This document shows, in pieces, positions 1 to 64,000 of a stretch of DNA of 64,000 nucleotides. The stretch is taken from NCBI RefSeq assembly GCF_000143415.4, contig NW_003314301.1, positions 1,170,981 to 1,234,980 of the forward strand. Direction: 5' to 3'. Source of the stretch: Selaginella moellendorffii (taxonomy: Eukaryota; Plantae; Lycopodiophyta). Each line of letters starts with the position of its first letter. Position 1 is the first letter of the stretch. Below the pieces are notes generated by a model. It saw nothing but the letters and a program-made list of their open reading frames with translations. It made no database searches and was not told where the DNA came from. The translations under genes and the position numbers were made by a program.

Positions 1-2760
1 AAGGACCGATCAGAAGCGGGAGAGGCAGGCAGCTGATGCTGTCTCCCGTTACCGGCGCGTGCTCGTTAGTCTGCCAGATGTGTCACTTGGAACCATTCGT
101 CTGGTGGTGCCCACATCCATTCCCGAGTACCTACCTCCCCTTGCTTCCACAAGAAATGCCAAATCTATGCTTCTTTTCTCACTTTTTCTGGACCATTTTG
201 CCCTCCTCTCTTTTCTAGTTGTAGGACACAGGCTGCTGCTGTAGTGATCATTCTAGTCCACACCTGTGACACCACCACCTTTGGTCCTTCGTCTTTGTCG
301 TTAAAAATTCTGTTGCACCAGGCTTTCCACACTTCCCACAACATAATTCCTTGCAGTAGGTCCACTATCTCCGAGGGAACTCCTTCTATGTCTTTTCTTG
401 TCGTGTTGAGCTGGTCAAACCGTGGTACCCCTTCCCCTATTGAGGACCATTTCCAAGAGTCTATTCCATTTCACATTCCTGTAGCAGCTTTGCCCCACAC
501 TGTCACTTCATACGTGAGGCACACTTGTCTTTGGGAATGTTGTTGCAGCAACTAGCATGTGCTTCTCCACACGTCTTGTGCGCTTTCACATTCCCAAAGT
601 ATGTGCCTTTGTGTCTCCCTCGCTCCACATTTATTGCAAGATTGGTCCGGGAGATGTATGATTCGTTTAGATGGTAGTTGATCTTGCATAACCAACCACA
701 TGAAGTATCTTGTTTTCGCCGCCCATCTTCCTTTCCACAACCTCTTTAATATCGCCTGTTGTATCATGTCATGTATGTTAGCTCGTTTCATTCTTGATAC
801 CAGTAGCGCGGCTGAATGAATTTTCTTCCCAGTCTTGTCTCGTAAGCAAAGAACTCTTCCTTTTTCCTTCACTGCCAATTCCATTCTGTTGGATCTCAGA
901 CCAACTTGCTTAGTTTTGGTTGCCTAAACTAGTACAGCCTGGCTACGAGGCCTTCCGTTATTGTCGGGTCCATCGATGCTGTTTTCTTATCCATCCTTTG
1001 TACCCGTATCTGCTCTAATCTTGACATGTCCGGTCATATACTTTCCTCGGGCACCTTGTATGATAGCAATCAACCAACCACCCCAACTTCGAAAGCAATA
1101 CATTTGGCCTGATCTTGAGTTGCCGTATATATCACCTTTCCATCGGCTATCCACCACACTGGTGTCGTTTCTCTGACTTCCCTAATGCTCTGCTTGCAGT
1201 ACCTTCGTGCGTCCTCAAAAGCTATTTCAAATTTTTTCCAATTAGTGCACCGAGATTTCCAGTCCATAAAACGCTTGTAGCATGTCTCTGTTCCTTTTTG
1301 TTTCCCCCATTTTCAGCATCAAGTTGGCCTCTACAAATGTTCTTATCCCAGCACTGTGCAAGCCCCAGCATACTTTGTCTATTCCTTTGTCCCCTATTTC
1401 TCCCAAGCATTTCCCCTTATATTGGAACAATTTGTTAAGGAATATTGGTTGTCGGTCCAACTCGTAACTATTTGCTAGTTTTCTTTTGCTTTTGAACTCT
1501 TTCCATAGTCTGAATAGTTTCATTGAGAACGTATTTGGTCTTGGCATTTTTAAAGCACATTCAGCGAACAGCCACCTTTCATTTTTTCCCCAATTCTGCC
1601 TCGTGTGTTCTAGTCTATCTGGGATGACCTTGAGCAGTTGGTGGTGTAGTAAGAGTTTCCAAGACTGGTTTCCGGGCATATTCATTCGATGAAAGATCTT
1701 GAATAACAGTGCCTTGCATTGTTCCTCTATATCGATTATGTTTATGCCCCCATCCTACTTCGCTCTTGTGACTAAGCTCCATCCAACCTTTGCCCCTCCT
1801 CTTGAGACTGTTGCATGTCCCTTCCATATGTATGTCCTGATGAGTTTGTTCATGTCTTTTAGTGTTTTCTTGCCTAAGTTCCATGCTGCTGCTAGAAACC
1901 AGATTGCCCCTAGCACGATATTGTTCGCCACTACACATTTTGTTGAGAAGGACAACTTTCGTGATGCCTAGAATTTTAGTTGATCTCTGAGCTTGTCAAC
2001 TGCTTTTTGATTATGCGGGAGACGGTTATAGTCCCAGCCCACTTGAAACCCCAAGTATCTTGTTGTTTCCCCTTGTTTCAGTCACTTAAAATCCTACTCC
2101 CCCCCCAGTTTGGCATGTCAGAACTTATTCCCATCGATTTTCCCCAGTTTATTCTTGAGTCTGCTGCCAAGTTGAAAAAGTTTAAATCCTCCTTGACTTT
2201 GCTCATGTTTTCTAGGGAGCCTGATGTTATGATTCCCGTGTCATCTACAAAGGCACTAGATTCCAACTGTGTTTCTGCTATCCCTGCTAGGTCTTGTAAC
2301 GAGTCTCTGTACCCAGGTAAGACCAACCCCTCCAGCCCATCCACTCTTGCTAGATAATGTGGTAATGCATTGGCCGCGAAAAGGAACAAAAAAGGGGCCA
2401 AAGGACACTCTTGTTTTACTGACCATTGTAACTTGATCATGTTCCCACTGTCCTATTTATTGTAACCTTGCTTGATGCGCCTTGATATAAGGTGGTCATC
2501 CATTCTATAAACTTGTCTGGAATGCCAATTTTCCTCATTGTTGTTTGCAAAAACTCCCAGTCCACTCTATGGTATGCCTTCTCATAATCCAAGAGTATTA
2601 TTACCATCTCTAGTCCTTGGTCCTTTATTTGTTCTTATGTGAGCAACACTGTCAATGTGTTGTCTACCAACTGTCTACCTTCCACAAATCTGTTTTGGGT
2701 GTCATATATTGTTTTGGCAGTATCGGCCGTAATCTCTTAGTTAACATTTTGGCTACTATC
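1..2760 (-). mobile_element. Degenerate LINE (non-LTR retrotransposon) ORF2: reverse transcriptase plus zf-RVT
   Basis: Fragmented minus-strand ORFs carry RT motifs VKQECPLAPFLF and SAFVDDT (2078-2440) and a zf-RVT-like segment KRLWKGRWAAKTRYFMWLV...CNKCGARETQRHILWEC (552-884). Many stops and frameshifts. Confidence 0.85.
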
Positions 2761-2959
2761 TCTTAGTTCCCCTTGTGGAATATATACTTTGTTTACCTAT
2801 AATAAATGAGTTTATATAACCCATTTTCTCTTTCCTAGATGGCTCACCTCTCTAGTGAGCATCCTGCTCCTCTTAGTTCCTTAGCAACACTTCTTGTGCT
2901 AGACTATTGTCCTCATATACTGTTCACGTATCATCCCAAAAGGTTGTTGTGTTGGATAT

Positions 2960-4110
2960 CACTAACTTTAAGCTTACTTTTTGACTTAGAGAATTTGCCA
3001 CAATATTACTTTTCTTAAATTTATAAAAAATCTCACAATCAAACTCATTGAAAGCATTAGCCCATGGTAATGTTGCCACTCCTTGAGTGCTTTGACCACC
3101 AAAAATAGTTTCTTTTTATGGGCAGGCCATTTTTGTTGAGCATTGTTCAACTTCTTCAAAAAGAATGTCATTGGATGGTTGTTTTACTTCAAAATTGTGC
3201 CCAATGCAAAGTTTAAAATTTATGTTCTACCTCAAAGTCTTTACTAAAGTTTGGTAATGCTAACGCGGGAGTCTTCCTCAATTTCCCTTTGAAGTGGACA
3301 AATGCTACCTCATATTCAATTGTTTATACCATTTTCCTTTTTCCCATTTGGTATGTTTGATAAACTTTTGGTAGTAGTTGCATAACTCTAACAACATTTA
3401 ACTTGTGTACATTTGGTAATCATTCCCATTCTTGGATCATTTGCATCTTCTCAAGGTCCACTCTGAGCACGTTCTTCCCCACCACATGCCCGAGAAACTT
3501 TACCTTTTATTAAGCAAAGTCACATTTTCTCTCTTTAACATACAACTTATGTTCCTTTAGTTTCTCAAACACTTTTGTTAAGTGTTTGGCATGCTCCTTT
3601 AATGTCTCACTATAAATCATGATGTCGTCAATATAAATGACTAAAACGTGATCTAGATAGGATACAAAAATATGGTTCACCAATGCCGAGAACGTTGCCA
3701 GTGCATTGCACAACCCAAAAGGCATCATCAGAAACTCAGAGCTTCCATACCTCATCTGATAAGTTGTCTTCTTGACTTTAGGTTAATTCTTGAAAAGTAT
3801 TTTGCCTTTCTCAATCTATTGAATAGATCCTCAATCCTTCATAAAGGGTATTTGTTCTTCTTTGTATACTTATTAAGTAATTGATAGTCTATGCACATGT
3901 ATATAGAGCCATCTTTCTTTTTCACAAATAACACTAACACACTATATGACAACTTACTCAATCTAACATATCTTTTATCCATCAACTTCTCAAGTTGGCA
4001 CTTGAGATTCTTAAATTCGTTTTTGTTTAACCAATAAAGGGGATGAACCACCACCTTAGCACTCTCGACTAGCTGGATATTATGTTCTATTGGTCGGGTA
4101 AGGGAACCCC
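2960..4110 (-). mobile_element. Degenerate Ty3/gypsy pol fragment (RT-RNase H)
   Basis: [29 protein letters not shown] and IYIDDIMIYS RT motifs; RNase H-like LFLVVKALKEWQHY. Interrupted by stops. Confidence 0.9.
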
Positions 4111-4387
4111 GTCGATAATTCCTTTAGTACGGTATCTTAGCTAAATGTGGACCCCAACCCTATTATACTCCCTTTTTCACAAGTTATCATTGAAGTGCAC
4201 CTTAATAGCTACATTTAATGCTGCTTTATAGTTGATTGAGTTCCAACATATCACCTTGCCCCGAGTCCAAGTTTGTAAGCTTGATATGAAGGCATGGAAC
4301 ACATCCATGTCGCCCATGTCTATGATAAAGATCCTCTTGGTTGTAAACACATTCATATACTCTTAAATAGTTTTTGTCTGTTTTAGT

Positions 4388-5233
4388 ATCGCAAATGTGA
4401 TTATGGGTATCGAAAGTTACTTGTCAGCTAGTCCTTTGAATATTCTCTCCTTACTATCATGGCAGCAAGAGGTTGGTATTTATCAGTCCCTCTTATGCTA
4501 ATGGAGTTAACTGAGCATTTCAAGTGTCCTTAGATCAGACAAGCATAAGGACGAAATTCCTACGTACTATTAGCTAAGCATACTTAACCTAGTAAAGAGT
4601 TCCTGTTTCATTATGTCTTGCACTGGCTAGTGACAAGAACCTCTGCATATTGAGAATAGTCCAGATGATAACTTACCATATCTGCCAAACATCCTCATTA
4701 TCATGTCTTATGTGTTAGTCTTGTTTAGTTTTAATTTATGGAGAGTGTTTAGATTTGCTAATTTAGCATATCTATGGAATGTAGAGAGTGTTCTAAACAC
4801 AATAGTGTGGGTCCCATATTCAAATTTGCAATCTAATGTCATTCCATATTTAGTAAGTTTTTATGTTTGTCCCAAAGACTAACTTTTGGTACCAAGGATG
4901 ACTAGGGGTGAAAGCCCAAAGCATGCATTCCTAAATGGGGGGGGTTCCAAATGTATAGTAAGGATAGTGGGTAGGTCGAACATGGTTGATTAACCTAAGG
5001 TATAGTTTAGCTCCTACTTGCGTGCTTGTGTCTAAGCCTAAGTTCCATACCATGCTAGCTAGTGGAGTACCCATATCTTCATGTTAGGCCACCAGTATAT
5101 TAAACTAGTGCTAAACTCTATTTAGCTCCATTTTGCATGTTAGTCTTAGCATTGGGATGCTAGATATTATAAGACTATTCTTACTTCACTCTGTGCTTCT
5201 GTCCCTTTATTCCTTGGGTTGAACGCTTGGGAG
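4388..5233 (+). repeat. LTR of the local Ty3/gypsy family, running into an assembly gap
   Basis: Shares blocks (GGGGTGAAAGCCCAAAG, TTCCAAATGTATAGTA, GGAGTACCCATATC) with the LTR copies at 5842-7430, from 16192, 61800-62745 and 63150-63693. Confidence 0.75.
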
Positions 5234-5841
5234 NNNNNNNNNNNNNNNNNNNNNNNNNNNNNNNNNNNNNNNNNNNNNNNNNNNNNNNNNNNNNNNNNNN
5301 NNNNNNNNNNNNNNNNNNNNNNNNNNNNNNNNNTGGTTCCATACTTATTAAACAAGTATATAACTTAATGACGTAAGTTTAGTGTTTGGGACTTATGAAG
5401 TAAGTAAGTTTAATAACATAACCCTTTACAACACCATTCAGTAAAGTAAGCCCCACCATTGCAAAATCATCATCAAGCACATAGTTTTTCCATATTGGCA
5501 TGTCAACTTTACCTTTGTCAATATTATTTGATTGCTTTTAGTTTTTAGTGTTGGATTACATTACATTGAGTCTTGAATGTGGTGATTCACTCCTTGATGA
5601 TGTATTATATATAGCTGAGTATTATCAAAGGATTAGTCTCAGATGCTAAGTATAGTATCTTCAACCTTGGTTAGTCTAGTTGCTAAAGAGTTTTGAGTGG
5701 TGATTTGCTCTCTCTTTTCTTTAGTTTTGCTATAATGTTGATGGCATTGAAATGATGCTCTATCGTTGACATTGTTACTATCAAGATTCAAGTGAAATGA
5801 AATGTCTCTTGAAAAAATTGATATTGAGTTTCTGTAGCATA

Positions 5842-7430
5842 TATGGTTTTTACCCTTTATCCTATGGTGATTTACCATAGGATAACAACGAAGTGGAACC
5901 TAAACCATCCATGTGCCACATGTCATGTATCTAAAGGATAGTGGTATGAAACCCAAGTTTCATAGCCTTGGGCCACTAAACAAAGAACAGAGCCAAACTC
6001 CTAAGTATGGAGCGAAGGAGCGAAGGTACTAGAGCACAGAGTGACTTTCGAGCATATAGCCCAAAGAGCAAAGGACAAGAGCACAAAGCGACTTGAAATA
6101 GTCCTAGAGCATCCAGTATCCCAATGCCAAGACCAACATGCAAAACAGAGCCAAACAAAGTCTAGTGGTATTTCAACATATTAGTAGCCTAACACAAGGA
6201 TATATGGGTACTCCACCAACTAATATGGTATGGAACTTAGGATTAAATCCACGCAAGACACAAAGCAAAAATAGGCATGCAAACGAGAGCTAGACTATAC
6301 CTCAAGTTGGTCAGTCATGCCTAACCTGATTATCCCTACTATACATTTAAAACTCCCTATAACCGTCCCCCCCCCCCCCCAGGCGAAAAAGCTATTTTGA
6401 GGAAACCCGGCTTGGGGTTTCACCCTAAGCCTCCCTTAGAGACAGGGGTTAGGCCCTAGGACAAACTTGAAAATTAGTAAAAAATAAAATATCCCTAGGT
6501 TGGGAATTTGGAAAGGGGGCCCACACCATTGGGTTCAAAAAAATCTCTACATTCCAAAAAAAGGCCAAAAAATTAAATCGAACCGCTTTCCATAAATAGT
6601 ATTTGGGAACGGAATGAGACTAACACAAAAGGGGGGAAAGGGGGGGTGTTTTAAAGAAAAGGGAAGCTATCATCCCGAAATATTAAGGGGCCAGTCCCAA
6701 AATGTAAGGGTTCTTGCCAAGGCAGGGCGAGAGAGAGGAAAAGAGAACTCATAAGCTAGACTAAATATACTTGGCTAAATAGACACTTAGGAATTCCTTC
6801 CTTATGCTCGTTTAGCCAAGTGTAGATGCAAAGTCCAATTACTAACACTTAAACAAGAGGGACTAATATAAGCTCCAACAATACCAACCTTTGTAAGCTC
6901 TTGAATTTGAACTTCCCGGGAGGTCACCCAGCCCAGTACTATTCAAACCCAAGGATGCTTAACCCCAAATATCCCAAGACCCTTAACCGATTGGAAAAGA
7001 AGGTGCACTCTTATTTATGGGCCCTTTCCCTTTATATTTGAACCCCATGGATCGTCTCTCAAGTTGTTCCCTTTGGTTGCTTACAATCCACCACGCTTCC
7101 CTGCAAATTCACGCCCTCGTGAACGAAAGCTGAGAGCCGTAGCTCTCCCGAGAGCCCCGCTCTCTTGACACCCTACCCCTTAGATCAACAGAGTCGGACC
7201 CGAGACCTCTCTGATACTAAATGTAAGCTCCTGAATTTGGACTTCCCGGGAAGTCACCCAGTCCAGTACTATTCAAACCCAAAGACGCTTAACCCCAAAT
7301 ATCCCAAGACCCTTAACCGATTGGAAAAGGGGTTGCACTCTTACCTTTTGCCGTCGTGGCAGTAAGGAAAGAATATCTGAAAGCTCTAGCTAATAGATAA
7401 CTTTTGATACCTGAAATCACATTTACAACA
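5842..7430 (-). repeat. 3' LTR of a minus-strand Ty3/gypsy-family element, interrupted by a Cassandra-like TRIM
   Basis: Ends match the LTR at 61800-62745. A reverse-complement polypurine tract TTCTTTCCCCCTTAAGG lies directly adjacent at 7431-7447. Confidence 0.75.
6892..7342 (-). mobile_element. Cassandra-like TRIM with 5S-rRNA-derived LTRs
   Basis: LTR 6892-7085 is bounded by TGTAAGC...GCTTACA; the second LTR is 7222-7342 (truncated). Both contain ACTTCCCGGGARGTCACCCAGYCCAGTACTATTCAAACCCAA..GCTTAAC, the reverse complement of the 5S A-box/IE/C-box region. PBS-like CTCTGATACTA at about 7209-7219, PPT at 7086-7101, flanking ACCTT duplication. Confidence 0.88.
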
Positions 7431-10400
7431 TTCTTTCCCCCTTAAGGAAGATCGATGTCCTCGTTGATGCATACTCCAGTCTAGACCATTGCTAAGGAAA
7501 CAACTCTAAGAAAAGTTCATAGTGATCATACTATGTTCAAAATGCACCAACTTAAATGAGTTAGGAGGCAATTTCTTTGTCTAACACGGATGTGCTACCA
7601 ACTCAGACACCTTCTGGCCATCGTTGACAAGGAAATGACTAATAAAATTAACCACCCTTACTACTCTAGATGTCACTCAGCTTACAAAAGTGTGATATAC
7701 CCCTACTCATAGAGACATAAAGAGAAAAGCTAGAGGCCCCAACCCTCATGAGCAAAGAAACCAAACTTATCAGTAAGGTTTAGATAGACTACTATAAATA
7801 GGTAGTTAGAGTTGTTTACATGGTCACACCCTTTTAATGAAATAAGGAACATTGACAGAAAGGCGGGTGATGTGACCAATTAACAATAGTTACCCCATGA
7901 CTAAAGATTTCATTATGCACACAAAATGCTGAAGACAATCTGTTTATACTGGCCCAAACTCAAAGATTAATAGATGGATAATATTAAAGTTAGAGACAAT
8001 AATATCTTATAGACTTAATTATCAGTGAATAAATATTAGATTAGAACACAAAAGTATTCCAAATAAGGTATCATCCGATAAACCAGAATTAGAGTACATG
8101 AACCACCAAGATCATTATAGTTGGAAAACATAGGATTCACCATCTAACAAAATTCAATAGCTAGTGTATCATTAAGGACACTCAATGACAAAACTTAACT
8201 ATCAAACACACTAAACAACTTATAAAAGACAAGTATAAGAACACAAAGTATCATTGACAGATAAGTAAAATGCTCACGAATGTATAACCCAAAGAAAATA
8301 ACATTTAACTTATCAAAACCAACTGTAACAATAATTAATAGAATAAAATGAATGTTACAAGACCAATAAACACTTATTCATGCTAATTATCACACTAGCC
8401 AATCTGAATAAATTTTAGTCAATAAGTTGCTTAAACAAGTGTTAGCAACATCCTATTGATGTCTCAAACTCAAGAGACCAATCCAAAGAAAACCACAAAG
8501 AACATATGGTAATGTGAAAAACCATAAGTCATCAAAGAGAACAACTAACCATCATGAAAAAACATTAATCATTTCATCAATGAAGAGATGTATAATCATT
8601 GTCGAAGATAGAATCCATCATCCCAAAGAACAGCAAATCATTTTAAATCAACAATAATTAAGCAAAACTTTTAACAAGGACAATAATTCAATAACTCAAA
8701 CTTTCTACTCAATTCGTTTGAACGTCAATACAATTGCTAACTAGCAATTATACAAATGCCAATAACATAAAGCTATAACCAAACCATCAACACTATTTTC
8801 ATTGAGACTAATGAAACTCAATATTAATCCTATGGAGAGATATCTCATTTCACTCGAATCTCAACATTAATAATGTCAATAACAAGGCATCACTTCAATA
8901 CCATCAACACCATAACAAAGTTAATAGAAAGCAAGAGTGAATTAGCACCCAAACTCTTTAACAACCAAATTAACCAAAGTTGAAGATACTTTACTTAGTA
9001 TCTGAGACCAATCCTCCAACAATACTCAGTTATAAATAACACCTTATCAAGGAGTGATTCACCACATCCAAGACTCCATAAAATCTAACACTACTGACTA
9101 AACACAACTAAATGATATTGATAGAGGTAGAGTCAACATGCTAACATGGAAAAATAATGTAAGTTTAATGACACAATTTTTCACAACACCATTTAGTAAA
9201 ACAAGCTTATCATTGATAAATCTTCATCAAGTGAAGCAAGTGTTAAAAGTCATTAACAAAGTCTATAAGTAACCACTAGTTATAAAGTAACTAACAATCA
9301 CTCTTCAACTTGCCTTCACAAAACTTAAACACTAAACTCATATTATCGAGTTATATACTTGTTCAACATAAACGTAATACCCCAAGTATAAGATAAAGGT
9401 TCATGGACAAACACAAACTAAATGACCACTCGAATCTAACTCAACCGCAATAAACTCACTAATGCATTTAACCAACATTTCTGAGCATGCCTTGAAGAGG
9501 CTAACTATGCATGATCAATACTTAGTTGAAACTAAAATGAAGACCATGAGATAGATAACTTCCTCATAGACAAAGCTATAGTATAGGTACTAATATCTTA
9601 ACCTCAAACAACTAAGTTAGACATCATCATACTTAACCAAAGTGCAAGACTACCAAGACTAAGTCAAGATCAATGAAAGTTCACTACTTTTACAGAGTTT
9701 AACGAAATGCAAGGTGCAACTTGCCACCTAACATAATGCTATAGAAAAATGGCACAAAAGTGACTTTTATAGAAAAGTGCAATAGCCACAATTCTACACC
9801 AACTCCAGACACTATCCAACTTAATTGTTTGTAAGCAACTAAATTTTCCATTTTACTTTAGTCACTTAACCACACCTCTGATGACTTGGAGGAGTCTCAC
9901 TCATAACCTCTATAAGTCCTATTCCGGACTTGGGGCTTGCTATCCCCGAGAATGGCATCTATGCCACTCAACCTTTGCACTTGGTCCAAGTGTTCCACAT
10001 GTCCAATCCCATGACCGACACCCCAAAGTACCACCAACCTATCAACCCGTTACGCTAAGGCCATGTCCCTTCACCTTGGTCATACTGGTGGTCTAACACC
10101 ACTTGCATCACAGTCCCGTCTCTCAAAGACTGGGCCATCCATCCATGAGTGATCATCCCAGATCCACTCCTTAGCATCTTTAGGATGCCCACAGATAGGG
10201 GATATAGCCTTCCCCAATATCCTTTTTCCAGTCCCTTCCAAATCCTTTTCTGTCCATGGCTGTGTTTGCCAACACTACCACTGGGTCAAGGCCCACAGGC
10301 CTGACCACTAAGTTCCCTAGTCCTCTAGGACTTCTTCACCACATGACTGTATCCTTGGTCACTACACCAGAGGACTGCTCCTTTTCCTTCCCATAGTTTG

Positions 10401-13290
10401 GACATTTGGGACAACATTTCGGAACACTGTAGCCCTACGCGAGCCTTGCAGGTACTCTCCCCTCCTGCCTTTGGGTGCTCTAGCCATGGGCTTAGAGCGA
10501 GGTTCCATTGAGCCATGCCAGGTATCCAAGTAGGTAGTGCCACCCATACTTTGACTGGGAGCATCGACTATTCGATCTCCCAGGGGAACTAGAGCCTGCT
10601 CTTGAACACTTCACCAAGCTACCCTGTTTGTCGGTCCGTATTCACTCTAGTCTTGGACTTCCCAGTGGTCAACTCATCACCCAACACCTGGGTATAGCCT
10701 TCCTGGGCCAAACTAGCCTTTCTTGGCCAAATTGGCTCCACTAGGCTCCAACCCTGATACTTTCCATACTATACTTTTGGAACCCCCCGCAGAACCCCCC
10801 CTAGGGGGACGATCGCTTTGGGCTTTCACCCAATAGCCTGTATTAGTATTCGAACTCGGACTCAGATTCGAAATCGGACTCGGACTCGGTCTCGGTCCCA
10901 GTTTCAGACTCGGACTCGATTTTGGTTTCGGTCTTGGTCTTGGTCTCGGTCTCGGTTCCATCTTGGACTCCATCTCGGACTCCATATCGGACTCCATCTC
11001 GGGTCCATTTCAAACTCCATCTCGGACTCCATCTCGGGTCTATCTCAGACTCCATCTCGGGTCCATCTCGGACTCCATTTCGGGTCCATCTCAGACTCCA
11101 TCTCGGGTCCATCTTGGACTCTATCTCGGGTCCATCTTGAACTCCATCTCGGACTCCATCTCGGGTCCATCTCGGACTCCATCTTGGACTCCATCTTAGG
11201 TCCATCTCAAACTCCAACTCGGGCTTCATCTTGGGTCCATTTTGGATTCCATCTCGGTCCATCTCGGACTCCTCCACATGTCATGTGTTGGTCCTCTTGT
11301 GTCCCTTTTCTAGAGACTCACTCATTGCTTGCTTTGTGCTTGTTCTTTGAGCACTTCGTTGGGAGTTCCACTCCCGCTTTCGACTTTTCAAGTTGGAGCT
11401 TTTAGTCCAAACGTGTTATGCTCGTTTGGCTTTTGCTTCGGCCATCACCATATTGCACCCTTTCAGCTCCACTTTGGGGCCTAGGGATTTTGTGTCTCAC
11501 ATTGTCTTAGCCCCAAAAGTCAGCATCCCTTTCGGGTCACATCATATAAACTACCTATTATAGTTTAAGCTAGTGAAAGGGTTAGAGTTGACTTCAATTA
11601 ATTTGTAATAGTTTTCGAAAATGGAATGGTTTTCAAGCAAAAACTTTAATAAATCAGCCATTGGAAAAGCCTAAAAAAATTTATGGAAAATTTTCCATCC
11701 TAGAAAAAGAATGAATCTTAGTCTAGAAATACAAATTCTCAAGACTCAACCAATTTCCTCTTACTAACAATTTTATATATGTTCACCTCAATACAAATTC
11801 TTATAACCTAACAATATGTCTAAGCATCGAATACCATACCTATATTTCTGACATCTAACACTGACATCTGTAAAATGCAAAATGAACATCCAAGGCTTAA
11901 TCACGAAGACCACATCTTTGGATATTCACATTGCACTAACACTTTTCTTCAATCACTTTTAAGATTCAGTTTGAAGCCAAAACACTAACAAGAAAAATAA
12001 CATGGAAATCCAAGATCTAAGGAAAATTCCTCATCACTTAAAATAACAATGTCACTCATTAACACAAGTGCTAACATTTTTAATGCCTCAACTACACACC
12101 TTTTCCATTTAACAATTTATTCGAAGTGCTAATGGATTAACTAACGAGCTATAGTAAATAAATGCTACAACCCTTTTCCAATACCTCAATGGGCAAACTC
12201 AAGGAACCAAGGAACCAACTTAAGCTTAGCATAATGAATCACTATAAAGAATCTAGTTAAAGTTACTACAATATTACTATATGTAAGTTCACTATCAACC
12301 ACTTTGGGGTTGAACATCGTTTAACCAAACAACTTTGTAAACATGTTACTCACTATCATATAAATATGATATAAAAATCACAATGACTTGATCATCAATT
12401 AAGCAATACCATGAGCAACACCCATGTCATTACTTCAAAGGTTTATGTGACTATCAAGTGCCAACTCGATTCAATAAAATGCAACATAAATGCCACACTC
12501 CACCGATAGAAATTTACGATACCCAACACCACTAACTTTTGTTCATAACATAGACAAGCTCATACCACTTTCTTTCTGACCAAAATCAAAACTAATCCAA
12601 CACCAGACTACTTAAGAAGCAATAGCAAGGTTCCTCGGAAAAGAATTAAGCATTGCAACCCAAGCCTTCAATAGTAAGCTTAGACAAAATGATTTAGTTC
12701 TTCACTGCTATCCATCCCATAATTCACCATTTATAAGATCATCATTTCCAAAATGTATCAAGGTAGAGACTCTTGATTACATAATATGAACACGAGCAAT
12801 GAATTAGCACCTCATTGCAAATCATCTCTCCAAGAGAAAATGATTTATGTTTTGATCCCTCATTCTTGATAACTCTCTTTTCGATCTTATCTTTAACTAA
12901 ACCTTAAGTTTGCTTTCACACTGCTTTCAGTCCAATCCAAGACAAGTTTATGAGAGAGCATGGCAATGACTGCTTGAACCAATAGACTAATCCCTACAAT
13001 CTTGATTGATCCACTCATAATCATGCCTAGGAAGGATCCACTAGTGCCGTCTTAAACAGCTACAAACTAGCCTATTTACCACTTATAGTAAACCCAATAG
13101 AGGTTTACTTTCATCTATGGTACATGGAACAACAACTGGAATCACCGATAAGCTAGCATTAATTCTGCCAACTCAAAGTGTAACCTTGAGTTACTAATGT
13201 GCCTCACTCATGAGCCCAAATGCAAACTCGTGCAAAATGGTATACCTCAAATCCATCTTCCCAACTCAAAGTGTAACCTTAAGTTGTTAA
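7431..13290 (-). mobile_element. Long, mostly non-coding internal region of the minus-strand LTR retroelement
   Basis: 7430-7830 is the reverse complement of 15760-16190 (the 3' UTR next to the PPT). 8830-9370 mirrors 5340-5840, and 13140-13260 mirrors 63880-64000. Confidence 0.6.
10850..11270. repeat. Tandem minisatellite (6-bp and 12-bp units GGACTCCATCTC / GGGTCCATCTC)
   Basis: The tandem array is directly visible. A decayed homologue lies at about 37480-37660. Confidence 0.9.
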
Positions 13291-13299
13291 TTGCCTAGG

Positions 13300-15700
13300 G
13301 CGAAGTCGTTGGTTCACCAAGCTAGATCTTGCTTTTGAGTACTGGCAAGTACCGATGGCCAAAAAAGATATTCCTAAGATTGCTTTTCGTACACCATTTG
13401 GTTTGTACGAGTTCTTAGTGATGCCGTTTGGTTTGAACAATGCTTCAGAAACTTTCCAACGAATGATGGATGAGGTTCTTTGTGATATGCCAGAGGTGAT
13501 TGCTGACTTCATTGATGATGTCTTGATTCACTCAAAGGGGACCTGGGAGGAGCACATTCGTGATGTTTGTAAAGTGTTGGATCGGCTACGCGACATTGGT
13601 TTAAAGCTAAAGCAGTCAAAGTGTGTGTTTGGGTCCAAGGATACAGCTTATCTTGGGTACCGTATTACTCATGAGGGTTTGCAAGTTGATCCTGACAAAC
13701 TTGTGGCTGTTCTAAAGTTCCCTACTCCGAAGTGTGTGAATAATGTGCAGTGTTTCTTGGGCAAGGTGCAGTATCTCAGTCGTTTTGTGGATCATCTTTC
13801 TGATTGCACTGCACCGTTGCGAGCGTTGCTGAAGTCATCAACATCATCTTTCATCTGGTCTCTGGATTGTGAATGGGCATTTGGGGATCTCAAAGAGCTA
13901 TTGATGACTCCTCCAGTTTTGGCATATCCTAACTACACTCGACCTTTTATTTTGCGTGTGGATGCTTTTGACATTGGTCTTGGAGGTGTGTTGATGCAAG
14001 AGAGTTCGAGTGTGCCTGGTCAACGCCATCCTATTGCGTATATAAGCCGTACATTACAACCAGCGGAAATGAACTACTCCACAATAGAGAAGGAGTGTTT
14101 AGCAGCAATTTGGGGTTTCGAGAAACTTCATGCATATCTATATGGTTCTCGGACATTACTTGAAGGTGATCATGCTGCTGTTACTTCATTATTGAAGCGG
14201 AAGAACCTAGTTGGTCGTACTGCTCGATGGGCTTTGAAGATTCAGATATATGATTTTGATGTTGTTCATCGCCCAGGGAGTTCTATGGCTGATGTTGATG
14301 CCCTTTCTCAAGCTCTTCTTCCTTCTCCATTCTCTTCTCATGTTTCTGATGAGCCTGTTATTCTAGCCTCTGTGGATTTTCTAGACGAGGATTTTGAGCC
14401 GTCGGCGGTTGTTGTACTTGACATTCAGTGTCCACAATGCGCAGAGCAAGATCTACCTTCTCTTGATGAGGTTCGTGAGGCTCAAAAAATTGAGCCGTGG
14501 ATTCGAAGGCTTCGAGATGGGTTTAAGAATCTTGCATCACTTGCTGATGACTTGCTTTTCCGGCATTTACATTCTCAATATCGCCTTGAAGACGGCCTTC
14601 TTTATTTTGTGGGGACGAATCTTGATGATCATTTACGGCTGGTGGTGCCTTCTATCTTTATTCCGCGGTTTCTCCATGCCTACCATGATTCTCCTGTTCT
14701 AGGTGGGCATATGGGACATGGTTGTGTAACTGAGAAGTTGCGCAGGTCTTTCTATTGGCTGGAGATGCGACGTGATATTATCCAGTATGTGCGTAGCTGC
14801 GTTTGGTGCCAAACTCGTAATACTCCCCCTCAAGCTGCGGAAGGACAGTTGGAGTCAATTGCAGTTTCTCGTCCGTTTGAGTTGGTGGCGTTTGATCTTA
14901 TGGGACCTTTTCCATGGTCAACTACTAGCAATGAGTATGTTATTATTGCTTCTGACTACTTGACTCGTTGGGTGGAAGTTGGTGCTCTTGCTAGCGCCTC
15001 TACAACTGCTATTGGATACTTCCTCCTCAATCGAGTGGTGTTCCAGCATTCTTGTCTAGAGTAGATTCTTTCAGATCCTTATCATCCACAATCAAACGGT
15101 CTGGTGGAACGACTCATTCGGACATTCAAGGGGATGATTGCGAAGTATGTGAACTTTCAGCATTTGGATTGGGATGGTTATTTGCCATCTCTTTGGTATG
15201 CATATGTCACAGGGGTGTAGAGTTCTGTTGGTGCTTCACCATATAAACTCCTATATGGTCATAATCCAATATTATCAATGGAGCTAGGTTTACCTTCGCG
15301 ATTGCCACGAGCTACAAATGCTAGGTCATGGGATTAGTATTTGACGAGCATTCTTCCACTTGTCCGAGCGAAGTCTGGCGAACACTTAGGCCACGTACAA
15401 GTGGGACAACAACGGCAGTACAACTCCTATCATCGTGCACCTGCGGAGTACAAAGTGGATGATTTAGTGTTAGTCCGTTTTCCCCATCTTACAATACGTG
15501 GTTTATCTAAGGGGCTCTTTGCACAGTGGAAAGGACCGTATCGGGTGTTGCAGCAAGTTAGACCACAAGTTTATGAGGTTCGGCATGACATCTAGCAGGC
15601 CGATCCTCTAGAGATTGTGCATATGTAGCGGTTGAAACGCTTCATACAAAGGGATCAGGAGCAGTTAATACCACCTACAGATCCGCCAATGCCTACTTTG
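13300..15700 (+). mobile_element. Ty3/gypsy pol (RT, RNase H, integrase), 5'-truncated and partly disrupted
   Basis: 569-aa ORF with VMPFGL, FIDDVLI, VDAFDIGLGGVL, NYSTIEKECLA, a zinc-finger H..GGH..C..CQ and the integrase core FDLMGPF..DYLTRWVE. A GPY/F motif (WKGPYRV) follows downstream. Confidence 0.93.
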
Positions 15701-16709
15701 GTGCATAGGTACAATCCATAACCATGGGGATAACTATTATAGAGTAATCGCAAATCCCCACCTCTCTCTCGTTGACTCATTTTTAAAAGGGGTGTGGTCA
15801 TGTAAATAACTTCATTTGCCAATTTATACTAGTTGTCTAAATCTTCCTGACGGGGTTGATTTCTTGCTCAAGGGATTTAGGCCTTTGGCTCCCTCCTTAT
15901 GTCCTTGCGGGTAGGGATGTATCAATCCTTTGTAAGCCAAGTGGTACTCGAAGTAACAAGGGTGGCTAACTCTATTAGTTAGTTCCTTGTTGGTGATGGC
16001 TAAAGGGTGTTTGAGTCTTAATGTCTTTTGATGTAGAGGAGAGGTAGTTTCATCACTCATTTAAGTTAGTGTGTTTCCCATATAATATGCTTTCTATTAA
16101 CTTTCAGAGTTGTTTTCTTAACTTTCAGAGTTGTTTGCTAGACTTAGGTTTGCATCAACAAGGACATTGATTTTCCTTAAGGGGGGGAGAGTGTCGTGAA
16201 TATGACTTCAAGTATCGAAAGATACTTATCCACTTATTGCCACGATGGCAGGAGGTCAGTATTGCTAGTTCCTTTTATAGTCTCCCCCCAAGCTAGTTGA
16301 GAAACTGGTTATTGCGTGTGCACTTGACCAAATGAGTATAAGGATGGAATTCCTAAATACTATTAGTCAAATATACTTGATTTGGTTAGAGAAACTCATT
16401 TATTGAGTTGCACTTGTTAGTGGTAGGAACCCCCTTGATATTGACTTTAGTCCCTTAATATCATTACATGGTAACTTATTGTATCTGCCAAACACCTTTA
16501 TTATCATGCTTTATGTGTTGGTTCCGCTTCAAATCCATATGCTATTTATAGTAAGTATTTAGATCTACCCAAAAGGCATATTTATGGAATGTAGAGAATG
16601 TCCTGAACTCTATAGTGTTGTTCCTGCTCCCTCATTTGCAATTTAGTGCTATTCCATATTTAATAAGTTTTCACATTTGTCCTAGAGACTAACTCTTGGT
16701 GCTAAGGGA

Positions 16710-19237
16710 TATAGTTACAAACATGAATATGAAACATGAACATGAGCCTTAGATTTCAGGAACCTGACCATAGAACATGATCATGGCTCACAATAGCTCA
16801 TGAATATTCTAGTGAATATTCTAAGAATATTCTATTTTTAAAATTTTAGGAATATGCTACTTTTTATTATACTCAAACATCCTAAAAATCATCATTATCT
16901 TCAACCTCACAATCTTCGACATCATTTCCATCTTCCTCTTCCTCTCCTAACTCAAACTTGTCTTCCAGATGAAGAACTATCTCTAGTACTTTGTAGCCCA
17001 CAAATTTGTCATAGTCACGGTCATATCTGCAGGTTAACAACTTGCTATTGCAAGCCACGAAACTAGAGCTGTTGTTCTGTCCATAGTATATTCCTCTTCT
17101 TTGAAGACACATATTCAAAAGTGTTGAACAATCTTTCCACCGAGGATGACGAGCATGCCTAACTTAAAACTCAAATGGCCAACCTTTTGAAGAGCTGGAA
17201 TTTCATAACCATAGTCCTCCCACCAACATACAACTCCCTTCTTAGTGCAATTAACTTTAGCATCAATCAAGTTGAAAATGCCTCCTATCCTCCTATAAAT
17301 TAAAAGCTCATCCCGTATCATGTCCCTCTCATTGGATGTAAACATGGCCAATAGATAAACATTCCAATCCTTCATAACTTCTTTATTGGCATGCTTTTCA
17401 TGTTCTTGAAACTCGTAGCATATATGCCACTGAGTGCATGAGCGAGTGATACTCATGCCACCGGTTAGACATGATTTGATAAAGTTCCATGTACTTGCCA
17501 TAATCCGGCTCTCCTTCCTCTAAACTTGCATCCAACTTGTTCATACACTCATATATTTTTCTATTCATAGGTATATCATTGTCTACAAGACAAAGTAGCA
17601 GCATAACATCCTTGGACACCTCTAACATGTCCTTAACCTGTTCCCAAAAATGGTAATAAAAAACGGTTTCATAACTATTTTTGCCTACTCTTATCTTCGA
17701 CTCAAGCTTTGTTCTGTACGTAGGGCATACAAACATCTGTTGTAGAGCTTCTCAGAGTTCCACTAACCTCTCCATCATAATAAAGTTGTAGCCAAACCTC
17801 ATATCACAATAGCATAGCATTCGCTTGTGAGTAAACTTTACTAGCAGTGCCACCATATGAGAGTGGTTCCTGACAAAGCTTACCAAAGCCTTTCTTCACT
17901 CCAGAAGTGTTACTATCCATGGAAGTTCACCGAAGTCTTTCAAGGCATTGTTCAAGCAATGGGCAAAACATGTTGCCCATTGAATCTTTGGGTACCTCTG
18001 TTTCAAAATTGCTGCTACTGCTCTATTCACATTTTCCCCATCCATTATAACCATGACAACATTCTCTACACCCATAATGCTAATGCCTTCTTCCCAACAA
18101 CACAAAGTATTCTTAGTTGTTTTTCCTATTGAGGAAATATCAATAACCTTCAAAAATGTTACCCATCCTTAACTATATGTCACAAGCCCCATGATATGTT
18201 GATTCCTCCTATTTACCCACTAGTCTGTGCATATGGTTACACCCCTCTGCTCCCACTACTTCTTCATGGACGCCATCTCAACATTAATGAATCCCTTCTC
18301 TTTCAACAAAAGCTTCTCTTGAAGATCATCATATTTTAGTGGTGCATAAGCACACTATACCTAGAAACTTCTTAGATCATGTTGAGGAAATAAGGGGACC
18401 GAGTCTTCAGAAATGGAATGTGTTAGAAACCTTCCAATTGCCACATCAACTCAACTCTTTTGCTCTGGATCCATCAAATCTACAATATAGACTTAGCTTT
18501 GCTTGCTAAACAATGAGGAAAAGCAGCCACTTCCACTTGTCTGGGAAGATACCACTAGTATTGAAAGTTTTACATTTGGCCGTTTCTTCCCCCTTGTGCC
18601 TTTCTCAGAGTCAATAATCTTTTGCATGTTAACCAACTTTGCCTTTTTGTTACCTAGGTTAAGGGGGCAACTCACAATATCCTACTGCTTGGGCCTTCTT
18701 CCCAACATATGAGCTTGCACATGATCAACACCATTGAGCTTGTTCACCATTTGCATGACCACAATTTGTGGCCATGCCCCCTGCTCTCAAGCACATTTAC
18801 CTCATCCCACCACCATGAAGAAGGATGCTTTTGCCCCTGCTTGATTGCTGTGCCATGCTTGGCAGTAGCAAGGCAAATGAAGTGCCTCTCAATCTGTGGC
18901 AAAGGGAGCAGCAGAGGCGGCTGTGACATGGCTAGAATCAACAGTGGCAATAGTGGCTGTGGCTCTGCCAAAATCAGTAGTGGCAACAATGGCTGTGGCA
19001 CTGCCAGAATTGGCCATGGCAGCGGCTATGAACAAGATCGAGAGCTTGGAGGAAATACCCTAGATTGTTGTGTGTGCCCTAACACGGGCCATGATCCTAG
19101 CAACCATGTCCAGGATCACGGCCCGTGTTCACAGTAGTATACTCTATTCATGAACATGGCTGTGGGAACACAAACCATGGCCATGTTCATGAAACATGGT
19201 GAACACGGCTAGGATCTCAGCCATGTTCATAACTATG
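16710..19237 (-). mobile_element. hAT DNA transposon with pseudogenised transposase (BED finger, DUF659-like core, dimerisation domain)
   Basis: Imperfect TIRs TATAGTTACAAACATG / CATGTTCATAACTATG and an 8-bp TSD CTAAGGGA (16702-16709, 19238-19245). Peptide fragments WSCKW (BED-like), WATCFAHCLN and WWEDYG..PALQK. Confidence 0.9.
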
Positions 19238-20947
19238 CTAAGGGAGGCTAGGGGTGAAAGCCCAAAGTGTGTGTTCCTTAGGGGGGGTGGCATATGGGGA
19301 GTTCCAAATGTATAGTAAGCTCTATTTCGTTAAAGTGGGATTTATTCAGTAAAATGGGACTAGGTACAAATTTTCAAGTATTTGAAAATGACGTGAAATT
19401 ATATATTTTTTGTCCAGGGGCTAGACATATCTGGGGCATGGTGACTAGCGCGGTGACTTTGTGTCCAGACTGAGTCCATCTGGTTGTATAATAAATCTCA
19501 TTGTCAAGGTGAACAAGCCGAATATGAAACTAAAGAAGAGCGATGGCATGCGCGCACACACTATTTGTTTGTTCATTGAGCGTGTGGTGAGCTTTCCAAG
19601 ATGAACGTCATTCCTATTAGCCAGACATATAACTTAATGGTGAGAACATTTAGATATTATTCAATGTTATCTTTTTCTAACGAATCTAATTGTGAAGGTG
19701 TAGCAAGAGGCATTGCTAGTCTGGAGAAGTCATTTAACTCATTTGACCCTTAGTGTATTTTCATGAAACTAAATAACATTCATATTATTAAGGAATTTCT
19801 CTAGTACCTTTTTTTTACGACATAGAGGCTTGCATTTCTTTCAAAGGTGATTTAGTAAAAGGCCTGAGGGCACATGCCATTCTATTTCTCAGACCGGTAT
19901 TAAGATATACTAGTGCAAAGGGAAAAAGGTATTTGGTGATCAAGTAAATGGTATGAGGGCACACGCTATTATAAGCCTAAGCGCTAGTGGACACCTCCTT
20001 TTTGGTACTCTCAGCAGTACTATCATCCTTCTTCGGGTCAGTTGTTTTGCTTTGGATTGTTGTCTCTGACGTTACTGGGGCATTCTCGATAGTTGTTAAT
20101 GTTGCCGTTTGTTCAGAAAAATGATCACCTGGAGTATAGTACGGGGAGTTTGGAAGATTTATATATTCTACATCTTCACCTATCTCCTTCTCCGTCTCCT
20201 TTTCTGCCTCACTTACAGATTTTGTGCTTGCCATGAGAACGCTCTTCACCCTAAAATATGGAGTTCGTTGTGTTATAAAAGGAAACCAACACACACGCTG
20301 CAAGAGAATGATGGTACATAAAGCACATAAGCCCACAATATGGGTTTATGTGCCATTAATATGGGCCACACGCCATATTATTAGATTTATGCACGTGTGA
20401 TTGGTAAATGCATATGTCACATCATCTTTGTTTTACCTCACACACTATATCAGGCCTAATGAACCATATCACATGTGCGCACATGCTATATATATGGAGA
20501 AGTATTATGCAAGGATAGAAAAATTCAATGCATGATTGTGGAGAGCAATGGCATGAAGCCACATGCTAAATAACATTTTAGAGAAAGAATTAAAATAGAA
20601 ACATGCAAACAGTACTGAGTGGACCAAGACTTAGAAGTGCACAATTGAATGAGGTATTTCTAATAAATATTTCACTCACCTCATATAGGAATGGCTACCA
20701 CTCTCAAATGGCGTATCGCCTCATGCCATCACCTCGCAATTTGTTATAACAATCTGATGAATTCATATTCGGCTTGTTCACCTTGAACTTTAAGTAAGAT
20801 TTGCTAGAACAACTAAGAATTTATACTTGTTATTTGTATCATCTCACCTAGGAATGTCGTAAGGCCACATGCCATCACGCCTCCTCTGATTCAGATTCGG
20901 ATTGTTCACCTTGAAATAAAATACATTAGAAACTTAGTAAAGGAATA

Positions 20948-23636
20948 TTAATGAATCTCACCTTGAACCCGGGTTATGAATGCTCTTGCTGCATCTCTTG
21001 CATGGTCTGGCAAGGTGATGGTGGCACTCTGCTTCCGCATCCAACCATGCACAACATTATCCACCGATATGCTCATGTTGGGATCCCTTGGATTCAGCAC
21101 CCATCTGTTTTCTAGGCAATCCTTCGTATATCCGGAACTTGGCTTGAACCACTCCATAGCTACATTGAAGGAGTTAGTTTCCGCGTCCTCCTCTGCATCA
21201 GTGATGCAGCGCCCCACCCATATCATTTGTTTTTTATTACTGGGTCTGACAAGCACGACCATTCCTTTGCAGACCTGTACTGGATTGAATGCTGAATCCG
21301 GCTTCTTGTTCCTCGGCCCACAATAGTGATCCTCAACATCGTTATCTGTCACTGCATTTCCAGAGGACATTGTTCCGCTACTATCTGGTGCTCTGGGTTC
21401 TGGCCAAAAGGACTCTTCCAATTCTTCATATACAACCGGCCCATTTTGGATAGCAGATATAATCTTCTCCCAGTATTCGAGCAAAGGCTTGCACCTCTTA
21501 AAATAGGATTCTCCACCAAACACCAACCCCCTCTTCCAGAAGGCAATATGCTGTCTAATCCCGGCCACTATACTTTCCTGGTCTTTGAGTCCATCCGGGT
21601 GCATCGGCCGTGGGGAACCCTGAGGAATCATAGGTTCCCCAGTTATGGGATCTCTCTTGAAGAGTTCAATGCCGTCCACTGGCAGCCACACTGTGTCCCA
21701 TTCTCTCATCTTGTACCTCATCACTGGAGCACCGTCACGCATGCTGAAATGAAACTGAAGAGGCTTGGAGTGGCCAATCAGCGTTTCGGATCCGTCCCTG
21801 ATGTAGCCTCTTACAAACCCCTTAAAGTCTGGAACCTCTGTCACAAGTGCAGCTTCAACAGTGCCTTTGATGCAATTCTGGAATTCATCGTAGAGTTGTG
21901 GGAGGGTGAGGACATTGGATCGCCGGAGGGACTCTGCCAGGTGACTGAACATGGCATCGACGTCTTCATGAGTGTGCCCAACCATGAGAAAGCCAAGTGT
22001 AACCGTTTCAAATATGCCTTTAGCAACAAGCATCGCCAAGTACGCGAAGACGTACATGTTTTTGTTCTCATTGCCAGCATTGTCTGTTTGGAGCAGAAGA
22101 TGGGGTGGAAGGCCACATCGGCCGCAAGAACTTCCTTGAGATTCTGCTTCGTTTGGATGAGGCTGTGCATTCACCGGGCGACCAGCCTTGTCGTCACGTG
22201 ATAACCCTACAATCTGACGGCCAACATATTCACTGGGATGGCATGGGGCCCCACGCGATACTGCAAGCCTTTGCTCCTCCTCCAGCTGAACCCTGTATGG
22301 GGTTCGATCGACAAGGGCCTTATGCAAGGGTTGGCCGTTCAGCTCAGTCTGCGCACTTTGCAGAGACCTTAAGTGTTTTGCTAGGGACGCAATCATTATG
22401 TTTGCACCCCCGCCACCCCATAGAGGTACAAAGAAGTTCCCATAGTTCTGGGCACCATGCCCATGAGCGATTATGCCAAACAGAGACACAGGCAGCTGCA
22501 TGGATGAAGAGATTGCCTTGGGGGCAGGATTGAGTCGAGGTAAGCACGTCTTTTTCTGGTCCATTTTGTCGTGGATGATGCAGAGGTAAGAGTCAGGTCT
22601 CTCCATGGAGAGAATCCTGTTATGATAATATGCAGTCCTGCAGCTTCTCTGCTCGATGTTGTGGTCGAGCCGCCTTTTAACCAATGTCTCTCGCTCTTGA
22701 GCGCTACAAGAATTCTTTGACAAAGCCATTTTGATAGCAGTGCACTCATCACACTTTGAAAAGCTGGAGTACTTTCCTATACTCACATCCCTGAACCTGT
22801 TGCTCCACAATCTACTAAATCTAGATTGGCTCAGCTTCCTGTAGCCATTACTCTGGAGTTCCCGATTCACATCTTCCAATATGGCCCCCTTGGTATACAT
22901 GGAAGGGAGAACTCGTTGGGTGTCTCGTGTTCCATCTTCCAAGAGGCGGGTTTTATGTGGTTGCTACTCGCTACATGTCTCGACAAACCTCTTGAAGATT
23001 GCCTCTCCATATACAACATGACCCCTGGTTTTGTGCGTACCGTCGTTCCCATGGACTGCCTGTTGAACCCTTTGTTCCTCGAACTCAGTTTTGATTCTGT
23101 AGAATGTGCTTCGAGGGACTCCATAAATGATTCTCCATGCCTTCATGCAGACCAAACCCCTCTGGAAGACCATGCCCCCCACCTGATGTTCTGAAGCATC
23201 AACAGATGACCGTAATGCCTCATACACAAAATTGCGAGCTGCCTTCCAGGACAATGTCTTGTATCTTGCTCTCTCCTCTTCAATAGCATCCCAATCAGCA
23301 TGTTGACAGCACCTCCTCTTGCAACAAGCAACTGTCGAGACCATTTGAACCTCCATCGCCATTTTCTGCCTTTTCGGTTCATTGCTCAGATCCTTTTGGC
23401 TGCGCTTTAGGAAGGTGTACTTTCTTTTCCCATGAAGAGATGTTCTGTCATCAGTTGTAGTGGTGTTTGATTGTGAATCCTTCACATTCTCAAACACTAA
23501 GTGCCTCAATTTCCACCGCACAATGCTTCCAATAGTCAGACTGTTTTCTTCTGTGTCAACAACCTCTAAAATCGCAACTCCAATATCATCCCAGCCCAAT
23601 TCTTGATTAGCAACGCGCATCTCTTGGATCGACAAC
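20948..23636 (-). pseudogene. Sola-like (DUF7869-type) DDD transposase with one in-frame stop at 22964-22966; 5' end lies in or beyond the N gap
   Basis: ORFs 22964-23635 and 20948-22942 share a frame. Motifs CCKRRCC, FSKCDEC, IIHDKMDQ, QTDNAGNENKN and FLMVGHTHEDVDAMFS give three acidic catalytic positions. Confidence 0.8.
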
Positions 23637-24953
23637 NNNNNNNNNNNNNNNNNNNNNNNNNNNNNNNNNNNNNNNNNNNNNNNNNNNNNNNNNNNNNNNN
23701 NNNNNNNNNNNNNNNNNNNNNNNNNNNNNNNNNNNNNNNNNNNNNNNNNNNNNNNNNNNNNNNNNNNNNNNNNNNNNNNNNNNNNNNNNNNNNNNNNNNN
23801 NNNNNNNNATGGCCTAAATCATAACATACCAAACAACCTCAATAGCATGAGGCCACATGCCATTATTCAAACATGCTATTGACACCCATGTGAAATTTCG
23901 CATTCACAAAATTGGCATGAGGCCTCATGCCATCTTGATAAACACATAGCTACAAGTAGGTGAACATACCAGGAAGCACAAGTGCCGAATATCAAGAGGA
24001 AGCGGTAGCCACACCAAAGACAGTGCCGCTCGCAACACCGCAACTACTCGTAGCGCCGCTCGTAACACCGCAACTGCTCGTAGCGCTGCTCGCACAAACT
24101 GCCACTCGCATAAACTGTCGCTCGCAATGGCCCTCGCAATGCCGCAACGGCTCGTAGACGCATAAACCACAGCTCACAACGCCGTTTACACAAGCAGCGC
24201 TCACTGTGCTCAGCGGAACCAAGAACACGGCGCACAAAAATGATAGACCTAGGAATGAGTTCGAGAATTCAAAAATAACACACGCTTGAACGTCACATCA
24301 AATCCTCTGACAAACCAGATCTTATGATTCCTCTGACAAATTTCAAACTGAGTAGCGTCTAGACTTTGCTGTCGGAGGTTGAACTTTGTCACATCATGTC
24401 CTTGCCTCGATCCAGTTGTGCCATGTCAGTGATTCGAACTTTGCCATGCCATATCAGCGATCCGCGCCAAGATTATTCGCCGTGTAAAGGAATAATTATG
24501 TTGTGTGTGTACGTCCATTTATGGCAATATAAGGCCACACGCCATTCAAAGAATAATGCTAGTCAAGCATTTTTTGGTGTATTTTTGGGTTCAAAATTGC
24601 ATGAGCCCACACGCTATAAAGTTTACCTGTACCAAAAATAGAAACAACTTTATTTACTTGGGAATTTAAGTGGTTGAGGCATTTTTAAACTTACAAACAC
24701 ATGCCCTACTTACATTCCTTTGGTTGCTTAAAATTCAAAAATATTATAAACCTTTCTTTTTGCATTTTCAATGTTTTCAATTATGGTTTTTGATTTTCGC
24801 AGGACCAGCCTAGTAATCTATTTGCATCCCGTCATGTTTATAGCTAGCTTTCGTTTGTCCCCTTCGCTAGCCTGAGATACATCTGCTCGGCATCTGCCTC
24901 TTACAGCATTTGCCCAGAAAGGGCATCTTTCTTCACGCAGCATTTGCCACATG

Positions 24954-24979
24954 TTTAGGGTTTAGGGTTTAGGGTTTAG
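24954..24979 (+). repeat. Interstitial plant telomeric repeat (TTTAGGG)x3.7 / telo-box cluster
   Basis: TTTAGGGTTTAGGGTTTAGGGTTTAG. Confidence 0.85.
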
Positions 24980-26205
24980 CAATTCAGGAGCTTGATAAAC
25001 ATGCAAATACAGAACTTGATGCAAAATCCTTTGATATGTCACAATGCCCCTAGGACCATAAACACATTTCAATAGAGAGGGTCCTTTCATTTCATAACTC
25101 CTTACGTAGATCTTGGTGAAACCAGAGTTAGTGAAGTTAGTTTCTTGTGATCCCGCATCTGATTGTGATGTCCCTTTGCAGTTTCGATGGAAAGGTCAAT
25201 GCACACCAAACTGTAAAATCTTGGAGCAAAATAACGGTCGGATCTATGGCAAATGCCCCTGAAACATTGTAAGGCTCGTGTGGTCTCATGTGGTGTCCGA
25301 TCGAGATGCTTCTTTGCAGGGTCATCAAGAAAGACATTGTATACCATTCTATAAAATCTAGTTGCGATCTAACGGTTGGATCTCCAGAAAACTCAAAAAA
25401 ATCTCGCGCGTGTTAGAATATTCTAGGAATATACTCCTATGTGCCCCTGAAAATGGCATGCGGCCCCACGCCATTCAAGAGATAACGCCAGATGACGCCG
25501 AGCATTTTTTGGTGCATTTTTTGGGATTTTTTGTATACCATTCTTTATTTAGCTGAACATCTGGCATTTTTGGAAATACAAGATGCTTTGGAATATTCAA
25601 TCATGCATGGTATAAATATAGCGAGGGTATTAAATGATATCCCAATCATGATCTTTCTTTTGGATTTCGCGTGCATGCAGTCCGAGGAATGATGACGTTG
25701 CGGATTTCTTTTGGATTTCACGTGCATGCATGCGCGCGGTGATCCAGAAATTAATGGTGGCGCCCAAGTCTGATGAATGATGACGTGGCAGGATTACCAA
25801 CCGTCGTGACATTTCGCGCGTGTGAGGTTAGGTTTTGCATTTTGCTTCGTACTCGCGCTCGCATTGCGCTCCCACTCGCGATCACGCTCACATTCGCACT
25901 CATCTACCTTCTCTACAGGTTTCTCGTGTGCATCGGCGTCCACTCGCGCTTGCATCACACTCGCGCTCGCATCGCGCTCGTGTGCATCGGCGTCCACTTC
26001 AAGACACACCCAGTTTGTAACTTCGCCGCCAACTCCGCCGCCCACTCCGCCACCCACACGCAGCCCACTTGGTGTCCCGGGAGATTTCAGCGCCACTCTC
26101 CAACTGTAAGTGGCAGAGTAGCCTTGCTGCTACGATCCGCTACACACACAGTGCACATTCGCCAGCGAGTCTGGCCTCGATTGTCACGCCTCCATTCGGC
26201 TTCAA

Positions 26206-29200
26206 ATGGTAAGTCTTTTAGGCCAAGTAGAAAATGGCATGAGGCCACATGCCATTCAGTAGCAACATTGGCATGCACCGATTAGGCTCTCGAGTGCAGT
26301 CCGGTTACAGATGGCGTGTAGCCTCACGCCATCTTAGGATGCAACCTCAAGACATCTGATGCAGTGGTGAATAGCGTGTGGCCTCACGTTATTTCCAGCT
26401 GCTAGCTTTTCATCTGTCAGCTCTAATTGTTGTGCATTTCTGAACAGGCGAGGAATTGCGTTCTTCTTCCAGCCACTGTCAATGTGGATGCAGAGAAGGG
26501 GGAGGAGCTCACCAGTTGGACTTTCGGGATGGAAGGCGAGGATCTGAGGCTGTACAACACAGATGGTGGGAGAAAAGAATGCATGGGGATCCTCATCCAA
26601 GTGACAGACACTCCATGCAGTTCCATGCAAGAATATGGACTGGCACTTGTGGTAGAGACAGCGTCCGCCTTCAAGATCCACCTTGCACATCCTAGCGGCT
26701 TCCCGGAGGGGGGCAACGGCTATGAGGAATTCCTAGAGGGAGCTAGGGAGAGGTTGTCCAGGAGGCCCACAATTTCAAAGACGTTGCGGGTCTATGAAGA
26801 TCACATGGAATCCACGGACCTCACCTATGGCGATGTTCAAAAACTATATTCCAACATTGAGCCGTTGAGAGTGCCTCCAGTTCGCGAAGCGAAGGGGAAG
26901 GGGGTCGATCTGGAAACTACCCCGAAGCAGAAAAGGGTGGTCAAGCTCAAGCCGATGTCCGACTCTCTTGCTCCAAAAAAGAAGCTACTCGGTGATGCCA
27001 TTGCCTCGAGTTCGAACACTACACCCACCAAAAAGAAGAGCCGCAAAGAGCAGAAAAAGCAAGAAGAGGCAGCAAAAATCGTCGCAGATAATAGTACTTG
27101 TTACTATTCCAACAAAGTATATACAATCGACGTGAGCCGTATCGACATCCAAAGCAAATACAACCACAGGCTAGTATCTGATGAGTGGGTGGAGAAACTG
27201 AAGCAGAAGATGCTGGCAAGTCCAGTAACACCCGACATCGTAGACGTGATCCCCTACTACCGAACAATGAAGGGCGAGACGAGGTTTCCAGACTTGATCA
27301 ATAGGAAGGTGTTGGACGATCAGAACATCCGGTTCTATGCCGTCTCCGGGCAGCATTCTAGCTTGGCGATGCAAGAGATAGTTGTGGATATTATGGTGGG
27401 CGAGGAGGTGAAGAAAGTCTTCAAGACAAGAGTTGTCCGCCTGATAAAAGGCAACTCGCCCCTCCGATCTATCATATACATCTCCCACGCGCAGAATGTC
27501 AAGCAAGAAACATGCTACAAATCGGGTCTGCACGAGACATTGGCACGAACACAGAAGCTCTGGGTTCAACTGAAGAAGCCACAAAAACCAGGACAAGGAC
27601 GTGCACTAGCAACTAGCGTCTGGCAGGTAAGCCTCGTTGCATGTGGCATGTGGCCTCACGCTATTTCCATTGCAGGAATTCTCGAGTCTTCTCTCAAAAA
27701 CACTGGGGGTCAATGACACACTCAGCATCCATAACATTCTACTCGCGACAAAAGTTGTTTTTGACAAATGGGTAGATGTGCTGAGGAGGTACCATGACGG
27801 GGAGTTGCTAAACTCAATGGGTGTGGAGGACGGCCGGAAGCCCAATGATTTGAAGCTCAACGCCTTGCGTTTCTCGCGGTCTCTAGACGACGACGACCTT
27901 CTGACAGTGGCTAATGCTCTTCTACGTGGTGAGGTAATCTTCAACAAGACCAAAATGACTCCCGGCCATATTGTGACATACGAGGACTTGTGCACGAATC
28001 TGAGAGCTCGTGCGCTATTGAAGGATTGGATCTTCGAGCAAGTGGCCGTGGAGAGGGTGAGCATCGACACCACGCAAGAGATGATGGAAGCGCTGGAGTT
28101 GTCAAATGAAGACATCGACGAGTACGTGAAGGGGGCCCCCAAGTTCATCGATCTGCTGCAGGATGCCACGAAAAGTAAAGCTGAGAAGTTGGATCAGTAT
28201 CCAAATTTCATTAAGAGGGATGTCAACCGCCGGCTTCAGAAATAGCTCGACCCCGCAGCAGAGGCCTATCGAGAACCTTACCGGGTATACGTGAATTCGG
28301 ATGAGGATCAAAGGTGGAGGAGCATCGTTTCCCGCGGAGATGAGCAGGTCAAGAACATCTTTTGTGTGATGGACTTCACAAACGAGGAGATCACTCATGC
28401 AGACGAAGTCAGCTCCATCATTGACTTAATGGTGGGACTTGCGGAGGTGGAATCTTCAGTCCACTATATGATCTACGACTCCGAATCCTATCACAAGTTC
28501 TAGAAGGCCTTAAACGAGGTGAAGGCTCGGTTGAAAGGCAAGAAGATGCGGGAGATCCATGGGATAATGGCTAAGAAGAAGATACCGACGAATGTCCGCA
28601 TCTTCACAGTCGCCCTTGTTATTGGTCCTGCAGCAGAGTGGGACTGGAGTGACTTCCCAGCTTCGTTCGACAAGGCCGATCGAATTGATATGAGGGAGGT
28701 CAATTTACCCGTGCCTGAGGAACTGAAGATGGCTATGGAGCTTTCGAATCCAAAGAAAGCTTCAGGTGCAGCATGGGAAATGCTCAGCTGGGTCTTCAAC
28801 GCAATAGCGGGTGGGTCACCTGCTTCCGACTCCAAGGGCAAATGCGTTGTCGAGTACAATTGCGGCGGACTATTCTTTTGAGCCGCACTACTCAAGGGTG
28901 TCCCGTGTGTTGCGGTGACAAACTCCATTGAAGAGGTGACTTCAATGGAGCATATAATTACAGTTGCCAAAGAAAAACAGTATCTTCTCTGCGAACTTGG
29001 TGAGTATGCACTTTAAGTTTAAATGTTATCTCACAAGCTCTGTATGCAGGAGCGTGGCCACCCCCAGATGCTGAAACGGCGTTAACAGCTACTGTTGAAG
29101 ATACCCATGTTGGGCCGAGCTCACAACCTGCACAAGGTAAGGTCACGTGAGGCCTCACGCCATTTTGATTATAGATCGTTGTGAATATTCAGACACGAGG

Positions 29201-31822
29201 ACTGAAAAGCGCACTGGTGGCGCGTCGAAGAAGGACAAACAGACAAGCAATAGGAAAAAAGGAGGTACAAATTATATTTGCAATGGCGTGTGGTCTCATG
29301 CCATTCCTTGTAGGAGACACTTCTTCAAAGGCAAAACAGGCAAGCACCAGCCAAGCTCAAACTGACAGTGGTCATAAAAAGCGAAAGCACGTTGGACAGT
29401 CATCGGGATCATAGGCGTTTGATTTGAAAAGGAAGAAGGGCAACGAAAAGATGATAGGTAATGCCTCGCGGTTATGGCGTGTGTGCTCATGCCATTCATT
29501 GCAGATCAAGGGCTGAGTGAAAGTAGCCAGTCACCACCTCCTGACTCAGATTCCTATGGCAGACTCCCCTTCCCCAATCTCAATGGAGAGGTACAATGGA
29601 TGAGGGATGCTTTTCAAGTCAGGGCCACGTTTTTCTCATCTCGTCGTCTTCGAAGGGTGCAAGAACGTGCAGAAACCATGTTAAGACAATCGGGTGAGGA
29701 TACAGTCCTAGGTCACGCACTAAAACAGGCTATGGATGTCTTGTATTTTGAGATGGAGACTCGGCCAGATGATTTTCCCAATATGGTCCTGGAAGAACAA
29801 GCCATCCAGCCTAAGCAGCCTATGGAAGAAATGCAGGAGGGGGATGAGGAGCTAGAGAAAGATAATGAGCAGGAAGAGCAGAAGGACGAAGAGGAGGACA
29901 AAGAAGAGGAGGACGAAGAAGAGGAGGACGAAGAGGACTTGGATGGTCCTCACAATGGTGACGATCACAATAACGACGACGACGATGATGATGACGATGG
30001 CCAGCCTGAGGTGGCCAAAGAGCAGCGGAGGAAGGTCATACAAGACAAACCATCAGGTAAATAATAGTACATCCATTCCTAACCTTTTACCATTTCTAAC
30101 ATTGTCCATGTAGGTCGCAGAGCAAATGGTAAGTAGAGATTATTCAGTTGAATTTACAAACTCTAGCCTTTAGTGTCGAGGAAGGATAGTGCCAAGCAAG
30201 GGTCGAAACGTATGTCCAATCCTTCAGAATCAACAGTGCGCCCAAGTGATATCGGTCCTAGTTCCTCAATAGCAGTTGATGGTAAATATAGTATAGTCGA
30301 TTCAATGTGCTAATGAGTTTGTTTTTAGTAGCACGGGAGGATACCATCTCAATCGAAGGGAGATATTTGGACATGCATATAGATCCGCCAGTGGACTCTA
30401 CTTGCCTGCAAGAGTCATCAGAGCTGGTGGAGGCTACTATCCATATCAACGCCAAGCAAGCTGACCACGCTCCACTTGATGCTACCCATACCACTGAGTC
30501 AATCTTGTCCACGTATCCAACTGACGGTGACCAGGCGCCATTGGACCCGCATGAGGCCACCCCAGCCGTCGAGCCGATCGTATCCTCATTTCCAACGGAC
30601 TCAACGTGTGCCCAATCGTCTGACTACGCGCCGTTGGAACCTCCCTACACCACCCCTGCTGCCTATTCGGTCATGTCCACTTTGCCAACGGAGGCACCAG
30701 CTGAAATGGCGTGTGATCACACGCCATCGGAACCACCTCATGCCACTGTTGAGCCAGTTGTACCAGAGTCTACAGCTGAAATGGCATGTGCCCACACGCC
30801 ATCGGATGCGATTGACCCCACATTGCAGAGGAGAGTATTTCCACCCTTCACGTTTCCTCGACCAAAACCCTCTCAATGACCATCGGGAGCACCATTCGCT
30901 AATATTGTAAATGGTAAAATTGACTTGTACCATTTTTTATGCTGACGCATTTCATTTTAGAGTCACGGCGAAGGTACTGTATCGTTTTTGATCTGAACGG
31001 TGTCCTTTTCTCCCATGAGCGTGGCTCGTCCTCGAATGTCACTGCACCCTCCAAAGCCTGCGGTCGCAAGTTGGTCAAAAGAGACAGATTCACATTAATC
31101 ACACGGGAGAAACTGCGGGATCTAATAATGACCATGTGACACTTAAAACAGAGGGCCGGGTTCAATTTGCAATTGGGAGTTTGGACATCTATGATGCGCC
31201 ACAATGCATTAATGTTGCTACAGATGATGCACGATCAGACGCGAGTAATATTACCATTTGACTTTCTCCTAACGCAGAAGGATTGCTTAACTATGGTCCA
31301 TGTGAGGGGTAGCAAGCCCATCTTCGTCAAGCCAGAGGCTGTAGTGATGAACCGGACTGCTAGGTCAAGTGAAATCCTCATCATCAATGACTCGCCGATT
31401 AAAACTGCAGCGAACATGCACACATATGCAGTGCACCCCATCTCTTGCAGTATGGAAACTAAGGAGAAGAAACCGTATGTTCTGGGGATCTTGCAAAACG
31501 GCTTGGAGCGATGGTGATAGAGAACCGGCCAGTCCAGGAGGTGGCTGCAGAAATCAACCAAATGGCAGATGGAACGGTATATCAGAAGCTATTTGATCAG
31601 ACAGACACCAGTCATCATTTATGGCATGTATATTGTCTAGCCAAGCACTATCCGCATCTCCATAATCTGCTCAACCGGATGGGTTCTTCGACCACTGAAC
31701 ATGAGCGTGGACATATTAGAGAAGAGATGGCATTACTATTGGGTTTAAATCTTGATAGTGTGGAGAGTGATGAAATTCCAAGATTATTGTATAGGCGTTG
31801 GAGGCAAAAAATAACAGTCTGA
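26206..31822 (+). pseudogene. Transposon cargo gene of about 1,640 aa and 11 exons: ParB-like domain, degenerate beta-class DNA methyltransferase-like fold, acidic linker, FCP1/NIF-like HAD phosphatase
   Basis: GT-AG introns 26209-26447, 27627-27675, 29000-29049, 29137-29192, 29265-29313, 29458-29504, 30057-30113, 30129-30173, 30282-30328 and 30914-30960 join the ORFs in frame. Motifs IDVSRID..NHRLVSDEWVEKLK..FYAVSGQHS; GKCVVEYNCGG..AALLKGVPCVAV; IVFDLNGVL..LGVWTSM..LTQKDC..IINDSP. Six premature stops and a probable frameshift near 31514. Confidence 0.72.
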
Positions 31823-33179
31823 GATGGCATGTATTTATTTAAAAATGTAACTTATTATAGCATGGGGTTCCATGCCATTGTATTAATATTAAAAGACAAT
31901 TCTTTGAGAGGATTTGCATTATACTAGAAGTGTTACAGCATGTTATTGGAAGTCTACGAATTTGTTTTATTAATAAGGGGAAAGTAAAGATTGAATGGGG
32001 ACTTGGGCTCCACCTAGACTCAGAGCAACTGAGCCAATATTAAAAGGATGGAAAGAAATTGGACGACGATGACAAGGAGAAGAGAGAGGTGAAGCAATGG
32101 CATGGGGAGGAGAAGTGATTGAGTAGACATTTCCTTGTTTAAAATAAAATGGCATGTGCTTCAATGTAGTTAAATTTTGTTATATTTATATACTATATAA
32201 AGGTTTGGAAACCTTATTTTACAAGTGGGATAATGATAATTCCCACTTTAACGAAATAGAGCTTTAGTAGGGACAGTGGGTGGAATGCATGTTTGACCAC
32301 CTGAAATATTAGTTTAACTTTTGCTAGGCTGTGTCGCTCTTTGTTTTGTGTTCGGCTTGGGTCTAAACCTAAGCTCCATGTTGCTCTAGTTAGTGAGGTA
32401 CCCTCCTCCTTACGTTATTCCACCAGTATGCCAAAATTGTGCTAAACACCATCTAATACCATTTTGCATGTAAGTGCTAAATACAAGAAGTTGGTGCTCA
32501 TAGGATTAAGAGTGTACTACACCCTTGTTTCATAGCATAATGGGTTTGGAGTTTGTTTCCAAATTCATGTGCATTACAAAGGTGTAAACAATAGCCATTG
32601 CTTCTTTTTCCACATCCACATACTTCTTCTCAATCTCAAAATATGCTGTAATCATAGGAGTGTCCTCATCCTCAAATAAAGATGCTCAGAACACCACATC
32701 TGACAAACTTGTCTCTAGCAAGTCAGGCAAGAATGCTACTATCAAACTCAAAGCTATTGTCCCTTGCTCTCTCTACTTCTGATGCTCTGAGCATGTGACC
32801 TCTAATGCAAGAACTAAAGCCAAGTATTCTGCTAGTGAGGGGAGATCCTCCACTAAAATTGAGTCAAAGTCTAGGGCTGAATCTTCAATGCAATATACTT
32901 AGATCAATATCGGGGGCTCCATAATAGGAAATTCTGAATTCAAAGAGCTATAACTCGCAACACATCAAATTGGCTTGATTCTTTTTGCCAGCTGTTTGGC
33001 TGGATGTTACCCTTTATCTCCAAAAAATAGCATGACAAAATATGCTTAGAGTTGTGAGCTACAGCCATTTTAGTGGGAAGATGCTAGCTATGTGGGACCT
33101 TAGGCAGTTGCTGAAGAGAACTAAATTCAGTTGCATCTTGTGAAAGACAAATTTGGTCTAGAGTGACTATATCATTAAG

Positions 33180-34000
33180 CTCTATAAGAGAGAGTTGGTC
33201 CCACATATGAAACAAGTCAAGAAGCCCATCTTCAATTGGGCCAAAAAGCTGAATGTGGAAACTAACACTTTATAAGCCCCATCGTCAAATAAAGAGAGCA
33301 TGGCTAAAGGCATGGCCTTACTCTTAAATAAAGAGAGTGAGGCTGAGAGATACCTAGAGCTGTCTGATTTACCTCCATCCATGTCAATTCCATTGCATAA
33401 GAAAGCATCCATCACATAAATGGTCGACTCCATTGCCAACTTAGGGAAAATTTCTGTGAGCTTAGGAGGAAAGTGCAGTGTGGAGACCATCTTAACCTAA
33501 GCCTTTTGGGCATGCTAAGAGGAGCTTTACTATGGTTGTTGAGAAAGGTGTCATTATGGATTCCATCGCTAATTTCCATCTTGCCTTCTACGCTATCAAT
33601 AGTGAAATGGGTTGCGACTTGCCATAAGTGACTGAGGATGATAGAGTCTAAAGAGAATGTTCCAAGATGCTGGTAGTCAACCATGAGGAAATCTACCTCA
33701 GAAATAACACCCTACATTGAGACCTTGACACCACAACAAATGCTTGCTGAAAGAACAATATGATTGGCAAAGGTCTTGAGCATGATGGAGGAGCTCTCAG
33801 TGATCTGTAGCTGTGTTAAAAAGGCAGCTTCAAGAGAGATAATGTTACTCTCAAAACTGGAGTCAACCAAAGTATCCATCTTGCAAGAGGAAGTACCAAT
33901 TTGCACTGTGACAAAGAATGGACCAAGATCTCCACCATATCTTGTCATGTTGACAATGTGCACCTTTTGAGGAGTCCTACTAAGGGTGCTCTATAGTGTT
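33180..34000 (-). mobile_element. Degenerate retroelement gag-pol remnant with retropepsin-like protease
   Basis: GPFFVTVQIG..DTLVDSSFESNIIS resembles the retropepsin D(S/T)G motif region. Fragmented. Confidence 0.5.
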
Positions 34001-34719
34001 TTTGACCGTGCAAATTCCTCCAAACGTTGGCTGAATTGAGGGATAACGCACAACATTTCTTGGAGTGAAAAAGTGACAGGAGTGTCAACTAGCTATTGAA
34101 GAACTAACTCTAGAACATAAATAGCTGTTGGTGAGATCCCAAGAGGAGAGGAGAGTAGTGACTTAAAGGGAGCTTACAAGCCACTTGCTATATCACTGGA
34201 TTTGGTGCAGATAGAGATTCACTCTCAACCAATGTCAAGGGATCCACAATAGGCTGAGTGGCTGCCTTCTTCTTTGCATGGGGTTGAGTGGTTGCAATTT
34301 GCTACTGCTGTCTATATAGTTCCTTGGCTACCAAAATTGTGTTGACCAATGAGGCTAGTGTTTTGTCTTTGTTTGATGAAGGGGTTGCCTCGATTGCTTG
34401 TTGCTCCAATTGCTCCTGGTATGTCTCTGAACCACGAAATGGTATGGAGTTGTTAGCAAAGGGACGTTGCTAGACACATTAAGAAGGAAGAGGCTGAAAC
34501 TCTGAGTGAAGTTTAAGGTAACATTATATGTTGTGTATGTTCATTTTGTAGTGAGTGCACCAATAGGACTTGAATTGGCGTTCCCAAGTTGCAGCAGCCT
34601 CTTTCTTGGACTCCACAAGAAAGATGAGGAATATTCTAGGAATTGGAATATTCTCTCTCTCACTCTCACACTCTCTATGTGGCCACACCCTAATAGTGTT
34701 TAATAAATTTTTGATAATA

Positions 34720-36230
34720 ATTGCATAACCCCAAGAACATCTTTAATTTATATACGTTTGATGGTTGTTCCTATTCTTGGATTACTTAGACCTTCTTAGG
34801 GTCCACTTTGAACCTATATTTGCTCATAACATGCCTAAGAAACTTTACCTCTTGTTAAGCAAAATCACATTTGCTTTTTTTAGCATAAACCTTATGTTTC
34901 TTTAGTTTCTCAAACACCTTCATCAAGTGTTTGGCATACTCCTCCAACTTCTCTATATAGATTAGGATGTCGTCAATATAGACGAATATGAAGTAATCTA
35001 GATAGGGCATATATATGTAATTCATCAACACTAAGAACATTGCTAGCATATTGCATATCCCAAAGAGTGTCATTAGGAACTCATACCTCGTATAACAAGT
35101 TGTTTTCTTGACATTTTCCTTTATTACCTTAATTTGGTAGTATTTTAACCTTAAGTCAATTCTCAAAAAGTATTTTGCCTTTCCCAACTGATTGAACAGA
35201 TCATCAATCTTTGATAAAGGGTATTTGTTCTTTTTTGTATATTTGTTGGGCAACCGATAATCTATACACATGTGTATAGAGCCATCTTTCTTTTTCATAA
35301 ATAACACTAATGCCTCATATAGTGACTTGCTCAACTTAATATACTTTTTATCAACTATTTTAGCACCCTAGACCAACTCAATCTTATGTTTTATCAGTCA
35401 TGTAAGGGGTAACCCTATTAGTGATTAATTTAGCATGGTATCTCAAAATTGGTATAACACTTACTAAATCATTGAAGGCACTTTCTCTGTTCTTATCTTT
35501 TTGTCATTCCTCATTAAGAGTAAGCACAAAAAATGCTACTTTAGTTTCTTTGATAAATGGTCCTCTCAAAGACACTAGATTCAAGCATAAGTTTTTAGCC
35601 TTAAGCTGCCCTACCTTTAGATCCTAAGCCTTTACTTTGGATTGTTTTCCTTGAGCATTCGCTAATACCACCAGATTTCTACTTTATTCATGCAAAGCTA
35701 CCATAAATTAATGTCCAAACAATGAAATCCATGTCCTTACTTCAAATTTTATTTGTCAATCAATTCTTTAGTTACCTTGAACAATTCTGTAATCTTTAAT
35801 TCTCCCAGCTACTACACCATTAATTCGACTTGTTAAACTATGTCTACAGCCACAAAATTATCCAAAGCACCCATGTCAATAAAGATTTTAATAAAGCTAC
35901 ATTTGAGCTTCCCTCGGAGGGATATAGATATCACAAATGACTCTTTACTAAAGTTTTAGCCTTTTTTGGGTAGAGACATTCTCTCAAGAAGTGTCTCACT
36001 TCACTACAATTGAAGTATATGTTATTCATCATGTTGCTAGCAAATTTGGTTTTCTTATCGTTGGGTTTATCCCTCTTCACCTGACTCCCCTATATATTTA
36101 CTCTCTAGCCACTAGATCTACTTTTTTTAAATCTTGAGGATTCATTTTTAAAGAAACTCGCTACCTTAGCTATCTCCTAGCAATCTACTTATATCCTTCA
36201 CTAGAACTGAAGAAAAGGCTTTGATACTAA
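34720..36230 (-). mobile_element. Degenerate Ty3/gypsy element (protease-RT) with PBS-like end
   Basis: RT ORF 34855-35334 (KKKDGSIHMCIDYR, VYIDDILIY), protease-like IDMGALDNFV at about 35850, and a reverse-complement tRNA-Met PBS-like GCTTTGATACTA at about 36218-36229. Confidence 0.8.
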
Positions 36231-36675
36231 ATTATACGCAATAAATTTCCACTTGCCAATTTGTTAATTTACTTCATTTATCCAACCACCTTTGCCTTGG
36301 CTTTAGCAAATTTCCCTTGCTAAAGTTTTTGCTTATTGTATCAACTCCGATTTAATTTTATTTAGGTTTAACTACTTACTACATAAGCAACAAAGTGTTA
36401 ACTAACTCTTCAATTCTCAAACTCTCTCCCAATCCCCCTCCCCAGGTTAAGGTTCAGTGACACCCTCCATAAGCATAAGTAACCAAGCATACCAAGCCTT
36501 TAGGTTCTTAACATTCCATGGTATGCAAAGTTTAACCATGGACGGCATGGAGAGCTTCTTTCACAACATTTTTGCACGACCAAATGAAGAGAAGTTGGTG
36601 AGCATAGCTCAAGAACTCAATCAGGTAAAGGGAATCTTTTGCACTATGCAGGCTCACAAACTCCCAACACCAAAC

Positions 36676-37283
36676 ACCTGCTAAGAATCTTTCGAGTTAG
36701 TGCAGTAGTACTAACTCAATAATGCCCGCCTCACCAAAGAAAACATGGAGTTCAAGGCCTGGCTTCAAGTGCTTAAGATTGCCATTAAGAACTACACTCA
36801 CGACAAACTTGAGAACTACAAAGAAGAACTAGAGGCTAACAACACAACTGCCACTACCACCATAATGGAAGCTTGAGTCACAAGAGCTACCCAACTTTAG
36901 TCGTCGGAGAGTAGAGAGGTACATGCATTTTGCATTGTAATTTTTGCAAAGGCACTTCCTAAGTTAGGAATTTAGACCAAGAGAAATCCTAATCTCAATT
37001 TCTAACTTAGGAAATGCCTTTGCAAAAATCATGATGCAAAATGCATATACCTCTATTCTCCAATGACTAAAGTTGAGTAGCTCCTGCGGCTCAAGCTTCT
37101 ATTATGGTGGTAGTGGCAGTTGTGTTGTTAGCCTCTAGTTCTTCCTCGTAGTCTATTGCGAGTGTAGTTCTTAATGACAGTCTCAAGCACTTGAAGCCGG
37201 GTCTTGAGCTCCATGTTTTGTTTGGTGAGGCAAGCATTATCGAGTTGGTACTACTGTGCTAACTTGAAAGATTCTCGGCAGGT
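36676..37283. repeat. Long foldback inverted repeat (about 300-bp arms, 20-30-nt loop)
   Basis: 36676-about 36975 is the imperfect reverse complement of about 36995-37283, e.g. CACCAAAGAAAACATGGAG / CTCCATGTTTTGTTTGGTG and GGCACTTCCTAAGTTAG / CTAACTTAGGAAATGCC. Confidence 0.88.
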
Positions 37284-40200
37284 ATGTACTTTTACTCCCC
37301 CACTTCCATCCCAAAGGGAAGCCTTAAACCCTTAGGAAAAAGTGAAGACTAATGAGGCCCATACACTCAAATGGGACACCATTTTATGAGTTGGGAGTAT
37401 TGTAATCAATTTCCTTTCTGAGAGTGAGAGTTGTTCTTGAGCACTTTCTCGGGTAGGTTTTCACCTTATAACCTATATTAGTATTCAAATTTGGTCTCAA
37501 ACTCAATTTTGGACTCAACCTCAGACTCAGTTTTGGACTCGACTTTAAAATCGATCTCAGACCCAATCTTGGATCTCGGACTCAACTTCAAACTCAGTGT
37601 CACACTTGGTTTCAAACTCAGTCTTAGAGTTGGTCTTGAAGTCAATTTTAAACTCAATTTCATCCAATGAACTCTTTTTGTTCCGATTATGATTTCAAGA
37701 ATCCTTTAACTTATAACACTTTGGGAAATTATTTTCTTACAACCATAATTTTGAGCCCTACTTGATAGGAGACAAAGGCTTATATGATGACACCATTCAT
37801 AAGTAAGTCTTATGATAAAAGTCCTTTCTGCAACTTCTTACTTTCATTTTCTAGAGTTATCATTGTCCTTTTTTAGTAAAAAAGAATACAATAAAAACAC
37901 CATTGAGCTCAAGTTTTTGGGAGTAGTGTTTTGGACTCTCAAAGCAGATTTTTAGGTGTCTTTACTCTTGACTAAAAACAAAGCCAGCATTTCTACTAAA
38001 TGTTGTAAAAGTATGATATGTTTACATAATCTTCTAATAGATCTTAGAGATGTAAACACAAATGAAAAACTCCGGCACTTGAATGCAAGATGAGGTGAAG
38101 ATAAAAGAATGGAGAGCACATCAAATATAGAGATCCAAAATGTGCTTCTGCTTAGCTAGAAGATTTGATTTTAACACTTACTAGAACTGAAGTATGAAAC
38201 ACTATAGTGTCATATCTTTGTAGTAATTTAAAGATCTAAATAATAACATAGTGTATTTTTTTGATATCCCACCTTTATTTCAATTATAATAATTTGTATT
38301 TTATTAAGATAGTTGTATATGCAAATCAAATTTAACATATTTTCTTATATAAGATATTTATGTTTTAAGTCTGAATAAAATTTATATAAACTAACTTAAG
38401 ATATGTATTTTGTAAATATTTTTTAAGTTAAGTATTAATAAAGAAAACTATATTTTATTTTATTTATAAAACTCTCTCAAACTTTGAAAAAAAATTTATT
38501 CTAAAAATTTTTAAAATTATAACTTTGCCTCTGTGAAGTTTTGAAATTTATAAAATACCCTTACTCAACTCTTCAACACCCCTCAACTAAAATAATCTAA
38601 AATATTTTACTTCTTTTCATATAATTAAGTAAAAATTGTATTTAATTAAATTAAATAAAAAACTAAAATAAATTGGTTATATAACTGTATTGTCAAATAA
38701 AATCAGGGTAGTTAGAAGGTTTGAAAGCCATAAGCACCACAAAAGAAGAAAAAAATCTTTACCTTTCAAAATTCAAGTCTATCGATTGTAGAAATTAAAT
38801 AAGGGAAACAAATTAGTAGCAAAAATAACAATCTTTTGGTATAGATTTTTTATTTTTTTTATATTTATTTTCTTTATCTCATCCTTTATAGATTTCATAA
38901 GTACAAAAAATATAAGGATCTTTTAGAAAGAATGATAACATATCAGAGTGGAAATTATTAGAAAACTAAGAGATGAGTTATAGGATAACAATTGAGTATG
39001 TTATCATTTCAAATTCTAGAGGAGTGTTTTGCAAAATTCTCACTAAAAATGACTTAAATTCTATTTTTAAAATAATATTGAATAAGTATTATCACAACAA
39101 TAGCTTACATGAACAAAATGAAAGAAAGATGGGAAAAAGAATTTTTCCCACCTTGGAACTTCCATAAACAAAGGTGAACTTATAGCTCTATAAATCTTTA
39201 ATCTAAAAATTATTTGATATTTTTTCTATTACATAAAAATGAAGTTAAATATTTTAATGATAATTTTAATTATATGAAGACATTCAAATCAACTTTATAA
39301 AATAAAAAATTAAACATTTTAACACAAATTTTGGAAATAAAGCTGCATTGAATTAAAGTGTGAGCAGAAATAGGAATAAAATAATGAAAATTGAACTTTA
39401 TAAATAAATATAATTGAATAACAATTCTTACTTTAATAAATACAATATATAAATAAATTATTTTTAATAAGAAGTATATATATGGCAAGTGCTTTATGCT
39501 CATAGACTTAGGGAAAAAATGGAAAATAAAATTATAAAAATCCAGTTTGAAATAATTTTTGATTCTTTATGTGAAACTAAAGAGTGTTCTTTCCTTGCTA
39601 TTTTAGCTTCTCATGTTAGTTGAAAATGGATTCACAAGTCATTATTAAAGTCTCTAGTAAATTATCCATTTAGAGAGAGAGAGAGCAAGGATCATCATCC
39701 TATAAAGATGAAGTACCAAAAACTAATAAAGTGTGAAGTACCAAAAACTAAAGATAAAGAGAACATGAACTATAAATACTTGACAATTTTCCATTGAAAT
39801 TGGACCATTAAATAAACTATAAGCCCAAATATTACTATTTACCTCCATTTCTTTCCTTAACAAAGCCCCTGAAAGAGACAATTTCATTGCAGCTCTCACA
39901 TTTTGTGCATGGGGCATACAAAGTGTATACAACATATGTATTGCCTTTTAATAATATGTATGCACCCTTTTGACACAACCACAATGATGTCATGCAAGTA
40001 CAAGAATGCAATCTAATACAGTTTCTTTTTGTTTCATTTCATTAGGGTTTTGAAAGCAACAATAATGCTTGGGTTTCTTGGTCACACTTTTAGCAACTCG
40101 ATCAAGGAAACACTTCTCTCTTCCTCTTTGCATACAAACAATCATAGGAGGTGTGTTGAGTGTGTTGGGCAATCGTGGGAGGTGCATTGGGTGCTTTGGG

Positions 40201-43200
40201 CAATTGCAGGAGGTGCATTGTGTGAGCAATAATGAGTGACAACAAGCAATGTAGGTGATCATGGTTTTTGCCTTGGCATTGGCAAAGGTGCTAAAATTCA
40301 ATTTGGGTTGATTATGCATCTTGAGGAAAATTTAATAGAGGCCATTGAAGAATGAGCCTTCCTTGATGTGGCTTTTTGGGAGTTTATTTTTAATTAAGTC
40401 ATTGCAAAATTCAAGGAGTTTATTAACAAGAATGTTCCCCAGATGGTTATGACTAATTGCTTAAGCATGGGTTGGGATAATGTTTTGCCCTTGCAAGAGG
40501 AAGCATGACACAAAAAAAGNNNNNNNNNNNNNNNNNNNNNNNNNNNNNNNNNNNNNNNNNNNNNNNNNNNNNNNNNNNNNNNNNNNNNNNNNNNNNNNNN
40601 NNNNNNNNNNNNNNNNNNNCTACTCATCATCTCTCATACTAATATCAATAGGTCTCCTTGAAAACTAAGTATATGGGTTTTGTCCCTATTCAAAGGTTTG
40701 TGTACTTCATCTATTACCAATTCTTGGGATGTCAAATGTTTGTCAAAAATGAGATGCAAGACATTGGCAGGCCAATAATACAAGTGCTCAAAGCTACATT
40801 GAGCCAAGTTCTTTTTTCTTCAAAATAAATACAACAAGGTATTATAGTTTTCAAACTTCTTGCTATGCTCAAAGGCATGTCCTAATACTATATATAGTTG
40901 ATGTTCTCATATTTTGTATCTTTTTGTCAAAATTGCAAGTCAAGAGTAAAATCATAGTGCTTTTATTGCATGCAATATGTAACAAATACTTCATTTTTTA
41001 GAGGGATCTGCACTTTTATACTCCTTTCACTTGGAATGATATGGATTCCAAGCTAGAGATATCCTAAGTCAATAGAGAATGAGTGAGTGGCTTAGAGGAT
41101 ACATCCCACTTCTATCGGCTATTAAGATAGGGCCAAAGTACCATGAGATGTTGGAAGTGGCAAAGTGCATCACATTCTCTTTCCTGAGTCTAAGATTGTG
41201 GCAAGGGCATTGCAATATCATTGACAATATATCTAAACTGTGACTTGCAACTTGATCTTCTTTCATAGTAAAGTGGCACTGACATTCACAACAAAGTGTA
41301 AATTTCTAAACATAAACTTTTTGGAAGGTCACTTAACCAGAAACACCGGGTGTAATGAGTTTTTTATTTAATAGTAATGCAGTGACTATAATTGAGATAT
41401 TGCATACTTTTTATGAAGCAGTATAGCACTTGCAACTCCTTCATGTAAACAACAAAAAAAAAAAAACTTGAGAGAAATAATCTATTAAAGTTCAAATTGA
41501 GGGGTGTGCTCCTCAATTATACAATCTAGAAGCACTATAAGGATGCAAAGTAATTCAATTACACACTCTAGTATGCTATCAAGAATTGCATGGTTTTTAG
41601 AGAGTGTTGAGAGAGAAGAAATCTATAGCTTGAGTGAGGTAGTATAAGTAGCAACATGTTTTGACAAAGCTTACATGACAATGTTTTTGTGCAGACTAAA
41701 TATAAAGTGTAAGTAAATTTATATTATGAATATTCTGAATACACAGATATGCATGTGTCCCTTTCCTTGATAGTTTGGGGGGATGTTGTAATAAACTCCA
41801 AATAACTCATCTGTGAGTATATAGTGTAATACCATTTTCTAATCAAAATAAGAACTTCCAACATTGTTTTTAAATTTTTGGTTTTAAATGCAATATCAAG
41901 AAGTTGTATGTATTTTTGGAACATAAAAGCTGCAACTCAATCTCCAACATATATACATATTGTCCATGTGTAAGGGGGTGGGGTTTTTGAACACGACACT
42001 GTTTTGCAATTCAATGACTTTCAATGTTGGCAGTGGTATTAAACTAGAGAATCTTAAATTAGGAGTATATAAGTGCAATGTAGCTTATGCTTGTTTGGTT
42101 GGAACTTTCAAGTGGGCACATGTGTAGGACAGTAGCTATGCCTCTGTGTGACCGTGCACACCATGCATAACATAGTCTTGAAGTATCATGCCACATTGCA
42201 CCATATCTCCCTTCATAAGTGGCCAATTCACTAAGAACACACACAATAAGACACTGTTAAGAACTTGGATGATGTGATATAAAATGTTGAAGGGTATGAA
42301 ACTAGGGCATGTGATTTCAATCTTTGTTTTGTCCTTGTCCTTTCCTTTTCCTTCCCACTTGTGTCTTCATTCCTCATAATGGAGCATTGATATCCCTCAC
42401 AATGATTGGGGATCTTAACAAACACACACATTCTCAAAGAGGCCCTTTTACCTAGTCTTACATTGATGAACCATATAGAAAATAATTTCACTTATACATT
42501 CATTAGATCTAGTTTGATCTTGTTAAACTTCCTTGCCCAATCACAACACATACGTTTTGGCCTCCCATGCTTCACAATGGCTCTGCATAGTAGTTGGCTC
42601 TTTCTTGTTCATTGCAATAAACATGCTTGTGAGTACCTATATGGTAAGAAAACAGAACTATAACCAAGGGAATCATATATGTTGAACTAGTAGATAATGC
42701 CTTATAAATAAAGTCCCAAAGGCTCTAACTTATAGTACACTACACAAACTAGTGATAATTGTTTCATACAAAGAAAAAGGGATGGAATTTATTATCAATA
42801 CACCATAACTCCATTGTTGTCTCAACATTTTGGATGTGGGGAATTGGCCTGAGTCTCTAGTGTCAAACTCACTCAGAACAAATACCTGTCAATACAACTC
42901 TTAGGATGGCACGGCTTACTCAATGGCCTGCATCAGAAATTTCCCAAGTCATGAAGTTCTTTTATTATGGGAGAATTCAGCAAAGAAGTGACTCTACCTC
43001 TTGCACACTCTTCATGGAATATACACCTTTCCAGGTTATAGATTTCAAGTAGCAATGCAAGTGGCTCCATTCCACCTGTTTGCAAGATCACTCATCTAGT
43101 AACAATTTTGCAGTGATCCATGCAATATTCTTTGTATTTGCTAGAAGAATATCAAGAACTAGTATAACCATTCCCAAAGTATATGCTAAACTAGTTATAA

Positions 43201-43344
43201 TTTTATTTTATAGGAAGTGTTAAAATTTGAAAAACCACATTAGCAGGCTTGCTGTGCTCGAGAAAGTTCACAAGAGAGAATGGCAATGTGATGATCATTT
43301 GCATGCCATGTTGATGTATGCATCCACTGGATTAATGACCAGCC

Positions 43345-43860
43345 CTGAAAACTTCACTGCAGTTTAGCAGCTCTTTGGTTTCTGGGGTGGATCCCCCCAA
43401 GCGGTGTATGCTCTGGACGGGTTGTGCTAGTTCCAGGCATCTTTGCTTGAGGTCAGGAAGGGCTTGGACATCATTGGAGCTTTGAGACAAGACCTAGAAC
43501 ACTTCAGCTATATCTTCCATCCCGAGCCTTTGGAACTGGAGTATAACCATGGTTTGTGTGTCTGCACACGTAAAGAAGGCACTGAGATAAATGCCTAGGT
43601 TTAGCCATATGAAGATCAGATGGATTACATCAAGGATAACTAGAACAATGGAAGTTTGCATTCCTCATGGCATCACGAGAGGCACTCTTTGAAAGATCAA
43701 GGATATACTACATGGCTAAGGATTGTTCAGGCTCACCAGATTCTTGCAGTGATGCTAGCGATGTTGCAGATAACTTGGAGAGCCAGGCACGATGCACTGC
43801 TGCAACATGTCCAAAGACAAATTTTGAGAGGAACATTTGATTTGTGTTCTAGATGAGATT
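43345..43860 (+). pseudogene. Decayed, inverted partial copy of the Crinkler-like gene at 48801-50423
   Basis: Encodes FTAV*QLFGFWGGSP, YEDQMDYIKDN and RARHDALLQHVQ, all matching the intact ORF. Contains stops and deletions. Confidence 0.85.
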
Positions 43861-44279
43861 GTTAAGAAATGTGATGAAAAGTAAAATTTTTAGTAGATGT
43901 CTTCTCCAATTGTTCACAATGAACCATACTCATCATATTTTAGTGGATACCAAGGGAAACCCAAGTCCTTTGGTGTTAGGATAGTTTCTGAACTTCCATA
44001 GAGGTGAACACATTGTCAAAGCTCCCATTTATGTTGCATAGCTTTCTTAAATTTACAATTGTTTATCAAAAAAAAAACCTGATGGAGTTTCATTTGGGGC
44101 CACTAATGTTTTTTTTTAATGCCGTCCACATAAAGAAAACACACAATAAAACTGTTAAAATCAACTCCCATGCAACATAACACTTTACTCTTCCATATGA
44201 TTTTATCCTTGATCATCTCCAATGGTATTAAGTCAATGATCTCTACATCCATCACAAGGAAGTGGACTATAATCTCTTC

Positions 44280-46600
44280 CCAGCTCTAATGCCTTCAAAA
44301 AAAGATTGAAGTAAAGCAATCAGAAAATATTATTTTACCTTGTGAGCTCCCTAAATGCTATTTCTGACACTTCAGATGCATTTGTTTGCCTTCTTTCCAT
44401 CAAGTATGCAATCATGTCCATTAGATGAGGCCAAGTTATATAATGTTGCACCATACAAGCATCTAAAAACAGGAACAATGATCTCTTCCTATCTCGATTC
44501 TTGATCAATAAAATCCTGCTTTAGAACCTCCTACATACTTAATATCGAGGAAGATATGAAAAACATTCTTACTTCAAACTTAAGAATGTTTTTGCTATCC
44601 TTAGCCAATGTCTCTAAGAGCTTTTCTTGGGAAAACAATGCTATGTTAAGCTGGCCAACGAAAATAAAATGTACGGAGCTCACCATGGATGTAGTAAGCT
44701 GAATTACTCAATGCAATAGAGAATAGAACATAGAGATCACCTGGATATAAGACTCCCAGTTCATCCTAGGAATAATCACATCTAGTGAAGAAGAGCAGCT
44801 TGACAGACACCTGCTGTTGAAATCCACCTTAGTCAAAACAAATAAGTTTTTGAAACAAATATTGTACCTTTATCCACTTCTTTACTTGTCCTCGAGGATC
44901 AATCCAAAGCGACCACCTCTTGTTAATGATGCTGTTGTCTAATAGAAAACCCGTCATTCAGTATCAAGTCTACAGGATTGCCCAGAACTGTGATCAGCTT
45001 GAAGGTCCTACAACAAGGGATGTCCTTTTCCTTGCACATCTTTAGCCAGGTATCAAGTAGTCTCTCCCAATAAGCTAGCTTCACAGCTCCAAAGTAAGCA
45101 GCCTACTATTGCTAATCTTGCTTAGTCTTCGCCTTTGTTGACTATCTAAATTTTGCTTGGTCTTCGCCTTGGACATTTCCAGCATGAAGAGTAAAATCAT
45201 GAGGAGTAAAATCACGCCTCTCACCTTCCGACAGTCTTGAACGTCCGATTCTAGCTGCACCTTATTAGTTTCCATCAGGTCAAGCTGTTTCTGAATCTTT
45301 CCGAGTTTCTCTATGTGCCTCAACATTTCCTTCTTTGCTATTTGAAACTCATCCGTGGCTTCTTGTAGCTTCGTCCGCTTTGGTGCAACAACCTGTATGA
45401 AAGAGAAGCAATGAGAAAAGAAGCTTGCAAATGTGATCCTTGACGAAACTTGGCCACTTTATCGTAGCTTCCGTTGCTCACCATATCTCATCAATTATTA
45501 CCTTATTTTTGTCATACTCATTCAGTGATGGAAGTTTGGTCGTAACTGCAAGTGTCTGTTGAGCAAGACCTCAATAGTCCTCGATTTTCTTTCCCGGTCA
45601 GATATTCTCCTTGACTTAACCTGTCAAAGTCTTCTTAGTTCAGTATGTAAAAGTAAAAGTACATGGACTCTTACCTGCAAGCAACAGGCTATGTTCACAT
45701 ACGCCGGTGGATCTTTGACTTCTGTAATATTTGTGAGTGTCCAACGCACAGAGAGCAGCTTCCAGTATTGGGAGAGCCTAGCAATCGCGATGGATACTTA
45801 CCACAGTCAGCTCTGATTCACAAGTTCCTTCGGCGTCCTTCTGATCTCTGAAGACGAAAACAGTAGCATTATCACCTTCAGACTTCTTCCTGCAACGTTC
45901 ATTCACTCAACACAAAGGAAAAAGGAAGCAAGAAAGACAGAGAAAAGAGACAAACCTTCAGGTCCTCTATCCATTCCATAGAGCTGCTCATTTGTATCTG
46001 GAACAGCATATAACTCGCCATGGACGTGGCCAGTTTAGTGAGAGATTGGCGGCCTACTCCTTCCACTCCTACTAGCAAAGCATTTCCATAAGGTTGTCGA
46101 AGAATTTGACTGATGTGCTGGGCAGCATACGCGAAAAGAACCAAGTCAAGAGGATTTCTTGTTTGAGAGTTGAACTCAGCGAGTTGCTCCTCCATAATTG
46201 ATGCATCATATATTTCTTCATACCTGTGAAAGAGTTGCTTAACCGGAATGCGGAATGCCAACAAAGATTGCAATGCATACATACCTCTTCGGAAAGTTTG
46301 TCGTATCCATTTCGCCAAACATTACGTTTCGGATGGAATCGGCATCATCATAGCCAAAAACGTAGTCGCATTTGAGCTGCAAACGAGACTCAATCCTGTT
46401 TTGAACGTACTTGCGGTTCTCGTCACAGATTAGCCACTCTGGTGGCGTAGGCAGTTGCTCCTTATGTTGGATAGGACGATAAATGTCGATCGTCGCAAGA
46501 ACAAGAAGGTTCAAAATGCCACTTAGCATGAAGCACGCTGCTAGAAAGTAAAATGAGACAACTTACAGCATCTCCTGGATATAAGACTCCCATTTCGTCC
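44280..46600 (-). pseudogene. Axonemal dynein heavy chain fragment (AAA3/AAA4, stalk, AAA5), degenerate
   Basis: LDLVLFAYAAQHISQILRQPYGNALLVGVEGVGRQSLTKLA (AAA4 P-loop region), VVAPKRTKLQEA (stalk coiled coil), IINKRWSLWIDPRGQ (AAA5). Only about 2.3 kb, with deletions. Confidence 0.82.
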
Positions 46601-47468
46601 CAAGAAGAGCATCTAGCAAAGGAAGTACCTGAAAAGAAGTGGTCTAGTTGTGTCAGTGTTGCAGAACTACAATAGACATCACCTGAATCTAAGAGTTTCC
46701 GGAAAGGATCGCATCTATCCAAGAAAGCAAGACTTAGCTCAAAGGCATGGTCGATCCTGGTATCCGTCAGATCCTCGTGGCCTTCTTTCCATGGAATTAG
46801 ATATCCGTTCTCAAATCCGAAAACTTGCAGGAAAACTCACCCCGAGCACCGGAAAGAGCTGGAACAACGTCAGCGTTGTTCTGGGGATTTCCAATGTCGT
46901 TTTCATCTCTAGATCGGGCCTTCCGGAGGGAAAAGCGTCACACAACTCTCTAAATACCTCTTCTTCCAGCGCTGTGAGATGGCTCATGCTTTCTCCCATT
47001 CCAGCGACGAAAGATTGATGCGCCGCAAGGTGCATTCTTTCCGAAAGAACCAGCTGCCGTGGGGATGATTGGCTATGGTAGTAAAGAAGAATCAATCGCT
47101 TACCCTTGTCTGAAAGGCGGCGACTTCAGGGCTGCGCCGGGGATTTCCGATGCCGCATTCTTCTTTATCGCTAGATCGGGTCGAGTTCTTCCCGATCCGA
47201 GGGAAAATCGTCACAAAGATCAAAATCAAGGAAATCTCGGAATACCTCTTCCTCCAGGGTCTCGATATCTCGATTCGTCACTCCTTCCATTCTTTTTCGC
47301 GAAAGATTGATGTGCATTGCGCCGGAGAGAAGTGGTGCTCGACAAGTAAAGCCCTAAACCCATGAACCGTTTGGAGGGAACCTTTTTGTGTTTAAATTAA
47401 ATTATCCGCAAAGTTAATAAAGTAGCTATTAATTATGAACAATCTAGGTTTTGAGAAATTAGTGTGCT

Positions 47469-48900
47469 ATGGACACGAAGGCGGAGAGGGCTTTGGCGTG
47501 GAAGAAGAGGATGGCTTTGATGATGGAGAGGGAGAAGGCGCTGGGTGCGCTGCAGAACATCTACGTATGCGATCGCCTGGCCCAAGATCTCATCAATCAT
47601 CCGCAGACGCAGGAATTGGGCGCCTGGGCGGACAAGAAGAAATCATCGACCGCCCTCTACTGCCTCGGCAATCACAAACTGGGCAGGCAGGAGGAGATGC
47701 TGGGATGGGGGATCTGGGAAGCAATGTGTGGGTCCAATGCCATAACCCGCAAGGCTCCATACTTTCTTCGCGCTCTTGGATTTGGGGAAGAGGAGCTGGG
47801 CGACGAGGAGCTGCTGGATGCGATGGAAGTGTTCATGCACGCGTCTTGCCTCACCACTCTTCCCGAAGGGCCGTGCTTTAGCACCAGCGTTGTGTTTGTG
47901 ACGGGGAGCCAGCGTTTCTACCAAGCTCTGGCGCGGGACGAAAACTCTTGGAGGAAGATGAGCCTGCTCATCACTTACGAGCTCCACGTCTGTGCTTCGC
48001 CTTACAGTGCAAACGATCGGGTCTGGCCCATTCTTCCCGACCACACCGAGCCCGTGGAGCAGTGTATCATACCCGGTGCCAAACGAAGCAAGAAGATCCC
48101 GGAGTAAAAGCTTTCCAATCTCTCTTCTTCTTTTTTCATGCGTTTTTATGTTTTTCTCAGGTTTGGAACTCCCTTTCGTGTTCCCTGTCCAACCATCAGC
48201 CAACTCTACAGTGGCGAATACAGTCGATTTCCATGGTAAGCGTTTTCAGTCGATTTCATGGCAAGTTTTTTCCACCACCTTCTCACAGGCTTCATGAGCT
48301 GCTGGATGTTTACGACCAGGCCAAGCTTGATCTTCCTGCAGAAGCTGCTTCTCATAGAGTAAGAGTTTCTGGCTTTGCTACACTTTCTAGAGCCCTGGAA
48401 ACTCAAAGCTCTGTGTGTTTTTGTAGGAATACCCTGCATACGTCGCCAAGCTCGAGCAAAGTTCTTCTTCCTGTGATCAGCGACTTTTGAGCAAGCTCTT
48501 GAAGATCCAGAAATTGAATCCAGGCGGCGTTGAGGCTGGATGTGCTACCACTTGATTTCCGAGCGGACAAGGTATGGATTGATCGATCTAGAGAACCTCC
48601 TCTTCTTCCCCCTTTTGTACTTTGGTAGGCGCGAAGAATGCTAGTATATACTGGTATAATGGATTAAGGTTTCTTCTAAGAAATCTCGTCCAAGTGGACA
48701 AGCGATCTTTTAAAAACATAATGCGATATTACAGGCGAGTGCGATCTCTAACCAGTATCAAAAAATATAGTATTAAGATTTATTTTAAAATTGAAAAAAA
48801 TTAACAATACTTTTTGCAAACTTTTATGGGTAATCTTTCAAGCTTTGAAAATTGCAAGAACCGCAAAATTAGAAGAGGAAAATCGGCTGAAATCCCCACA
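47469..48900 (+). CDS. Multi-exon gene of unknown function
   Basis: GC-rich 212-aa first ORF followed by GT-AG introns and short exons; telo-box-like AAGCCCTAAACCC upstream. The 3' end is uncertain and no family was recognised. Confidence 0.45.
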
Positions 48901-50423
48901 ACGCTCACTTGGCACGGCCATTCCATCTGCACCTGTCCCCACACCAGCCTCTGCATTGGATACTCGTCAAACATCTCATCCGGAACCAAATACACGAATC
49001 GAGTGTTCCTCCCAAACTTCACCACTGCATCTTGGACGTGCTGCAGCAGCGCATCGTGCCTAGCTCTCCGGGTTATCCGAAACATCACCGCAGATCCATC
49101 ACGAAGCACTCCCACCGCATCGTAGCAAGAACTCGGCGAGCCTGGACAATCCTCGGCCACGAAGTATCCCGACTTCCCCGCGATGATATCTCCAGCCTTC
49201 CGGAAGAGCACAACGTTGCCACCAAAGTCGAAACTCTCCAAGCCAGCCACAGCACCCGGATCCAATCGCCTGGAACGAAACTGGAGCTTCTTCACATCCC
49301 GCGACGCCAGGAGGCAATGCACGAGGTACGCAAACTTCCGGCCGACAATAGCAGCGTTGTCCGAGATGAGCTTGTTGTCCTTGATGTAATCCATCTGATC
49401 TTCATACGGCTCACCCTCGGCACCGATCCCCAGCGTCTTCTCTACGTGCGCGGACGCACAAACCACGGTCGCCACCTTGTACTCCGGATCCAAAGGCTCG
49501 AGATGGAAGATATGGCTGAAACGTTCCGGGTCTCGTCTCAAAGCTCCAGCGATGTCCAAACGCTTCTCCTTCCTGGCCTCGAGCAAAGCAGCCTGGAACT
49601 GGCACAACCAGTCCGGATCATCGGCTCTGTCCAGCACCGCTCGAGGGGATCCACCCCAGAAACCAAACAGCTGCTCGACCGCGGTGAAATCTCCAGGGCT
49701 GTTCAGCAATCCAGCGGAGGCGTACAGCACCGCGAGCTCGCAGACGTCCCACGGCGGCATGCAAACGATCATCGCGTTGCCATTCTCTCTCGCGAACTTC
49801 CTTGAATACTTGACTTCGTCCCAGCCGGAGGAGAAGACGATCGCGTGGCTGAAGGCGTGCTGCGGTCGAAGGAGAGGAGCATTGCAGAGATAGACGGTGT
49901 CTTGCGTTCGCTGAGAATCGAATGACCCCACGACCCCTTCCACAACTTGGCTGCCTCGAAAGAAATAGCTCAAACCGGAAGAACTCTCGCAGGATTCTTC
50001 CCAGATCACCTGCCTGTTCGCGAAATCCGGATGGATCCTCAGCTGTGTGAGCAAGTAGTAGCCAAAGGACGTCATTCCCGTGCCTGGCGATCCCCCGATG
50101 ATCAAGTGATCGATCGAGCTATCGCCTCTGCGAGACTTCACTCTACCGGAGAGAATGTCGATCACCAGAGAGGCGAATTCGCGGTAAACGCTCCGGACTA
50201 GCAGCTTGTTTCTCTTGGACTGGAGAAAAGAAACCCCTGGCTTGAGCGTCACCGTGTCGAGCTCTATGTGGACTCGCTCGAGCTGTGCTTCTGGCGGTGT
50301 GGAGACTTTGATCGAAGGCGTGATGGATTCCCTTGGGACAAGACACACGCACCGGGTTGTAGTCGCGATCGGGATGGATTCCCAGAAGCGCCTGACGTGC
50401 TCCTCCGCGTTCCACCGCTCCAT
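48801..50423 (-). CDS. Crinkler/RHS-like protein (P-loop NTPase plus restriction-endonuclease-fold C-terminal domain)
   Basis: Uninterrupted 540-aa ORF with LLVRSVY, a Walker-A-like IIGGSPGTGMTSFGYYLL, CMPPWDVCEL, WGGSPR and a REase-like YDAV..VMFRIT...HD. This is the motif order of CR-NTPase+REase proteins. Confidence 0.72.
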   Translation of the reverse strand: MERWNAEEHVRRFWESIPIATTTRCVCLVPRESITPSIKVSTPPEAQLERVHIELDTVTLKPGVSFLQSKRNKLLVRSVYREFASLVIDILSGRVKSRRGDSSIDHLIIGGSPGTGMTSFGYYLLTQLRIHPDFANRQVIWEESCESSSGLSYFFRGSQVVEGVVGSFDSQRTQDTVYLCNAPLLRPQHAFSHAIVFSSGWDEVKYSRKFARENGNAMIVCMPPWDVCELAVLYASAGLLNSPGDFTAVEQLFGFWGGSPRAVLDRADDPDWLCQFQAALLEARKEKRLDIAGALRRDPERFSHIFHLEPLDPEYKVATVVCASAHVEKTLGIGAEGEPYEDQMDYIKDNKLISDNAAIVGRKFAYLVHCLLASRDVKKLQFRSRRLDPGAVAGLESFDFGGNVVLFRKAGDIIAGKSGYFVAEDCPGSPSSCYDAVGVLRDGSAVMFRITRRARHDALLQHVQDAVVKFGRNTRFVYLVPDEMFDEYPMQRLVWGQVQMEWPCQVSVVGISADFPLLILRFLQFSKLERLPIKVCKKYC

Positions 50424-50480
50424 CGCCTTAAACCCTACATTTTGAAGAACCCTAAATCTCTATCTTAGGGTTCTTGGGCA
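50424..50480. promoter_or_regulatory. Very short divergent intergenic region with telo-box-like motifs
   Basis: AAACCCTAC, AACCCTAA and TTAGGGTT within the 57 bp between two oppositely oriented start codons. Confidence 0.55.
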
Positions 50481-52217
50481 ATGCGGGGAGAGGGGGGAGT
50501 GCTGGCCATGGCGCTGGCCTCCCGCGGCATCGTTCTGCTCGCAATGCTGGCCTGGGCGTGGCTTGGATCGCCCTATGATTCCTCGGCAGCATTGGATTTG
50601 CCCTGTCTCTCGCGGGATGATCATGGTTTTGATCGAGGGGGGATCTCGAATTCTACGCTTCTCAGAAGCGTTGTGTGGGACGGCGTGTACTACTTGCGGA
50701 TTGCTCGCTGTGGCTACGAGTACGAGCAAATGCACGCGTTCCAGCCTCTCCTTCCCCTTCTCATGCGTTTTCTCTCCAACACTGGTAAATGCTTACATGA
50801 ATTTTTTTTCTTTTGTTCCATGACTGATGTTCCTGTTCTTCCAGCTTTAAGAGGCTTTGTTCCAGTTTTTGGCTATGATGAAACGCTCGCCTTGTCTGGC
50901 TATGTCATAAACGTCATGGCTTTCGTATTGGCAGCTCTCTACTTATATAGGTATGTTTTTACTCTTCCATTCATCTTCTAGTCTTCTGATCGATATTTGT
51001 TCTTTCCTTCTTTGCTAGGCTGAGTTTGTACGTTCTAGAACGAGAGAGAATGGCTTTCCTGGCGACGGCATTTTTCTGCTTTAATCCGGCATCGGTTTTC
51101 TACTCATCCTTGTAAGTTGGTAACCTTTCAAGATGTTCCAACTAGCAATCGACGTTCGTTTCTGTGACGCAGATATACTGAAAGCTTATTTGCTCTACTA
51201 TCCTTTGCGGGAATGTGGTATCTCGTAAGTGGAGCCAGATGGAAGTCTGCGATCTTGTTTGGCTTCTCCAGCATTGCGCGTTCGAATGGCATTGTTCATG
51301 CGGGATTCTTCTTGTTCCAGTGCCTTCACTTGGTTTACCACAACAAAGTCTTCCACATGAAAAGGCCGCTGGTGAGAAAGTTGGCTTTTCGTTTCTTTCC
51401 CGCGTGCTCGAATTTTGATTGTTTCTATCATAAGCTTGCAGGATCTCTCTTTGTCATCATCCAGTGCGGACTTCAAGCTTCCCTTGTGGTAGCACCCTTC
51501 GTTGTTTTTCAGGCTTATGGCTACTTTGAGATGTGTTTCAACGATTCCAAGCAGCAGAGGCCTTGGTGCAAGGCAACCATACCGTACTTGTATGGATTCG
51601 TTCAAGATCACTACTGGTAAGATCTGCTTCTCTTGGCATGGTTTTTATAATTGTCTGCTGTGCCAGGGACGTTGGATTCCTACGGTATTTCCAGCTCAAA
51701 CAAATCCCGAACTTTCTGTCTGCGTCGCCGGCACTGCTTCTAGCAAGCTCTGCCATTGTCACATACGCCAGAGCGCAGCCCAAATTGTTTTATTCTCTGG
51801 GTCTCGCAGCACCTTCTTGGCAGAAAAGAAAGGCCGCCCTTCTTCCAGATCACTCAAAACGTAAGCAACACTGTTTTTGGACTTTCCTAATGTCATCGAA
51901 TCTGTAGCTCCGAGAGTGAAGAAAGAAGCGACGGGATTTTACGCAGTGGCAAGCGTTCCTTTTGTTTTTGAGCTCTTGGTTATGACCCTTGTTGCATTCT
52001 TGGTAATGCACGTCCAGGTATTCGCTATACTTGTTTTTTTAGCTCCTCAAAACTTGGAATCGGGATTCTGCAGGTGTCGACCCGCTTTCTCTCTTGCAGT
52101 CCAGTTATATATTGGTTCTCGGCATCCTTTCGTAGGCAATGGATTGGATGGTGGGTGTTTCTTTCTTACACCCTGGTTGGAACATTGCTCTTCGTAAATT
52201 TCTATCCTTTCACGTAA
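50481..52217 (+). CDS. PIGV: GPI mannosyltransferase 2 (PIG-V/GPI18 homologue), multi-exon
   Basis: VWDGVYYLRIARCGYEYEQMHAFQPLLP, CFNPASVFYSS.YTESLFA, RSNG, YGFVQDHYW.VGFLRYFQLKQIPNFL and C-terminal NFYPFT*. GT-AG introns of about 50-70 bp. Confidence 0.93.
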
Positions 52218-52933
52218 TCTTTCGCGAGTCCACCTCCAAGATTTTCTAATGCATCTCGAAATACCGCAAACGGCAAACGTCAAAAGCTAGGCATTGCTTT
52301 CGCTGTCTCCAAGAAATTTGGTAAGTTGTGCAGCCTTTTTTTTTGTTTTGTTTTGACAGAATGGATGATATTTCCTGATTTATCGGTGTGTGGCCCTGTA
52401 TTGAGATTGAAGATTATTTGAGGGACCAAGAGTGACGTACCTGTTACGTTTGCATCGTCTTTGTGTCTCCTGTACAGCTCAATCTGTATCAATTGTAGCA
52501 GGTATTCAGTTGAATATCATAGTCAATTTCAATGAATGCCACTGAACAGCCTATAGAATAGAGAGACATATTCAACATATAATAGAGAGACGTACAACCA
52601 GCAAGCATATCAGCTCGTTTGATCCTGCAGGGCTAGTGGTACAGTGTTTTTATTTTTGTATTTTTCTATTTGTTTTCTTTTGCTAGATCCCTATAAGAAA
52701 GTGGACCGTAAACAAACCAGTTGTCAAGAAAGAAATGTCCACCAGAGTCGAAGATGAACAGAGGAGGATTATATATCTACAGTTTAAACTTCCTCCATTC
52801 TTGACAAGTTCAGCTAAGTGGCCGACCTTATTGGGTTTTTGTACACCAACTTTTGAAAGGAAGGTGAAAGAATGGCCAGACTTCCCCAAGTAATCATTTG
52901 CATCTTAGGGAGGACAAACTAACTCAGCAGCCC

Positions 52934-52943
52934 AGTATAAATA
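52934..52943 (+). promoter_or_regulatory. TATA box of the GH3 gene
   Basis: TATAAATA about 135 bp upstream of the ATG at 53072. Confidence 0.5.
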
Positions 52944-53071
52944 AGCCAAGTTCTGGAAGTCTGCTCACACACACAACACATTCGAACAGCAACTTCACAT
53001 TCTTGAGGTTTTTTTCAGCATCAAAGTTTCTTACTGAAAAAAATAGAAGCCTCAGTGTTTTCCTTGCCATC

Positions 53072-55114
53072 ATGCCAGGGATTCCATTGATCTCCCATAG
53101 TGACGCTCTTACTTATGGCTTTGAGGAGCTGGCCAGGAATGGTAATGCTGTGCAGGCTGAGCTCCTCGAGCAGATCTTGGTGCAGAATGCAGATGCTGAC
53201 TATCTCAAGGAGCACAAGCTGAATGGCTGCACTGATCTGGAGACTTTTAAAGCGCGTCTCCCGCTTATCACCTATGCAGACATCGAAGGCTACATTCAAA
53301 AGATTGCCGATGGCGATCAGTCGCCGCTTCTCTGCCAAAAGCCAGTTGATATGTTCTTCCTGAGGTAATTTTTTCCTTTTTTTTCTTAAAAGCTGTGCTG
53401 ATAGTACACTGTTTCCTAAGCTCTGGGACTGCCAAGGGACGAACAAAGCTCATCCCAGCGCACTATGACTTCTTTCTCAACACCATTCGATTGTTCCAAC
53501 TCTCTGGAGCGTTTCGAGGAAGGTACTATAATTGACATGTCAACTGGATTCTCTCACTCATGAATTCACTCTGAAAAAGTCAGGCACTTCCCACTGAGCT
53601 CGAATGCCAAAGTCATGGACATTGTCTACTGTGGCAAGCAAACAATGACCAAAGGAGGAATTCTCACGGGAACCGGAACCACAAACTATTTCCGCAGCGA
53701 AGCCTTCAAGCTCAAGCAGCAGTCCACAAAGATGTTCAATTCTAGCCCAAACGAGGTGATCTTCTCCTCCAGCCTTCCCCAAGCAACGTACTGCCACCTG
53801 CTCTTCGCCCTCCTCGCCGCGGACGACATAGCCGTAATCTCCTCCACCTTCGTCTACACAATCGTCGAGGCCTTTCGCTTCCTGGAAAAGACCTGGTCAA
53901 TCTTGGCCGATTGCATCGAGTCTGGAACACTCCCCGAATGGATCACAGACCATGCAATCCAAACCGTGGCCTCGAAGCAGCTCACCCAAGATCATCCCGA
54001 CCGCGATCGAGGAACTCTAGCAGCCAAGATCCGATTGGAATGCAGCCGTGGCTTCCAGGGAATCATCCCGAGACTGTGGAGGAACACGAGCTACGTCCTG
54101 TCAATCATGACCGGAACAATGTTGTCCTACTGCGAGGCGATGCGGTTCTACGCAGGGCCGGGCCTGGCGCTGGTTTGCGGTGACTATGGCGCTTCCGAGA
54201 GCTGGATGGGGATCAACATGGATCCTCTCTCGTCCCCGCACAACACCATCTTCACCATCGTCCCGGATCTTGCCTACTTTGAGTTCATTCCTCTGGAGCG
54301 GCGCAAGTTTTCTAAGATCCACGAGATCAATGGTCCCGTGGTGCCGCCGAGCTCGCTTTTCACGGAGGTGGCAGCGCCAGTGAGCATGGCAGACGTCCGT
54401 GTGGGTCAAGAATACGAGATCGCCATCACAACTTCGTCCGGTAAATCCTTTTTGATTGAGTCTCGAATGATAACCAAGTGTATTGTGCATGCCTGTGCCG
54501 TGTGAGCAGGGCTGTACAGGTACCGCGTGGGCGACGTTGTACGCATCTGTGGGTTTTACCACGATCTGCCGCAGTTCGAGTTCGTCTGCCGCCGGGACGT
54601 GCAGCTCAGCATCCACATCGACAAAAACGGCGAGACCGAGCTGGCCGTGGTGATGGAGCGGTCCGCCGCGGTACTACACGGCACAGGCGTCGGGGTGGTG
54701 GAGTATACCGCCCATGCTGACGTGTCGTTCCGCCCGGGACACTACGTTGTGTTTGTGGAGCTGGACGTGGACGTGGACGTGCCACACGTGAGAAAAGGAA
54801 ACCAGGGATCTTCAAAGGTGGCGCAAGAAAAGCGTGACGATTTTGAGAGGGTATTGCAGGAGTGTTGTGATTGCATGGATGGCGCATTTGTGGAGCCCGG
54901 TTATGTTGTGTCCCGTGCGGCCAAGACGATTGGACCCCTGGAGCTTTGCGTAGTGGAGAGGGGAACTTTTCGCAAGTTGGCAGAGAGTGCTCTGGACAAA
55001 GGTGCAACGCTGAATCAGTATAAGACCCCACGTTGCATTGCCGCGTCACACTTGCTAGCCATTCTCCGTGCAGGGATGGTCCGGAGCTTCTATTCGGGAG
55101 TGAGGAGAGAGTAG
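53072..55114 (+). CDS. GH3: GH3 acyl-acid amido synthetase (auxin/jasmonate-conjugating family)
   Basis: SSGTAKGRTKLIP (motif I), DYGASE (motif II), YFEFIP, GLYRYRVGDVV (motif III) and QYKTPRCI; three short GT-AG introns. Confidence 0.95.
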
Positions 55115-58100
55115 GTAGGGTAGTAAATTCCCCCCTTCACTGGGCCCAAAAACATGCTGAGTCTCATTACTTTCCATGTTTTATTTGTGTTCGGAGAGAT
55201 TTGAAGATTAAATTATTTTAAATGAATAATATATAGTTCATAAATATCTAGCTGGGTGGAGTATTTATCTATCTTTTTATATGTTATTTTAGCAGAAGCA
55301 TCAAACAAAGGTGTTGCCGCGACCAACTGGAGGGTTTACATTGTCATAGTGAAGCATCAAACAAGTGGTGCCATTCAAACAAAAACGGTGTCATGCCTCC
55401 TATTGGGAAATAATGAAAGAATGAGACCACAATGGTGCAAATTTGTAATGCAATTCTTCAAATATTAATACATGAAAGCATGGGACCACAGTGCAATAAA
55501 TGACTTATAACAATCTTTTGAAGTTGAAGAAGCTTATGTTTTCACTATTGCTAATGCTGTTGCAGCAACAACTTCCACATGTTTGAAGCTGTCCAAGCAA
55601 TAGCGGAAGTTGCTTGGCAATGCATGTAATATTATTAGAAATGTAATGGTTTGATGTTTCATGCAATCATACGTTTAACGTGTTCTTTTTCCCGTAGGAC
55701 GTTTTCCTTTTTTTGACTATGGTACCATATTCATGATATGATATTGGCCAATCACAAGACGAGAACAAAAAGTGGCAGGCCGGAATAAAGTATAAAACAC
55801 CAATCCGGCATGGAATAAGGAAAGAAGCTCCATCCAATCCGGAATAAAATATAATGGCCAAAGCTTTAGCTCCTTGGTGCTCGAGATGTACGTGAGGATT
55901 TGCTCATGTGACATATCTCCTTTTCACGTGGGCCATTGATTAAAGGTGTTTTGATACGCCACCGAGGACCAGTGGGAAGCTCCCCACACTCGAAACGTTT
56001 TGCATCTCTTTGCGGGCACCTGGAGGAATGTAAAACATGCATTGCATACCACTCGGTCGCAACATGTACACAGTAACAAGAATCTTCCTCAATGAAGTCC
56101 ACAATATGAGGTGAACTTCTCAGCGCCTCAAAGTGGGATGAAGCCGCTAGCTGCCATTGAGTCAAGCATATTCTCTTGAACGAGTATACCATTGAATTGT
56201 TCTAGCCTGCACAAACAAAGGAATGAACATAAGCCCAAAATGGTTGCCATACAAAATAACTTTTGTATGCTTGGAGATGGTAATTGTTGCTGTCAATGGC
56301 ATGCAATTTGTAAATTGCGTGACAACTGACCACACGACCTATGCACACACCACCAGTTGCCAGCAGTCAATTCCCAGCAGTCAATTCCTGATTGGATGTC
56401 AGATATACAAGTTATTTATATACATCAATAAGTCTTAGATGGGTCCATAATGAGCCATATAACCCATGCATGGTGCCACATGCATTGATGACATCCTTCA
56501 GTCATCCTCATGTGTTCCAGACCTGGGATGGGTCTTGGGTTAGGGTTAAGATGCAAGGAATGTTAGTTGCAATGGCATTTTTGGATGTGAGGGGTTTTGG
56601 TAGCTACACTACATGGTGAGCCAATTTATGTCCTATTGTCCTCTTGTTTGTAGTTTGCTTGAGTCCAAAAACTAGAGTATTGAGGTAAGGTGTTAACAAG
56701 CAAAAGAGATTCAGAATGAGTAAGCTTGAATTGTTACATTATATATCTCTAACCTATGTGAGATGGTAAGTGAGGAGGCAAACAGCACTTTGTCCTCTTT
56801 CAGCTCTGCTTCTGAAAGCAGTTCCAATGTGCAAGAAGTGGTGGAGGACAATGTTTTGCCTGTAAGTAGAAATTTCACACTCATCCGTAATTTCTTAATT
56901 TCTCAAGTGTTTGAGATTTTCTTGCGAACAAGAGAATTTGCTAGTCCAAATGTATTTACCACTTGGTTACACCTCGATTCTTGGGATAAAAACTACAAGG
57001 TACCTAGCAAATTACTTCTAAATTACAAGGCTAGCATTGTACAAATATATGTGCATTGTCATTCCGAATTGGAGAGGTGTATACAAGAGTACCAACAGAG
57101 GATTGAATTAAGTTCAAACTTATGTAACTATGAATTATGCTGGCACAAACTGGGGTATCATTAACTCCTGGTCTAGTTGTTGAACAGTAGGATATAGATT
57201 TAGCTAATAGCAAGTTTGTGAAGCATTGGCAATGCATGATTCAGCAGGGCTGTAGTAGGGGCATCTGTCTAGAATTCAAAGACAGATTTACACTAATGTG
57301 GAGCCTTATGTGCTGTGCCATATGGACTGAGTATATTTCATTGCATTTGTGAAGATTTAAACATTCATTGTGGCAGCATATTGCAAACTTGTATCATATA
57401 GATTCTACATTCACATTTTGATATGTGGGGAAACTCATTATACAGTCTCTTGAGAGCTATCAACCATCAAACAAACGCATGTGATTTTCAACATATACGC
57501 ACAAACTGTATACAGATTTAGCCGGCATAAATGCATTAGGAGTGACAATGCTCCTGAACATAATGTGGTAGAGAATGATATGGAACGTTTTTTGGGTCCT
57601 TAAGGCAAGAGTTTTATCCACAAGACGTCAACAAGAAACTAGGTATAACTTCAATATTTTGTTGTGCATGTTCATCACCACTAACCTCCCTACCTTGCAG
57701 TGCATTGAGCACTTTTGGTGTGAATTGTACAAGTGTATGATGTGGTTATACAAGCACCTAATGGAGGATATTGGCATATGGATATTTCCAATGTATGGAG
57801 TTTGCAATGTCATATCTTGCCAAAGATATATCTCATTGAGTCACTATGTAGAATTTACACAAGGTGCGTTTATATTAGTGTGGTGAGTTCTTCAGGCCAT
57901 CTCATGTACCAGTGAATTTGTTTCAGCCCTTGGAGCACGAGCTTGGGTAAGCCTTTCATTTGACGATGATATGCATAAACTTTCCCACTTGTAGAATCGT
58001 TCAGCCATTATCTTTAAAGGATATAGAAGACATATCAGGTTCAATATTTATGAATGTTAAAGGTGAAACACTCCCTCAAGTATTACTTCCCTTCTTTTTA

Positions 58101-58959
58101 TCACTCAAAGCATGCTTGATGTCTTAGAAACTCACAACTATGATGCATCAACAAGGCCTTAATCTTGATGAACAATATCTCCTACATTTGGATTTATTTA
58201 TTAAACATGTAATAGCTGACGTTGAAGGTGTGGCTCTTTTAGTTTCTATTGACACTGCTCTTCCTTCACACTCATAGCAAGCCTTTTGCATTTCCTCTCA
58301 TCTCCATAGCAAGCCTCACCTCTTTGTTTTTTATTTTACCACATATAAGAAGTAAGGACATGGTGAGAATACATGGAAGTGGAGGTACTTGGCCCTGAAA
58401 TAGTGCTAGAAATAATGCTCTATGTGATAAGCCTCTCAATCTTCCCTTCACCTCCAATCTGCAAACCATACATACAAGCTCAATTCTAGTGGTCCTGTTT
58501 GTGTATAAGCATGTATAGTTAAACAAACAAGGGAGGGAACCCTAGGCCAACCTCTCAACCCTTAAGGCATTATGGCCTTAAATCCCACAGGCTATAAAAT
58601 ATTTTCAAAATGTTCTTATGGTTTGTATCATTCTCCTCTCCCTCATAACCTAGACATGGATAGCAACCTTAAGAAGTTAAATGAGCTTCACATGAAGGGA
58701 GTTTAAAGGAATACGGCTATGGAGAAAAAATGTGCAAATGGCAACACTAATGTTGCGACAAATAGCCACAAAGAAAGAAAGTAATATAGCTTTTTCGCAT
58801 GACAAGAGTTCTATAGCAGTATTGTTATATGATTTGAGCCATTTGTTCCATTCTCATTTTCTTATTTCCATGACTATAAGTGGAGGATATAAATCATTGG
58901 TGATTCTTTTTGTGCTTATTATGAAGTGAATTATATCTTGTTATAAAAGATAGATTCAT

Positions 58960-60660
58960 AATCCTCTCATTCCTTAGGAATGTCATCTAAGTTATAACCA
59001 AAACTTAGAAACACTTTCTTTATATCATCTTTAGTTTCCCATGTAGCTTCATCCATGGAATAACTATTTTATTGAACTAACAACTTCCTAGTTGTCTTCC
59101 GATGTGATATCACCACTCTTTGAGCAAGAATATTGGTTGGACTAGCCTTCTCAGCATCAATCTTTGGGATCTAGATGATGGATTGATCCAAAATATCACT
59201 AGAGTGCATTCACACTTTAAGCTTTCTTACATGGAACATTGAATGAATCTTTGACCTAAGTTGGCAAGTCCAAAGTGTATGCAAGATCCCCCACACACTA
59301 TAAAATTGTCTAAGGCCCGAAACACCATAAAAACAATCTAGCAATGTCACCTCCTTTTAGAAACCATTGTGCATCTGATAGATTAAGGAAAACTTTGTCA
59401 CCAACTTTGTATTTTTGATGACGACAATGCTCATTAGCTAATCTTTTGTCTCGATCTTGAGCTTATTCATGTTCACCTTTGCCAACTCAAGCTTATCTTG
59501 CATATCTCTAAGAAATCACAAGCATGAGGCCGATTGATAAGTGCTAGTGTGAACTAACTGAAGCAAAGACAAGTATTTCTCCCATACTCCCTATCGATTC
59601 AAGTTTCCCATAAAAAACCTCAACATATCTTCCAACAGATGATTTATGCACTTTGTCTGTCCGGGGATGATAGAGGCTAATGAGCTTTTGATGATCAACT
59701 TTGACCACCTGGTATGTCAAACAACCACATACGTATTTCTCAACATCTAACTTCATCCGAAGCCAAAAAAAATGCCTCTTCACCAACATATACATTCTTA
59801 GTACCCCCAAATGCCCAACACTTGGCACATTATGACACTTAACCAAAATCTATTTGATGAGTTTATCAATACAAGGAGTTTGTTGGCCTAGAAGATTCTT
59901 TTGTCAACTAAAATACTGGAGAGACTAATGATCTGAGTCTATATGGAAGTCCGATCCATACAAATAATATTGCCATTCCTTCACAATAGCAATCACAACA
60001 TACAACTCCTCTTGAGTAGGCCAATTCCACTATGTAGCATCAAACTTATGGCTCATGTACGTAAAAGGATGCCCAACTTGAAGTAAGATGGCTCCAATAG
60101 TAATGTCACTTGTATCTGTCTCAATCACAAGAGGCTTCTCAAGATCAAAAATCTTTAATACAAGAGTAGAGATACAACATTACTTCAAATGTTGAAATGC
60201 CACTTGACATTTCTCATCCTAACCATGAATAGTAGCATGTTTTAACGTGTTCTAGAAAAGATTGGTCAAGGGAGTTACTATCTCTGAAAATCCTTCACAA
60301 ATCCAAAAAGAACTCCAACCATACCCATGTTGACAAACTCATCAATAGATTTTGGTTAAGTGTCATGATGTGCCATGTGTTCGGCATCCATGAATACTAA
60401 GAATGTATAAAAGAGGCATTTCTTTTGGCCTGGGATGAAGTTAGATGTTGAGAAGTATATATGTGGTTGATTGATTTACTAGGCACAAAGTTGATCATTA
60501 AAAGCTTGCTAGCCTCTATCATCCCCTATGTGTATCTTAGAATAAATGGGATAGCATTTTGATGGACTTTATCATTGGTTTACTCAAGACCTTTCGAGGA
60601 AATAATGTTATTTGGGTTGTTGTGGATCACTTAACAAAGATGGCTCACTTCTTCAGGACA
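58960..60660. mobile_element. Scrambled Ty3/gypsy (chromovirus-like) remnants: chromodomain, integrase, RNase H
   Basis: Minus strand: DEATWET (chromodomain-like), CHNVPSVGHLG..HFFW (integrase zinc finger) and RNase H. A plus-strand integrase piece [12 protein letters not shown] lies at about 60385-60660. Confidence 0.7.
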
Positions 60661-60791
60661 AGTTAATTATTTTAACAAAATATACAACTATTTAGAATCT
60701 AAAGATTAAAGAGCCACTCATATTAATTGTATAATTGATTGTGAGAGAAATAATATTGCTGAGATGAATAGGGTTATGAGCAAGAGGCATT

Positions 60792-61321
60792 TGTAAACTT
60801 TTGAGTTTAGACTTTTTGGAAGGTCACCCAACTCAGTACTATTTAAACCCAAAGATGCTTAATCCCAAATATTATAATACCCTTAGCTATTTGGAAAAAG
60901 GGGTGCATTTTTATTCATGAGCCCTTTCCCTTTATATTTGAACTATTATGGATTATCTCTCAAGTAGTTTTGTTTGATTGCTTATAATCCACTATGCTTC
61001 CCTGCGAGTTCACACCCTCGTGAATGGAAGTTGAGAGCTGCAACTCTTGCCAAATGTTAATCATCATGTGGTATAATTCCCCTAATTAACCAGCAAAGTT
61101 AGACTTGAGACCGCTTTAATACTAAATACAAGCTTTTGAGTTTGAACTTCCTAGAAGGTCACTCAACCTAATACTATTCAAACCTAAGGACACTTAATCT
61201 TAAGTATCTTAAGACTCTTAACCAATTAAAAAAGGGGGTGCATTTTTATTCATAAGCCCTTTCCCTTTATATTTAAACCCTTATGAATTGTCTCTAGAGT
61301 CATTCTCTTTAGTTGCTTACA
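60792..61321 (-). mobile_element. Second, older Cassandra-like TRIM with two 5S-derived LTRs
   Basis: LTRs 60792-60986 and 61127-61321 and the internal region of about 140 bp align by eye to 6892-7342, with many C>T/G>A changes. Confidence 0.85.
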
Positions 61322-61799
61322 ATATCGATTAATTATAAGAGTTGTAGTATTAATAACTTATTCTCCCTCTCATCTCTATGCTCTTTTGTAGCGCATGTGA
61401 TCATAAGATGAGATTTGGATATACTGTCACTGTGGATTTTTGGAACCTTGGGGGATAAAATAGCCACTAAGAGTTCTTTCATCAAGCAATTATCCCTTTT
61501 TCAGTTGGCTTAAAGAGAGAGAAATAAAGTGCATTACATGTGGTATTTATACCTCTTTCATAGAGGTTGGATTCAAACACACTACTGGATCATTTATTGT
61601 GTCATCATCATTCCTCAGAACAAATTGCATAGATATGGTTACTCGCGAGATTGAGCATACTTGGGATTAGAAATGGCAAATGAAATCTCAAAAGTTTGAT
61701 ACTTTGATAGCATGCCACGAGGAGACATAGGCTTTTGTAGGCTGGATGTTCTTCATTATTGATGGAAACCACCAGTGACTAGTATTTTGGAGGAGCTCA

Positions 61800-62745
61800 T
61801 GTGGTTTTCACCCTTTATCCTATGGTGATTTACCATAGGATAACCATGAAGTAGAACTTAAACCCTCTATGTGCCACTTGTCACATGCCACGTACCACAT
61901 GCCACGTGTCTAAAAGACAGTGGTGTGGAACCCAAGTTTCAAGGCCTTGGGCCACAAAACTTTTAAGCATTGAGCTAAGGAGTGAAGGAATTAAAACATG
62001 GAGCGACTCTTGAGCGTATAGTACAGAAGCATGGAACGACTTGAAACAGTGCTAAAGTATTTAACATCCCAATGCCAGGACTAACATGCAAAATGGAGCC
62101 AAATAAAGTCTAGTGCTATTTTAGCATATCGGTGGCCTAATGAGAGGATATGGGTACTCCACCAACTAGCATAGTGTGGAACTTAGGCTTAAAACCCCTT
62201 TCTTAAGGATGCATGCTTTGGGCTTTCACCCTTAGTCATCCTTAGTACCATGAGTTAGTCTCTAGGACTAACTCAAAACTTATTAAATATGAAATGTCTC
62301 TAGATTATGAATTTGGACATGGGATGAATACTATTGTGTTTAGGACAATCTCTACATTCCATAAATATACTAAATAATTAAATTTAGACACTTTCCATAA
62401 ATAGCAATTGAGACCAAATGGAACTAATAGAAGGTGCATGATAGTAAAGGTGTTTAGTAGACACAATAAGCTATCATTTAATGAATATTGAGGGACCATT
62501 TCAAAGCTAATGACACAAGCTTCTCAAACCAGGCCGAGTATGTTTAGCAAAAAACATATAGGGTTCTTATCTTATGTTTATCCGATTTAAGTGCATGGGT
62601 ATTAACCAGTTTCTCAACTAGCTCAAGTGGAGACTAATAAAGAGTCCAACAATACCGACCTCCTGCCATCATAGCAGTTAAGAAAGAATATCCAAAAGGA
62701 CTAGTCGAGAGGTAACTTTCGATACCCGAAATCACATTTGCAACA
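61800..62745 (-). repeat. Full-length (probably solo) LTR of the local gypsy family
   Basis: TG...CA ends (TGTGGTTTT ... TTTGCAACA); collinear with the other LTR copies. Confidence 0.78.
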
Positions 62746-63149
62746 TGTATCTAAGAAAAGTTCTAGAACAATGATGAGTGACATATTTATATTCTAATGA
62801 CACTTGTAGAGCCAGAGGATTGAAACCAAGCTATAAGGCTCAACTTGGCATGTCACAAGATCAACATGTAAGAATCCCTTACTAATAGCCTTTGTTCTCA
62901 CCAACTATGTTACAAGCTTAATTAGTTTGCTTTCCAATCACATATCTTAGTCCATGATATCGAGCACCTTCGATATGTTGGCATGCTCTCTCTCAAGGAA
63001 ATCCAAATGCTGTATAGTCACAAGGTTATGGAAGCAGTTCAAGCAAAGTTTGTAATATGTAAAAACCAAAAGTTGCTTATTTGGTATTAGGTGCCTATGA
63101 ATTTTTTGGTTGTGGTCTAGGTAAAGGTATTCTTCTCTTGCATGAACTG

Positions 63150-63693
63150 GAGGGGGGGTGGAGGGTTCCAAATGTATAGTAGGGATATTGGGTAGGCTGG
63201 ATATGGCCGACCAACTTGAGGCATAGTTTAGCTCTTACTTGCATGTTTATCCTTGTTTTACGTCCAGCTTGGGTCTAAGCCCAAGTTCCATACTATGCTA
63301 CTTGGTGGAATACTCATATCCTCACATTAGGCCACCGATATACTAAAATAGTGCTAAACTCTGTTTGGCTCTGTTTTGCATGTTAGTCCTTGCATTGGGA
63401 TACTAGATATTCTATGACTATTCCAAGTCACTCTGTGCTCCTATTCTTTTACTCCTTTGCTCCTTGGGCTATATGTTTGGGAGTCACTTCGTGTTTTAGT
63501 ACCTTTGCTCTTTAGCTCCATGTTTAAGAGTTTGGCATTGTTCTTTCATTCAGTGGCCTAAGACCCTAAAACTTGAGTTCCATACCACTGTCCTTTGGAC
63601 ACATGGCATATGACACGTGGCACATGGAGGGTTTAGGTTCCACTTCGTGGTTTCTTATGGTAAATCACCATAGGATAAAAAGTGAAAACCACA
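63150..63693 (+). repeat. Partial LTR of the same family
   Basis: Reverse complement of 61800-62200; ends in GTGAAAACCACA. Confidence 0.75.
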
Positions 63694-64000
63694 TGTGCTA
63701 CATTTAGTATTAGAGGATACGTCTCAGCAAGTACTATCCAATGAAATTGAGCAACTTGTCTTTGTATACATAGAGATGGAAACGATGATCTGAGTGGATG
63801 CACGTTTGGGTACTAAGACTTCGCATTTGTTCCTTAAGTATGGATTTGGTTACCTTTTTGTAGCATATTATGTAAACATACTCTTGGGCTTATAGGATGG
63901 ATTGAGATATTTCGATTGCACGAGTTTGCGCTTGGGCTCGTGAGTGAGGCATATTAGCAACTCAAGGCTACACTTAGGATTAATGTTAGCCTATCGGTGG

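Follow-up and report, generated by a model that had tools for sequence, protein, structure and literature searches.

A DNA transposon of the lycophyte Selaginella moellendorffii carries, besides its transposase gene, an accessory gene that fuses a ParB/Srx-like domain, a degenerate methyltransferase-like domain and an FCP1/NIF-like domain, together with twenty copies of a 22-bp palindrome. The palindromes are confined to the element within the window, that is, the whole stretch of 64,000 nucleotides that was analysed (Table 1). Because the fusion gene and the element-confined palindromes occur together, binding of the accessory protein to the element that encodes it is likely, and this would aid the element's escape from silencing. 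We tentatively interpret it, with a probability of about 0.45, as a Sola-like transposon accessory protein that sits as a dimer on its own palindromes and acts in the manner of VANC, as a non-catalytic scaffold keeping the element transcribed or unmethylated.

Table 1. Features of the transposon and of its accessory gene, in positions of the window
Feature	Position	Strand	Evidence
Left 4-bp TSD, TAGT	19313..19316	+	
Whole DNA transposon, 12,948 bp	19317..32264	.	TIR pair and flanking TAGT
Left TIR, 24 bp perfect (28/29)	19317..19340	+	
20 palindromes, 22 bp, consensus ATGGCRTG-WGGCCW-CAYGCCAT	19544..31877	.	
Palindrome starts 1-10	19544, 19860, 19949, 20549, 20709, 20855, 22239, 23843, 23913, 24597		
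Palindrome starts 11-20	25454, 26235, 26312, 27644, 29143, 29284, 29475, 30707, 30782, 31858		
DUF7869 DDE-type (Sola-like) transposase gene	20948..23818	-	Pfam PF25273, E 8e-43
Accessory gene, ~1,640 codons in 11 exons; pseudogene in this copy	26206..31822	+	Splicing by coordinates
N-terminal domain, then lysine-rich linker	26448..26885	+	No Pfam match
ParB/Srx-like domain, GQH[S/T] motif	27100..27590	+	E 2e-12 against Riccia profile (Z=1e6)
Helical domain common to Riccia proteins	27676..28240	+	13.9 bits against Riccia profile; helical in model
Degenerate beta-class N4C/N6A methyltransferase-like domain	28290..28990	+	Riccia-collinear motifs; hhalign; P0139 fold
Low-complexity basic, acidic and Pro/Ser/Thr-rich linker, seven short phase-1 introns	29050..30913	+	
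FCP1/NIF-like HAD domain, DLNGVL replacing DxDx(T/V)	30961..31483	+	Pfam PF03031 at cut-off
C-terminal tail beyond frameshift	31484..31822	+	
Right TIR	32241..32264	-	
Right 4-bp TSD, TAGT	32265..32268	+	

In this one copy, TIRs and a TSD enclose a DDE-type transposase, as in cut-and-paste TIR DNA transposons. The TAGT on both flanks fits the Sola superfamily (Sola1), a 4-bp TSD being a Sola1 feature; the provisional label "Sola-like" comes from motifs typical of Sola transposases. The host sequence at the insertion is another repeat, of family D13, and a related D13 copy elsewhere in the window has no insertion. The family of ~13-kb elements is abundant, and the copy in the window is broken. 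Its decay falls mostly at CG/CHG cytosines (26 of 34 among the changes listed versus a background of 34%), which argues that the host methylates the element and that a silencing exists to be countered. The transposase gene, oriented divergently from the accessory gene, has an in-frame stop at ~22964, which a near-identical database protein (P0126) reads through, and its 5' end is interrupted by an assembly gap (23637-23808). The motifs CxxC/H, HDKMD, QxDN and GHTHExxD, acidic motifs included, are conserved across 19 aligned transposases; a PDB sequence search with the transposase alignment gave no match, and DUF7869 is named in no paper found by literature search. A virus or provirus is ruled out by the DDE-type transposase with TIRs and TSD and by element ORFs among which no viral gene was seen, and a host origin of the accessory gene by its position between the TIRs.

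All twenty palindromes lie within the element versus none in the window's other 51,052 bp, allowing up to two mismatches, and 100 simulated sequences gave a mean of 0.2 and a maximum of 2. The spacer is 6 nt. None was found at a 5-nt spacer, and a scan with a spacer of 11 returned eight matches at two mismatches, which are probably the same sites read through their GGCC core. Seventeen of the twenty are non-coding, versus 61% of positions that are coding (p 3e-5), and six of the eight within the accessory gene are intronic versus 9% expected (p 1e-5). The sites span the gene body, including the accessory introns, at kilobases from either end of the element. A family-specific motif enriched in the non-coding parts is the VANC-type pattern. 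Since the ParB alignment was too divergent, metagenomes were scanned with the transposase as seed. The DUF7869 loci recovered, decayed and many of them short, contain 80 copies of their own palindromes versus 1.4 expected, with at least two in 17 of the 57 distinct loci; among the same 57, an accessory domain (NIF) was detected in L022 alone and a significant ParB or MTase domain in none. A TGGCC/GGCC core is common to the palindromes of three lineages (the window, L001 and the L022 type).

Palindromes are present in loci without a significant ParB or MTase match, which sites bound by the transposase would fit equally well. Under this alternative, which we consider rather unlikely overall, the accessory protein would aid transposition in some other way, for example by FCP1-like steering to Pol II-associated chromatin. 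CACTA and hAT elements indeed have subterminal repeats bound by the transposase; loci such as L057, L027 and L047, with no detectable accessory gene, still have palindromes flanking the transposase on either side, and the core common to three lineages might reflect a DNA-binding domain conserved among the transposases. However, the sites in the window run through accessory introns far from the termini, the densest arrays (27 palindromes in L022 and 20 in L032) are found in long loci, of which L022 has an accessory NIF gene, and copies without the cargo could be served in trans.

The sequence-only reading had linked separate ORFs into one accessory gene by ten GT-AG introns, the last eight of phase 1, and splicing by coordinates bears out these predicted introns (introns 1-5: 26209-26447, 27627-27675, 29000-29049, 29137-29192, 29265-29313; introns 6-10: 29458-29504, 30057-30113, 30129-30173, 30282-30331, 30914-30960). 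The first two are of phase 0, and nine of the ten measure 45-57 nt. The spliced frame has 1,529 codons, with stops at 28243, 28501, 28879, 29412, 30877 and 31137, and a frameshift near 31483 leads into a tail of 112 codons that ends at 31822. Because of these six stops and one frameshift the copy is a pseudogene and not an intact ORF. Among the variants listed, at least three of the six stops (28243, 30877 and 31137) are sense codons in contigs of other copies, and other copies have one G more at 31483 (the whole depth of X18 there, about 16% of that of X1). In a presumed RNA run, a single contig of 59 nt joins the acceptor at 26448 to another donor; X18, also a presumed RNA run, has contigs that read through introns without splicing and that may be DNA, and the contigs of X19 and X20 lie mostly at the 5' end of the gene with foreign flanks. 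Pfam matched none of the separate accessory-gene ORFs, NCBIfam and PHROGs gave no significant match to pieces of the gene, and a word-based search with exon 2 found no match among longer proteins. The N-terminal domain has a weak best match of 0.89 (recognition 1813) in the ESM Atlas.

The liverwort Riccia sorocarpa has 55 relatives of this gene, all with the MTase part, 34 with NIF and five with the full ParB-helical-MTase-NIF order, many of the protein models being partial. Single Riccia proteins with the same domain order rule out separate genes and, together with Pfam, the Atlas and the Riccia folds, support the three domains first proposed and their order in one gene. The accessory gene is linked to the transposase in this liverwort as well: 5 of 23 DUF7869 locus tags lie at most four tags from one of 56 accessory-gene tags, where chance would give 0.4-0.5 (p about 1e-4). 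The proposed derivation of the ParB-MTase module from prokaryotes or phages is supported by phage proteins 400-510 aa long, among them one annotated as ParB/Sulfiredoxin, whose alignments to the Riccia model cover some 660-690 columns. The gene had also been singled out as an unusual fusion; its three domains stand, and it becomes less unusual because of the transposon context, the palindromes specific to the element and the accessory gene already described for Ectocarpus Sola1-1.

The window's own ParB-like sequence falls in the ESM Atlas with unnamed eukaryotic clusters (0.96 and 0.95), DUF3723 (0.95; 31% of members) and ParB_N (0.93; 35% of members), the last of these sharing only 139 of 256 features. 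Structure comparison matched residues ~20-230 of the Riccia model to the ParB/Srx fold: PadC (Z 6.9, rmsd 6.7, 125 aligned), sulfiredoxin (Z 6.1, rmsd 3.4, 82 aligned), free serine kinase (Z 6.0), pNOB8 ParB (5.9), KorB (5.5) and SbnI (5.0). These Z-scores of 5-6.9 are below the tool's caution line of 8, and the fold is called because six family members agree, though each score is modest. A PDB sequence search with the ParB alignment returned nothing informative, and P0114, a repetitive yeast protein among eight search matches, was discarded as spurious, having no match to the Riccia profile. CTP-dependent ParB clamps have a Box II motif GxxRxxA whose arginine is used for CTP binding. Here that position reads GQH[S/T] in all 8 aligned sequences and in 14 of 14 Riccia motif matches, with Ser/Thr for the arginine, and the earlier suggestion of a clamp is weakened by this loss. 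No DNA-reading motif was identified in the accessory protein; the helical domain may be its DNA-reading or dimer part.

The methyltransferase-like assignment draws its fold from Riccia. The predicted structure of the homologue P0139 is a permuted Rossmann fold in which motif IV precedes motif I, and the structure search returned beta-class methylases, as anticipated: the model aligns with CcrM (Z 13.3, rmsd 4.2, 198 aligned) and M.RsrI (Foldseek E 7.9e-6). The single-sequence model of the window's exon 3 has a pLDDT of 34, and what ties its MTase region to P0139 is the collinearity of the motifs together with a weak profile score: the motif-I stretch alone gave a local hhalign score of 31.8, above 60 of 60 shuffles, and the global alignment of the region did not beat its shuffles. 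The (D/N/S)PP(Y/F/W) catalytic motif and FxGSG are absent from all 55 Riccia proteins and from the window's exons, which upholds the description of a degenerate methylase without a DPPY-type motif. With catalytic motif IV and the motif-I FxGSG lost, an active methylase is rejected, and the domain is predicted from sequence to be inactive.

The last domain reaches the Pfam PF03031 cut-off (21.9 bits versus 21.8, E 1.5e-4; 24.8 bits for P0125), and a PDB sequence search with the NIF part gave nothing informative. The NIF domains of the window and of Riccia fail to detect each other, and FCP1 capture could for this reason be double. The motif DxDx(T/V) of FCP1/SCP phosphatases is absent here and in all 55 Riccia relatives, which weakens the original proposal that the module delivers a CTD phosphatase to the element. 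It is accordingly improbable that an active FCP1-like phosphatase, loaded or slid by the ParB module, alters how the tail of Pol II (or Pol IV/V) is phosphorylated on the element: the nucleophile aspartate is kept in the window, Riccia and L022, but the second aspartate has been replaced, by Asn in the window and by Glu in Riccia, and the Box II arginine that such loading would call upon is replaced.

It is quite improbable that the gene has no present role, as a captured passenger or as the decaying remnant of a formerly active ParB-methylase, and that the palindromes are left from the active ancestor. Catalytic motifs are absent in all three domains, and the pseudogenised copy and partial Riccia models would agree with decay, but proteins only ~20-30% identical still retain both the degenerate methylase fold and the GQH motif, half or more of the stops are read as sense elsewhere, and linkage to the transposase persists in the liverwort.

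Returning to the scaffold interpretation, the accessory protein rather than the transposase would be the reader, likely binding as a dimer along its own element. The inactive methylase may serve as a DNA-binding or dimer surface, and the FCP1-like domain may grip the phosphorylated Pol II tail or another phosphoprotein without efficiently cleaving the phosphate; the outcome would be VANC-like anti-silencing. A still broader claim, that seed-free land plants possess a second, independent anti-silencing system in which a catalytically dead ParB-methylase of phage type reads intronic parS-like palindromes and a captured FCP1-like domain grips phosphorylated RNA polymerase tails to keep the element active, is in our view unlikely. 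The element offers a precise candidate site (a 22-bp palindrome in 20 element-confined copies) beside a candidate reader, relatives of which occur in a liverwort whose genome is sequenced, and self-recognition therefore becomes testable. Retention of a dead methylase suggests that such proteins may work without writing a DNA mark. Dozens of Riccia gene models named "FCP1 homology domain" are also explained, as transposon genes and not host phosphatases.

Literature searches found no prior report of a land-plant occurrence, a dead methylase, an FCP1 fusion or intron-embedded palindromes in such a system. Already known, from the parts of the sources available to us, are a ParB-methylase accessory gene in Ectocarpus Sola1 and ParB genes with inverted repeats in red-algal Plavaka. 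Sola1-1_Ec32 is, like our element, a giant Sola-type transposon (21.5 kb) with a ParB-like and N4C/N6A methyltransferase accessory gene (1,104 aa) on the strand opposite to the transposase; its protein has been proposed to bind the element that encodes it and to modify it, and its methylase is predicted to methylate (PMC12477816). The likeness is by description. Sola1-1_Ec32 belongs to a brown alga, and the available part of that paper names neither an FCP1 domain nor palindromes, whereas the element in the window is from a land plant and combines a degenerate methylase with an FCP1-like C-terminus and 20 dispersed palindromes. Plavaka likewise has PAG3, a ParB-like accessory protein whose gene lies close to inverted repeats, and a methylase accessory gene (PAG2, PF01555), and self-binding is proposed for its accessory proteins, as far as the accessible text of 10.1101/2025.02.11.637652 describes them. 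It differs in its transposase superfamily, in fusing ParB to a 2OG oxygenase and, in a separate gene, the methylase to SET, and in repeats that form tandem arrays beside PAG3 instead of single sites through introns.

Among prokaryotic systems, phage ParB-methylase fusions have the ParB-then-MTase order of the Riccia and window proteins, and methylases of ParB-terminase loci are discussed in the available part of PMC4738411. The predicted fold appears common to the beta-class enzymes M.RsrI, CcrM, M.MboIIA, M.PvuII and rotifer N4CMT (VIA Z 11-13); unlike these and the phage genes, the gene in the window is intron-rich and eukaryotic and has lost motif IV and the motif-I FxGSG. Its last domain shares the PF03031 match with FCP1/SCP (NIF) HAD phosphatases but has DLNGV (DVEGL in Riccia) in place of DxDx(T/V), and no BRCT or other partner domain was detected. 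A functional parallel is VANC of Arabidopsis VANDAL, a DNA-transposon accessory protein whose binding and demethylation were shown experimentally, in the part of PMC5735166 that we could draw on; a Bostrychia preprint, in its accessible part, names VANDAL as the sole transposon for which binding and modification of its own sequence are known. In both cases a family-specific short motif is dense in non-coding parts, including introns, and palindromes that run through the gene body, beyond the ends alone, match the VANC21 pattern (PMC5735166). VANDAL is Mutator-like, however, and its motif is a non-palindromic 9-mer in tandem arrays (same source, same part); we regard VANC as an analogue and claim no homology.

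The accessory gene lies in a DNA transposon, divergent from a transposase gene whose product is a DUF7869 protein (E 8e-43). It carries CxxC/H, HDKMD, QxDN and GHTHExxD motifs that are conserved across 19 aligned relatives; from its motifs and the 4-bp duplication, it is putatively "Sola-like". The transposon family is abundant in DNA reads: a single DNA run contributes 25,090 contigs over 5,951 bp of the element, which fill all 30 bins and show several levels of identity. Telomere-like letters were also observed in run X1, at a single joint. Among the other features of the window, the 552-codon frame has no Pfam match, presumably resembles Crinkler/RHS-type genes, and recurs in part, inverted, near 43300-43800.

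Features of the window and their coordinates
Feature	Position	Strand	Remarks
Tandem repeat array	10900-11260		11-12-bp units (family D1)
Ty3/gypsy-type reverse transcriptase, RNase H, integrase region	13283-15750		decayed
DNA transposon	19317-32264		12,948 bp; 24-bp perfect terminal inverted repeats; TAGT duplicated at both flanks
DUF7869 transposase gene	20948-23818	-
Plant telomere-type repeats	24955-24980		three TTTAGGG, in the element's central spacer
Accessory gene	26206-31822	+
ParB-like domain	27060-27626
FCP1/NIF-like domain	30961-31483
Open frame	48801-50459	-	552 codons; P-loop-like stretch
GH3 acyl-amido synthetase gene	53564-55114

Splicing by coordinates yielded 11 exons and reproduced the ten GT-AG introns proposed in the sequence-only reading, with phases 0, 0 and then 1 eight times; nine of the ten measure 45-57 nt. 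RNA evidence of splicing is minimal, consisting of one 59-nt contig that uses the first acceptor. An AlphaFold2 model of the Riccia sorocarpa homologue P0139 (60-row alignment, pLDDT 63) matches beta-class methylases, namely M.RsrI (Foldseek E 7.9e-6) and CcrM (VIA Z 13.3, 198 residues aligned at 4.2 A). Towards the N-terminus the model resembles PadC (VIA Z 6.9), sulfiredoxin (6.1), a free serine kinase (6.0), pNOB8 ParB (5.9), KorB (5.5) and SbnI (5.0). These scores are individually modest, but the six matches all belong to the ParB/Srx proteins. Phage proteins, one of them named ParB/Sulfiredoxin, align over both the ParB-like and methylase parts. For the window sequence itself, an Atlas search returned ParB_N at 0.93 and with few shared features, and the NIF domain attains the Pfam cut-off, as the FCP1-like call had anticipated. 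The window methylase motifs are collinear with Riccia in alignment; when profiles are compared locally the motif-I stretch outscores 60 of 60 shuffles, whereas a global comparison did not beat shuffles. The nearest Atlas neighbours of the window ParB-like domain include clusters of fungal DUF3723 (0.95, 31% of members in the family), a Starship-associated family, which suggests that DUF3723 may itself be ParB-like; no paper containing both terms was found.

A full HMMER search using exon 2 returned eight matches, one of them spurious; the other seven share a ParB-like region with an invariant GQH. One cluster includes Riccia R1sor_025532 (P0125), which has the same order as the window, ParB-like, weak N6_N4_Mtase (E 6e-4, below cut-off) and NIF, and the fusion of three domains in one gene is a real feature. 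A follow-on search added 54 Riccia proteins and found no relatives in other species. By profiles made from these same 55 sequences, the majority of them partial gene models, all four parts occur in order in 5, ParB in 20, methylase in 55 and NIF in 34. Against the Riccia profile, window exons 2 and 3 score 51.5 and 14.8 bits; the NIF domains of window and Riccia did not detect each other. Measured on locus-tag numbers rather than DNA, 5 of 23 Riccia DUF7869 tags lie within four of an accessory-gene tag (n=56), where null models, uniform or with local jitter, predict 0.4-0.5 (p about 1e-4). In P0163, another Riccia member of the family, the source names a BAH domain, possibly a chromatin-reader fusion or a gene-model artefact.

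The palindrome TGGCRTG-N6-CAYGCCA (<=2 mismatches) has 20 sites in the element and none in the remaining 51,052 bp; 100 sequences simulated with matching dinucleotide composition averaged 0.2 sites and never exceeded 2. Since the spacer is also palindromic, the consensus extends to ATGGCRTG-WGGCCW-CAYGCCAT. The motif was derived from this element and the inside count is post hoc, but the zero outside sites and the preference for introns test it independently. Although coding sequence takes up 61% of positions, seventeen of the 20 sites are non-coding (p 3e-5); the accessory gene holds eight sites, six of them intronic (p 1e-5), including four that lie one apiece in introns of 47-56 nt. As the most likely reading, to which we give a probability of roughly 45%, the accessory protein would bind the palindromes spread over its own element and, once bound, serve as a non-catalytic scaffold opposing silencing.

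It is possible, if less likely, that the palindromes are transposase sites and the accessory protein has another role. Searching metagenomes with the aligned transposases gave 392 confirmed loci, of which 80 (57 distinct) were retained, and these bear a different palindrome, TAGTGGCCACTA, in 80 copies versus 1.4 expected, 13 of the 80 coming from L022, the locus from which it was chosen; 17 of the 57 distinct loci have at least two copies. No significant ParB or methylase match was found among these loci, and L022 alone has an accessory domain, a NIF divergent from the transposase. Dispersed palindromes thus extend to the wider family, and the transposase remains a candidate reader. L022 (= L025, L026) carries at 1202-12482 a decayed DUF7869 element with candidate TIRs and, divergent from the transposase, a pair of NIF-like segments; all its 27 copies of TAGTGGCCACTA (<=2 mismatches) fall within that interval. 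Locus L001 (643-1582; transposase 40% identical) carries a palindrome of its own, TGGCCATATGGCCA, at three places upstream of the transposase gene. A GGCC core is common to all three palindrome types.

Delivery of an active phosphatase by the accessory protein is improbable. The (D/N/S)PP(Y/F/W), FxGSG and DxDx(T/V) motifs are absent from the window and from all 55 Riccia proteins, and the ParB Box II position where we would expect arginine holds Ser or Thr. From these losses the methylase is predicted to be dead in both lineages, in line with the inactivity first suggested, and CTP clamping by the ParB-like domain is doubtful, as is phosphatase activity of the NIF domain even with its first aspartate retained. 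Of the proposed ParB clamp delivering a CTD phosphatase, the domains are present but the activities are in doubt.

Least likely is that the gene is a relic. The window copy is dead, because its 1,529-codon spliced frame has six stops and a frameshift near 31483 preceding a 112-codon tail. Among the 40 of 73 rows listed, the stops at 28243, 30877 and 31137 are sense codons in contigs of other copies. The extra G at 31483 occurs in other-copy contigs at the entire depth of X18, a presumed RNA run, and at about 16% in X1. Of the C-to-T or G-to-A differences listed that occur in this copy alone, 26 of 34 are in CG or CHG context (cytosine background 34%), which looks like decay under plant DNA methylation. 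Together with the GH3 gene and the TTTAGGG repeats, this decay points to a land-plant host, probably a seed-free one in view of named relatives from mosses and liverworts.

In searches covering few subscription journals or Repbase reports, no paper was found on DUF7869, or on ParB-like with transposon, methyltransferase and FCP1, and further searching matched two algal papers alone (PMC12477816, 10.1101/2025.02.11.637652). The available portions of PMC5751038, PMC10853773 and 10.1101/2021.09.26.461848 hold nothing decisive for the accessory gene; those of PMC4738411 cover phage ParB-locus methylases in eukaryotes. The first algal paper describes a 21.5-kb Sola1 element of Ectocarpus in which a gene on the opposite strand encodes a protein with ParB-like and N4C/N6A methylase parts, and it puts forward self-modification (PMC12477816); the second describes the ParB-like PAG3 of Bostrychia with inverted-repeat arrays (10.1101/2025.02.11.637652). 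VANC21 is the tested case of anti-silencing guided by a motif (PMC5735166). The gene in the window is a variant within a class of transposon accessory genes that was described recently.
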